Below are positions 1-64,000 of a DNA stretch of 64,000 nucleotides, one piece after another (the stretch's first letter is position 1; every line of letters begins with the position of its first letter). A program made the translations under genes and the position numbers. The stretch comes from an uncultured Acidimicrobiia bacterium (GTDB lineage Bacteria; Actinomycetota; Acidimicrobiia; Spongiisociales; ZC4RG35). The stretch lies in the NCBI GenBank assembly GCA_963790345.1, contig CAWBOD010000012.1:10118-74117 (forward strand), given 5' to 3'. Below the pieces are notes generated by a model. It had not been told where the DNA came from. It searched no databases and was given only the letters and a program-made list of their open reading frames with translations.

Positions 1-494
1 TTGCGGAGAGCGCCTTCCACGGTGATGACCAGAAACGGCATCGCCACGAACGTGTTGGCTACCACCACCCCCCAGGTCGAGAAGGGCAGCAGCAGTCCGG
101 TTAGTTGATTGACCGGCTCCCCAATCAATCCCCGTCGACCAAGAGCGAAGAGCAGGGCCGCTCCCCCAACCACCGGCGGCAGCACCAACGGCAGGGTGAC
201 AACGCCCCGGACCAGGGTTCGGCCCGGAAACTCGATCCGGGCCAACAGCCAGGCCAGGGGAACCCCGACCAGCGCCGAGATCGCAGTCGCAGCCAGCGAC
301 GTCACCAGCGAAAGCCGGAGGGCGTCGGTCACGACCTCCCCGGCGAGGAGGCCGGGAAGATCGGACCAAGGGGTTCTCGCCAAGAGCCCCGCCAGGGGCA
401 CCGCGAACACCGCCAGCCCGAGGACTCCCAGCACCACCAGGACGGCGGGCGGGTTGCCTCGCGACAGTCGACCTCGGGAATGCTGCCTGATCAA
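1..494 (-). CDS. modB: Molybdate ABC transporter permease ModB, 5' part only (gene continues past window start)
   Basis: Own minus-strand translation from 488 downward reads RQHSRGRLSRGNPPAVLVVLGVLGLAVFAVPLAGLLARTPWSDLPGLLAGEVVTDALRLSLVTSLAATAISALVGVPLAWLLARIEFPGRTLVRGVVTLPLVLPPVV. This is a ModB/CysTW-type permease N-terminus. A possible TTG start at 494-492 overlaps the modA stop (TTGA). It is absent from the ORF track because it runs off the window. Confidence 0.75.
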   Translation of the reverse strand, partial: MIRQHSRGRLSRGNPPAVLVVLGVLGLAVFAVPLAGLLARTPWSDLPGLLAGEVVTDALRLSLVTSLAATAISALVGVPLAWLLARIEFPGRTLVRGVVTLPLVLPPVVGGAALLFALGRRGLIGEPVNQLTGLLLPFSTWGVVVANTFVAMPFLVITVEGALR

Positions 495-1310
495 GGGGAC
501 GAGAACCCGAATCCGACCAGGATCGCCTGTCCTTCATCGGAAAGGACGAAGTCCACAAACGCCGCCGCCGCCTCGGGATTGGGAGCGTTGACCAAAGCCG
601 CGATCGGATAGGCGGCAACCACGTTGAACTCCTCAGGGATCACGACCCCTTCCACCGCCCCGGCCGTGGACAAGACATCGGTCACATAGACGATCCCGGC
701 GTCCAACTCACCAGCTTCCACCTTGGTCAGCAAAGCCCGCACATCGGGCTCATTGGTATCGATGGCCGGGGTCACCCCGGCCTTCTCCAAGGCCTCACGG
801 CCGAAACTGCCACACGGCACCTCCTCGGCGCACAACCCGATCAGAAGATCATCATTGGCGAAGTCGTCGAGCCCGGTAACACCCGCCGGATTGCCGGCCG
901 GGACCGCGATCTGCAACTCGTTGAGAACGAAGATATCTGCCTCGCCTTCGACTTCGCCCGCCTCTGCGACTTGATCCATGTTGGAAGTGTTGGCCGAGGC
1001 GAACACATCCGCCGGAGCACCCTCCAGGATCTGTTCCCGCAGAGACGAGCTGCTCCCCAGATTCAACACCACATCCACCTCCGGGATTGGCTGCCTCAAA
1101 CGCCGCCTCCACCTCGGCGAAGGCGTCGGTCAACGAGGCCGCCGCCGAAACCAACAACTCCCCCTCGAGACCAGCCGCTGTGGTCGTGGTGGGCGCCGCT
1201 GTCGGTGGTGGTGGACTCGACGACGTGGTGGTGGTGTCGACTCCCGTCCCACCACATGCCCCCAGTACCAACAGCACGCTCGCCAGGAGAACCAAGCGGT
1301 GTCTAAGCAT
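491..1310 (-). pseudogene. modA: Periplasmic molybdate-binding lipoprotein ModA, one apparent frameshift near 1082
   Basis: ORF 852..1310 gives a lipoprotein signal (MLRHRLVLLASVLLVLGACGG) and ...LLVSAAASLTDAFAEVEAAFEAANP. ORF 491..1099 continues with EVDVVLNLGSSSSLREQILEGAPADVFASAN...YPIAALVNAPNPEAAAAFVDFVLSDEGQAIL. The two are halves of one ModA, joined at a C/G run. Confidence 0.85.
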
Positions 1311-1323
1311 GAAGAGTCTCCAT

Positions 1324-1360
1324 ATTCTCGTTGTGACTACCTCTTAGTCGCAATGAGAAT
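1324..1360. promoter_or_regulatory. Imperfect 16-bp inverted repeat in the divergent modA-padR intergenic region (candidate operator)
   Basis: The sequence is ATTCTCGTTGTGACTA-cctct-TAGTCGCAATGAGAAT, with 14/16 arm positions complementary. It lies between the modA start (1310) and the padR start (1425). Confidence 0.35.
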
Positions 1361-1424
1361 ACGAAGCAGGTACGACCGCCGCAAACACCGACCTGCCGAT
1401 CGCAGTCCTAGCCTTCGCCGAAGG

Positions 1425-1957
1425 ATGCCCCGCGTCGAAACGTCAGACCTGTCGCTAACCGAGTACGCCGTCCTCGGAGTCCTCGCCGAACACCCCGCCC
1501 ACGGGTTTGCGATCTCCAAAGCACTCGCCCCCGGCGGACCGGTCGGACGAGTCCTTACTGTGCGCCGGCCGCTCACCTATCGGGCCCTCGATCGCCTCGT
1601 GGAATTCGGCTTGGCCGCAGCTGTCCACACCGAACCAGGCGACGCCGGTCCGGAACGAATCATTCACCGCATCACCCCCCCGGGAAAGAGGCGGCTCAAA
1701 AACTGGCTCAGCGAGCCCGTCCAACACATCCGAGACATGCGAATCGAATTCCAACTGAAGGTCACCCTCCTGAACCGAGCCGGGCAGTCACCTCTTGCCC
1801 TGGTCCGGGCCCAGCGAGTCGTCCTGCAGCCGACACTGGCCGCCCTCGACAGCACCACCGAGCAACCCCCGACCATGTCGAGCTTTGGCGGCAACACAAC
1901 GCTGCGGCCACGGACGCCTACCTGAGACATCTCGAAGCCCTCTATCAGCCCACGTGA
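1425..1957 (+). pseudogene. PadR family transcriptional regulator, one apparent frameshift in the C5 run at 1866-1870
   Basis: MPRVETSDLSLTEYAVLGVLAEHPAHGFAISKALAPGGPVGRVLTVRRPLTYRALDRLVEFGL...ITPPGKRRLKNWL is a PadR winged helix. After the C5 run the +1 frame reads DHVELWRQHNAAATDAYLRHLEALYQPT*, which is a much more natural C-terminus than the in-frame tail. Confidence 0.8.
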
Positions 1958-2111
1958 GCTCGGTCGAGCCATGACAACCCACCGGAGGTAGAGCTGGCAT
2001 TCCTCCTGGTGAGACTCGCTTCCGATCGATCTCCGACAAATCCTTGAGGGGCTGCTTGTAGATACACCTTGTCACCACTTGGTGGCGGATTCCTCCATTG
2101 AAAGGAATGAG

Positions 2112-2470
2112 ATGAACTACAAGCGTGGACCTTCGTACCTGCTCGCCCTCGCTCTCGTTGTTGTTGCGACCGGATCGGGTGAGGCATGGCGTTCTCTGAG
2201 CCCAGAACCACGATCACGGCTCCCGCCAATACCGGCGTCGCCAATTCGGTGCCGATCCCCGAGCGCCGACCACCGGTTGGTTGGTCTGGACAGGGCTACT
2301 TGTCCGACTTCGCGCAATGCATGACTGACTTGGGCTGGGAGGCCACATACGAATCCCGAGTCGGCCTCCTCCTCGGTGAGATTCCCTTTTCGCTGAAGAT
2401 AGAACGAGAAAGAGCGATGAGCCTTTGCGTCGCGAGCGCCCGTCCCTCCCGCGGCATTTATGCCGACTGA
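2112..2470 (+). CDS. Hypothetical small secreted/membrane-anchored protein, possibly frameshifted near 2180
   Basis: MNYKRGPSYLLALALVVVATGSGE is a hydrophobic N-terminus (ORF 2079..2324). ORF 2186..2470 reads ...GWSGQGYLSDFAQCMTDLGWEATYES. No family recognised. Confidence 0.25.
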
Positions 2471-2555
2471 AGACTCGCTGGACCTAGGGCCCGATTTCCC
2501 GGCCTCCAGCAATTGGCTATTGACCATTCTTTGTTCGCGCAGACACAATCCGCAG

Positions 2556-3227
2556 ATGGGCGAGCAACAAGACCATCAGCATGGTCACGGTCACCACCAC
2601 GACCAGGGCTGGCGGGCGATCGTCCGCTACCTTCGGTTCTCCCGGAGTATGTGGATGTCTCCGGTAAACCGTGAAGTGATCAGGCGGCTAGACATCCATG
2701 CGGGTGAGAGGGTTCTGGACATCGGCGCGGGCATGGGACCAGGTTCTGTTCTGGCGATCAAGGCGGGGGCCCACGTTGTCGCGGTCGACCCGATGCCGTT
2801 CATGCGAGTGGTCCTCCGAGTGCGTCGGCTTTGGCAGCGCGGTGGCCATCGAATTGAGATCCTCGATGGCGCCGCCGAGCAAATCCCTGAAGCGGATGCC
2901 AATGTCGACGCTGTCTGGGCTGTCAACGCGATGCACCACTGGACCGACCTCGACGCGGCCATCGGAGAGATCAGGAGGGTCCTACGCCGCGGTGGTCGGC
3001 TGCTGTTAGTCGACGAGGACTTCGACGACCCGGCCCATGAGGACCATGAGCGGCTCCGCGCACGCCGTCACGATCTCGAGTTCGACCACATCGATCCCTC
3101 CGAGGTCGGCAACAAGCTTGCAGTTGCCGGATTCGTCGTCGAGGAAGCCGAGCGCGACGACTTTCGCCGGACAACCAGCGAAGCTGGTCAAAGCAACCAA
3201 GGCGTGATCCCGGCTTCTGGTACTTGA
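2556..3227 (+). CDS. Class I SAM-dependent methyltransferase with His-rich N-terminus
   Basis: MGEQQDHQHGHGHHHDQGW..., then the VLDIGAGMGPGS SAM-binding motif I and RVLRRGGRLLLVDE. The ATG at 2556 is preferred over the ORF-track start at 2460. The 3' end is uncertain: an alternative frame stops at 3207. Confidence 0.8.
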   Translation: MGEQQDHQHGHGHHHDQGWRAIVRYLRFSRSMWMSPVNREVIRRLDIHAGERVLDIGAGMGPGSVLAIKAGAHVVAVDPMPFMRVVLRVRRLWQRGGHRIEILDGAAEQIPEADANVDAVWAVNAMHHWTDLDAAIGEIRRVLRRGGRLLLVDEDFDDPAHEDHERLRARRHDLEFDHIDPSEVGNKLAVAGFVVEEAERDDFRRTTSEAGQSNQGVIPASGT

Positions 3228-3295
3228 CCTATCGCAGCTTGATTGCTGAAGACAACTCCGGCCTACAGTCGTTGCGACCCGAGTGAGGAGCTGGC

Positions 3296-4187
3296 TTGAT
3301 ACTGCTGTGCGGTGGGACCGGGATGCTGGGCGGAGCGGGTGGCTCACCGACTGGCCGAGAGCGGACGTGCATTCCGGGTGCTGGTGCGGAAGTCCTCGGA
3401 CACTTCGGCGCTCCGAGCGCTCAATGCGGAGATGGTGGTGGGCGACCTGCGGGATCCCGATAGCCTCGCTGAGGCAGTCCGTGGCGCCGACACCATCATC
3501 AGCACCGCCAACTCCATGGCCCGGGTCCTCGGAGGCGAGAAGAGTCTCACCATCGCCGATGTCGACGTGGCCGGACACGCCGATCTGATCGCCGCCGCCG
3601 AGGCCGCCGGCGTCCAGCGTTTCGTGTTCCTGTCCTTTCATGGCTCGATCCTCGAGTCCGCCAGCCCGTTCTCCAACGCCAAACGAGCGACCGAGATCCG
3701 CCTGGCGGCCTCGCCGATCCGGGAGGTGATCGTGCGGCCGGACATGTTCCAGGAGGTTTGGTTGACACCGCTGGTCAACTTCAATTGGCCGGAACGGAAG
3801 TTCACGATCTTCGGAAAGGGAGACACCGTGCACCGCTATGTCGCGGTCGACGACGTCGCCGCCGGCGTCGTGGGTTGGGCCCTCGCCGATGATCCTCCGA
3901 GGTTGGTCGAGTTCGGAGGACCCGAAGGCCTCACCCGCAATCAGGCGGTCGATCTCTTCGAGCGGGCGATAGGGGCCCCGGTGCAACGCCGCCATGTCCC
4001 CGCGCCGCGCTTGCGGCGGGGGCCACACTGTTGCGGAAGATCAAGCCCAATCTGGCCTCGGTCATGGGGCAGTCGCTGGTTGCTGACAAGCGGCCATCGC
4101 AGGCCGACGACGCCCCGCTGAGGGCGCTCGGAGCTGAACCGACTCCGGCGAGCGACTTCATCCGCCGGAGTCGTCAACTCCGGCTGA
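3296..4187 (+). pseudogene. NmrA/SDR-type NAD(P)-binding oxidoreductase, at least 2 apparent frameshifts (~3330, ~4020); 3' end uncertain
   Basis: A TTG at 3296, preceded by GAGGAG, gives LILLCGGTGMLGG (Rossmann GxxGxxG). The next frame gives RVAHRLAESGRAFRVLVR...GVQRFVFLS...FGGPEGLTRNQAVDLFERA. A third frame gives LRKIKPNLASVMGQSLVADKRPSQADDAPLRALGAEPTPASDFIRR. Confidence 0.75.
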
Positions 4188-4280
4188 CCTCTCGGTCGCC
4201 GATCTGGGCACTCTTGCACAATGTACCTGAGTCAGTTCACCTCGGCTCCAAAACGCAAGATTCGACGGGGTTAGCCTCAG

Positions 4281-5031
4281 TTGGTGACCGAAGCGGGACG
4301 GTTCGAGCCCTATCCAGCCGCATGTCCGTACGTTGTGGCTCGACCTGCAATGTTGCAGCGCTGGGACCGGCTCACCTTCCTGCACTGGAGGTTCGACATC
4401 GACACGGTGCAGGCGCTGTTGCCAACGGGCCTCGAAGTGGAGCCCTTCGATGGCTACGCCTGGGTGGGCCTGGTGCCGTTCTACATGGAGGTCTCAATCC
4501 CCCGCCTGGGAAGGATTCCCTGGTTGTTCAACTTTCCTGAGACCAACGTTCGCACCTACGTTCGCGGCCCGTCCGGAGATGCCGGGGTGTGGTTCTTCTC
4601 ACTCGACGCCGCCCGCTTGGCGGCAGTGGTCACGGCTAGAAGCACCTACCGGGTCCCCTACTTTTGGTCAAGGATGGACGTGCGGCGCCGGGGCGATTCG
4701 ATGACATATTCGACCCGCCGGCGATGGCCCGGGCCCCGTGGGAGGGAATCCCGAATCGAGGTTGAGATCGGTCACAAATACACGCGCGACCGAGCTCACC
4801 GATTTCGATCACTATCTGACCGCCCGATGGACTCTGTACGGAACCTGGGGAGGTCGGCTCTTGATGGCCCGGGCTCAACATCCGCCCTGGCCCCTCCATC
4901 GGGCCCGGTTGCTGTCGTGGCAGGATGGTTTGGTGGAAGCAGCTGGCCTCCCGACGCCAACGACGGCCCCGATCGTCCACTGGTCCCCCGGCGTCGACGT
5001 CCGGGTTGGGTACCCGTGGTTCACGCCTTGA
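4281..5031 (+). pseudogene. DUF2071 (YqjF-like) family protein, one apparent frameshift ~4770
   Basis: ORF 4281.. reads PAMLQRWDRLTFLHWRFDIDTVQALLPTGLEVEPFDGYAWVGLVPFYME...FPETNVRTYV. ORF 4738..5031 reads ELTDFDHYLTARWTLY...HPPWPLHRARLL. Together these match my recollection of DUF2071. Confidence 0.65.
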
Positions 5032-5101
5032 ACGGCGAAGGGCAACCGTTTCTCGTGACGACCTTTCCGCAAAGCAATAGCCAGGTCCGGGTCGCCTCCA
5101 G

Positions 5102-6193
5102 ATGAATATCGGGCAGCTTCCGGTGACACCGCCGGTCGAGCCGATGCTGGCCCGGCTGGTCGACCAGTTGCCTACGGGCTGGTGGTATGAGCCCAAATGG
5201 GATGGGTTCAGGGCAGTGGTGTTCCGGGCGGGTTCCGAGGTATTGATCGAGAGCCGCAACAACCGGCCGATGGCGCGCTACTTCCCCGAAGTGGTGACGG
5301 CGGTCAAGCAGGCTCTTCCCGAGCGATGCGTCGTGGACGGGGAGATCGTCGTCGCCAACCCCGATGACGGGAAGCTCGACTTCTTTTCCCTCCAGCAACG
5401 TTTGCACCCGGCGGCCAGCCGCGTTGCGCTACTCGCTTCCCAGACCCCCGCGACGTTCATCGTGTTCGACCTCCTGGCGCTCGGGGATGAGGATCTGAGA
5501 CCTGTTCCGTTCAAAGATCGCCGCCATCGCCTCGAATCATTGCTCGAGGACAATGCTGCTCCGGTCTTTCTCACACCCGTCACTGTCGACATCGACGAAG
5601 CCAAGAACTGGTTCGCCGCGTTCGAAGGTGCCGGGCTCGATGGAATCGTCGCCAAGCACCCCGACAGCACCTACCAGCCGGGCAAGAGAGTCATGGCCAA
5701 GCTGAAGCACGATCGCACCGCCGATTGTGTCGTGGTCGGTTACCGGACCCACAAGTCGAGCCGCGACGCCGTCGGTTCCCTCCTCCTCGCGGTCTATGCC
5801 GACACGGCGGCCCAGGACGACGATTGGCAGACGATGTTCGGCGGGCTCATCCCCATCGGGGTGGCGGCTTCGTTCCCCGCCGCCCGGCGACGAGAGCTGT
5901 TCGGCGAGCTTGCCCCTTATGTCGTCGATCTGGCCGAGCATCCCTGGGCCGGCGTGGCGGCGGAAGCGGCCGCCTACCCGGGCAGCCGCTGGAACCCGGA
6001 GAAGGACCTTTCATTCACCCCACTTCGGCCCGAACTCGTAGCTGAGGTGCGATTCAATCAACTGGATGGCGGCCGGCTGCGCCACCCCGCGCAGTTCCTG
6101 CGGTGGCGACCAGACCGCGACCCGCTGAGCTGCCGGTTCGATCAGCTCGAGGCGACTTCGTCATTTCGCCTCGATGACATCCTGAGCAAGTGA
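5102..6193 (+). CDS. ATP-dependent DNA ligase (stand-alone ligase domain, LigC-like)
   Basis: Intact 363-aa ORF. EPKWDGFR is nucleotidyltransferase motif I with the adenylated Lys. IVFDLL, GLDGIVAKH and an OB-fold-like C-terminus follow. Confidence 0.9.
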   Translation: MNIGQLPVTPPVEPMLARLVDQLPTGWWYEPKWDGFRAVVFRAGSEVLIESRNNRPMARYFPEVVTAVKQALPERCVVDGEIVVANPDDGKLDFFSLQQRLHPAASRVALLASQTPATFIVFDLLALGDEDLRPVPFKDRRHRLESLLEDNAAPVFLTPVTVDIDEAKNWFAAFEGAGLDGIVAKHPDSTYQPGKRVMAKLKHDRTADCVVVGYRTHKSSRDAVGSLLLAVYADTAAQDDDWQTMFGGLIPIGVAASFPAARRRELFGELAPYVVDLAEHPWAGVAAEAAAYPGSRWNPEKDLSFTPLRPELVAEVRFNQLDGGRLRHPAQFLRWRPDRDPLSCRFDQLEATSSFRLDDILSK

Positions 6194-6254
6194 GCGGTCG
6201 CGAGTCCCGAGTTCGCCAATCGGGGTCCGAATCAGATGGGAATACGCTGTTTGG

Positions 6255-6551
6255 GTGAACTTCGAGTTCTCTGGCGAGCTCTGGTACTGGCGTGGGCCTT
6301 CTCCATTCCACTTCGTCACTGTCCCCGACCACCACTCCCAGGACATCAAGGACATCTCGGGATTCGTCACTTATGGATGGGGGATGATCCCGGCCGAAGT
6401 TCGGATCGGAGGGACCAAATGGAAGACGGCGTTGTGGCCCAAGGACGGCCGCTACATCGTCCCTATCAAAGACTTCGTCCGTAAAGCAGAAAGACTCGAC
6501 CTCGGCGACAAGGTCACGATTCGGCTCGAGGTCCTGGGACAAGAGGCGTGA
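6255..6551 (+). CDS. DUF1905 domain protein
   Basis: 98-aa ORF with a GTG start. FSGELWYWRGPSPFHFVTVP...GWGMIPAEVRIGGTKWKTALWPKDGRYIVPIK resembles DUF1905. Confidence 0.6.
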   Translation: MNFEFSGELWYWRGPSPFHFVTVPDHHSQDIKDISGFVTYGWGMIPAEVRIGGTKWKTALWPKDGRYIVPIKDFVRKAERLDLGDKVTIRLEVLGQEA

Positions 6552-6638
6552 GCAACCTCGGCATCAGCGGTGGCCAGATGGCCTGGGAAACTCGCGACGT
6601 GGGCTGACCTCGGAATTTCAGTGAAACTGAGGAGAGGC

Positions 6639-6819
6639 ATGATGGGTTCGTTTGAAATCGGGTTGGTGCTGCCTATCGCGTAGTTCGGACCGGAGCGAAC
6701 TACGCCTCGGTGGACCAAGCTGCGCGACATCGCCGCCTAGTGAAGAGACAGGTTTTGACACGATCTGGATCGCCGACGAGCTTCTCTGGCAGATGATCGA
6801 ACTCTTGCGATCTCAGTAG
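6639..6819 (+). pseudogene. Truncated remnant of an LLM-class (luciferase-like) flavin/F420-dependent oxidoreductase
   Basis: MMGSFEIGLVLPIA, then TAG, then FGPERTTPRWTKLRDIAA, then TAG. A frame change follows, then EETGFDTIWIADELLWQMIELLRSQ*. Only about 60 of the expected ~300 residues are present, and the next gene starts at 6844. Confidence 0.6.
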
Positions 6820-6843
6820 AAAAACGCGGTCTAGCGTGGGTCG

Positions 6844-8224
6844 ATGATGGAGCCCGGGATCCAGTACGGCCGAACATCCGATGGAGTCAACATCGCTTTT
6901 TGGACGATGGGTGTAGGCATGCCGCTGATCGCAATGCCGTCTATGCCCTGGACCCATCTGCAGCTCGAGTGGACGATTCCGGAGCTGCGGCGCTGGTACG
7001 AGGACCTCGGGCGAGGCCGGTTGCTCGTCCGCTACGACGGCCGCGGATTCGGTCTCTCACAGCGCCAGGTCGATTCGATGTCGCTCGATGCGCAGGTATT
7101 GGACCTCGAAGCGGTCGTTGAGCGCGTCGGGGTCGAACGTTTCGATCTTTACGCTGGCCTGCACTCGGGGCCGGTCGCCATCGCCTACGCAGCGCGCTGG
7201 CCCGAACGAGTCGCCCACCTCGTGCTGTTCTGCTCTTATGCCGACGGTGACGACTTCGGAAGCGGAGCGCTCACCCAGGCGACGCGACCGATCATTCATC
7301 AAGACTGGGAGTTCTACACCGAGGCAGTGGCGCGGTTGCTGCTTGGCTGGTCCGAGCCAGAGGCAGCTCGACGCTTTGCCGGGTTGATGCGCGAGTGCAC
7401 AACGCCGGAGATGGCCCACAGGGCGCTGGCTGCAACCGCGACGTTCGACGTGACCGCGCTCCTTCCCGAGGTGCGTACCCCCACCCTCGTTATGCACCGT
7501 CGCGAGCTCCGCATCGCCACCACTGGACCACGCCCGGTCGCTGGCCGCGGGCATCCCGAACGCCCGCCTGGTGGTGCTGGAAGGGTCGTCGGTGGCTCCC
7601 TATCTCGATGACGTGGGAGCGGTCATCAGAGAGATCAACGCCTTCCTCACCGACAGGCCGGCAACCGAGTCGCCTCGGGCCAGAACCGGAGCGGATTCCC
7701 GCGCTCTACGGATCATCCTGTTTACGGATGTCGAGGGCTCGACCGCGCTGACGCAACAACTGGGCGACGAAGGAGCACGCGACGTTCTGCGGGCCCACGA
7801 GGTGATCGTGCGCCAAGAACTCCGAGACCACGATGGCGCCGAAATCAAGACGATGGGCGATGGGTTCATGGCGTCGTTCGGCTCGGCCACCGGCGCCGTT
7901 GCCTGCGCGATCGCACTCCAGCTTCGGTTTGCGGTGCACAACGACTCGGCCGGTCAGCAGCTCCTCATACGCGTGGGAATGAATGCCGGAGAGCCGATCT
8001 CTGAAGACGACGATCTGTTCGGCACAGCCGTGATTGCCGCGGCGCGCATCGGAGCGCAGGCACATGGAGGTCAGATCCTCGTCTCGGACGTGGTGCGGCA
8101 GCTCGTTGCCGGCAAGGGCTTTTCGTTCGCCGACCGCGGCGAGGTCCACCTGCAAGGCTTCGACGACCCCATGCGGCTCCACGAGGTGCGTTGGGAAAAG
8201 GATCGCTCGTCCGAACCGGCGTAG
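6844..8224 (+). pseudogene. Alpha/beta-hydrolase fused to a class III adenylate/guanylate cyclase domain (LipJ/Rv1900c-like architecture), one apparent frameshift ~7505
   Basis: The N-terminal hydrolase fold reads ...VRYDGRGFGLS...LYAGLHSGP...IPNARLVVLEGS. The C-terminal cyclase reads ILFTDVEGSTALTQQLGDEGARDVLRAH...IKTMGDGFMASF...RVGMNAGEP...LFGTAVIAAARI. Confidence 0.8.
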
Positions 8225-8311
8225 ACGTGGCCGCGCCAAGGTCGCGGTCGCGGCGCTGACCCGTACTGCGGGGCCTCAAGGCCCACCTGACCTCGGCCGA
8301 TAAATGGGTAA

Positions 8312-9494
8312 ATGCCTACATCCGATGGGACCGCGGCCGAAATCCAGCTCATCGTGTCGGCGGCTGCCGTGCCGATGACCATCGTCGACTACACGCCCAT
8401 CATCGAACATTTCGCTGGGTACGATCGCGAACAGGTCGAGAAATTGCTTTCTGACGAGGACGAGTTCCTCGCCTGCCTCCGTCTTCCCCGCATCCTCGCC
8501 TCTAGCCAGGAGTGGGTCGACCTCTACGGATCCCCCCTGGCCGCCGACGCTCCCGACCTCCCCGACCGGCAATTCTCTCGTGATCGGTATCCCGATCTCG
8601 CCCGGAGCATGATGGAGCAGCTCACCGCCCCGATGATGGGCGTCAGCTCCATCGTTAGCGAGCATGTCGCGCCGACCGTGGCTGGGGATGTGGTGGTCCG
8701 CTCACATTGGAAGGCGTCGCAACTGGACGGGGTCGCCAATTACAGCCGGATTGTGATAGTCGATCTCGACGTCACCGACTTGCGCGCGACACAGCGGTCC
8801 CTCACCGATGCAGTCGAGGCCAAGGACCGTCTGGTGGCAACCATCGCCCACGAACTGCGCAACCCCGTGACGTCGATGGTGGGCTTCACCTCCATCCTCG
8901 ATTCCGATTGGGAGGACCTATCTGAGGCCGACCGCCGGGAGATGGCTTCATTGACCGCTACCCAGGCCTCAGACGTCGCCTTGTTGCTCGAGGATCTGTT
9001 GGCCGCCGCCGCCGGACCGACTGTCCCCGTCTCCGACGCAGCCCTCGAACTCGATGAGGTTCTGGCCGGCGTGGATCTAGAAGGGGTGGTCCGTCAGGTC
9101 GAACCCGGGATCATCGTCTGGGGTGACCAGCTCCGGATCCGCCAGATCGTTCGAAATCTGGTGAGCAATGCTCGCCGCTACGGCGGCCCCCACCGTGAGC
9201 TCCATGTCGAGGTGCATCGAGACCAAATACGAATATCGCTACGCGACGACGGGCAAGGTTTGGTCGCAGGGGCTGGCTGGCCGGCTGTTCGAACCCCTGG
9301 CCACCGGAGGTGCCTCCGGTTCGCTCGGGTTGGGTCTATCAGTGTCGCGCCAGTTGGCGCGGGCGATGGGAGGCGACCTCGGATTTGATCGACGCTCCGG
9401 CTGGACGGTGTTCGAGCTCATACTCCGTCGGACCGGGTGGTCCTCAACGATCTCAATCCCCGCCCCTTCGGATTTGACGAGCGTCGGCCCCTGA
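8312..9494 (+). pseudogene. Sensor histidine kinase (PAS-like N-domain, HisKA, HATPase_c), no TM segment evident, one apparent frameshift ~9265
   Basis: The H-box is ATIAHELRNPVTSMVGF. The N-box is IVRNLVSNARRYG. The following frame gives RLFEPLATGGASGSLGLGLSVSRQLARAMGGDLGF. Confidence 0.8.
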
Positions 9495-9540
9495 ACCGGC
9501 TCGAATCGCGGGCTGGCGGCGCACCCTCCTCGCTAAGGGG

Positions 9541-9984
9541 CTAGGAACGTCCCAGCGCTGTCTCGTCGGACTCGGCGGCGCGCTTCATGTCCTGCGCCTC
9601 ACTGGTCAGGTACCGGGTGGTCATGCCCTTCGAAATTAGGCCGAAGACCGGGACAAGCCATCCCTGAATATCCACGGTTAGCGTCAGACGGGAACGGCCT
9701 TCTTCCAACGCGTCGACGCGATGGCCCGCCACGCTGGTGACGCCGCCGGACTTCTGGCGCATTTCGAAGTAAGACGGGGCGTCCCAGACGGTTATGTCCC
9801 ATGTGCCCTCTGGCAGCTTCGGCTGCTTGAGGCGAACACGGCTGCCTTTCGCCACAGGAGCGGGAGTGAGCAGCTCGGCGACATCGACCGTTTCGACACG
9901 GCGCGGCCACGCCTCGATGTCGGAGAGCACGTCCCAAACGCGCTGCGGCTCGGCGTCGATGTCGATGGATTCCTCAAACCGCAT
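9541..9984 (-). CDS. SRPBCC (START/polyketide cyclase-dehydrase-like) family protein
   Basis: Intact 147-aa ORF. MRFEESIDIDAEPQRVWDVLSDIEAWPRRVETV is a typical SRPBCC N-terminus. Confidence 0.75.
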   Translation of the reverse strand: MRFEESIDIDAEPQRVWDVLSDIEAWPRRVETVDVAELLTPAPVAKGSRVRLKQPKLPEGTWDITVWDAPSYFEMRQKSGGVTSVAGHRVDALEEGRSRLTLTVDIQGWLVPVFGLISKGMTTRYLTSEAQDMKRAAESDETALGRS

Positions 9985-10154
9985 CTCGAACCTTGACCCC
10001 CAAGGTTGCTCAGCCAGAGCAGTCGGGGCAGGGTAACTGGCCCGCCCCGGCGTCGACTCCGTTAGAAGTTCGTAAGTCCCAGGTGCGAGCCTTGGGTCAT
10101 GCTTCTGATGACCGCGTGTACCCCGACCTTTTGCCGGCAGGATCGGTAGTTTCC

Positions 10155-19823: not shown

Positions 19824-20911
19824 CCACAAACTCCACATTCGGGGCATCCCCGCGCCCAGCCACCCGGATAGTACTGAGAAGGCTCGTTGCGAGGAACGCC
19901 GTTCAATTTCAGTTGCTGGTCGGAGTCATTGTTCTCGCCGCCTTTTTCACGGTCCTGTACCCAGACCGATTCGCCACGTTCCGCAATTTTCAGAACATCA
20001 CTCGACAAGGCGCGACGTTGCTCGTCGTCGCCATCGGACAGAGTTTTGCCTTAGTCCAAGGAGGATTCGACATCTCGGTAGGGGCCGTAATGGGTCTCGC
20101 CAGCACAGTCGGGGCCCTCGTCATGATCGAATACGGCCTCGTAGTAGGAATATTGGCTGGACTAGGAGCCGGCCTCGCCGCAGGTCTTGTCAATGGCGCT
20201 CTGATCGCCAGGCTGGCGGTAACCCCATTTATCGCGACGTTGGGGATGCTTGCCTTTGCCCGGGGAGCGGCCAACGAGATCAGCAATGGAGCGTCGGTGT
20301 CGGGGCTCCCGGAGTCGTTCCGCATCTTCGGGGGTGGCTCTTGGGGCCCGATTCCGGCAACGGTCGGAATGGCCGCTCTGGTCCTTTGCCTCGCGGTGGT
20401 GATCCTTTACATGAGCCGGGCGGGTCTTTACCTGTATGCACTCGGGGGCTCGCGGGATGCCACACGCCTCGCAGGCGTCAAGGTCCCGCGATATGAGTTG
20501 ATGGCTTATGCGATGTGTGGGCTTCTCGCTGGCGTCGGCGGGCTCATGTTGGCATCCCGGGTTTCGGTGGGGCAGGCAAGCCTTGGGCAGGGATTTGAGT
20601 TGATGTCGATCGCCACCGCCGTCATCGGGGGTTTTGCCGTGGGTGGTGGAGTCGGTCGCCTGAGCGGGGTCGTGTTCGGTGTAGCCCTGTTGAGCGTCCT
20701 GTCGACCGGCATGAACATCGCCCAGGTTTCGGAGTTCATTCAGCAGATGCTGACCGGAACGGTTCTCGTGGTCGCGGTGCTGATCGACCGATTGCGGCGA
20801 AACAACGGGCCCCGGAGCCGCGATGTGGTTCTGTGTAGAACCATCGCCACCTTTGGATTCGGTCCGGGGGCAACTCCCCGGATTCATGACAAGCAGAAAG
20901 GAACAACATGA
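19820..20911 (+). CDS. Sugar-type ABC transporter permease (RbsC/branched-chain CUT2 family)
   Basis: 363-aa ORF with multiple TM segments. TRQGATLLVVAIGQSFALVQGGFDISVGAVMGLAS and GGSRDATRLAGVKV are typical of CUT2 permeases. The last ~25 residues look off-frame, so the true stop may lie nearer 20830. Confidence 0.8.
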   Translation: MTTNSTFGASPRPATRIVLRRLVARNAVQFQLLVGVIVLAAFFTVLYPDRFATFRNFQNITRQGATLLVVAIGQSFALVQGGFDISVGAVMGLASTVGALVMIEYGLVVGILAGLGAGLAAGLVNGALIARLAVTPFIATLGMLAFARGAANEISNGASVSGLPESFRIFGGGSWGPIPATVGMAALVLCLAVVILYMSRAGLYLYALGGSRDATRLAGVKVPRYELMAYAMCGLLAGVGGLMLASRVSVGQASLGQGFELMSIATAVIGGFAVGGGVGRLSGVVFGVALLSVLSTGMNIAQVSEFIQQMLTGTVLVVAVLIDRLRRNNGPRSRDVVLCRTIATFGFGPGATPRIHDKQKGTT

Positions 20912-21986
20912 GATATCCGTCGCGGGTCAGGATCGCCATCGTCCTCCTCCTGTTCGGTGTTGCAGCATGCGGTTCGGAGGATGCAGCCACGACCACGTCG
21001 CCTCCGACCTCCACCACCACCGCCGAACGATCCTGATGCAGCACTCCGAGAGACCTTGGCGTGTGATTTGAGTCCGACCGCAGAAGAACTAGCCGACTAC
21101 GTCGTTCCCACCGCCAGCGAGCCCTTCGACATAACCCTGCTACAGGTGAGCCTGGCCGGGTATTACTACCAGGCCATCGACTATGGGGCCCATTCGGCTG
21201 GCGACGAAGCCGGCGTGGAGGTAACCACTCTCGCAGCCGAGGGATACGCTTCGCCCGATCTGCAGCTGAGCCAAATCGAGGACGCGCGTCGAAGTCGGGA
21301 CCGACGCGATCGTCATCGCCCCCTCGGACATCCAGGGATCTATTCCCGCGGTTCAAGCTGGCAATCGACGCCGGCCTGCCGGTGGTGAATATCTCGACGG
21401 AGGTTGCCCACCCCGATGTCTACATGGTGATGCAGGATGACTATGTCCTGGGCCAGATGCTCGCCGACCGGCTGGCCGAAGTTGTCCCGGACGGTGGTGG
21501 TGGAATTCTCATCGCCGGACCCGGCCAACGCCACGTGGTCAAGGAAGCGCACTCTCGGCTTCTCGGATCGCGTTTGAGAGCTACCCCAACATATCGATCC
21601 TGGCTGCGCCGACTCAACTGGTCGATCCGGCCGAAGGTTTGAAGTCATTCGAGGATGCAGTACAGGCCAATCCCGAGATCGCCTGGATCGCTTCCGTCCA
21701 CTACTTCATCCTGCAGCCGGCGGCGCTTCCCGCCGAATACAGCGGCCAAGTCCCCTATCGGAGTTTCGGGTACGAACCGGACAGCATTGCCGCGCTCGAT
21801 TCTGGTGTCCTCAACTCCGTCTTCGCCATCGAACCGGTGTCCATGGGCCGGGTCGGAATCGGTACAGCAGTATCGCTCCTCGAGGGAGAGACTGTCCCCC
21901 GCGTCACCTGTCTCCCGGCTCCGGCCTTCACAGCTGAATCAGCCGGGTCACCGGTCGCCTTGAACGAGCTCATCCCTGAAGGCTGA
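20908..21986 (+). pseudogene. ABC transporter periplasmic sugar-binding lipoprotein, at least 4 frame changes
   Basis: The signal/lipobox is MRYPSRVRIAIVLLLFGVAACGS. Fragments in three frames read DITLLQVSLAGYYYQAIDYGAHSAGDEAGVEVTTL, GTDAIVIAPSD, AIDAGLPVVNISTEVAHPDVYMVMQDDYVLGQMLADRLAEVVPDGGGGILIAGP and NPEIAWIASVHYF...VSMGRVGIGTAVSLLEGETVP. Confidence 0.7.
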
Positions 21987-21988
21987 GA

Positions 21989-23491
21989 TTGGGCTCGAAG
22001 TCTGAAGGGTCCCTCGCAATGGGGAGCAATGAGCCACTCCTGGTGCAGATGCGAGGAGTCACCAAGCGGTACCCGGGAGTGGTCGCATTGGAGAATCTCG
22101 ACCTCGATATCGAGGAAGGAACCGTCCATGCCGTCGTCGGGTTGAACGGGGCCGGCAAATCGACTTTGGTCAATCTGCTGGCCGGCTTAGTCCAACCCGA
22201 TGAGGGTGTCATCAGGTTCCTCGCCTCCTCAGGAGATCGAGAAGCGCTCAGCCTCGTCCCCCAAGAGGTCATGTTCGTCCCCGCTATGTCGATCGGACGA
22301 AACATCCTCCTTGGACGGGAGACGTGGACCTTCGGTCGGCGACGGCTCGATCGAACCGAATTCGTCCAAGTTGCCGAAGCGCTCGACCGCTTGGGTCTGA
22401 GCCTTCACCCCGAGACCGACTCGCGGGAGTGCTCAATCCCCCAGCTCAGGCTGATGCAGATAGCAAGAGCGTTGCTGGCTCCGGGCAAGGTGATGCTCCT
22501 GGATGAGCCAACCGCAGTTCTCCCCGAGGTGGATGCGGGAAGACTCCTGGAGAGAATCGCAACATTGCGAGATCGGGGCGAAGCGGTGGTCTACGTGAGC
22601 CATCGCCTTGGCGAAGTCCTGCGCTTGGCTGACACGATCACCGTCCTCAAGGACGGCCGCAAGGCAGCCTCGTTCAAACGGGGCGAGGTGGATCGTCGCG
22701 GCCTCATCGACCTTCTTTCGAAGCATCGGACTCCGACTACCGAGGCTGATGAACCTTCTGTTGAGGTGGGTCGGCAGCCTGGACTAACGGTCGAAGGACT
22801 TTCGGCGCCTGGCTTTGGCGGGGTCAGCTTTCACGCACCGGCTGGCGAGGTTTTGGCCCTCGTTGGCGTCCAGGACGCCGGCCAGAGCCAGGTGGTCGAG
22901 GCGCTCGCCGGCTTACGCATGCCGACAGCCGGTACGGCTCGACTCGGTAACCGCGTGCTGAACCTCTCGTCCCCTTATGCGGCCGCCAGGGCAGGCCTGG
23001 TCCTGGTGCCCGCTGACCGCCGCTCCTCGGGAGTGGTTGGCCCGATGTCGGTTAGGGAGAACACGGTTCTATCACCACGAACCGGAGCCACGCGCTGGGG
23101 ATTCCGAGCCCGACCCCGTGAAGGCGATACCGCACGTCGCTATATCAACCGATTCGAAATCAAGGCCGCCAGTTCCGACGTCGTGGCGACGTTAAGTGGA
23201 GGAAACCAACAAAAGGTGGCTCTGGCGAGGGCAGTGGAGGCCCACCCCACGGTCATGCTGCTGGACGAGCCGACGCAGGGCATCGACGCCGCCACCAAAG
23301 GTGAGGTGCTTCGCCTAATAAAATCTGAAGCTCTCAGGTTCGGGCGGGTGGTGGTCTCAGCCACGTCGCAACTCGAGGAGATACCGGGTTGGGCGGACAG
23401 TGTGATTGTTTTCAGAGAAGGAGAAATCGTTGCGCGATTTTCGGGCATCGACATAACCGAAGCCGATCTGCTTCATGCCTCGATCAGCTGA
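21989..23491 (+). CDS. Sugar ABC transporter ATP-binding protein with duplicated ABC domains (RbsA/MglA-like)
   Basis: Intact 500-aa ORF. Walker A is GLNGAGKST, Walker B is VMLLDEPT, the second signature is LSGGNQQKVALARA and the second Walker B is MLLDEPTQGID. An alternative ATG start lies at 22019. Confidence 0.9.
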   Translation: MGSKSEGSLAMGSNEPLLVQMRGVTKRYPGVVALENLDLDIEEGTVHAVVGLNGAGKSTLVNLLAGLVQPDEGVIRFLASSGDREALSLVPQEVMFVPAMSIGRNILLGRETWTFGRRRLDRTEFVQVAEALDRLGLSLHPETDSRECSIPQLRLMQIARALLAPGKVMLLDEPTAVLPEVDAGRLLERIATLRDRGEAVVYVSHRLGEVLRLADTITVLKDGRKAASFKRGEVDRRGLIDLLSKHRTPTTEADEPSVEVGRQPGLTVEGLSAPGFGGVSFHAPAGEVLALVGVQDAGQSQVVEALAGLRMPTAGTARLGNRVLNLSSPYAAARAGLVLVPADRRSSGVVGPMSVRENTVLSPRTGATRWGFRARPREGDTARRYINRFEIKAASSDVVATLSGGNQQKVALARAVEAHPTVMLLDEPTQGIDAATKGEVLRLIKSEALRFGRVVVSATSQLEEIPGWADSVIVFREGEIVARFSGIDITEADLLHASIS

Positions 23492-23505
23492 TGGAAGGAG
23501 TTTGA

Positions 23506-25288
23506 GTGAATGCAGCTAACGAAAGACTGGCGGCTGCCGCGGTGGCGGTGGGCGAGGCTCACGCCGATCTGCTGCTGACGGGCGGGCACACTGCTCGAGG
23601 TCCACACCGGGATAGTTGAACCCGCCGAGATCGCAATCGCCGGCCGTCGAATCGCAGCTGTAGGAGAGGTCGCATACACCGTTGGCTCTGATACCAGGAT
23701 CCTCGACTGCGAAGGCCTGGTACTCGTACCCCGGGTTGATCGATCCCCATCTCCACATCGGTGGCTCGCAGCTATCGATCGAGCGGCTGGCGGAAGTGCT
23801 CGTCCCTCGAGGCACCGCAGCAATCGCAACCGACTTCTACGAACCTGGAGCCATTGCCGGCATCGCGGCAATTGAGGAACTCCTTCGAGCGGTCGGACGC
23901 GACGGGGCTTCATATTCTCTTCTCCCCCTTTCACGCAACGGCCCTTGGCTTCGGGAGTTTCGGCAATGTCGGCGGGACTACGCTCGACGAACTTGCCGAT
24001 CTGGCGCAGCATGAGCGAGCAATCGCGATCCGCGAGTGGAACCGGCTTCGAGCAAGATCCCGCTGGATCAGATTGAGTCCTTTTATCGAAGGGCCCTTCA
24101 AAGGGGCTTAGCCGTGGAAGGTCACCTCGAAGGACTGACCGGCAGTCATCTCCAGGCGTCGGTCGCATTGGGAATCATGACCGACCATGAGACGTCCACA
24201 ACCGCCGAGGCCCTCGAGATGGTGCGACTGGGTATCACGGTGCAAATTCGGGAAGGATCGGGGGCTCGCAATCTCGAGGCGGTCATCAAAGCCGTAACGG
24301 AACATGGCATCGATCCCCCGCAACTTCAGCCTTTCGACCGACGAGCAAGAACTCCATTCCCTGGCCCGTAACGGGCACATGGACCGCAAGCTGCGGATGG
24401 CGGTCGCCCACGGCGTTTCCCCCATCGACGCCGTGAGAATGGCCACCCTGAACGCCGCCTCGTCTCTCGGAGTGCAACAGCGACTTCGGAAGCATCGCCC
24501 CGGGAAAGACGGCATCGATAGCAGGACTCGGCGACCTCCGCGATTTCGACGTTCGGATGATGGTCAGCGGAGGTGTGGAGTCCGCCCGGGATGGGCGCTA
24601 CTTGCTCAACGTACCCGTGCCCCGCTATCCCGAAGCCTGGTACGACACCGTGCACGTGAAGGAGGATCTGGAGCCGACCGACTTTCTCTTCGACCCTGGC
24701 CTAAGAGCGGCCGAGGTTCGCGTCATAGGCATCACCCCGGGGTCATTGGTGACTGCCGACCTAGCCGAGAACGTCACCTTTGAACACGGTCGGGTTTCAG
24801 GATCCGAGGGTCTCGCCACCATTGCCGTCATCGACCGCCACGCGGGTACAGGTAACAAAGGGCTTGGTCTCATCCGCGGATTCGCCTTGAAGGCCGGGGC
24901 GATCGCAACAACGATCAATCCAGGAATGATGAACCTGATGGTTATCGGAGTCGACCCGGAGTCGATGGCAGTCGCCGCCAATCGGGCCGCCGAACTCAAT
25001 GGCGGGATCGTCGTCGCGGTGAACGGGCACGTCATCGCCAAGCTGCGCAACTCCCCTTTCGGGATCCTATCCGACTCTCCTTCAGGCGAGGTAGCAACTG
25101 GTGCTACAGCAGTAGCCGATGCGATCCGGGATCACCTCGGAGTTTCGTTCGACGGCCTCATCACATCCGTCGGGTTTGCTTGCCTGGCCGTGACGATTCC
25201 CGACTTGAAAATCTGCGATCGGGGCCTGGTGAAGGTCTGGCGAGATCGCCAGGAGGCGGTCGATTTCGTCGTTAGGCGCTTGCCTTAG
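23506..25288 (+). pseudogene. ade: Adenine deaminase family amidohydrolase, about 6 frame changes (~23590, 23730, 23905, 24040, 24320, 24480)
   Basis: A GTG follows GGAAGGAG. Fragments read ADLLLTGG, LLEVHTGIVEPAEIAIAGRRIAAVG, LVPGLIDPHLHIGGSQLS...PRGTAAIATD, EGHLEGLTGSHLQASVALGIMTDHE...VQIREGSGARNLEAV, GHMDRKLRMAVAHGVSPIDAVRMATLNAA and the C-terminal domain ORF 24557..25288. The repaired length of about 594 aa fits Ade. Confidence 0.7.
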
Positions 25289-25510
25289 GGCCGGGGGTTG
25301 GCCGTAGATCTCCTCACGACCAGCGATGGAGGAAGCATCACCAGCTGTGGGACCTGAACTCCCATCGGCTCTTGGCGGCCCATAAGGCCCAGGTGAACTC
25401 GGGCCGCAGTACAAGGGGCGACAAAAAATGACCTTTGTGCAAAAGGAGTTTGGTCGTCGCAGCATTCCCCGCAACTATGCTCACCGGCCGCTCGGAACGA
25501 CCGGTTTCGA

Positions 25511-25587
25511 TGGTGGAGGTGAGGGGATTTGAACTCCTGGCTTCTTCCGTGCGAGGGAAGCGCTCTGCCGGGCTGAGCTACACCCCC
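25511..25587 (-). tRNA. tRNA-Ala (anticodon CGC), CCA encoded
   Basis: The reverse complement is GGGGGTGTAGCTCAGCCCGGCAGAGCGCTTCCCTCGCACGGAAGAAGCCAGGAGTTCAAATCCCCTCACCTCCACCA. It has the G3:U70 Ala identity pair and anticodon loop CTCGCAC. One A-C mismatch in the T stem (AGGAG/CCCCT) may be an assembly error. Confidence 0.9.
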
Positions 25588-25642
25588 AGATGGGAACGCA
25601 ATGGTAGGGCCGCATGTGCCCACACAATTTCCACCTGCGCTC

Positions 25643-26193
25643 CTAAGGCGACCTCGTTGGTTCGAACAGGGCAAAGAAGGCCACCCGCTGCCACCGACCC
25701 CACCACCACTTCACGTGTGCCTTCCCCAAGTAGGCACCGTCGCCGATCTGGACCAACTCGTCCAGCACCCGTCGGACCGTCAGCTTCGGATTCCCGGGCA
25801 GGTCGTAATCGATCTTGAGGACCGTCCGGTCGGCGTCCTCGAGGCCGGGAGCTAGATACGTGCGGAAGGCGAAGGCGCGGTAAGTCTCCGGGCCATCGCC
25901 GCGGAACCCGCGATAGACCGGATTGAAGAGCCGAGCCAGCCTCAGCGAACCTCTGAGAGAAAATGTTGTCGCCGCCGGGAGGCTGCCGCATCGAAAGTCT
26001 TGCCCTTCCAGGGCATACGCCGGGCCAGCAGGGCGGCGAACAATTGGGTCACAACCGGGGCGATTTCGAGGCGGATGAGCTCACCGGATGTGCGGCCATC
26101 TAGCGGTGGATCCGGGGGCCAACCACTCCGGAATTGCTCGTTCAGTACCGACCTTGTCTGCCGATCTCAGGCCGCTTATCCCGATATCAGTCA
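25643..26193 (-). pseudogene. Hypothetical conserved-looking protein, at least 2 frame changes
   Basis: Own translation gives three pieces. The first is MTDIGISGLRSADKVGTE. The second is QFRSGWPPDPPLDGRTSGELIRLEIAPVVTQLFAALLARRMPWKGKTFDAAA. The third is LRLARLFNPVYRGFRGDGPETYRAFAFRTYLAPGLEDADRTVLKIDYDLPGNPKLTVRRVLDELVQIGDGAYLGKAHVKWWWGRWQRVAFFALFEPTRSP*. The composition is protein-like, but I could not name the family. Confidence 0.45.
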
Positions 26194-26203
26194 TTCGCGG
26201 CTT

Positions 26204-26841
26204 CTATGCCTCTTCGTGGGTTCTTTCGGAGAGTTCGGCGCGAAGGCGTTCTTGGACCACGGTCGTGGTGAGGTCGGCGCGTGACCGCTCGACCAGGGCC
26301 CGGGAGACATCTGTCGTTCTCCGCAGCCCGGCGGTCATTCCATCGGGATAGTCGAGTTCGGCGAGCAGATCGACGATCTGATCCATCTCGACCAGGCATT
26401 GCTCGGCCGTCACCAGGTCACCATCCCGAAGGCGATCCAGCATCCGCCGACGCAACTCGCCGACCGCCTCCCCGAGACCGTGCAGGTAGGCGACTGGATG
26501 GATTTCCAACTCCACCGGCGTTGGCAGCGGACGGCCTCGGAACAGGGCCGTGCACACGGCGGCCTCGGCGTATTCCTTGGCGGCGTCGTGGACGAAACCG
26601 GCATGAAGGATGTCGTGATGATCACCGAGGACCGTCTGCACTTCTTGCAGGGTCGGTGCCGGCCTTGGTCGACCAACTCATCGGCGGTTTCCCATTGTCC
26701 GCGATGCAATGAACGGATCGCGTTGGCGGACGCTCGAATGACCTCACGGCTCTTCACATAGCCGACCTCGCGGGCTGCGAACTTTGCATCGAGCTCCCCG
26801 CGAATCGGCTGGGTCAGCTGGTCGAGCTCGAGAGGATCCAC
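26204..26841 (-). pseudogene. Translin-family protein, one apparent frameshift ~26650
   Basis: A GTG start gives VDPLELDQLTQPIRGELDAKFAAREVGYVKSREVIRASANAIRSLHRGQWETADELV. The next frame gives ...AKEYAEAAVCTALFRGRPLPTPVELEIHPVAYLHGLGEAVGELRRRMLDRLRDGD...GLRRTTDVSRALVERSRADL. This matches my recollection of the translin pattern (Y-L-x-G-L-x-D/E-x-x-G-E-L-R-R). Confidence 0.55.
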
Positions 26842-26851
26842 GCCGAATTGA

Positions 26852-27295
26852 TCAGCGGTTGGCGATGACCTTGACCGGGAATTCCTCCCACTGAGTCTCC
26901 CCGTCCGAGAAGTAGCGATTGGCGATGCGCTGGGCATGCCGTTGACGGAGTTGGGCCAGCATCGCCAGATACCAGGCGAAGCAAGCATCGATCCCGAGAT
27001 GGACCAACAACCAGTTGAGGGAACCGTCCCGCCAGGCCAGAAACGCCGAAGCCACGGCCAGGACTACAAAGACGATCGTCGCCCGCCTCCGTCTGATTCT
27101 GACCCGATCGCGGGCCGAGGCGAGCTTGGCGTCGTAGGAGTGGCGCTGGATGTCGGCCATCCTCCGCGTGACGCGATCGAACTCTTCGGTGGAATTGAGA
27201 GGGGTCGTTCGGTGATCACCAAAGATGCCGGGCAACAGATACAGCCCCCAAACGGCGGCTATCACCAGTCCGGCGACAATTATTGGTGTCAGCAT
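26852..27295 (-). CDS. Small membrane protein, GlpR/SepX-like (candidate receptor of the gephyrin-like MoeA paralogue)
   Basis: Intact 147-aa ORF. The N-terminal TM is MLTPIIVAGLVIAAVWGLYLLP. A charged linker and two further TM segments follow. It lies two genes downstream of galU-moeA on the same strand, as in the actinobacterial galU-glp-(x)-glpR synteny. Confidence 0.45.
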   Translation of the reverse strand: MLTPIIVAGLVIAAVWGLYLLPGIFGDHRTTPLNSTEEFDRVTRRMADIQRHSYDAKLASARDRVRIRRRRATIVFVVLAVASAFLAWRDGSLNWLLVHLGIDACFAWYLAMLAQLRQRHAQRIANRYFSDGETQWEEFPVKVIANR

Positions 27296-27362
27296 GTCAG
27301 CATTTGAAAGGCCCTGTTCCCCGCGGGAGAGTAGCGAGACGCAGAGGGGTTAACAACCACTG

Positions 27363-27839
27363 TCAGCGTTCCCAGGTCCCCGAGCGCCCTCCGGATTTGC
27401 GAATCAGCTGGATCGGCCCGATGACGGCGCCTCGATCCAGACCCTTGGTCATGTCGTAGAGGGTCAACGCAGCGACCGCGGCAGCCGTCAGTGCCTCCAT
27501 TTCCACGCCGGTCCGGCCGGTAGTGACCACCGAAGCGGTGATGCGGGCGCCCCCGTCGGTCGCCTCCACCTGGACGGTGACCCCGTCGATCGGCAACGGA
27601 TGGCACAGAGGGATCAGCTCGGAAGTGCGCTTGGCCCCGGCGATGCCTGCCAGCCTCACGGCGGCCAGAGCGTCGCCTTTGGGGAGGTCTCCCGAAAAGA
27701 GGGCATCCCGGACCGTGACCGCAAGGGTGACGTCCGCTGTGGCGACCGCCTCCCGGGTTGTGACCTCCTTGGAGGAGACGTCGACCATATGGACGTCGCC
27801 CGAAGCCGTCAGATGCGTGAAGGGCTGCTCATCGCTCAT
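27363..27839 (-). CDS. moaC: Cyclic pyranopterin monophosphate synthase MoaC
   Basis: MSDEQPFTHLTASGDVHMVDVSSKEVTTREA...AGIAGAKRTSELIPLCHPLP...TGRTGVEMEALTAAAVAALTLYDMTK. The internal ATG at 27839 is preferred over the ORF-track start at 27995. Confidence 0.92.
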   Translation of the reverse strand: MSDEQPFTHLTASGDVHMVDVSSKEVTTREAVATADVTLAVTVRDALFSGDLPKGDALAAVRLAGIAGAKRTSELIPLCHPLPIDGVTVQVEATDGGARITASVVTTGRTGVEMEALTAAAVAALTLYDMTKGLDRGAVIGPIQLIRKSGGRSGTWER

Positions 27840-29060
27840 CGAAGCTTCTCTCCTCGGGCCATCGGAACATCTCCAGCATGACAGGTTCGCCGACGTCGAC
27901 GTCGGCCGGTTCCCTCCGGCACGACCGCGAAGGCATCCCCGGCCACCACCGCCGACAGCACGTTGGAGGACTGCCCGCCGGATGGTGCGCACCATCGCAC
28001 CTCACCTTCAGTCGAGGTGCGAACCCGGACGAAGACAGTCTTTTCCGGATCGGTCGACAGCTTGACCCTTGTTCGACCTTGCACCCGGGGACGGAAGAGG
28101 CTTCGCGCTCCCATCATCTTCAAAAGTCCGGGACGTACGAATTGTTCAAATGCCACGAACGACGAGACCGGGTTTCCCGGTAGACCAAAGAGCGGCTTCC
28201 CGCCGATCGTGCCGAACGCGAATGGCTTGGCCGGCTGCATGGCCACCTGCCAGAACTCGATGTTGCCGAGTTCACCGAGCACCTTCTTGACGAGGTCGTA
28301 CTCACCCATCGAAACCCCGCCCGATGTCACGATCACATCGGCCGCTTCCACCCCGCTGGCGATGGCTTCCCGCAACGCCGCCGCGTCATCCGGAATCCGA
28401 CCAAGATCGATGACCTGGACCCCGAGTTCGGTCAGCATTGCGGCCAGCATCGGCCGGTTGGAGTCGCGAATCTGGCCGGGTCCGAGAGCGGGGCCATCGA
28501 CCGGGACGAGTTCGTCGCCGGTCGAGGCCAAGGCGACCCGGGGCCGGCGATGGACGGCCAGTTCGGCGATCCCGAGATTGGCGAGAACGCCGATATGGGC
28601 CGCCGCCAGGCGGATCCCGGAGCCGATCACCTCGGTTCCGGCCTCGACGTCGCCACCGGCGCGGCGCACCGAGGTGCCGGCGGGCACGCCGATCATGATC
28701 GTCACGATGTCGCCGGACTGACTGGTGTCCTCGACCCGCACGACTGCATCGGCCCCTTCGGGAATGGGGGCTCCGGTCATGATCTTGATCGCGGTTCCGG
28801 GAACCAGACTGCGAGTGGCCACCCGGCCCGCCGGGACATCTTCGATGACGGTCAGATCCACCGGAGCCGATTCGACGTCTTCGGCTCGAACCGCGTAGCC
28901 GTCCATGGCCGAGTTCGTGAACGGTGGAACCGGGGAAGGAGCCACGACGGGAGTGGCCGGCACCAGGCCCAGACGCGTCTCCGATTGCGACGAGGGCGGC
29001 GGGAAGCCTGCTCAGGGCGCCCAGGACCTCGGCCTGGGCGGCGGTCAACGAGCGCATCAT
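27829..29060 (-). pseudogene. moeA: Molybdopterin molybdotransferase MoeA / gephyrin-like Glp, 2 apparent frameshifts (~28965 and ~27905)
   Basis: The N-terminus MMRSLTAAQAEVLGALSRLPA lies in the frame of ORF 28386..30440. The core is ORF 27836..28963 (PPFTNSAMDGYAVRAEDV...IMTGAPIPEGADAVVRVED...VTSGGVSMGEYDLVK...GLPGNPVSSFV). The natural C-terminus ADVDVGEPVMLEMFRWPEERSFDER* lies in the next frame. Confidence 0.88.
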
Positions 29061-29836
29061 GGAGTTCTCTGGGAAGAGATCCCGGCCGAGAACCGCGGTG
29101 GCTTCCACCAGGCCCTTCGGGGTACCGACGTCGAGAAGATCGTCGTTGGCGATAAATCCCCGCACCCGACCGCGCTTGGCGAACTGGTCGATGGCGTCGG
29201 TGAGCTGGATCTCACCGCCATGACCGGGGGTGAGATCGGCCAGGATCTGGAAGATCTCATGCGTGAAGAGATAGCGCCCGATCAGACCCAGGTTGGACGG
29301 AGCTCGATCCGGTCCCGGTTTCTCGACCGCCCCGATGACGTCCACGACCCCGTCCTTCTCCTCCCCACCGGGGACGATGACCCCGTAATGGGACAGCATG
29401 TCGGTCGACAGCCTGCGAAGACATACCGCCGAGCTCCCGGCGGCAGCCGCCTCCAACGATGGCAGGACGTCGTTACCGGGACGGACGATGTTGTCGGCCA
29501 GCAGGCAGAAAAAGCTCCTATCCCGGACCGCCTCGGCAGCTTGCAGAACCGCATGGCCGAGGCCGAGCGGCTCTTCCTGCACCACCATCCTGATCTTGAC
29601 GTCCTCGAGGCCCGGCAGTCGTCCCTCCACCAGGAAGTGCTGCTGGATCAGATGGCCGGCGTCGAGATCGACGACGATGAGGACCTCCTCCGCCCCGGCC
29701 CGGGCGGCCTCTTCGACCACGTATTGGATGGCTGGGCGATCGATGACGGTCAAGAGTCCCTTGGGTACGACCCTGGTGGCGGGGCGCATGCGGGTCCCTC
29801 TGCCGGCGGCCGGAACCACAGCTACTGAAACGGTCA
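29057..29836 (-). pseudogene. galU: UTP-glucose-1-phosphate uridylyltransferase GalU; no in-frame stop as assembled, so the 3' end is uncertain
   Basis: The GTG at 29836 overlaps the plsY stop (GTGA). The sequence reads VAVVPAAGRGTRMRPATRVVPKGLLTVIDRPAIQYVVEEAARAGAEEVLIVV...EPLGLGHAVLQA...GRYLFTHEIF...GEIQLTDAI. The reading frame runs straight into the moeA ATGATG. The only stop at the junction is the out-of-frame TGA of ATGA at 29059-29057. Confidence 0.85.
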
Positions 29837-30440
29837 CAAGGTCACCTTTTGCTCGGCTCGCCGGAATATCCGGGATGATGTTCCCACGGTGGCGGAACGT
29901 CACGAGAGCCAGTATTGCCACCAGGACCCCGAGGGCGGGCCAACGGACCCCCTGCCAGTAGGCCAGAGGCACCGTGAGAAGGATCACGACCAGCGACGCC
30001 ACCGAGGCGACCTTCCCGACTTTGGCGACGAGGGCCCAGGTCGTCGTCAGGATCACGGCCGCCAGCGGGATACAGAAGAGAAGAACCCCGCCCCCGGTCG
30101 CCACCCCTTTGCCGCCCTTGAAGCGGTGATAAATCGGGTAGCAGTGTCCTGCGACTGCCGCCAGACCGGCCGCAAAGGCCCACGGGCTGAGTGGATCAGC
30201 CTCGGCGATCAAGAACGCTCCGATGGCTGCTGCGATGACCCCTTTCAAAGTGTCGCCGACGTACACCATGACGGCCGGTCCTCTGCCCAGGGTTCGCATG
30301 ACGTTGGAAGCACCCGGATTGCCGCTGCCGACTTCGTGAATATCGACCCCGTGCATACGGGCTACGAGGACCGCGAAGTCGACGCTTCCGATGAGGTAGG
30401 AGGCGACCAATGCGCCCACCACGACTGCCGGATTCACCAA
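29833..30440 (-). pseudogene. plsY: Glycerol-3-phosphate acyltransferase PlsY, one apparent frameshift ~29870
   Basis: MVNPAVVVGALVASYLIGSVDFAVLVARMHGVDIHEVGSGNPGASNVMRTLG...HRFKGGKGVATGGG. After an indel in a CCC/GGG run the next frame gives the canonical tail HRGNIIRIFRRAEQKVTL*. Confidence 0.88.
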
Positions 30441-30544
30441 ACCCAGTCTAGAGGTGGGTCGGTCGTTCCAGGTCTGTGGAATTGTCGGAAAGCACCGGGC
30501 GTTAGAATTACAACTGTCCCTCTAGACCCCTGGTAGATCGCGCT

Positions 30545-30973
30545 ATGCCGACCTATGAGTACCGCTGCGAGAAATGCGGCGAACAATTCGAAGTCTTTCA
30601 ATCGTTTTCGGATCGTGCGCTCCGCCGTCATCCCGACTGCGGCGGCCCGCTCGAAAAGGTGTTGCATCCCCGCGGGATCGTCTTCAAGGGCTCGGGTTTC
30701 TATGTGACCGATTCCCGCAGCAGAAGCTCGAGCTCGTCAGAGTCGGGGGAATCGAATGGTTCTTCCTCCGACAAGGTATCGGCCGATTCCTCCAAGTCGG
30801 GCGACAAATCGGGGTCTGGAGACAAGGCGCCCTCTCGTGAGAAGGCTTCATCGGGAGACAGGGCCCCATCCGGAGATAAGTCCGGCGCTGGCGACAAGCC
30901 GCGGGACAAGTCCAAGTCGAGCAAGAAGTCGTCGGGCGATAGGCCCTCGACCTCGTCTGCCAACCGAGACTGA
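30545..30973 (+). CDS. FmdB family zinc-ribbon regulatory protein with Ser/Gly/Asp/Lys low-complexity tail
   Basis: MPTYEYRCEKCGEQFEVFQSFSD...HPDCGGPLEKV carries the CxxC...CxxP zinc ribbon. A repetitive SGDK-rich C-terminus follows. Confidence 0.85.
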   Translation: MPTYEYRCEKCGEQFEVFQSFSDRALRRHPDCGGPLEKVLHPRGIVFKGSGFYVTDSRSRSSSSSESGESNGSSSDKVSADSSKSGDKSGSGDKAPSREKASSGDRAPSGDKSGAGDKPRDKSKSSKKSSGDRPSTSSANRD

Positions 30974-31030
30974 GACTCGGCGCCAGACGATCCCCTTCCA
31001 ACCGGTTGGGGAGCCCTATACGGTCGCCAG

Positions 31031-31558
31031 GTGTACTGGCTGGCCCGACCCTCCTACTGGCGATGGGCGGCGGCCATCCTCTTGGTCGGGTCCTCGCTGT
31101 ATTTCGAGCTTCGACCCACGCCCAGTGTCGCAGCATCCATTCGCCCGGAGCCGACCTGGAGGCGGGGACGGAGATCACCGAGGCGGGAGTCGTGTTTCGC
31201 TCGATCCCGATCGGGGTGCTCCCAGAGACGGTCCTCGAAGGATTCCTCGCTGGTCGACGTCGAGTCCGGGCATCCCCTGCTTCCGGACATGCTCGACGCC
31301 GCACCTTTGATCCCGGCCGGATGGTGGGGACTCACCGTCCCGGTGCCCGAGGACAGTCTCCCCGGGTCTGAGGTCCGCCTCGTCGTTGATGTGCGCGGGG
31401 CCCCGCGGGTGGTGCCGGGTCTCCTGATACGCACTTTCGACGAAACCACCATCGAAGGGACGACCGCGCTGGTGGCAATCCCCGAGGGGGAGGCCGGGGC
31501 CGTGGCGGCCGCCCTCGCCGATAGTGCCCTGTCGGTTCTGGTGGGACCTCATGGGTAA
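31031..31558 (+). pseudogene. SAF-domain protein (N-terminal TM), 2 apparent frameshifts (~31135, ~31255)
   Basis: VYWLARPSYWRWAAAILLVGSSLYF is the TM segment. The alternative frame gives SPGADLEAGTEITEAGVVFRSIPIGVLPETV. The sequence then returns to VDVESGHPLLPDMLD...EVRLVVDV...TALVAIPEGEAGAVAAAL. The position after fmdB is typical in actinobacteria. Confidence 0.5.
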
Positions 31559-31567
31559 CGTGCCGCA

Positions 31568-32328
31568 GTGCTCGAAGCCATCATTTGGGGATTCGTTCAG
31601 GGCGTCACCGAATTTCTCCCCATTTCTTCTGATGGTCACCTCGTTTTGGTGCCGGCTTTCTTGGGAATCGACCCGCCGGACCTGGCCACCTCGCGCCGTT
31701 CTCCATCTCGGAACCCTGGCCGCGGTCCTTGCGTACTTTCGCAAGGATCTAGCTGCGATGGCCGGGTTCCGGCGGGATCCGGCCGCCCGGAAGCTCCTGG
31801 CCATGATCATCATCGGATCGCTGCCGGCCGCCCTCGCCTTGCTCGTGGTCGATGAGGTCGAAAAGCTTCAGGAGTCGATCACCGCCACGGCGATCTTCCT
31901 GATTCTCACCGGGGTGGTCCTGGCGGTTGCCAGCCGGATGCGTCAAGGGGACCGCCCGATCGACGACGTTCGGCCATCGGACGCAGTACTGATCGGCTTT
32001 GCCCAGCTGCTGGCGGTGCTCCCGGGCATCTCTCGATCGGGAATGACCATCTCCACCGGAATCGCCCGGGGCTTCGATCAGGTCGAGGCCGCCCGTTTCT
32101 CGTTTCTCCTTGGCGTCCCCGCCGTCGCCGCCGCCGGTCTCCTCGAACTCTGGACGCTGCTGGACGATGGTGGGGTCCCGGCGTCGGCCTGGGTGGGGGT
32201 GCTCGTGGCGGCCATCACCGGGTACGGCGCCATCGCCTTCCTGCTGAGGATGCTCGCCAGGACCGGGCCTGGCTCCCTACGCGATCTATTGCGTCGTCGT
32301 CGGAGCGATCGCCCTCCTCGTTCTGTAG
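31568..32328 (+). pseudogene. uppP: Undecaprenyl-diphosphate phosphatase UppP/BacA, 2 apparent frameshifts (~31690, ~32275)
   Basis: [33 protein letters not shown], then [19 protein letters not shown]...LLAVLPGISRSGMTISTGIARG...FSFLLGVPAVAAAG, and a tail in a third frame APYAIYCVVVGAIALLVL*. Confidence 0.88.
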
Positions 32329-32459
32329 GAGCCGGAACAGTTCGGCCGAGTCAACGAGGCTTCGGAGAGACGATCGCGCACTAGCGCGAAAGTGATCCTT
32401 GACGCCTAGTCACGGGGCCTTAGCCTCGACAAGGCCAGGGAAACAAAGGGAGTCAGGGA

Positions 32460-33003
32460 ATGTTCGGTCGCAAATTCGTCGCTGCCGCGACGGCGGTGAT
32501 GCTTCTGCTGATGGCCACCGCCGCTCAGGCGGCTCCGCCAGTCCACCGCCACCCTCATCGCAGGTTGGAGCGTGGGTGGGCCCGGCGCGTTGGTGGTCGA
32601 AACGGGTCAAGTGACGATGACCGAGGGTGTCACCGGAGAGGTGACCCTGTCGTTTGACATCGTCCGCACGGTCGCCTGTCTGGCAGTGCCGGGCGCCTCG
32701 ACTACCGAACGGTGGCAGGCGACCAATGCCCCCGCCACGTTGTCGGTCAAAAACAACCTGTCCTCGGCAACGCTGGTTGCCAACGTGGTCGGAGGGTTGA
32801 GCGTGACCAGTACCTGTCCCGGAGTGGACGCGGTCACCGGCAATGTCGGCCCGGTCTCGATCGACGCGGTGGCATCGACCAGGACGCTTCGGGAAAGGAC
32901 CGCCGATGGCGTCCGGATCCTCAGCCGCACAGTTCAGCTCGCGTTGAACGTCGGTTCGTTGTCAATCCAAGGCACCGGGGAGATCGAGAAGCGAATCGGC
33001 TGA
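32460..33003 (+). pseudogene. Hypothetical secreted protein, one apparent frameshift ~32545
   Basis: The signal peptide MFGRKFVAAATAVMLLLMATAAQAAP is in ORF 32460... The body is in ORF 32572..33003. No family recognised. Confidence 0.4.
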
Positions 33004-33050
33004 CCACAGCGGCCGGTCACAACGTCGGCTTCGGTCGCAAGCCGTAGGTC

Positions 33051-33081
33051 AGCGATGAGATGTCCCTCGCTTCTCATCGCT
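33051..33081. terminator. Hairpin between convergent genes (possible bidirectional terminator)
   Basis: AGCGATGAGA-tgtccctcgct-TCTCATCGCT forms a perfect 10-bp stem. It lies between the stop at 33003 (+) and the stop at 33089 (-). There is no clear U-tract. Confidence 0.4.
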
Positions 33082-33088
33082 CCTGTGG

Positions 33089-34720
33089 TCACTGCTGATA
33101 GTTGCTCGACATCCTCATCGTCTCGGCGATGTGGACGTTGACCAGCGACGGCAATCCGGAGGCGACGGCTCGATCGAGGGCGGGTCGCAGCTCCGAGGCG
33201 TCGGTCACCAGTTCGCCATAGCCGCCTAAGCCACGCACAACCTCGTGATAAGGGCGCCGGCCGAGATCGGCGGCTACGACCCTGTCCGGATACAGCATCG
33301 TGTGGAAGGTCTTGATGTTCCCCCAGACTCCGTCGTTGCCGACCACCCCGATTATCGGCAGACCCATCCTCACGAACGTGTCGAATTCGAAACCGTTGAA
33401 TCCGAAGGCCCCGTCTCCATAGACGATTCCCACCAGCTTCTCGGGAAACGCCACTTTGGCGGCGAGGGCGTAAGGGGCGCCGGTACCCAGGGTCCCAAAA
33501 GGTCCCGGGTCGAGTACATGCCCGGGATTGGAGACTTGGAGCCAGCGGGCGGTGGTCGAGACGATGTCGCCACCGTCGACGGCGACGATCGCATCGGCGC
33601 CGAAGAAGTCACCTACCTCTCGCCCGAACCGCTGCGGGTTGACAGGTGAGCTAGGGGCCGATTCGGCCTCTTCCTCCAACTCCTCGCGCCGGGTTCGCTC
33701 GATGCCGAGCCGATCTCATCGGCCCAGGTCGGATCGGCGCCTCCGTGGAGATCCGCCATCTGCGACGAGTTGGTCGACCACAGTGATCGGGTCGGCGACG
33801 ATGCCGACGTCTACCGATCGGTTCCAACCGATCTTGTTCGAGTCGAGGTCGACGTGGACGACGGTGGCGCCGGGGTTGACGCGCTCGCCGTAGTTGGTCC
33901 GGAAGTCCCAGTCGACCCCCAGGGCGAGGAGCAGGTCGCAACCTTCCATCGCCTGGGACCGGGCATAGTTGCCGAGCAGGGGATGCCCGTAGGGCAACGA
34001 CCCGCGGGCGCGACTATTCAGGAAGGTCGGGGCGTTGATCGCCTCGGCCAGTTCGGTCAGGCGGTTGCCTGCCCCAGGTCTCGATCCGGCTCCGGCGAAG
34101 ATGACCGGTCGGGAGGAAGCCTGGATCGCGGCCACGATTTGGTCCAGCCCTGCTTGGTCGGCACCGTGGCTGGTCTGGGACCGGTAGCCCTTTGGCCAAA
34201 CGACTGCGTCGTCATCGATCATGTCGAACTGGACGTCCATCGGGACGTCGAGGAAGACCGGAGCGCCCCGGCCAGAAAAGGCATGGCGAGCGGCGGTGGC
34301 AACGTAATCAGCGAGCCGGCCGACTTCCCACGCGGTCGCAGCCCAGGCGGTAATCCCCTGGAAGAGAAGCGGATGATTCATCTCCTGGAGACCGCCCTTG
34401 AGCTCCTGGCGGATGAAGTGGCGCCCCCCGATCAGGAGCATCGGAGTGCGCCCGAACCAAGCCGTGGCCACGCCGGTGATCGAATCCGTCACGCCGGGAC
34501 CGGCCGTCACCACCGCTACCCCGAGCTGGCCGGTCAGGCGGGTATACGCCTCAGCCGCATGGGCGGCCGCTTGTTCGTGACGCACGTCAACGATCCTGAT
34601 CCCCTCTTGAACACAGCCGTCGAGGATGGCGACGATGTGGCCCCCCGAGAGGGTGAAGACGGTGTCCACGCCCTCGGCCTTGAGGGCCCGGGCGATGACC
34701 TGGCCCCCGTGGATCTTCAT
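33089..34720 (-). pseudogene. Thiamine-pyrophosphate-dependent enzyme (acetolactate synthase large subunit-like family), one apparent frameshift ~33700
   Basis: ORF 33716..34720 reads MKIHGGQVIARALKAEGVDTVFTLSGGHI...HEQAAAHAAEAYTRLTG...VVTAGPGVTD. ORF 33089..33679 carries the TPP-binding motif GTLGTGAPYALAAKVA...YGDGAFGFNGFEFDT...NDGVWGN. Confidence 0.85.
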
Positions 34721-34757
34721 GGATCAGACGGTAGACGGCGGAGGTTCGATCGCCCCC

Positions 34758-35183
34758 TCACAATTCTCGGGACATCCAGATCGAGTCGTCTTCCGTGAAA
34801 CCGTGGCGGGTGTAGAAGGCCCGCACTCTGGTATTGGGCCGCTCGGTTTCCAGGAAGACCCGGCCCAGGCCACGCCGGCGGAGGTCGTCCAAAAGTTCAG
34901 CGAAAGCCGCCCCTCCTACGCCTTCTCCTCTCGTGCGAAGGTAGATCTCGTCGAGGAGGGCATCCCTGCCGCCGGACTCGATCGAATAACCCCAGGTGAC
35001 CACCGCGTAGCCATCCGGTGGGTCCCCGAGGAGATATACGACCCCGAAGGCATCGTCACGAAGGAGCGGAGCCAGGGCGGTGCGAACCTTGTCGTCGTCG
35101 TGGAGATGGCCATCTATTTCGTTGAACTCGGCCGCGAATGCGAGCACCAGGTCGATGTCATCGAGATGGGCGCGTTTGATCAT
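34758..35183 (-). CDS. GNAT family N-acetyltransferase
   Basis: Intact 141-aa ORF. YLRTRGEGVGGAAFAELL...RAFYTRHGF is the GNAT motif A region. Confidence 0.8.
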   Translation of the reverse strand: MIKRAHLDDIDLVLAFAAEFNEIDGHLHDDDKVRTALAPLLRDDAFGVVYLLGDPPDGYAVVTWGYSIESGGRDALLDEIYLRTRGEGVGGAAFAELLDDLRRRGLGRVFLETERPNTRVRAFYTRHGFTEDDSIWMSREL

Positions 35184-36448
35184 CGGTCGTGGCGGACCAG
35201 GTCTTCGTAGGTCTCCCTGCCGACCACCAGCCGGGCCTGGCCATCTGCGACGAATACCACCGCGGGCCTCGGCACCTTGTTGTAGTTCGAGCCCATGGAG
35301 TGGCCATACGCCCCGGTCACCGGAGTCGCCAGCAAGTCCCCCACCACCAGATCGTCAGGCACAAATCCCTCCCGAACGAGGATGTCGCCTGATTCGCAGT
35401 GTTTCCCGACGACCCTCACCCTTTTCGGGCGATCCGCTCTGACCGATCTGGGGAGAAACGTCTCGTAGCCGCTGCCGTAGAGCACCGGGCGCGGGTTGTC
35501 GCTCATGCCCCCGTCAACGGCGACGTAGCTGCGGATCCCCGGTATCTCTTTGATCGTCCCGACGGTGTACAAGGTCACGGCGGCACCGGCCACGATGGCC
35601 CGACCGGGTTCGACCGACAACGCAGCTTTGATCCCCGCCTCACGGGCTGCGATTTCGAGCGTGCGGGCATAGTCCGGGATGGATGGCGCTTCCTCGCCTT
35701 CGACGTATGCCACGCCCAGGCCGCCCCCCATCGAGAGTTCGACGAGGCCATGGGACTCCACGAAACTTGCCACTGCCGCGAGGGCCGCGGCGAATGAATC
35801 GACCCGAAACACCTGTGAACCTATGTGGAGGTGGATGCCCCGGAGACGAATCCCGGGATGAGAGCGGGCGGCCGCCATCGCTTCGGTGGCCGCACCGGTA
35901 GAGAGCGTGAAGCCGAACTTGGAGTCGTCCTGTCCGGTCGCCACGTAGTGGTGGGTGTGAGCCTCGATGCCCGGAGTGATACGCAGGAGGACGTCGAAGA
36001 CGTGGCCGGTGCGGTCATGGACCCGTCGGATACGGGTGAATTCGTCGAAGCTGTCGACGACCAGGCGCCCCACCCCGGCTGCCGCGGCCTGTTCGATCTC
36101 GGCTTCGCTCTTGTTGTTGCCGTGCACGATCAATCGCTCGCCAGGAACCCCCGCCGCCAATGCCACGAACATCTCCCCGCCGGTCGCCACATCGATCTTC
36201 ATCTGTTCTTCGTGGGCCAGCCGGGCCATGGCCAAACAGAGAAACGCCTTGCTCGCGTAGACCGCGCCTTCTCCAAACGCGTCGCGGGTCTGCCGGCAGC
36301 GGGTCCGGAGATGGCGTTCGTCGTAGACGAAGAGCGGGGTCCCGAATTGCGCGGCAAGATCCAGCGTCGAGCAGCCGCCGATCAACAGCTCTCCCGCTGG
36401 TCCTTCCTCCGCTGTGTCGGGCAGAAGCGACCAGGGAACCGAAGACAT
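35180..36448 (-). CDS. lysA: Diaminopimelate decarboxylase
   Basis: Intact 422-aa ORF. YASKAFL contains the PLP Lys. HLHIGSQ, GGGLGVAY, EPGRAIV, GKHCESGD and TGAYGHSMGSNYN are also present. Confidence 0.9.
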   Translation of the reverse strand: MSSVPWSLLPDTAEEGPAGELLIGGCSTLDLAAQFGTPLFVYDERHLRTRCRQTRDAFGEGAVYASKAFLCLAMARLAHEEQMKIDVATGGEMFVALAAGVPGERLIVHGNNKSEAEIEQAAAAGVGRLVVDSFDEFTRIRRVHDRTGHVFDVLLRITPGIEAHTHHYVATGQDDSKFGFTLSTGAATEAMAAARSHPGIRLRGIHLHIGSQVFRVDSFAAALAAVASFVESHGLVELSMGGGLGVAYVEGEEAPSIPDYARTLEIAAREAGIKAALSVEPGRAIVAGAAVTLYTVGTIKEIPGIRSYVAVDGGMSDNPRPVLYGSGYETFLPRSVRADRPKRVRVVGKHCESGDILVREGFVPDDLVVGDLLATPVTGAYGHSMGSNYNKVPRPAVVFVADGQARLVVGRETYEDLVRHDR

Positions 36449-36510
36449 GGGCCATTCTTATCAGGTCGGAAGGCTGCCCAAATCCCCTGGCATCGTGCCA
36501 ACGGTCCGAC

Positions 36511-37891
36511 TCACCGTCCGGTCAGCAGCTTGAGCGCTGCGCCCAGCACCGGCGAGGGACGACCTGCCTTCGCCTCGCGGCGATCGATGGCGGGAACCAG
36601 CCGCCTGGCGGCGTTGACTCCTATCCACCGCAGAGGCTCCGGCTCCCACGGCTTGGATTGATGACCGACCCAGGGAAGCCGGGTGATTTCGGTGGGCTTC
36701 TCCAATACCAGATCAGCGAGGGTCCGGCCCCCCAGGTTGGCTGCCGCGACCCCGTCGCCCACGTATCCCCCGGTGTGGCCCAGGCCGGTCGTCCGGTCGA
36801 AGCTGACCGAAGGTTGCCAATCTCTAGGGACCGCCACGGCTCCGCCCCAGCGATGGGTGATGGCGGCGTCTCCGAGTTCGGGGAAGAGGTCCCAGAGGAT
36901 CCGGGCGATCCCTTCATGAATCGAGGCTTGCCGTTCGTAGGAGGGGTCGAGCCTCGAGCCGAAGTGATAGCGAGCGCCCCGGCCACCGAAGGCGAAACGC
37001 CCGTCGATCGTCCGCTGTCCGTAGATGATCAGCCGGCGGGCATCGTTGAATGTGGGCCGCTCCGCGAAGCCAACTTTGTCCCAGAACGAGGACGGAAGCG
37101 GCTCCGTGGCGACCATCAGCGAATAGACCGGGATATAGGTCCGGCTCTGACCGGGCAGCTGCACGGTGAACGCCTCCGTGCACCGCAGCACCGCTTCGGC
37201 CCTGACCGACCCGCGGCTGGTTTTGACCACACCCGGCTCGATCGCCTCCGCCCGGGTCTGTTCGAAGATCGAAACCCCCAGCCCCTCGACCACCCGCGCC
37301 AGGCCCCGGGCGAGGCGGGCGGGATGGATGGCGGCTCCGTGGGGCGTAAACAGAGCCCCTTGGGAACCGGCGACGCGAGCTTGCGCGCTGCAACTCGGTC
37401 GGCCCCAGCCAGCGGAAATCTTCGGCTCCGAATCCCCAGGATCGGTGGTGTTGGATCGCTTCGTGGATGGCCACGAACTGGGCGGTGTTGGTGGCGAAGG
37501 TGAGAATCCCGCCCTTCTGAAAGTGACAGTCGATCCCTTCGGCCGCTGCCACCCTCCCGACCTCATCCACGGTGGAGAACATCTCCCTCATGAGGGCCAT
37601 CACCGGTCCCCGACCGTGCCGCTTGGCCAACCGGTCCTTGTCGCCGGCCAATTCTCCGAGACACCAGCCGCCGTTGCGACCGGAGGCGCCGAACCCTGCG
37701 ATCTCCGATTCGATGACTACCACCCGCAGGTCCGGCTGTTGTCGCTTCAAGTAGTAGGCGGTCCAAAGTCCCGAGTAGCCGGCGCCGACGATGGCGACAT
37801 CGGCGACCACGTCACCGGGCAAACCGGGACGCGGCTCGAGAGTCTCCCCGACGGTGTCATGCCACAAAGAAAGCGAGGAGTACGTGTTCAA
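36511..37891 (-). pseudogene. FAD-dependent oxidoreductase (DAO family; gamma-glutamylputrescine oxidase PuuB-like), one apparent frameshift ~37390
   Basis: The N-terminus VAIVGAGYSGLWTAYYL...GFGASGRNGGW is in ORF 36914..37891. The C-terminal 280 aa are in ORF 36511..37566. Confidence 0.8.
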
Positions 37892-37894
37892 CTT

Positions 37895-39244
37895 CTACTC
37901 GGCCTCGTCGAGGTGAGATGGAAGAGTCCCGGCCCGGGCGAGGGCCTCGATCAAGGAATCGGACATCGCCTCGAGGGTGAGGGCCACGTCTTCCATCGAA
38001 TGGGAAGCACAGATGAACCATGGTTCGCGGCCATCGATACATGGCATCACTCCGCGCCGAACCATGCCATCGACCATGGCCGTGTAAAGGCGGGCGTCGT
38101 GACCGGCCAGGTTGCGGTACTCGGTGGGCCGACCCTCTCCGAGGAAAATCCCGAACATCGAAGGATGGCCGAGGACCTGACCCTCAACTCCGTATTCGAC
38201 CAGGATCCGCTGGATGCCCTCCATCATGGCCCTGCCGACTTTCTCGATCCGGTCGTAGGCGTCGGTGGTCGTAAGCCGGTCGATCGTGGCGATGGCGGCC
38301 GCGGTGGCGACGCCATTGCCAGAGTACGTGCCTGCTTGGGCGATTCCCCCCAGTTGCCACCCCTCCACCATGTCTGCCCCGAGGGCAATGGCCGCGACCG
38401 GGAAGCCATTGCCGAGAGACTTGGCATAGGTCGCGATGTCTGGGATCACTCCGAACATCTCGGCCCCTCCCCCGAGCCCGAACCGAAACCCGGTCTTGAC
38501 TTCATCGAGGATCATGACTGCCTGGTATTCGCTGCACAGCCGGCGAATCGAGTCGAGGAACCCGGGCTCGGGAAGGATCCCAAAGGCGTTGCCACAGGCC
38601 GGCTCGACGATGACCGCCGCAATCTCATGACCGTGATCGTTGAAGAGATCCTCGAGAGCCTCGACGTCGTTGAACGGCAGAGTGCGCACGAATGACCGGA
38701 TGGCATCGGGAATCCCGGAGGAAACCTGATACGGGATCGGACGCAGTCGCGACCCCAGGTGGGCCGGTGGGGCCCCGGCCGTGGTGAACAGGACGTAGTC
38801 GTGGGTGCCGTGAAAATGCCCTTCGAACTTCACTATCAGGTCGCGGCCGCCCCATCCGCGGGCCAGCCGGATGGCATGCATCGTGGCTTCGGTGCCGGTG
38901 TTGGTGAAACGTATTTTGTCGGCCCACTTGATAGCCCCGAGCACCGCCTCGGCAGCTTCCACCTCTCGCCGCTGGGTCATGGCGAAAGTGGTTCCCTCTC
39001 GAGCCGCCTTCACGACCGCTTCGGTGACAAAAGGATCGGCGTGCCCAAGGACGATCGGGCCCCACGCACATTGCAGGTCGACATATCGCTTGCCATCCAT
39101 GTCCCAGACGTATCCACCTTCGCCGCGGTCGATGACGAGTGTGTCGTCATCACCGAGATAGCGGAATCCGCTGGACACTCCGTTGACAAGATTGGCCCGG
39201 GCGCGCTCAAACCATTCCGCGGTGCGGGGTCCTTGCATGCTCAT
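37895..39244 (-). CDS. Class III (aspartate aminotransferase family) PLP-dependent aminotransferase, GSA-aminomutase-like
   Basis: Intact 449-aa ORF. FTNTGTEATMHAIRLAR, ILDEVKTGFR and AKSLGNGFP are present. Confidence 0.88.
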   Translation of the reverse strand: MSMQGPRTAEWFERARANLVNGVSSGFRYLGDDDTLVIDRGEGGYVWDMDGKRYVDLQCAWGPIVLGHADPFVTEAVVKAAREGTTFAMTQRREVEAAEAVLGAIKWADKIRFTNTGTEATMHAIRLARGWGGRDLIVKFEGHFHGTHDYVLFTTAGAPPAHLGSRLRPIPYQVSSGIPDAIRSFVRTLPFNDVEALEDLFNDHGHEIAAVIVEPACGNAFGILPEPGFLDSIRRLCSEYQAVMILDEVKTGFRFGLGGGAEMFGVIPDIATYAKSLGNGFPVAAIALGADMVEGWQLGGIAQAGTYSGNGVATAAAIATIDRLTTTDAYDRIEKVGRAMMEGIQRILVEYGVEGQVLGHPSMFGIFLGEGRPTEYRNLAGHDARLYTAMVDGMVRRGVMPCIDGREPWFICASHSMEDVALTLEAMSDSLIEALARAGTLPSHLDEAE

Positions 39245-39571
39245 GAGATGGGTTCCTCCGAGATTTGGTGACCGAGCGCATCCCTTGTTTGCGGCCGGTC
39301 TGGTTCGTCAGTTGCTGGGGGTCCGGACGGTCGCGCGACCGTTGTGCCCATCCCGCTTCGTGACGCCGGACCGACTTTGTCGAACCGGGTAACTCAGTCC
39401 CACCGGAGAACGCCTGAGAGCAAATTCCGAATCAATTTCTGTTCATCGACGGCGGGTTGGGACGGAAGTTCCTTCCATCCATCACCCCTTCCAGGTCGTT
39501 GAACCCATCGCCGCAGAATAGCCAGGGATTGATGGCTGATACCGTCTGCGGGCCACTACAGGAGGACCCTT

Positions 39572-41009
39572 CTGACGACCGACCTCAAGCTATTCATCGC
39601 CGGGGACTGGACCGAAGGCAGCGGCAACGGGCATTACGAGCTGCGGTCCCCCGGAACCGGAGAGCATCTGGCCAACGTTCCGCTGGCATCGACCTACGAC
39701 ATCGACCGGGCGGTCGCCGGCGCTCGCGCCGCCACCGAGGAGATGAGGCATTGGTCGGCCTTCGAACGGGCCGAATTGTGTCTCCGCGCTTATGAGATCT
39801 GGCAAGGTCGGGTCGAGGACATCGCCCGTATCCTCACCAAGGAGCAGGGCAAGCCGTTCAAAGCGGAGGCGATCGAAGACATCGCCGAGTCGGGCGAGTA
39901 CCTACATATCGCCGCCGAAGACGCCAAGCGAATGAAGGGGGAACTGATCCCCACCACCGAGCGCAACCGCCGGATGTTCACGGTGAGGCGACCGGTCGGG
40001 ATTTGGGCTGCCATCACGCCCTGGAACTTCCCGGTCATGATCCCGATGGAAACGGTCGGCCCGGGTCTGGCTACGGGCAATGCGGTGATCGTGAAGCCCC
40101 CTCTCAACACTTGCTGGGCGATGCTCGAGGCCGCCCGGGCCATCGAGGAAGCCGGCTTCCCGAAAGGCGCGTTGTCGGTGATCCCGGGCGACCGCGAGGT
40201 TGGCGAGCACCTGGTGACCCATCCGGGGATCGATGGGATCAGCTTCACCGGATCATCAGAGACCGGCAAACGGATCGTCGCGGCGATGGGGCTCAAACGA
40301 ACGATCATGGAAATGTCGGGCAATGGTCCGCTGATCGTCGCCGGCGATGCCGACGTGGAGGCCGCGGCCACCGCCGCGGTCTATGGCGCGTACTACAACG
40401 CGGGCCAGGTCTGCACAGCCACCGAGCGTGTGATCGTTATCGACGAGCTCCACGACGCGTTTGTCGAGGCCACCCTAAAAGCGGCGCGGCTGGTGCGGCT
40501 TGGCGACCCGTTTGCCGACGACACCACCATGGGCCCGCTCAACAACGAGCCCACCGCCGCCAAGATGGATCGCCACATCGAGGATGCCGTCGAGCGCGGG
40601 GCCGAAGTCCTTCTGGGCGGAGGCCGGGCGAGTGGATACCCGACCGATCTGTACTACGAGCTGACCGTGATCGATCGGGTCTCCGAAGAGGCCGCGGTTT
40701 CACGGGAGGAGTCGTTCGGACCGGTGGTGCCGATTCTGACCGCGGCCGAACGACGAGGCCGCGGTGGGCATTGCCAATCGGACCCACCTGGGCCTGCAGG
40801 CGGCCGTCTTCACCAACGACCTGAGCAAGGCCTTCTGGTACGCAGACCGGATACGCAGTGGCACGGTCATCGTCAACGACTCGACCGATTTCTGGGAGAC
40901 CTTCCAACCGTTTGGAGGAGCGGCCGGGACCGAGACCGGTTGGGGACGCCAGCGCATCGAAGAGTTCACCGATCTGCAGACGGTGGTGTTCAATCTCCGC
41001 GAGGCCTAG
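39572..41009 (+). pseudogene. NAD(P)-dependent aldehyde dehydrogenase, one apparent frameshift ~40745; start codon uncertain (CTG 6 nt after GGAGGA)
   Basis: TTDLKLFIAGDWTEGSG..., PVGIWAAITPWNFPV, FTGSSETGKRI, EMSGNGP and YNAGQVCTATERV are present. The next frame (ORF 40764..41009) gives GIANRTHLGLQAAVFTNDL...IVNDSTDFWETFQPFGG. Confidence 0.85.
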
Positions 41010-41011
41010 TC

Positions 41012-41561
41012 GTGGAGATCATCGACCTGGCCGACCGCCGGGACCTGGTCGATCAGGTAGGCCTGATGTTGTGGGAGGGATTTCGAGTGCGTTGGCCGGG
41101 GGCATGGCCCGATCTCGCCTCCGCGGCCGCCGAGGTGGAGGAGTCGCTGGGCGAGGGTCGCATGAGCCTCGTGGCGGTCAGTGCTGAGGAACCGGTCGGC
41201 TGGGTTGGCGCCATCCCGACCTACGACCATGCCTGGGAGTTGCACCCGCTGGTGGTCGCCGTCGGCTCGGCAGGGAGAGGGCATCGGACCGGGCATTGGT
41301 CGAGGAGCTTCATGGCTCGAATTGCCAGCTCGGGTGGCGGGACGATCTATCTCGGGACCGACGATCAGGACGGGTCGACGTCAGTCTCAGGAATCGATCT
41401 CTACCCGGACCCGCTCCTGCATCTTGCGAAGCTCGAAGGTGATCATCCCTTCCAGTTCTATCGGAAACTGGGATACGTCCTGGTCGGGATCATCCCCGAT
41501 GCCAATGGCCCCGGGTCAGCCGGACATCCTCATGGCCAAGCGGATTGGCAAGGCTCCGTAG
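41012..41561 (+). pseudogene. GNAT family acetyltransferase (AAC(6')-like C-terminus), at least 3 frame changes (41260-41320, ~41515)
   Basis: VEIIDLADRRDLVDQVGLMLWEGF...VAVSAEEPVGWVGAIPTYDHAWELHPLVV. The fragments RQGEGIG, ALVEEL and ARIASSGGGTIYLGTDDQDG lie in different frames. The tail is [34 protein letters not shown]. Confidence 0.7.
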
Positions 41562-41593
41562 CCAGGGCAAGCGATCAGTTAGCGTCTACCGGG

Positions 41594-42612
41594 ATGGCGG
41601 AAGACCCCGTCCATGTCCCTTACGAGAAACGTGCTGCGGAGATCCCCTTCGCATCGTCCGAATACGTCTCGTTCGCATCGCGCCAATCGTTTCTGGGGGT
41701 GCCCGCCCGCCGCCTCGACGATCTCGGGGACGGCGAGGTGGTCATTCTCGGCGCTCCGTTTGATTGGGGCACCACTTTCCGACCGGGAGCCCGATTTGGA
41801 CCGGCGGCCATCCGGGAGGCCGATTACGGAGCGATGGACGGCTACCGCCCGCACCTGCCTACCGGCATCGACGCCGCTGGGCGCCCTCGGCGTGGTCGAC
41901 ATCGGAGATGTGTACGTGGTGCCGGGACAGGTTGAGTTGTCTCTCGATCGAATAACCGACACGGTCGAACGAGTCACCAGGGCCGGGAAGATCCCGATCG
42001 TCCTCGGTGGGGATCACACGATCACGTTCGCCAATGCCACCGGAGTAGCCCGGGTCCACGGGTTCGGCGAAGTGGCGCTGGTCCACTTCGATGCCCACGC
42101 CGACACCGGGGAGATGCAGAACGGTCAGTTATATGGACACGGCACCCCGATGCGCCGCCTGGTCGAGTCGGGGGCGGTCCCGGGCCACCGGTTCGTCCAG
42201 ATCGGCCTCCGTGGGTATTGGCCGGAGCCTCACGTGATGGCGTGGATGCGTGAGCAACGGATGCGGTCGTATCTGATGAACGAGATCGAGGATCGGGGCC
42301 TGAAGACGGTGGTCGACGAAGCCGTCACCTATTCCCTCGAGGGGGGCGCCAAAGGGTGTGTTCTTGTCGGTCGACATCGACGTCGTCGACCCCGGCTTTG
42401 CTCCTGGGACCGGGACTCCCGAGCCCGGCGGCTTGACCTCACGCCAGCTGCTCGACACCGTGCGGCGGTTGAGCAAGGAGCTCAACATCGTCGGTGCCGA
42501 CGTCGTCGAGGTGTCCCCGCCCTACGACTCGGCCGAGGTCACGTCTTATCTCGCCAACCGAGTGGTCCTCGAGATCCTCAACGGCCTGGCCGAACGCAAA
42601 GCCGGCGTCTAA
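41594..42612 (+). pseudogene. speB: Agmatinase/ureohydrolase family protein, 2 apparent frameshifts (~41875, ~42355)
   Basis: FLGVPARRLDDLGDGEVVILGAPFDWGTTFRPGARFGPAAIREA, then IVLGGDHTITF...LVHFDAHADTG...GHGTPMRR, then VFLSVDIDVVDPGFAPGTGTPEPGGLTSRQL...GADVVEVSPPYD. These include the Mn-binding DAHxD and DxDxxDP motifs. Confidence 0.85.
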
Positions 42613-42622
42613 ACCCCCGTCC

Positions 42623-42680
42623 CCCCGTTTTGGCGCGAAAAACCCGCACCCTGGTGCGGGTTTTTCGCGCCAGAACGGGG
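42623..42680. repeat. 58-nt near-perfect palindromic element, copy 1 (also a likely terminator of the agmatinase gene)
   Basis: CCCCGTTTTGGCGCGAAAAACCCGCAC-cctg-GTGCGGGTTTTTCGCGCCAGAACGGGG has 27-nt arms with one mismatch. It starts 11 nt after the TAA at 42610-42612. Confidence 0.8.
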
Positions 42681-42700
42681 ATCTTCCCTTCGGCCTGGAG

Positions 42701-43642
42701 GTGCGGCACCCTCGCAGAGTGGGCATCGACGAAGTCATCGACGAACTGGCTTCCCGGCAGCATGGAGTGGTCAACCGAAAGCAGCTGGCCGAGGTCGATC
42801 TGAGTGAGAGCGCCATACGGCACCGAGTGTCGGAAGGCACCCTCATCCCAATGTCTCCCGCCGTCCTCCGATTACGCGGCAGCACGAGAACCGAAATGCA
42901 GCGGGCCTCCGCCGGCATCTTGGATGCCCCCGGAACGGCCTATCTGTCCCATAGGTCGGCTTCGGCCTTCTGGCGGTTGCCCGGTTTCTCGATTTCTCCG
43001 CCGATTCAGGTCGTCATTCCATGGCATGGGACCAAGGAAAGGACTCGGCTCGCCACCGTCCACTACCACCGCGGCCTGCCTCCCGATCATCTCTTGGAAA
43101 CCGGTGGCATCAAGGTGGTCTCCCCCGCTTTGGCGATCTTCCTCCTGGCCGGCACCGAACATCCAGGGCGGACTGAACGGGCGCTCGACAACGGTCTGGC
43201 CATGAGGTTGTTCAGCAACAACAGCATGCACCTCCTGTTGGGTCAGCTGGCCGCTCGCGGAAGAAACGGCATTCGCCTGATGCGGGCCCTAATGGCCGAA
43301 CGACCTCCAGGCTACGTGCCACCACAGAGCGGACTCGAGGCGCGGGTTGAGCGGCTTGCCCGCGAGGTCGGAGTCGAACTCAGGCGACAGGTTGACGTTG
43401 GCGGACAGGAGTGGATTGGGCGCGTCGACTTCGAGGTAGTCGGGACGGCAGATGTCATCGAAGTCCTCTCCGAGCGCTTCCACTCGGCCTTCCTCGATCG
43501 CCAGGCAGACACCAAGAGATTCGAGCTCCTGGAGAGGTCCGGGCGAAGGGTCTTGACCCTGTGGGACGCTGACGTCTGGGGCAATGCCGAGGTCGTTCGT
43601 CAGCAGATCTCCTCGTTTTGGCGCGAAGAACCCGCGCCATAG
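42701..43642 (+). CDS. AbiEi-like N-terminal HTH + DUF559 (Vsr/PD-(D/E)xK-like endonuclease fold) protein
   Basis: The in-frame part of ORF 42494..43642 starts at GTG 42701 or 42719. It reads IDELASRQHGVVNRKQLAEVDLSESAIRHRVSEGTLIPMSPAVLRL...YLSHRSASAFW...PPQSGLEARVERLAREVGVELRRQVDVGG...GRVDFEV...EVLSERFHSAFLDRQADTKRFELLERSGRRVLTLWDADV. This is a typical multi-copy actinobacterial DUF559 family member. The last 11 codons are encoded by the left arm of palindrome copy 2. Confidence 0.65.
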   Translation: MRHPRRVGIDEVIDELASRQHGVVNRKQLAEVDLSESAIRHRVSEGTLIPMSPAVLRLRGSTRTEMQRASAGILDAPGTAYLSHRSASAFWRLPGFSISPPIQVVIPWHGTKERTRLATVHYHRGLPPDHLLETGGIKVVSPALAIFLLAGTEHPGRTERALDNGLAMRLFSNNSMHLLLGQLAARGRNGIRLMRALMAERPPGYVPPQSGLEARVERLAREVGVELRRQVDVGGQEWIGRVDFEVVGTADVIEVLSERFHSAFLDRQADTKRFELLERSGRRVLTLWDADVWGNAEVVRQQISSFWREEPAP

Positions 43643-43670
43643 CGTGGGTTTTTCGCGCCAAAACGAGGAG
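43609..43670. repeat. 62-nt palindromic element, copy 2
   Basis: CTCCTCGTTTTGGCGCGAAGAACCCGCGC-cata-GCGTGGGTTTTTCGCGCCAAAACGAGGAG has 29-nt arms with two mismatches. Its core GTTTTGGCGCGAA[A/G]AACCCGC...GGGTTTTTCGCGCCA[G/A]AAC is shared with copy 1. Confidence 0.8.
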
Positions 43671-43769
43671 ACGCGCAGGGCGGGAGCCGGGGACGGGGGA
43701 ACCGGTGGGGCGGCGGGTCCGTCCAAGGGGCGTAGGCGGCGGACGCCGCCTCCCGAACCGGAGGAGATC

Positions 43770-44714
43770 GTGAAAAAGCGCATCGTGGCCTTCTTGTCCG
43801 TGCTGGTGGTGCTCGGTGCCTGCAGCGCCACCACAGCAGATGAGTTCCAAACCATCTCAGGCAACCTTGGGGGAAGCGAAGCAGCAACCACAACGACCGC
43901 CGCGTCCGCAACGACCATCCCCGGCGAGAGGCGACTTCGCCGCCGAAGAGCGCGGCGTGGTCGGCACACCGGCGGTGAGCGATCGCAAGGTCATCTACGA
44001 CGGACAGATGCAACTGGAGGCCGCCGACACCCGCGCTGCCTTCGATCGCATCGTCGCACTGGTGCAGGGCTCGGGCGGATTCGTGGCCGCCACCAGCATC
44101 GGCGACACCTACGAACGAGATGAGCAGCCGACCATTTCGGTCACGCTTGCGGCTGCCGGCCGACAAGCTGACCGCCACCCTCAGCCAGATCAGAGCCGTG
44201 GCCGACCGAGTCGTAACCGAATCGCTCCAGAGCCAGGACGTCACCGACGAGTTCGTCGACATCGAGGCTCAACTTCGCAACCTCAAGGCCTTGGAGACCG
44301 AACTCCTCGCCCTCCTGGCCGAGTTGCGGGACAACAACAACGCCGATCCCTCCAAATTGCTCCAGGTGTTCGACCAGATCAGAGCCACCCGCGGAGAGAT
44401 CGAGCAGCTCGAGGGCCGTCGGCAGATGCTCGAGAACCTGGTGTCACTGGCGACGCTGCAGATCGGGATCTCTCCCCTGCCGGCCGCGGCGCCGATCGTT
44501 CCCAACGACCCAGCCTGGGAACCGGCTGCACAAGCCAAGGCCGCCTTGCGGGACCTGGTCGAGGCGTTGCAGGGACTAGGAGATGGCTTGATCCGGGTCG
44601 GCCTCTACGTCCTGCCGATTCTCGTCGATCGCGGTGGGCCCGCTGTTCCTCATCTCATGGTTCGTTTGGAAGCGACTCAAGCGGCGCAATCTCCAAACCC
44701 CCGCCTCGATTTGA
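43770..44714 (+). pseudogene. DUF4349 domain lipoprotein with C-terminal TM anchor, 3 apparent frameshifts (~43925, ~44145, ~44625)
   Basis: VKKRIVAFLSVLVVLGACS is the lipobox. The following frames give RKVIYDGQMQLEAADTRAAFDRIVALVQGSGGFVAATS, then PADKLTATLSQIRAVADRVVTESLQSQDVTDEFVDIEAQLRNLKALETELLALL, then the tail AVGPLFLISWFVWKRLKRRNLQTPASI*. Confidence 0.7.
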
Positions 44715-44734
44715 ACCGCGGCGGGCTCAACGGT

Positions 44735-45399
44735 TCAGACTGGTTCGAAGTCCGGGTTGTCCCACACGATCAGAGCGGAGTCGCCGTTGGTTTCTTCGTC
44801 CCGTATGTAATTGAAAAGGATGGTCACGACTCGGAACCCGTTCTCCATCTGAAAGCTGATGGTCGGAGTCGTATAGCTCGCCATCGGCCACCTTCTTCAG
44901 ATACGCCGCAGAGTCCATCTCATGCCGGTGAGCGGCGTATCCGGGCATGTGGCCGCCGGCGATGATCCCTCGTTTGTTGTGTTTGCGAACCAGGTCCTTA
45001 CGAACCTCGTACAACCGCCTTCCTATCCCCCGCCGCCGATACGTCGGGATCGACCGCCATGTCAGTCCCGTAGTACCACGCCCCCGCCGGATTGTGATTG
45101 CCGCATTGGTGTTCGCCGGTGATTTCGGCGATGGTGTGCTGGGGATGATCGAAGTCGAAGTCGAGGAAGATCCCCGCCCCCTGGCCGGCCACCCGGTCCC
45201 CATCCAGAACCACGAAGAATCCCTCCGGGAAAACCCCCGAGTAGACCCTGATGTCCTCCTCGTTGAGCAGGTCTTCCGGGTTGGCATGGGGAAAGGCTGC
45301 AGCCTCCAGAGCGGCGCACCGCCCGGCGAGGTCGGCGGTCAGGTTGACTATCCGGAACTGATCCGGTCCCCCTTCGTGAGCCACAACGGGATCGCTCAT
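44735..45399 (-). pseudogene. GNAT family N-acetyltransferase, 2 apparent frameshifts (~45070, ~44870)
   Basis: MSDPVVAHEGGPDQFRIVNLT..., then YGTDMAVDPTYRRRGIGRRLYEVRKDLVRKHNKRGIIAGGHMPGY, then the tail PTISFQMENGFRVVTILFNYIRDEETNGDSALIVWDNPDFEPV*. Confidence 0.7.
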
Positions 45400-46488
45400 A
45401 CCCGGAACGCTTCGAAGTCGTTGTCGGCGGGGATGCCCCAGCACGCCCAGAAATCTCCGGTGTTCGGCCGCATGATCGCCGCCCCGGCCGATTCGTTGTG
45501 ATGGGGCGGGGTCGATCGCCGACAGATCACCTCGGGTTCACGGGTCAACTCGATCAGGTGCTCCGTGGTCAGGGCCTCCCCGCTGGCCACCCGCTTGGCC
45601 AGCAGGTCTGACGCCGTCGCCAGCCGGTCCACGGAGGACCGCATTAGATCCGCTGGGCGAGGCGCTTCCAGCTGTTGGGCTTCGGGGTCGAGGCAATGGT
45701 TGGTGTGAACCAGCGGCTCTCGATCCAGGCGAGTGACCGCCCGGTATCCGGGCATCGCCTCGATGTTGTACCCGGTCCCATCGCCGTCGAAGAGAAGGTA
45801 GTTGTGCCCCCCGGCCAGTTCCGCCTCAAGGACCACCAGTAGCGCGTCCTCGATTGAGGTCTGGGCCAAAGCTTTGCGAACCACGAAGGGCCAGGTGACC
45901 CCGACCCGCCCGTTGGAGGCGGTCAGATTGTTGATCCCGATCGCGATCCCGGCCTCATTCATTCCGATCTGGCCAAGGCAACCAACAGTGGTGAACACCA
46001 ACGCCGCCGGACCCGAATCGGGCATGACTCTCACCAGGGTGACGTGCTCGGTGGCCGAGTCGTGCATGTCCCAGGTCTGAGCGAGGAAGCCGGCTCCCCC
46101 CGCCAAATCATCGGGGACGATGACCGCCGTGCAATCGTCCTCCTCGGCCAAACCGGTGAGCCCTCCGGCTCGGAGCACATCGACGAAGTCCGTGAAGCCC
46201 CCGACGACCACGGCCTCGGCAGTACTGATGCCGGCGGCGATTGCCATCGCCTCCATCTCCTCGAACAAATCCGAGTCGAAGGATCGATGGGCAGGCAACA
46301 TCCGATCCGCCAGGGCAACTACATCTTCGACGGTAGCGGGACGGCCTGACCAGCTCCCGTTGGCCGAAAGTTTCACCCGCTCGTCGGTATACCGGCGGAT
46401 CTCGTTATGGAACGCGGCGCCGTGGACGCTGCCGCGGTGACCCGCGTCGCCCTCCGACTACCAATTCCCGGATCGGCCGACCCTTCAA
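45396..46488 (-). pseudogene. Peptidase C45 / acyl-CoA:6-APA acyltransferase family protein, one apparent frameshift ~46445
   Basis: The TTG at 46488 overlaps the gabD stop (TTGA) and gives KGRPIRELVVGG. The next frame gives DAGHRGSVHGAAFHNEIRRYTDERV, which joins ORF 45396..46376 (...DDCTAVIV...AQTWDMH...GLNEAG-like GMNEAGIAIGINNL...GGHNYLLFD...HTNHC). Confidence 0.75.
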
Positions 46489-47924
46489 ATAACACCGCCG
46501 AAGTGACGGGTCTTGGGCTCGAGGTATTCGAAGACGCCCTCGGGTCCCGACTCCCGGCCGAGCCCCGACTGCTTCATGCCTCCGAAGGGCGCCTCGGGCA
46601 GGGCCACAGACCACTCATTGATTCCCACCATCCCGTAGTCGAGCCGTTCGGACACTCGCAGGGCGGTGTTGATGTTGGAGGTGTGGATGTAGGCAGCGAG
46701 CCCGTACTCCGTTGAGTTCGCCATCTCGATCACATCGTCGATCGTGGAGAATTCGATCAACGGCATGACCGGCCCGAAGACCTCTTCCTCATGGAGGGGA
46801 CTTCCCGGTTTCACGTCGGTAACGACGGTCGGTTGGTAGAAATAGCCGCGTCGCTCGGGACGCTGACCGCCGGTACGGACTCGTCCGCCCTGGTCGACCG
46901 TCTCCTGGACGATTCGTTCGACCCGATCGCGCTGGGTGGCGTTGATCAGGGGCCCGACCGTCGTGGCCGGGTCGCTGCCATCCCCCACTACCTGGCGGTC
47001 GGCAGTGGACACCGCGACATCGGCGAACTCCGCCGACACCTCCTCGTGGACGTAAAAGCGCTGTGGGGCCACGCACACCTGCCCGGCGTTGCGAACCTTG
47101 GCCGTGACGCCCTCGGCCGCCACCGTTGCCAGGTCCAAGGCATCGGGAAAAACAATGACAGGGGCGTTACCGCCCAATTCCAGGGACAGCCGCGTCACGG
47201 TGCGGGAGGCACCGTCCATCAGAAGCTTTCCCACCCGGGTCGAACCGGTGAAGCTGACCTTGCGACAGCGAGGATCGTCGAGGAAGACCTGACCGATGGA
47301 GTGTGGTTCACCGTTGACCAGGTTGGCGACGCCGGCGGGTAGCCCGGCTTCCTCGAGGCACGACATGATCAACATGGCCGACCGCGGCGTGTATTCGCTC
47401 GGCCTGGAGACGATCGTGCATCCGGCGGCCAGCGCCGAACTGATGGCCCGGGTCTGGTTGTAGACCGGGAAGTTCCAGGCGGTGATGATCCCGACTACCC
47501 CAACCGGTCGGTAGGTGACGTCGATCCTCCGGTTGGCCACCCGGGACGGGATCACCCGACCGTAGATTCGCTTGGCCTCCTCGGCCGCCCACAAGAAGTA
47601 GTTGGGGGCGGACAGCCACTCACCCTTCGCCTGGTCGAGAGGCTTGCCCGCTTCGGCGGTGGTGATCTCCGCAAACTCGGCAGCGCGACTCTTCATGAGA
47701 GCGGCCGTGCGTTCCAGAATTGCCGCACGCTGATATGGCGTCGTGTCGCTCCAGCCGGGAAGGGCCTTCGATGCCGCATCGAGAGCAGCAATGGCGTCCG
47801 CTCCATCGCCGAAGGGCAACAGGTCGATGACCTCTTCTGTGGCGGGGTTGACCAATTCCCAACTGCCGTCATTGGCGGCTCCGGTCCACTCCCCGCCGAT
47901 GAATTGTCGAAAGTCCATTTTCAT
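46485..47924 (-). CDS. gabD: NAD(P)-dependent aldehyde dehydrogenase, probable succinate-semialdehyde dehydrogenase
   Basis: The intact gene runs from ATG 47924, which overlaps the gabT stop (ATGA). MKMDFRQFIGGEWTG..., VGIITAWNFPV, FTGSTRVGKLL, ELGGNAP, GQVCVAPQR and EEVFGPV are present. The ALDH family call is secure. The GabD call rests on coupling to gabT. Confidence 0.8.
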   Translation of the reverse strand: MKMDFRQFIGGEWTGAANDGSWELVNPATEEVIDLLPFGDGADAIAALDAASKALPGWSDTTPYQRAAILERTAALMKSRAAEFAEITTAEAGKPLDQAKGEWLSAPNYFLWAAEEAKRIYGRVIPSRVANRRIDVTYRPVGVVGIITAWNFPVYNQTRAISSALAAGCTIVSRPSEYTPRSAMLIMSCLEEAGLPAGVANLVNGEPHSIGQVFLDDPRCRKVSFTGSTRVGKLLMDGASRTVTRLSLELGGNAPVIVFPDALDLATVAAEGVTAKVRNAGQVCVAPQRFYVHEEVSAEFADVAVSTADRQVVGDGSDPATTVGPLINATQRDRVERIVQETVDQGGRVRTGGQRPERRGYFYQPTVVTDVKPGSPLHEEEVFGPVMPLIEFSTIDDVIEMANSTEYGLAAYIHTSNINTALRVSERLDYGMVGINEWSVALPEAPFGGMKQSGLGRESGPEGVFEYLEPKTRHFGGVI

Positions 47925-49294
47925 ACCTCGGCTCGTGTTTCGAAATCTTTGGCCACCTGGTCGACCGACGCCGCCACCACCGCGAGGGCCTCGTCCAACT
48001 GATCGTCGGTGATTCCCAGCGGCGGGAGAAATCGCACGCAGTTCGAATAGAGACCCGCCCTGATCGTGATGACACCCCGTTTCAAGGTCTCCGATGTCAC
48101 CGCAGCAGTGGCTTCCATCCATGGCTGCTTGGTTGCAGGATCCTTGACGAATTCCATCACGAGCATCGATCCGAGGCCGCGAACGTCACCGATCAGGCCG
48201 GGATGAGCCGCCTTGATTCCCTCGAGGGCACTTCGCAGTCGATGACCAAGCGCAGTCGAGCGCTCGAGGAACCCCGGCTCGGTTATCAGGTCGATGGCCT
48301 CGATCGCGGCGACGCAAGCGAGCGGGTTGCCGGAGTAGGTGCCGCCCAGGCCCCCGGGGTGAGGTGCGTCCATCACCTCCGCCGGCCCAACCACGGCCGA
48401 CAAAGGCATCCCGGCCGCCAGTGACTTGGCGGTCGTGATCATGTCGGGGACAACCCCCGAATGATCGATGGCCCAGAGCTTGCCGGTTCTTCCCATCCCG
48501 GATTGGATCTCATCGGACACCAGAAGGATGCCGTGCTCGTCCGCCAATTCGCGCAGGCGCCGGAGCCACGGAAAGGGAGCCGGCACAAAACCACCTTCAC
48601 CCTGCACCGGCTCGACGAAAATCGCGGCGACATGGGAGGGATCGACCTGGGCAACGAAACTCTGGTCGAGAAGGCTGAGATGCCAATCGACGAACGCATC
48701 CTCAGACATACCAAGGGGACGGCGATAGACGTTGGGGAACGGGAATCGGTAGACCTCAGGGGCGAAAGGTCCGAACCCCTTCTTGAAAAGATTGAACTTG
48801 GAGGTCATGGACATGGTCAGATTGGTGCGTCCGTGGAAAGCGCCTTCAAAGACCACGATGCCCTGGCGCTTCTGGTGCGATCGGGCGATGTGGACCGCGG
48901 TCTCCACTGCCTCCGCGCCCGTGCTCATGAGCACGGTCTTCTTTACAAAATCCCCGGGAGCAAGCTGATTGAGTCGCTCGGCCACAATCACGAAGGGCTC
49001 GTAGGTCGAGACGATCGCACACATGTGGATCAGCTTGGCGGCCTGCTCCTGGAGGGCGGCGACGACCCGCTCGGGGGTGTGACCCACCGCCAGCACACCG
49101 ATGCCACCGGCCAGATCGATGAAATGGTTCCCGTCGACATCGACGACGACCGAGCCATGGGCGAAATCGATGCTGATCGGTGTCAGCTTGGCGTTGCCGA
49201 CCGGGGTAGCTGCCTCCCGCCGGGCCAGGATCTCACGACTGGCGGGGCCGGGGATGTCGGAGACGAGGCGAATGCTGGTTGCGGTAGTAGTCAT
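47921..49294 (-). CDS. gabT: 4-aminobutyrate aminotransferase (class III PLP aminotransferase)
   Basis: Intact 457-aa ORF. GIGVLAVGHTPERVV, STGAEAVETAVHIAR, LVSDEIQSGMGRTGKLWA and TTAKSLAAGMPLSA are present. Confidence 0.88.
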   Translation of the reverse strand: MTTTATSIRLVSDIPGPASREILARREAATPVGNAKLTPISIDFAHGSVVVDVDGNHFIDLAGGIGVLAVGHTPERVVAALQEQAAKLIHMCAIVSTYEPFVIVAERLNQLAPGDFVKKTVLMSTGAEAVETAVHIARSHQKRQGIVVFEGAFHGRTNLTMSMTSKFNLFKKGFGPFAPEVYRFPFPNVYRRPLGMSEDAFVDWHLSLLDQSFVAQVDPSHVAAIFVEPVQGEGGFVPAPFPWLRRLRELADEHGILLVSDEIQSGMGRTGKLWAIDHSGVVPDMITTAKSLAAGMPLSAVVGPAEVMDAPHPGGLGGTYSGNPLACVAAIEAIDLITEPGFLERSTALGHRLRSALEGIKAAHPGLIGDVRGLGSMLVMEFVKDPATKQPWMEATAAVTSETLKRGVITIRAGLYSNCVRFLPPLGITDDQLDEALAVVAASVDQVAKDFETRAEV

Positions 49295-49402
49295 TTATCG
49301 TCCCACCCGGGTACACGAGGCAATCGAAACGCTTGTCTTCTGCTAAATCTACGGCAGTATCGCTTGCAGTTTGCGCAACTGTAATACGGAAAAGGCCGAT
49401 AA

Positions 49403-49894
49403 ATGACCGTGACACCGAGATCACTGCGCGGTGCCAATGACACCGTCCTGTCGGGGCTCGACGAGATCGACAAGGCAATCATCCGCCATCTCCAGGAAGA
49501 CGGCCGCATGTCTTATGCGGACCTTGGCCCCGCCGTCGGTTTGTCCCCCGCCGCAGCCCGACAAAGGGTATTGGCATTGTTGGAAACCGGGGTGATGCAG
49601 ATTGTCGCGGTGACCGACCCCATCAAGATGGGATTTCCGGTTCAGGCGATGGTCGGCTTCCGGGTCAGTGGCGACCTGGAATCGATCGCCGGTGAGATCG
49701 GCCGGCTACCTGAGGTCGACTACCTCGTCATCACAACCGGACGCTTCGACCTTCTCGCCGAGATCGTGGCCGAGGACAATGTCCACTTCCTCCGGGTCCT
49801 GAGCTCGATAAGAAACCTGCCGAAGGTCGAAGCCAGCGAAGTCTTCACCTACTTGAGACTGGAGAAGCAGAGCTACGACTGGGGAGCACGGTAG
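49403..49894 (+). CDS. Lrp/AsnC family transcriptional regulator
   Basis: LDEIDKAIIRHLQEDGRMSYADLGPAVGLSPAAARQRV is the HTH. An RAM/ASNC-type C-domain follows. The gene is divergent from gabT. Confidence 0.88.
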   Translation: MTVTPRSLRGANDTVLSGLDEIDKAIIRHLQEDGRMSYADLGPAVGLSPAAARQRVLALLETGVMQIVAVTDPIKMGFPVQAMVGFRVSGDLESIAGEIGRLPEVDYLVITTGRFDLLAEIVAEDNVHFLRVLSSIRNLPKVEASEVFTYLRLEKQSYDWGAR

Positions 49895-49930
49895 CGAGTC
49901 GCATCTCTCACCGGCCGCCTCGATCGCTAC

Positions 49931-51542
49931 TCAGTGGCCCTCGTAAACGACCTTGCCCCCGACGAGGGTCGCCACGACCTTGGCATCCCCTATGGGTCCA
50001 TCGAGGAACGGATCCCGGTCGAAGATCACCAGGTCGGCATCCTTTCCTTCCTCAATCGAGCCGACCCGATCGTCGACACGGTTGATGGTCGCCGAACCAA
50101 GCGTGAACGCGCCGAGAGCCTCGGCAAGGGTCAATGATTCAGCCGGCCAACAGCGGCTCCCCATGCGGTTCTCCGGGTACTCGTCTCGTCACGGCGACCT
50201 CGGCCTGCAGCATCGGATTCGGAGTAGACACGTACCAATCGGACCCCATAACCATTTGTGCGCCTGACCTCATGAGGCGGCCGAAGGGGTACAACCTCTG
50301 CGCCTGCCGTCGGTCGATGAATGGGAGAGTCAACTCGTCCATCTGGGGCTCATGGCATGCCCAATAGGCCTGGGCGTTGGCGGCCACGCGTAGGGAGCGA
50401 AAGCGATCGATGTCGTCTTCGTGGACAAATTGGATGTGGGCAATGTGGTGCATCAATCCGACGTCGCCATTGGTCCGTCTGGCCGTCTCCACGGCGTCAA
50501 GAGCATTTCGAACGGCCCGATCGCCGATCGCGTGGAAATGGCACTGGAAGCCGAGACGGTCGAGATCGGTGACGATCTCGCTCAGCCTGGCGGGTTCGAT
50601 GAAATCGATCCCGGAGTTCCCGGTTTGCTTGCCTTCCCCGTCCTGATAGGGCTCCAGCATCGCCGCGGTGAAGTTCTCGGCCACTCCGTCGAGCATCAAC
50701 TTGACGCTGGTGGGTCGATATCGGGGTCCGACGATGGTGCGACGACCGATCAACTCCTCGACTTGTTCGGACCCCCGGTAGCGATCCCACCAGAGGGCCC
50801 CCACCACGGACGCGATCAGCTCGCCCCGGCCGGCGATCGCAAGGTAAGCGGCCTCTTCGGGGGATTGAACGTCGGCGTCTTGCCAGCCGGTGATCCCCAG
50901 CGCCAGGAGATACTTCTGGCCCGCCAGCAGGGCTTGCTCGAGTTCGGTCGAACCCGGCTCGGGCAGGATCGCCTCGGCGATTGCCATCGCTCCTTCATGA
51001 AGGGTTCCTTGCGGGGAGCCGTCGGACAGTCGCTCGATCCGCCCATCAAATGGATCGGGCGTGCTCCTATCGATCCCGGCCATTTCGAGGGCTTTGGTGT
51101 TCAGCCAGGCCGAGTGGCCATCGCGGTTGTAGAGAAACGCCGGCCGATCCGGAACGATTCGATCGAGGGCGTCGGCGCTGGGCAAGCCGCGCTCGAACCA
51201 GGCCATCGCCCAGCCTCCGCCCCAGATCCACTCCCGCTCGCGGTGCCGGGCCGCATAGGCCGAGATCATGTCGGTGGCCTCGCTCAGGTTGACAGCGTCC
51301 TGAAGAGAGCAGTTCAAAATCTTGCGGCCACCGGAAATGGGATGGACATGAGCATCGATGAATCCGGGTGTCACCAGGCCGCCGCGGGCGTCGACGGACT
51401 CCGTGTCCTTGCCAGCCGTGCGGCGCACCTCGGACATTTCCCCGATCGACAGGATCCGTCCGGCTTCGACGGCAATGGCTCCGTCCACGGGATCGGCCCC
51501 GGTGAAAATCCGAGCGTTGTGGATGAGCAGGTCGGCGGGCAT
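49931..51542 (-). pseudogene. Amidohydrolase-3 (YtcJ-like) metal-dependent hydrolase, one apparent frameshift ~50150
   Basis: ORF 50139..51542 reads LLIHNARIFTG...GGLVTPGFIDAHVHPISGG...FQCHFHAIGDRA. ORF 49931..50164 reads SLTLAEALGAFTLGSATINRVDDRVGSIEEGKDADLVIFDRDPF. Confidence 0.82.
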
Positions 51543-51562
51543 GGAGTCGGGAGGGTACCGCT

Positions 51563-52018
51563 ATGGTCTTGCCGGCTCCCATGATCTTTTCCACCGGGCC
51601 CTATGACGTGGACGACGATCCCGAACGAGTGGACGTTGACGCGGCCTGGGCGTTCCTGTCGACATCGGCCTACTGGGCCACATGGAGAAGACGGAGCGAC
51701 TTCGAAAGTCAGCTCACTTCTGCCTGGCGCGTCGTAGGCGTTTACGAAAGGTCGACCGGGGCGATGGTCGGATTCGCCCGGGCAGTTTCGGACGGTGTCG
51801 GGATGGCCTATCTGGCCGATGTCTTCGTGCTTCCCGAGGCTCGTGGAAGGGGACTGGGCAAGGAGCTGGTCGCAACGATGATCGATCGCGGACCCGGAGC
51901 TGGATTTCGCTGGATGCTCCACACCGCCGATGCCCACGGGCTTTACGATCGATTTGGCTTTCAGCCGGCCGATTCAACCTACCTCGAGCGCCCGCGACCG
52001 GGTAGCGGCCCGACCTGA
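51563..52018 (+). CDS. GNAT family N-acetyltransferase
   Basis: Intact 151-aa ORF. ADVFVLPEARGRGLGKELVATMI...LYDRFGF is the GNAT motif A. Confidence 0.8.
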   Translation: MVLPAPMIFSTGPYDVDDDPERVDVDAAWAFLSTSAYWATWRRRSDFESQLTSAWRVVGVYERSTGAMVGFARAVSDGVGMAYLADVFVLPEARGRGLGKELVATMIDRGPGAGFRWMLHTADAHGLYDRFGFQPADSTYLERPRPGSGPT

Positions 52019-52063
52019 ATCCGTGCGACGCCCAGAGTTCGGGTCACCATCGGGAAGGCCATG

Positions 52064-52139
52064 TGGTGGGCCCGGCAGGGCTCGAACCTGCAACCGACGC
52101 ATTATGAGTGCGCTGCTCTGACCCTTGAGCTACGGGCCC
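52064..52139 (-). tRNA. tRNA-Met (anticodon CAT; elongator-type acceptor stem, Ile2/lysidine identity not excluded)
   Basis: The reverse complement is GGGCCCGTAGCTCAAGGGTCAGAGCAGCGCACTCATAATGCGTCGGTTGCAGGTTCGAGCCCTGCCGGGCCCACCA. It forms a clean cloverleaf with a fully paired 1:72, so it is not an initiator. Confidence 0.9.
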
Positions 52140-52336
52140 GGGATGGGTTGGAAACACGGTGGAAACTCCAGAGTGTCGACGGCCGCTTCGGTGTCAGAGT
52201 AGAGGGAGGACACTGGGGGCGCACCGAGCAAGAAAGGGGCCTCCGGTGTCGTCTGACGTCAGGCGCGAAGGGTGGGACCGTCCGAAGGGAACCGGTCAGT
52301 GGCGGGCTTTGGAATGGGAGGCGGCGATAGCCGAGA

Positions 52337-53137
52337 TCAATGACCCAACCGCACGGGCATCGTAGCCCCGCCGTCGGCGCCGAGGCTGAGGGCAGCGTCC
52401 TCATCGGGAACGGCCGCCCCGCCCGCCATCACCGGAACCCCGCCGAACGATCGACGGACGGCCGTGATAAGGGAGGTAGCGGCCGCCAGGCGATCGGCAT
52501 TGACCACACCAATAGCAATGGCTGAGAGATCTTCGACCTGACGGAGGGCCGCGACCAGCGCTGAAGCCGGAGTGTCGGCGCCCAGATTGAGCACGCGGTA
52601 GCCGTCCGAACGAAGGATGTCAGCGAGCATCGCCAGTCCCAGATGATGACGTTCGCCCTCCGGCATGGCCAGAACCACCGTCCCTTTGGTCCGTCCTCGA
52701 CGGGCGAAGCGGGGTCCGAGGCGGCCGATAACTCCCGCTGCCACAACGCTAGCGAGGTGCTCGTCTTCCACCCCCAACTTGCCGTTCTGCCAGTGGTCCC
52801 CAATGGTGTGAAGAGCCGGGGTGAGAACCTCGCAATAGAAATCCGCCGGGGTCATTCCTGACGCGAACGCAGCCTCGACGACTCCCCAACTCCCCGCTTC
52901 GTCTCCGGCCAGCATCCTGGCCCGCAGTCGATCTCGCCAAGGTGCCGAACGCTTTCGAGAAGGTACGTCGGGGGAGGTATCCAACCGTTCGAGGTCGGTG
53001 AGATCGATTCTCCAATTGGTCCCCACTTTGCGTGCCGGCAGCATGCCGAGGCGGACGTACCTATAAACGGTCATGTAATGGACGCCAAGCTCGTTGGCAG
53101 CTTCCTGCATGCTCAAGTCGGGAGTTGGTGACGGCAC
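52337..53137 (-). CDS. HTH (excisionase/MerR-superfamily) DNA-binding protein fused to a cobalamin (B12)-binding domain, CarH/LitR-like architecture
   Basis: Intact 266-aa ORF. The HTH is MQEAANELGVHYMTVYRYVRLGMLPARKVGTNWRI. The helical B12-binding_2-like region is FYCEVLTPALHTIGDHWQNG. The Rossmann-like B12 domain VVLAMPEGERHHLGLAMLADILRSDGYRVLNLG carries the E-x-H-x-x-G lower-ligand motif. Confidence 0.8.
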   Translation of the reverse strand: MPSPTPDLSMQEAANELGVHYMTVYRYVRLGMLPARKVGTNWRIDLTDLERLDTSPDVPSRKRSAPWRDRLRARMLAGDEAGSWGVVEAAFASGMTPADFYCEVLTPALHTIGDHWQNGKLGVEDEHLASVVAAGVIGRLGPRFARRGRTKGTVVLAMPEGERHHLGLAMLADILRSDGYRVLNLGADTPASALVAALRQVEDLSAIAIGVVNADRLAAATSLITAVRRSFGGVPVMAGGAAVPDEDAALSLGADGGATMPVRLGH

Positions 53138-53190
53138 TCGTGGGATATTATCACTAAACCTGCCGACGCCAGGGATCGGACGATGCTCGT

Positions 53191-53631
53191 CTCAGCGGCC
53201 GACGACCGTTCCTCCCAGCGCCTGGGCCAGGCCGGCCAATGCCTTATCTGTAGTGGGCCGGATGAGCGCCGCCATGAGCGACGTCAGCACGCGAACTTCT
53301 TGAGCTTGCAATCCAGGGAGTAGACGGGGCGCGTCCTGTCACCCTGGTCACTGCGACGGTTTCGGTCCGGTGATGTTTCCCCCTTCGAAGCTCAGCACCA
53401 CCTCCCGGGGCGTTCGAAGTCCCGTGGTCTCGTAGTCGAGCGGCACTGAGCGTCCCACGAACCTAGTGAGAAGTCGATAGCGGGCACCAAGTCCGGCCCC
53501 ATCGCCGGCCGTCTTGTGAAATGCTGACCGTGGCCTGGATCCCACTCGGCGGCGTTGCGGAAATCGGCCATGCAATCGATGACGAATTCATTGGTTTTGG
53601 TGGTTTCAACAATTCCTCGATGGTTAGTCAT
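53191..53631 (-). pseudogene. SRPBCC family protein, at least 3 frame changes
   Basis: MTNHRGIVETTKTNEFVIDCMADFRNAAEWDPG, then AFHKTAGDGAGLGARYRLLTRFVGRSVPLDYETTGLRTPREVVLSFEGGN, then DRTRPVYSLDCKLKKFA, then VLTSLMAALIRPTTDKALAGLAQALGGTVVGR* from my own translation. Confidence 0.6.
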
Positions 53632-53686
53632 GACTACGCCGTCCCTTGTTCGGAGTGTTGAGTTAGTCGGTCCGGGTGGGGCGTCG

Positions 53687-54475
53687 TTAGATGGCCAGAG
53701 TGCCGCCGAAAACCTGCCAGGCAAGGGCCGACTTGGCCAACAGGCTCAAAAGCACGTATGCCCTCTCACCGTGCAAATAGCTGCGCCAGCGACCGATCTG
53801 GCGGTATTGAAGCCACATGTTCAGGGCGAAGACATTGAAGAACACGAACAGCGAGAAGAAGATGCCGTATACAAACCCAGGCGGTTGGGCAGCGCTACCC
53901 GGGGTGAACAGGTACAAGCCAATCGCGATCCAGGGGATGGCGCCTGCCACGGACCCCAGCCAGAACGGCAGCAAGGATCCACCGGGCCGTTCGTACTTCT
54001 CCTGCACCCCCCCGAAGAAGATCATCGAGGCGTTCACGCCGAACAGGGCAATGAGCGCCGAGATGTCGCTGATCCCGGTGAGCATTGCGATCAGGACGAT
54101 CATCACCGAGGAAGAGAGCGAATACTCCACCCACCGGAAGTAGTTGCGGGAGTGGGCAAGGCCGTTGCGGTAGCGCTCGAAGAAACCGCGCCAAGAAATC
54201 AGCATGTGAAAGCCGGCCGACAGGAACAGGAAGATCGCCACTCCCCAAGCGATCGACACATCGGCGAGCCGAATCGGGTCGGCGGAGAGAGAGCCGGGAG
54301 GACCCTCCAGAAAGGTGCCGGTCACCGGGAGTGTGAAGGAATTTCCGAGAACCAAGATCGCCACACCCTGCACAGCGTGGAAGACGCCCATGGCGACGTT
54401 GTACAGGCGCAGCCGGGCCATTATCCCGGGCCGGTCGGTCTCAGTGGTGGCCTTTGCAGTGATCATTGCGGTCAA
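53687..54475 (-). CDS. Heliorhodopsin (7-TM retinal protein, inverted topology family)
   Basis: Intact 262-aa ORF with strong similarity to my recollection of heliorhodopsin 48C12. The matching stretches are [126 protein letters not shown] and [30 protein letters not shown]. The candidate Schiff-base Lys codon is at 53734-53732. The counter-ion Glu is in RWVEYS. Confidence 0.9.
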
Positions 54476-54557
54476 CCGTATTTCGAGTTAGTCGGGAGGG
54501 TAGGACCCGGTCGAAACCGGGTTCTACCCTCAGCTTTGCGTCCGGGAGGCGAGGCGA

Positions 54558-55524
54558 TCAGGCAGGAAGGATCACCTGATCGATGACGTGGATTACCCCG
54601 TTGGACGTGAGGATGTCGGTGGTGACGACCTCGGCGTCGTTTATGAACACCTTGCCGTCCTCGACTCGGATCGTGATCGCAGAGCCTTCGACGGTTTGGG
54701 CTGACTCCAGTTCGATCACCTGGTCGGCAGTCACCTGCCCCGCTACCACGTGGTAGAGGAGGATCTGAGTCAGGGCGTCGGTGTCGGCCAACTAAGGCTT
54801 CGAGGGTGCCTGCAGGCAGGTCGGCGAAGGCCTCATCGGTGGGCGCAAAAACGGTGAAGGGACCGTCACCCTTAAGGGTTTCGACCAACCCGGCCGCCTC
54901 GACTGCTGCCAGGAGAGTTGTGAAACCACCAGCTGCCTGGGCTGTTTGGACGATGTCGCCCATTTCCGCCGCGGCACTCATCGAGGGCGGCAAGATCACT
55001 TGGTCGATGATATGGATAACTCCGTTGGAGGCGGCGATGTCCGTCGTGACCACATTGGCCTCGTTGACCTTGACCGATTCCCCCTCGACTGTGATGGCGA
55101 TGTCCTCGCCCTGAACAGTGGTGGCGCTGTCGAGACCGATCACATCGGAAGCCAGTACCTCACCCGAGACCACGTGGTATAGCAGCACGTCGCTCAGTGC
55201 CTCAGTGTCGGCCAATAGAGCTTCGAGAGTGCCCGCAGGAAGGGCGGCGAATGCCTCGTCCGTTGGCACGAAGACGGTGAACGGGCCATCACCCTGGAGG
55301 GTGTCGACCAGTCCCGCCGCCTCGACTGCCGTGAGGAGAGTCGAGAAATTCCCTGCTTCCGTGGCGACTCCAACAACGTCGGCCATCTCAGGCTTCATCG
55401 CGTCTGTCGTCGAGGTGGCCGGAGCCGCAGTGGTGGCGGTAGTCGAGGTCGTGGTGGCTGTGCTGCCACAGGCCGCTGCCACCAGGGCGAACACGGTCAA
55501 CAAGAGAATTGCGGTACGTTTCAT
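54558..55524 (-). pseudogene. Fasciclin (FAS1) domain lipoprotein, two FAS1 repeats, one apparent frameshift ~54790
   Basis: [21 protein letters not shown] is the lipobox. The pattern [39 protein letters not shown]...LLYHVV...[13 protein letters not shown] occurs twice. The end of the second repeat is in ORF 54558..54791. Confidence 0.85.
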
Positions 55525-55887
55525 GTGCTTTTCCTTTCGTTTTGAGAAGCAAGGACAGTTTTAGTACTAAATCGACCCTTATGTCAAGTCGAAGGATTGG
55601 GATTGGTGGGAGAAAGGCCGATCCGGGTACGCCGGCCCGGGAAAGCCCGACGCCATAAGTGACGATGCGGATGACTAGGTAGGGCGGGCGCCGCGGTACC
55701 TGTCGACAAGAGGTCGTGTCTCTGTCCGATTCGATCCGGCAAGACGACGGGTCGAATTCCTGGCGCAATCGGCAGAGGTCGGCATTTCGAGAACCTGCGC
55801 GACTACACCTACAAGCGACACCTGAGACTCGAGATCGAAGCGGTCCCGACGAGTCAGTCGCGAGTCTGGCCGACCCGGTCGGGCAGG

Positions 55888-55917
55888 AGGTCTGATGATT
55901 CGAGGTCTGATGATTCG
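55888..55917. repeat. Perfect tandem duplication of a 15-bp unit
   Basis: AGGTCTGATGATTCG occurs twice in tandem, inside an otherwise unassigned ~850-bp region. Confidence 0.9.
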
Positions 55918-56209
55918 AACTTCCGGGTGAAGTAGGCATCGATCGGACTGTTTCCCCACGCGGTGCTTTCGTGCAGGTCCCAATAGGGACGGCTCAGAAG
56001 CTGGCAACCAGGCGGTGGTTTAGTCGACGTCTGGTTGGCTTTCCCGAAGTTCCACCCGACGACATCTGTGCGGCATCCAACGGAACAGGTTCGGGCAGAG
56101 CCAAAGAGTCTGGGGGTGGGCATAGAACTGTATCGGCCCCGCCCGTCCCGTCCTCTAAGGACTGAAGGGTGGCTTCAGCTGGCGATCGGCTCTAAGTCTT
56201 AGCACGGCC

Positions 56210-56340
56210 CTGCGAGTGGGCAAGGAGAGCGAAGTGGCATTGCGTCCTGGTAGAGGTAACAGGTCGCCGCCCATGCGTTGGGCGAGTTTGCGTGAGATGG
56301 AAAGGCCGAGCTCGATCGTTTCCGTTCCCGCGCTTGCTTC
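56210..56340 (-). pseudogene. Possible orphan fragment of a histidine kinase HATPase_c C-terminus
   Basis: ORF 56155..56487 contains GTETIELGLSISRKLAQRMGGDLLPLPGRNATSLSLP. This resembles the G2-box/C-terminal strand of a sensor kinase, but no H-box or N-box lies upstream. Confidence 0.3.
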
Positions 56341-56374
56341 ATGCCACCTCGGATCGGGGCACCGCATCGGGTCC

Positions 56375-59300
56375 CTAGTTCGGGACGATTCCGTCCACTG
56401 CCAGAACACGGGTGAGGAACAGGGCCATCTGCCAACGAAGAACGCTGTTCTCCGGTCCGTAGGTTGTGGCGCTCGTTCCTTCAGCAATACCGAGCGTTAC
56501 CAATTGGTCGATAGCGTCCGTGGCTTCCGTGCTTTGGAGAGTCAAGTCGTTGAATCGCGTCGACCCGAATGGTGCCGGTAGGGGCGTTCCCACCACCGCC
56601 ACCGAACGGACCAGGAACAATGCCATCTCCCATCGGGAGACCGGTGTGTTCGGGGAGAACGAATCGACTCCGGTGCCCAGGGTGATCTTTAGTTGGGCCA
56701 AGCGGTTGATGGCGTCTCTGGTCTCCTGGTCGAAGCCGCCAATGTCGTTGAAACCCTGGTCGATCGAGGTTGGCGGCAACATCCCGCTTGTCCGCAGGTG
56801 ACGATTCAGGAAGAGTGCCATCTGCCATCGCGGGACCGTCCCGTTCGGGTTGAACGTCACTTCGGTCGTCCCGTTCGAGATTCCAAAGGCGAAGATGCAG
56901 TCGATGGCCCGGATGATCGTCTCGTCGAAGCCGGCGAGATCCTCAGAGCCGGAACTCGCGATCGAATCCGGACACACAGCCGAGGTGTCAACCAAACCCG
57001 TCCCTGCGGGTGCAACAACCACTCCTGCCACCTCCGCCTCCACCTCCGCCTCCGCCCACGACGGCGGTGTCGTTGTCGGTGTTGGACACTGAGACGTCGG
57101 CCGGGTCGATCCCGGTGTAGTCGCCACCGGCTGCGGTGGCCAGGACGATCGAGTAGACGACATCACCATCATCGACCAGGTCGTCGACGCCGGTCACGGT
57201 CACCGTCTGAACCGTCGCCCAGTTAGAAGTAGAGAAGGTCAGCAAGCCGGTAGAGACGGTTCCCTCAGAGGTATTCGAACTCGACACCCCCACCGTCACC
57301 GCCACCGACGGCTGCGTATTCAAGACCACAGTAAAAGTGGAAGCGGCTCCCGCCTCCGAAGTCGGCCCCGACAAAACGCCCACCGTTATCCCCACGGTGT
57401 CGTTGTCGGTGTTAGTCACCGACACGTCGGTCGGGTCGATCCCGGTGTAGCCGCCACCGGCCGCGGCGGCTAGAACGATCGAGTAGGCCACGTTGCCGTC
57501 GGTGGTCGCATCGTCGGCGCCGGTCACAGTCACCGTCTGGGCCGTGGCCCAGTTGACCGTACTGAAGGTCAGCTGACTGGTAGAGACGGTCCCCTCGGTC
57601 GTATCGCTACTCGACACCCCGACCGTCACGTCGTTGGTTGGTTGCGCTGTCAATAGAACTGTGAAGGTGGCCGACCCACCGGCTTCGGTCGTCGACCCCG
57701 AAATGGCCCCCACTGTCACCCCGGCGGTGTCGTCGTCGGTGTTGGACACTGAGACGTCGGCCGGGTCGATCCCGGTGTAGTCGCCACCGCCTGCGGTGGC
57801 TAGGACGATCGAGTAGACGACATCACCATCATCGAGGAAATCGTCGGCCCCGGTCACGGTCACCGTCTGGGCCGTGGCCCAGTTGGAGGTGCTGAAGGTC
57901 AGCAGACCGGTAGAGACGGTCCCCTCGGTCGTGTCGCTGCTCGAGACGCCAATCGTCACCGTGACAGTCGGCTGGGTGTTAAGCACGACGGTGAAGGTGG
58001 AGGTAGCTCCCGACTCGGCAGTGGGGCCCGATATGACACCCACAGTCACTCCCACCGTGTCGTTGTCGATGTTGGTCACTGACACGTCCGCCGGGTCGAT
58101 CCCGACGTAGTCGCCGCCAGCCGCGGTCGCCAAGGCGATCAGGTAGGTGATGTTGCCATCGGTGATCGCATCGTCAACGCCGGTTACTGTCACCGTCTGC
58201 GCCGTCGCCCAGTTGACGGTGGAAAAAGTCAGCAGACCGGTTGAGACGGTCCCCTCGGTGGCGTCGCTGCTCGATACGCCAATCGTCACCGGGGCCGACG
58301 GCTTCGAGTTCAGAACGACCGTGAAGGTGGAAGTGGACCCGGCCTCCGTGGTCGGCCCTGAGATGGCGCCCACCGTCACGCCTACCGTGTCGTTGTCGGT
58401 GTTGGACACGGACACGTCCGCCGGGTCGATCCCGACGTAGTCGCCACCAGCTGCGGTCGCCAGGACTATCGAGTACGTGATATCCCCGTCATCGAGGAAG
58501 TCGTCGACGCCGGTCACGGTCACCGTTTGGGGGGTGGCCCAGTTGACGGTACTGAAGGTCAGCAGACCGGTAGAGACGGTCCCCTCGGTCATGTCTGAGC
58601 TCGACAGGCCAATCGTCACCTCGCCCGTTGGCTGCGAAGCCAACACAACTGTGAAGTTAGAAGTACCGGCCGCTTCGGTGGTTGGCCCCGAGATGGCACC
58701 CACCGTCACCCCGACCGTGTCGTTGTCGATGTTGGTCACTGACACGTTCGCCGGGTCGATACCCGGTGTAATCACCACCGTCGGCCGGGGCGAGGGTCAC
58801 GGTGTAGGCGACGTCCCCGTCATCAAGGAAGTCGTTCACACCGGTCACGGTCACCGTTTGGGGAGTCGCCCAGTTGGAGCTGGTGAAAGTCAGCAGACTG
58901 GTAGAGATGGTTCCCTCGGTGGTGTCGCTGCTCGACACTCCGATCGTCACCGTGGCCGACGGCTCCGAGGTCAGAACGACCGTGAAGGTGGCAGTGGTCG
59001 CAGCCTCGGTGGTCGGCCCTGAGATGGAGCTCACCGTCACGCCAACCTCGCCTGCACAGGTGGGTTCGAGGAATTCGTTGCCGGAGAAGGTCATGTCACC
59101 CAGAGTGGACAGCGCACGACCGTAAACGTCTGCGCCGGCGCCCACCGTCACGGCGCCCTCGGCCAGGATGTTCCCCCGGAAGATTGCGTTGGCTCCCAAC
59201 GTCACGGCACCCTGAACCTGGAAGAAGACATTGCACTCTTGGGCACTGTCGGTCAACACAACCTGCGCGCCGGCTGCAGCTGTGAAGGCGCCCAAAGTCT

Positions 59301-59851
59301 TGATGATGAAGACAGAGTTCCTGTTGCCATCTCCGTCAAGAGTCAAGGTGCCGGTCAAACCGAGGGCAGTGGCCCCTGCCGAATGGACCCCGGCGTGCAG
59401 AGTTTGCGATCCGAGCTCCGCTGCAATGAGCCCGCCCATTTGAGCCTTGGCGTACTGATAGGCGGCTATCTAGTTCGGTTTGGGCCTGTTGGGCGACCGA
59501 ATCGTTGCGGTGGATTCCGCCAGAGTGCACTTGGCCATCGCCAATTGTGGTGATCGCGGAGCCCGGGGCCACACCGACGCCGTCTGCGAATGTGCTCGTG
59601 CTTCCCGTGTCAGTAATCGTCGTGTGGGCGAGAGCCGAGAAGTTGGTCAGAGTTCCCATTGGAACTGCCAGCGGAGCGCTAGCCGACGCCGGGGTTGCAA
59701 CGATGAGAAGCCCTGAAGTTGCCACGCTGAAGGCGACCAGAGCCGCTCCCGTGCGGCGGAACAATCCGTCTCTCGATCGTCGCAAATTCAGGTTCATTTC
59801 GGACACGTCGAAGTCATCGTCTGGCAAGCCTGGTGGTTCATTCGATTTCAT
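56375..59851 (-). pseudogene. Giant cell-surface protein: signal peptide, DUF3494 (ice-binding-like beta-helix), six ~110-aa tandem beta-sandwich-type repeats, poly-Gly linker, three SLH domains; 3 apparent frameshifts (~59465, ~58740, ~57060)
   Basis: - Signal peptide: MNLNLRRSRDGLFRRTGAALVAFSVATSGLLIVATPASASA (alternative start 59797).
- DUF3494: NFSALAHTTITDTGSTSTFADGVGVAPGSAIT...LTLDGDGNRNSVFIIKTLGAFTAAAGAQVVLTDSAQECNVFFQVQGAVTLGANAIFRGNILA.
- Repeats: GVTVGAISGPTTEAG.TSTFTVVL...VTIGVSSSD.TEGTVST.LLTFST.NWAT.QTVTVTG.DD...Y.IVLATAAGGDY.GIDPADVSV.N.DNDT, six copies.
- SLH: three copies of the F.D...A.DAI..L...GI..G...F.P...V.RWQMALFL pattern. Confidence 0.8.
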
Positions 59852-60019
59852 CGTCTTGCCGGGAGCGGGCACACATGTGGCCGAAAGTCCCTAGCAGTAG
59901 GGTCTTTAGGCCCTAATGAGTTCCAGCTACCAAAAGGTGATCAGCTACCGGACGAGCGACCATGAGGAGCGCCACCACGAAGCGTTGGAAGTACGACCGT
60001 TAGCCGTGCAACGAAGGAT

Positions 60020-60892
60020 TCATGGGCGGCGGAAGTCGCCAGGGACCCGGGCCACCAAAACGTCGCAAGGCATCGCCTCGAGAACCCCGTCCGCCACCGT
60101 GCCAAGGAGGATCATCCTGGTGGCACCGGCGCCACGGTTGGCAACCACCACCAGATCAACCCCCTTCCTTCGCACCACCTCGTCGATAGCCGTCTGCGGA
60201 GCCCCATCCACCACAAGAGGTTTCACCCGGCCCGGCCATTCGGCCACGAACTCTTCCATCCGCTCGGCCGCCCGCCGGAGGCGAGTGCTGCGCGAGCCGA
60301 GAACCTCAACATCGAACAAACCGGCGTCGGCCAAAGCAGGATCAAACCGCGCAGGGAGCGAGAAGGTGGCGGTTACCTCGGCGTCGGGAAACCACTGAAG
60401 CGCCGCCTCCACCGCCTTCTTGGAATGAACCGAAAAGTCGACAGCCGCCAGCACCTTGCGGTAACCCGACCGGGGCTGGCGGCGGACGACCAGAACGTCG
60501 CCGGTGGACATGATCGCCACGCGGCGGGCTATCGGTCCGCATCTCTCGACATCTACCGCCGACGTTCCCACCACGACGATGGACGCTTGCTTGGCTTCTC
60601 GCACAAGTTCCCAACCGATGGAGCCGCGGAGGGTCTCGTGAGTCACCGTCACCGAGGTCCGGCCCCGGCACCAGGCAGCTACCTCTTCGAGATGCTGGCG
60701 GTGCTGATCGAGCAGCAGCTTCCCGAGACCGTCATCCAGAAATGCCTCGGCGGCGGATTCGTTGACCGACACCAGATGTAACGGCAACCCGCGCTGCTCG
60801 GCCAGCATGCGACCGCGATCGGCCACCCGGCGGCCGATCGAAGTCAAATCGATACCGGCCACGACCGGGCCGCTCACAGTTCCACCCTCCAA
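60020..60892 (-). CDS. Universal stress protein, tandem UspA domains
   Basis: Intact 290-aa ORF containing two USP modules. The motifs are VVAGIDLT...ASIVVVGTS...STGDVLVV and KVLAAVDFS...VDLVVVANRGAGATRMILLGTVADGVLEAMPCDVLV. Confidence 0.85.
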   Translation of the reverse strand: MEGGTVSGPVVAGIDLTSIGRRVADRGRMLAEQRGLPLHLVSVNESAAEAFLDDGLGKLLLDQHRQHLEEVAAWCRGRTSVTVTHETLRGSIGWELVREAKQASIVVVGTSAVDVERCGPIARRVAIMSTGDVLVVRRQPRSGYRKVLAAVDFSVHSKKAVEAALQWFPDAEVTATFSLPARFDPALADAGLFDVEVLGSRSTRLRRAAERMEEFVAEWPGRVKPLVVDGAPQTAIDEVVRRKGVDLVVVANRGAGATRMILLGTVADGVLEAMPCDVLVARVPGDFRRP

Positions 60893-61005
60893 GGCATTGC
60901 GACTTTACCCGTACCCGGCCGACTCACCTTCAGGTGGGATTCCATGAGGTGGATGGGCAGCGGGACCCCGCCCATTAGAGCGGCAGATCGGGTCGGGTGG
61001 TCTGG

Positions 61006-61688
61006 CTACGTGCCAAATCGGGAGGGATCCCAGGGATCGCGTGCCGCCAGCGCAACCGGCAGCATCTCGAGGTACCTGTTTCGAGAGACTCCCACCGCCC
61101 CCAACGTGGCGAGGTGGGGCGTCACCCACTGGACGTCGAGTAGGAAATGTTCGACCTGCGAAAGGCGACCAACGAGGTGAACGAGGGCCACCTTGGAAGC
61201 GTCACGTTGTCGAGTGAACATCGACTCGCCTGCGAACAGAGCCCCGATTGAAACGCCGTACAGGCCGCCGGCGAGGTTCCCGTCGTCGTCCCAAGCCTCG
61301 ACCGAGTGCAGCCACCCCAGGCGGAAAAGCTCCAAATATGCCTCCTTCATCTCGACCGTGATCCAACTATGAGGGCGAGTCGGATCGGCACAGCCGTCGA
61401 TCACACCCTCCGGGTCGAGGTCGAAGCTCACCTGGAACTTTCGAAGAGAACGACGCAAGGATCGACTGATTTGGAGGCGGCCGGGCGGGATGATCCCTCG
61501 TTCCGCCGGTGACCACCACGCAAGTTCGCCGGTCGGCACGTGCATCGGGAACATGCCTCGGCGGTAAGCGGCCAGGATCGTTCCCGGAGCCAGATTGCCA
61601 CCGACCGCGACAACGTCTCCGGAGCCGGCGGTGCGGGGGTCAGGAAGGCGGAACGAGCTCGGGATGGGTTCGATCGGCAGGCGCTCAC
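61006..61688 (-). pseudogene. aat: Leucyl/phenylalanyl-tRNA-protein transferase; 5' end uncertain (no in-frame ATG/GTG/TTG upstream of residue ~45; GTG at 61688 lies in another frame)
   Basis: LPIEPIPSSFRLPDPRTAGSGDVVAVGGNLAPGTILAAYRRGMFPMHV...WWSPAERGIIP...SFDLDPEGVIDGCA...WITVEMKEAYLELFRLGWLHSVEAWDDDGNLAGGLYGVSIGALFAGESMF...ASKVALVHL. Confidence 0.85.
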
Positions 61689-61695
61689 CTTTTCA

Positions 61696-61809
61696 CTACC
61701 GGCATCAACTAGCGGGCGGGGGGCCCGGTGCCCTACCGCCATCAACTCGGCGGGGGGCCCGGTGCCCTACCGCCATCAACTCGGCGGGGGGCCCGGTGCC
61801 CTACCGCCA
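61696..61809. repeat. Tandem array: about 3.3 copies of a 34-bp GC-rich unit
   Basis: A 37-nt variant CTACCGGCATCAACTAGCGGGCGGGGGGCCCGGTGCC lies at 61696-61732. Two identical 34-nt units CTACCGCCATCAACTCGGCGGGGGGCCCGGTGCC follow at 61733-61766 and 61767-61800. A 9-nt partial copy ends the array. It lies in the divergent aat / FAD-oxidoreductase intergenic region. Confidence 0.95.
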
Positions 61810-61932
61810 GAATCGGGACGCTACCCCACAATGCATCGTCCGATGGCCGATAGCCTCCCTCACGACGAGGAGCCGGATCGCCATTGAGGAAGTCGTGAAT
61901 CAATTCTCAGGCTCGATAGGCATGAATTGCCG

Positions 61933-63043
61933 ATGAAGGTCGCCGTCATCGGCGGGGGTATCGCGGGCGTATCAGCGGCCTACCACCTCTCGCTGTCGGG
62001 TGCTGAGGTCATACTCCTGGAGCAAGAATCGACGCTCGCGTATCACTCGACCGGCAGATCAGCGGCCATCTATTTCGAGAACTACGGAGCGGACGCCAAC
62101 CGCCCATTGACCCGGGCCAGCCGCCCCTTCTTCGATGACCCACCGGCTGGCTTGGTCGATCATGGACTGCTGAAGGACCGAGGGGCCCTGTGGGTGGGGA
62201 GGCCCGACCAGATTGATTCGCTGAGCGAGTTGCTCGACGAAGGCTCGCCCCGATGGCTCGAACCAGAGGAAGCGGTGGCCGTCGTCCCGGTGTTGCGGCC
62301 GGAAATGATTGGTGGCGCGATTTGGGAGTCGGAGGCGCTCGACCTGGACGTGGCGGCGATCCATCAGGGGTTCGTTCGCGGTCTCCGGGCCGCCGGGGGG
62401 AGGATCCATCTCTCGTCCCGGGTCTCGGCCCTTGAGCACGCCGGAGATTCTTGGACGGTCGTGGCGGATGGCGGTCCGCTACACGGCGGACGTGCTGGTC
62501 AACGCTGCCGGTGCCTGGTGCGACCAGGTAGGAGCGATGGCCGGCGCAATGAAGATCGGACTACAGCCGATGCGGCGTACCGCCTTCACAGTGCCGGGCG
62601 ACCAGGCGTGGGCTGGATGGCCGCTCGTCAGCAACGCCAACAATGAATTCTATTTTCGCCCCGATGGAAGCCAGCTTCTCTGTTCTCTGGGTGAAGAGAA
62701 TCCCTCCGACCCCGGCGACGTCCGGCCCGAGCCGCTCGACATAGCCCTTGCCATCGACCGCATCAACGCCCACACGACAATCGATATCCGGGTTGTGCGC
62801 TCGTCGTGGACCGGTTTGCGATCCTTCGTCGCGGATCGCGCCATGGTCATTGGCTTCGACCCTCTGGTCCCTCATTTTTTCTGGCTGGCGGGCCAGGGCG
62901 GCACCGGGATCCAGACCGCACCGGCTGCCGGAGAATTGGCCGCAGCCATCATCACCAATGGCGATGCTCCGCGCCGGCTTCTCGAACTCGGGGTGGACTT
63001 GAGTGCCCTGTCTCCTGCGAGGCTCCAGTCTCAACCGCGGTGA
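61933..63043 (+). pseudogene. FAD-dependent oxidoreductase (DAO / glycine-D-amino-acid oxidase-like), one apparent frameshift ~62470
   Basis: MKVAVIGGGIAGVSAAYHL...LLEQES is the dinucleotide-binding motif in ORF 61927... The C-half is in ORF 62309..63043 (YTADVLVNAAGAWCDQVG...GQGGTGIQTAPAAGEL). Confidence 0.8.
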
Positions 63044-64000
63044 CGACTCACGATGTCGACTACCTGATCCAAAGGCAACGCATGGGCTGTCCTTCCCCGA
63101 AATCCGGTCATCGTCTCGGCCGCGCACAATGCGTTGAGGATCGCCTCCTCGGTGGCGTCGGCGACAGCTCTGAATAGGTTGTCGAGCATCCCGTGGGGAA
63201 GCATCCGCAATGCGTAGGGCGCTGCCTGACCGGCGGGCAGACTGTTGCCGGTAGCGAATGAAAAGAAGATATCACCCGAGCCGTTGTGGCCGTTTCCCCC
63301 GACCCGCGCCAACCCCACGGTGGCACGGCGGGCCAGCCGCCGGCATTGATCGGACAACAACGGAGCGTCGGTGGCGACTATCACGATGATCGAACCGTCC
63401 CGCTCGTGGGTCGGCCAGGGGGCGGGTACCTGGTCGTAGGAGATGGCGCGACCGACCGGCACGCCGTCTATCCGGAGGTCCTGTCGGGATCCATAATTCG
63501 CCTGGACCAGGACACCCACGGTGTAGGTGTGCATTGCCAGGTCCACCACACGCGACGAGGTTCCAATGCCGCCCTTGAATTCGTGGCAAATCATCCCGGT
63601 GCCTCCGCCCACATTGCCCTCGGCCACCTCGCCTCCGGCAGCATTGGCGATGGCCGACTGCACATCGGCCTCGGTCAGAACGAACGGATTGACATCGGAC
63701 AACCAGCTGTCATCGGTCTCAGCCACCACCGGGAGATGAAATGCATCTTCCATTCCGGCTTCGACGGCGTATCGCACGACACTGTCGCGCACGAGACCTA
63801 CCTGGTACGTGTTGGTGATGCCGACCGGTGAGCCGAGAAGGCCCGACTCGTCGATCCAGGGAATCCCGGTCATCTCCCCATTGCCATTGAAGGAATGCCA
63901 ACCGCAAAAGGCGTAATCCGCCCAGATCTGGTTGTGGCGGGGAACGACCATCGTCACACCGGTCCTGACCGTGGCAGGCTGATCAGCGATGACGGTGGTG
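63031..64000 (-). CDS. P1/S58 (DmpA-type) aminopeptidase family protein, N-terminus beyond window end
   Basis: ORF 63031..63957 plus in-frame upstream sequence to the window edge. NVGGGTGMICHEFKGGIGTSS, VATDAPL and LARVGGNGHNGSGDIFFSF are present. The gene converges on, and overlaps by 13 nt, the preceding gene. Confidence 0.8.
   Translation of the reverse strand, partial: TTVIADQPATVRTGVTMVVPRHNQIWADYAFCGWHSFNGNGEMTGIPWIDESGLLGSPVGITNTYQVGLVRDSVVRYAVEAGMEDAFHLPVVAETDDSWLSDVNPFVLTEADVQSAIANAAGGEVAEGNVGGGTGMICHEFKGGIGTSSRVVDLAMHTYTVGVLVQANYGSRQDLRIDGVPVGRAISYDQVPAPWPTHERDGSIIVIVATDAPLLSDQCRRLARRATVGLARVGGNGHNGSGDIFFSFATGNSLPAGQAAPYALRMLPHGMLDNLFRAVADATEEAILNALCAAETMTGFRGRTAHALPLDQVVDIVSRHRG

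Follow-up and report, generated by a model that had tools for sequence, protein, structure and literature searches.

The function of the heliorhodopsins is still largely open, and to our knowledge few partners have been shown for them so far, all of them found through conserved operon neighbours. Rhodopsins have been described as binding and regulating glutamine synthetase (AbHeR; PMC9529153), a photolyase (TfHeR; PMC9769723) and the ABC transporter OmrDE (OcHeR; PMC11109279), and an HTH regulator is a partner of Gloeobacter rhodopsin (PMC11217422). A 'MerR family regulator' class has been listed among heliorhodopsin neighbours, without a link to B12 or CarH (PMC11109279).

Light-released repression is exemplified by CarH of Thermus thermophilus, Myxococcus xanthus and Bacillus megaterium, an AdoCbl-dependent repressor of carotenoid genes in which a winged-helix DNA-binding domain is followed by a four-helix bundle and a Rossmann B12 domain. 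The T. thermophilus protein (TtCarH) binds 11-bp direct repeats. In the LitR/LitS system of Streptomyces, a B12-dependent MerR-type regulator controls an adjacent ECF sigma factor (PMC11519972). CtMerR of Chloracidobacterium thermophilum (8JBS/8JBT) binds AdoCbl and passes from tetramer to monomer in green light, and the light-sensing signature GxxW, EH, GxxH, GxxxP was validated in the same work (PMC11796333).

The window analysed here, a stretch of 64,000 nucleotides from an uncultured Acidimicrobiia bacterium, carries a run of four genes on the minus strand in the order FAS1 lipoprotein, heliorhodopsin (HeR), SRPBCC and HTH/B12 regulator (REG). All four were found where a sequence-only reading of this DNA had placed them, and the arithmetic of its gaps (82 nt between FAS1 and HeR, 55 nt between HeR and SRPBCC, about 54 nt between SRPBCC and REG) checks out. 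From promoter to regulator the features are:

55582-55587, minus strand: -35 element (TTGACA) of P1, the operon promoter, read directly and conserved in most of the aligned loci
55560-55571, minus strand: 12-bp palindrome TTTAGTACTAAA, candidate REG operator, from pattern counts and conserved position
55525-55559, minus strand: conserved 5' leader with Shine-Dalgarno sequence (cttgcttc..aaacgAAAGGAa..agcacATG), from an anchored alignment of FAS1-bearing loci
54558-55524, minus strand: two-FAS1-domain lipoprotein gene with a +1 frameshift near 54793, from Pfam and an indel relative to the related locus L001
54496-54557, minus strand: two conserved intercistronic FAS1-HeR stem-loops, from RNAalifold
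53687-54466, minus strand: intact heliorhodopsin gene, 259 aa from the ATG at 54466, from profiles and alignment with 48C12
53192-53631, minus strand: remnant of an SRPBCC (Polyketide_cyc2) gene, a decayed copy with no spanning ORF
53145-53158, minus strand: TTTAGTGATAATAT, candidate internal promoter P2 for REG, a 14-mer conserved before the REG start
52337-53137, minus strand: REG, with HTH_17, B12-binding_2 and B12-binding domains (CarH/LitR-like), from Pfam, signatures and fold

On balance we favour reading the locus as a light-inducible operon of the CarH/LitR kind, with a heliorhodopsin and a cell-surface fasciclin lipoprotein as its cargo. The FAS1-HeR operon would, with somewhat better than even likelihood, be controlled by a B12-dependent repressor that light releases.

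HeR is the only intact gene of the four. The 262-aa ORF reported for it (53687-54475, from a TTG) holds, and both hallmark blocks are read in the translation; database homologues start at the ATG. Both profiles are matched above cut-off, Pfam PF18761 over positions 1-242 of 242 (E=1e-98, 330 bits, cut-off 26.7) and NCBIfam NF038020 with 322 bits (cut-off 100). In an alignment with 48C12 (6SU3; E=3e-86), the 11-residue TM7 block with the retinal Schiff-base Lys pairs with its counterpart, the stretch RWVEYSLSS with the counterion Glu is identical in the two proteins, and GVFHavQ and FHmliS, which contain the two His residues, align with GVFHllQ and FHfivS. HeR has no indels relative to L001, L083 or L003, and its dN/dS of 0.10-0.17 indicates purifying selection. 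It is a genuine heliorhodopsin, close to the 48C12 type, and as such is predicted to bind all-trans retinal and to have an inverted topology with its N-terminus inside. A scan of the major ORFs of the 64-kb window found no retinal or carotenoid biosynthesis gene in any of them, as had been noted from the letters alone.

REG shares the domain order of CarH together with its motifs Wx9EH and ExHxxG. Where an ExHxxG cobalamin-binding domain had been seen about 50 nt after the SRPBCC gene, Pfam finds HTH_17 (38.8 bits, cut-off 27), B12-binding_2 (PF02607, 49.7 bits) and B12-binding (PF02310, 43.8 bits), the latter two also above cut-off. Unlike CarH, REG falls under the Pfam MerR cut-off (17.3 bits against 28.2), and its DNA-binding domain appears to be of the HTH_17 (excisionase) type and not the canonical MerR domain. 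In Foldseek, the AF2 model (pLDDT 88.9) matches full-length TtCarH (5C8D/E/F) over about 283 of 288 columns, DNA-binding domain included, with a TM of about 0.6, and the predicted fold is CarH-like, as are the motifs. Among PDB sequences REG matches CtMerR 8JBS best (E=6e-21; CarH, E=4e-12), and for its cobalamin-binding domain CtMerR is the nearest sequence relative with a solved structure. The signature GxxW, EH, GxxH, GxxxP is common to both proteins and reads GDHW, DEH (W-x9-EH), GERH and GADTP in REG; W109, E119, H120, H157 and P183 do not vary among 42 homologues. The DNA-binding domain of CtMerR also diverges from that of CarH; between CtMerR and REG the cobalamin-binding domain alone aligns, the DNA-binding domains being not detectably similar by sequence. 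Assignment of REG to CarH proper was set aside, as the NCBIfam CarH equivalog NF052513 gives 63.2 bits, far below its cut-off of 400, with only the B12 domain aligning. This score and the HTH_17 type of the DNA-binding domain weigh against the light-operon reading. Motif, fold and context support the original identification of a CarH/LitR-like B12 photoreceptor, which would bind AdoCbl and be released by light.

The gene run is kept in related genomes, with a conserved core of FAS1-HeR-REG in Acidimicrobiia and Chloroflexota into which SRPBCC and an NmrA/DUF2867 gene are optionally inserted; gene identities and gene order are here matters of direct observation. REG lies directly downstream of HeR, on the same strand, in L001 (HeR 92% identical), L003 (81%), L002, L004 and L006 (72-73%) and the Chloroflexota loci L015 and L020 (65%). 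Conversely, the REG homologues with 91%, 75% and 59% identity are every one found within FAS1-HeR-(SRPBCC)-REG. The linkage of HeR and REG is seen from three independent directions, namely from HeR, from REG and from the DNA pattern alone. The module moves as a cassette, with flanks that differ among the loci and cannot be aligned beyond the promoter. Counting against the light-operon reading, the 8 kb downstream of HeR in L007 contain no REG although the palindrome is there, and the close heliorhodopsins of L005, L008 and L009 have neither REG nor the motif.

Upstream of FAS1, the perfect 10-bp palindrome noticed earlier is present as TTAGTACTAA at 55561-55570, with the FAS1 ATG (55524) following 37 nt downstream, and proves to be a conserved cis element, not a chance match. 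Across loci, P1 has the layout TTGACA-N9-10-TTTAGTACTAAA, with N10 in the window. In most of 11 aligned loci TTGAC(A/T/G) stands 9-10 nt upstream of the 12-bp palindrome while the flanks diverge; the distance is 7 nt in the Chloroflexota-type L015 and L086, and L002 has TTAGAG in place of the -35. The palindrome was also found in L083, L085 and L086. The window contains a single TTAGNNCTAA where 0.06 would be expected, and in 978 kb of 82 HeR loci this pattern is found eight times, seven of them at the P1 position; since orthologous loci share kinship, part of the association between motif and REG is shared ancestry. A DNA-only metagenome scan with TTGAC-N10-11-TTTAGTACTAAAAC gave 25 loci, and 16 of the 20 high-GC ones carry module genes, 11 of these with FAS1 directly downstream.

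The same element is found outside the heliorhodopsin context, some hits of the scan lying upstream of an ECF-sigma/photolyase operon beside REG. In L103/L108, L101/L112 and L093 the ECF sigma gene next to REG has tandem palindromes in front of it, spaced 31-33 bp, an arrangement that resembles LitR/LitS; in L103 the sigma gene is followed by an anti-sigma gene (also identified by sequence in L112), an acyltransferase and, further downstream, a DNA photolyase. In L087 (REG 56% identical, no HeR, photolyase context) related motifs lie in the REG-SDR intergenic region. The conserved cis elements travel with REG, and the candidate operator appears to follow REG independently of HeR. Unlike in LitR/LitS, no ECF sigma gene occurs in the window cluster, although L093, L103 and L087 have one; in the window the candidate operator lies on the FAS1-HeR promoter itself, so that control would be direct, with no sigma cascade in between, and the regulon differs. 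The sequence-only reading had proposed two photoreceptor types side by side at a light-responsive locus. REG would more plausibly control the operon in response to light than act as a parallel sensor, because the candidate operator overlaps the promoter and also precedes the ECF-sigma/photolyase genes next to REG homologues.

REG is the candidate protein to bind the palindrome, which overlaps the P1 spacer and the -10 region TAAAAC (55558-55563). The overlap of the candidate operator with the promoter of neighbouring light-related genes is shared with CarH systems, and P1, whose spacer measures 17-18 bp and whose -10 region is overlapped by the palindrome, fits steric repression and not MerR-type activation. 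Against the favoured reading, a strict sigma-70 consensus scan returned no promoter at P1, since the -10 candidate lacks the final T. The candidate operator differs from the direct repeats bound by TtCarH, and at 12 bp, in single copy at FAS1-type promoters, it is compact for a CarH-type tetramer, which also speaks against that reading. The candidate promoter P2 contains an extended -10 (TGaTAATAT) and one operator half-site (TTTAGT), and its position 7 nt before the GTG start of REG suggests a leaderless mRNA. The identical 14-mer stands 6-7 nt before the REG start in L003, L004, L083/L084 and L085, a variant (TTTACTGATAATAT) stands 9 nt before REG in the HeR-less L087, and the element is deleted in L001.

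In the dark, AdoCbl-loaded REG, a winged-helix HTH_17 domain fused to a cobalamin-binding domain with the light-sensing signature, would oligomerise and occupy TTTAGTACTAAA, and with the palindrome lying over the P1 spacer and -10 (TTGACA-N10-palindrome) RNA polymerase would be blocked. Green, blue or UV light would break the Co-C bond and dissociate the oligomer, allowing transcription of FAS1-HeR-(SRPBCC)-REG. The short and probably leaderless P2 would keep a basal level of REG, to which read-through from P1 would add negative feedback.

Frame-breaking indels in three of the four genes (FAS1, SRPBCC and REG), which the sequence-only reading had missed, raise the question of whether the locus is decaying here, a relic with HeR alone intact. 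Relative to intact orthologues in L001, L003 and L002, the SRPBCC gene has five window-specific indels (+1, +1, -1, -4, -1); its fragments match no Pfam family, and it matches PF10604 (42.8 bits, cut-off 27.4) only as a translation with all five repaired, whereas the orthologues of L001, L002 and L083 match as intact genes. Its dN/dS is 0.39-0.64 against 0.21 in an intact pair, and its dN of 0.15-0.175 against 0.066, with a window-branch dN/dS of about 0.8, amounts to a non-synonymous excess. With near-neutral dN/dS and five private indels, SRPBCC is a decayed copy and a dispensable passenger here. It had been proposed as a candidate HeR partner or output; optional in the module, missing from many orthologous loci and decayed in the window, it is a weak candidate for an obligatory partner.

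FAS1 and REG present a different picture. The two-FAS1 lipoprotein was correctly recognised, with a signal peptide, the lipobox LVAAAC at the N-terminus and two stretches matching Fasciclin (PF02469, 193 bits), but its ORF is not intact. An extra base near 54793 breaks the frame, so that the mechanical ORF (54472-55524, 350 aa) is out of frame beyond about aa 244 and the second domain is split over two ORFs, with the true C-terminus in ORF 54558-54791; removal of one base restores a protein of 321 aa. REG is truncated, having lost its conserved C-terminal helix to a -1 indel near 52362, and has 266 aa where homologues have 278-295; repair of the frame would move its end to 52296 (about 281 aa). 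If real, these lesions would leave the system broken in the organism of the window. However, FAS1 (dN/dS 0.13-0.17) and REG (0.11) are under purifying selection at the level of intact pairs, and promoter, operator and P2 are perfectly conserved. The whole window is also rich in indels, which split the frames of Amidohydro_3, two DAO genes, a molybdopterin oxidoreductase, Aldedh/Arginase, DUF2071 and a giant BTAD-WD40 gene and leave a repeat surface protein to be read in three frames. This points to an error-prone assembly, the probable source of the one lesion in FAS1 and the one in REG; real decay of the locus seems to us unlikely.

Less likely still is that REG does not simply control HeR expression and that the two talk at the protein level, with HeR as the primary membrane sensor modulating REG, or with two colours of light being integrated. 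Tight adjacency in two phyla would suit such a link, as would the rhodopsins, cited above, that bind and regulate soluble partners (PMC9529153, PMC9769723, PMC11109279, PMC11217422), but REG homologues share the cis motifs without a nearby HeR (L087, and the ECF-sigma/photolyase promoters of L103), the sequences indicate no interaction surface, and protein-level talk would in any case be compatible with the light-released repressor.

Similarly improbable is that REG senses cobalamin supply or redox state in place of light, or that another factor binds the palindrome, or that this is just a part of the promoter, the co-location with HeR then having no light-regulatory meaning: B12-binding domains also occur in non-light proteins, corrinoid proteins and MetH score similarly in NCBIfam and PDB searches, and promoter function could partly explain why the palindrome is conserved, its right half falling on the -10 candidate, but REG has each of the four light-specific signature elements, without variation among homologues, the neighbours of the REG family are consistently light-related (HeR, DNA photolyase, litS-like ECF sigma, BLUF kinase in L002), the palindrome sequence is fixed while its distance to the -35 varies (7, 9 or 10 nt), and tandem copies 31-33 bp apart stand at other REG-linked promoters.

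For the light-operon reading, the significance lies in a defined promoter/operator with a candidate light-dependent repressor, offering concrete constructs for work on uncultured Acidimicrobiia and Chloroflexota. It would extend CarH/LitR-type B12 photoregulation to an HTH_17 DNA-binding subclass with a new palindromic operator, and this subclass could serve as a green-light switch. As in the AbHeR, TfHeR and OcHeR systems, HeR is here co-transcribed with a conserved neighbour. FAS1 is its most constant one, and the earlier proposal of the fasciclin as a candidate partner is fair; the two proteins may work together, and the locus offers one HeR clade a conserved extracytoplasmic candidate partner, although what HeR does biochemically cannot be read from it. 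We found the FAS1-HeR pairing in no searchable paper. More tentatively, and with the odds against it, this clade might act at the membrane's outer face with a dedicated FAS1 lipoprotein, the pair being made only in light under an HTH_17-subclass B12 photoreceptor. If so, one photoreceptor would be the transcriptional gate for another, and HeR would gain a partner or output outside the cytoplasm, whereas the partners known to date are cytoplasmic or lie in the membrane.

The two hairpins of the FAS1-HeR intercistronic stretch, A at 54538-54557 (loop CCUCC) and B at 54496-54531, match no Rfam family and are followed by no U-tract, and they would probably set the FAS1:HeR transcript ratio. RNAalifold on seven loci gives 21 pairs, eight of them with compensatory double changes.

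In the window, the heliorhodopsin gene (HeR) lies in a minus-strand run with the genes for a two-domain fasciclin lipoprotein (FAS1), a Polyketide_cyc2-type protein (SRPBCC, PF10604) and a CarH/LitR-like regulator with HTH and B12-binding domains (REG). P1 denotes the operon promoter upstream of FAS1 and P2 a candidate internal promoter before REG.

Features of the heliorhodopsin operon
55587-55582, minus strand: -35 hexamer of P1 (TTGACA), read in the sequence
55571-55560, minus strand: 12-bp palindrome TTTAGTACTAAA, after the -35 hexamer and before the leader
after the palindrome, minus strand: leader with AAAGGAA
55524 to 54558, minus strand: FAS1, two-domain lipoprotein gene
54496-54557, minus strand: stem-loops (two hairpins) of the 91-nt FAS1-HeR spacer
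54466 to 53687, minus strand: HeR
53631 to 53192, minus strand: SRPBCC remnant
53158-53145, minus strand: second element, TTTAGTGATAATAT
53137 to 52337, minus strand: REG, GTG start
52064-52139, minus strand: tRNA-Met, downstream of REG

The heliorhodopsin call made by the sequence-only reading held up in profile searches (PF18761, E=1e-98; NCBIfam HeR, 322 bits, cut-off 100). Together with the alignment to the founding heliorhodopsin 48C12 (E=3e-86), in which the Schiff-base lysine, the counterion glutamate and both histidines are aligned, the sequence makes this identity unambiguous. Conservation of the arrangement was surveyed in 82 HeR loci, collected by look-ups and by scanning representative genomes from GTDB, with neighbours identified by phmmer. 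REG lies immediately downstream of HeR in seven of these, namely L001 (HeR 92% identical), L003 (81%), L002, L004 and L006 (72-73%) and two Chloroflexota MAGs (L015 and L020, 65%); phmmer found no REG in about 65 more distant loci, mostly Nanopelagicales and similar. Approached from the other side, REG homologues of 91%, 75% and 59% identity all occur within FAS1-HeR-(SRPBCC)-REG, and that of L087 (56%) adjoins a DNA photolyase, an SDR and an ECF sigma/anti-sigma pair. The conserved core is FAS1-HeR-REG. SRPBCC, which had been counted as part of the arrangement, is confined to a sub-lineage, and L002 and L003 contain an inserted NmrA/DUF2867 gene. Flanking genes vary among loci, the DNA alignment ends just upstream of the promoter, and the FAS1-HeR-REG module travels as a cassette. 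The 850 nt upstream of P1 (55525-56375) have no coding signal and the lowest GC in the window (0.57), and matched neither the neighbours of related loci (tblastn) nor Rfam.

REG carries HTH_17, B12-binding_2 and B12-binding domains (Pfam) and the signature GDHW, W-x9-EH, GERH and GADTP, which is invariant in 42 homologues. Such a signature marks light-responsive cobalamin domains (PMC11796333). Among solved structures the nearest is CtMerR (8JBS, E=6e-21), an AdoCbl protein whose tetramers come apart into monomers under green light (PMC11796333), with CarH next (E=4e-12). An AF2 model of an intact homologue 94% identical to REG (pLDDT 88.9) retrieved photocobilins, CtMerR and, over about 283 columns, full-length TtCarH in Foldseek. 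The earlier description of the regulator as CarH/LitR-like stands for the light-sensing signature and the CtMerR/TtCarH-like fold, but judging from its profile scores REG is not CarH proper: it reaches 63 bits against the 400 of the NCBIfam equivalog, and MerR falls below the Pfam cut-off while HTH_17 exceeds it.

The 10-bp palindrome noticed earlier, TTAGTACTAA, is contained in the 12-bp TTTAGTACTAAA. The window has a single copy of the motif TTAGNNCTAA, where 0.06 are expected, and the 978 kb of HeR loci contain eight, with 7/8 at the promoter of the operon's first gene; it is also found at the promoter in L083, L085 and L086. In an anchored alignment of 11 loci, conservation is limited to two blocks, TTGAC(A/T) and ATTTAGT(A/G)CTAAA, separated by 9-10 nt (7 nt in Chloroflexota-type loci). 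This arrangement gives P1 a spacer of 17-18 bp up to a -10-like TAAAAC, TAAACT or TAATCT, which shares bases with the right half-site. A strict sigma-70 consensus scan of 52000-55800 found no promoter. A DNA-only scan of a metagenome collection with the pattern TTGAC-N10-11-TTTAGTACTAAAAC yielded 25 loci, five of them AT-rich chance matches; module genes were present in 16 of the 20 high-GC loci, with FAS1 directly downstream in 11 of those 16. The palindrome is, by its recurrence, a conserved cis element. In L093, L101/L112 and L103/L108 a second palindrome follows the first by 31-33 bp, and behind the tandem copies lies an ECF sigma gene adjacent to REG; in L103 (5758-9609), genes for an anti-sigma, an acyltransferase and a DNA photolyase (Pfam) come after the sigma gene, near REG. 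The palindrome therefore goes with REG independently of HeR, in a logic that resembles the LitR/LitS system. MerR-type activation by DNA distortion was rejected: the spacer of P1 is 17-18 bp rather than 19-20 bp, which argues for repression. In L007, the palindrome TTAGTGCTAA (181-190) is placed 40 nt before a HeR start, possibly giving a leaderless HeR mRNA; there is no REG in the 8 kb downstream, and the contig ends upstream.

The second element, TTTAGTGATAATAT, begins with one operator half-site. In the window, as in L003, L004, L083/L084 and L085, a gap of 6-7 nt separates it from the start codon of REG; L087 has a variant at a distance of 9 nt from REG, and in L001 the element is deleted. 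It reads as a candidate extended -10 (TGaTAATAT), and its closeness to the start codon makes a leaderless mRNA for REG likely. The gene identities, their linkage, the conservation of the motif and the fold of REG are established; for the REG system we infer cofactor binding, DNA binding and a light response. In the proposed mechanism, AdoCbl-bound REG would bind the palindrome in the dark, covering the -10 region of P1 and keeping the operon repressed; illumination would detach REG, whereupon FAS1-HeR-REG would be transcribed. P2 would supply basal REG, with read-through from P1 into REG providing feedback.

The FAS1-HeR spacer hairpins show compensatory changes at 8/21 pairs across seven loci, and the first has an anti-SD-like CCUCC loop. 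They matched no Rfam family and have no U-tract after them; partial termination or transcript stabilisation is likely, which would set the FAS1:HeR ratio. A terminator scan of 52000-55800 gave no convincing candidate. The Rfam search returned tRNA and nothing else above threshold; a sub-threshold match to 'Plastid-ycf2 5UTR' (52066-52139, plus strand, 39 bits against 65.7) is a tRNA artefact, being exactly antisense to tRNA-Met.

Frameshifts in FAS1, SRPBCC and REG had been overlooked in the sequence-only reading. The mechanical FAS1 ORF (54472-55524, 350 aa) loses the frame halfway through the second FAS1 domain, whose remainder lies in ORF 54558-54791; relative to the orthologous L001 there is one extra base at about 54793, removal of which gives a 321-aa protein. 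REG has a -1 indel near 52362 that turns the conserved C-terminal helix (DAR.VG.LI) into MPVRLGH, with a length of 266 aa against 278-295 aa in homologues. Frame-breaking indels are abundant across the whole window, where single genes are split over adjacent ORFs. For gene mapping, fixed-threshold codon log-odds were too insensitive, and Viterbi frame segmentation was used as a guide only, its splits being confirmed by Pfam profile coordinates.

Genes broken by indels elsewhere in the window (Pfam profile coordinates)
4275-5102: DUF2071, profile 2-139 of 212
9870-16002: BTAD-cNMP-WD40 giant, split gene
16714-19040: molybdopterin oxidoreductase, profile 1-116 and 151-352
36511-37891: DAO, profile 1-144 and 132-353
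39533-42803: aldehyde dehydrogenase (Aldedh/Arginase), truncated and joined to an arginase N-terminus
49931-51542: Amidohydro_3, profile 3-396 in one ORF and 400-472 in the next
56375-59872, minus strand: repeat surface protein, at least three reading frames, e.g. junction near 58770
61927-63043: DAO, profile 1-186 and 192-352

The surface protein, a giant, has an Ice_binding-like N-terminus, repeats of ~100 aa (GGDYxGIDPADVSVSNTDNDTVGVTVGAISGPTTEAG...) and a C-terminal SLH domain. The split genes suggest an indel-prone (perhaps long-read) assembly or widespread pseudogenes; because they recur over the whole window, we read the assembly as indel-prone, and FAS1 and REG probably owe their single lesions to assembly errors. 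ARAGORN reported an unusually long bacterial tRNA, a 95-nt tRNA-Val(GAC) at 4120-4214 (minus strand, anticodon position 40), which may reflect an insertion, an intron-like element or an assembly indel.

SRPBCC is in a different state. No ORF spans the gene, which has five private indels (+1, +1, -1, -4, -1) against three intact orthologues and altered conserved residues (e.g. VFDYIADF to VIDCMADF). Five indels in 444 nt, compared with about two in 2.6 kb of FAS1, HeR and REG together, put its load far above the local rate. On frame-corrected codons, dN/dS against L001 and L083 is 0.10-0.17 for FAS1, HeR and REG, equal to intact pairs, and 0.64 and 0.39 for SRPBCC, compared with 0.21 for the intact pair L001-L083 (dN 0.15-0.175 against 0.066, dS similar); pairwise values give an estimate near 0.8 for the window branch. 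These values are more informative than the Tajima relative-rate test, which gave a weak signal for SRPBCC against L001 (38 unique changes against 18, p=0.01), was not significant against L083, and was confounded for REG by its frameshifted 3' end. We take SRPBCC to be a genuinely decayed gene or else a very poorly assembled stretch. With five private indels and a presence in one sub-lineage only, it is to be dropped as a presumed heliorhodopsin partner.

No searchable paper joins heliorhodopsin with CarH, B12-binding or cobalamin-binding, a single 'LitR' co-mention aside, or with fasciclin. A 'MerR family transcriptional regulator', an SDR and an alpha/beta hydrolase are among ten frequent HeR neighbours in PMC11109279, with no further analysis, and are not mentioned in PMC8612252; some IMG records label members of the REG family 'light-induced transcriptional regulator'. 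As such labels and 'MerR family' neighbours are already on record, the novelty is moderate; new within CarH/LitR control are the HTH_17 domain, the operator and the cargo, with FAS1 a new candidate HeR partner. The proposal of a light-responsive locus was confirmed in part as an observation and supported in part as an interpretation. The locus is a worthwhile and well-defined experimental target, of which the window holds a copy flawed by indels.

Other regulatory genes occur around these modules. The window encodes at 7454-16002 an adenylate/guanylate cyclase, a histidine kinase and a BTAD-cNMP-binding-WD40 STAND-like regulator, 40 kb from the module; homologues directly flank it in L001 and L002 (tblastn). 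Light-related genes are also found near REG homologues: L093 has the gene set REG-ECF sigma-HeR, L103 and L087 have REG-ECF sigma-anti-sigma-acyltransferase-photolyase, and a BLUF histidine kinase lies near the module in L002 (1-563).
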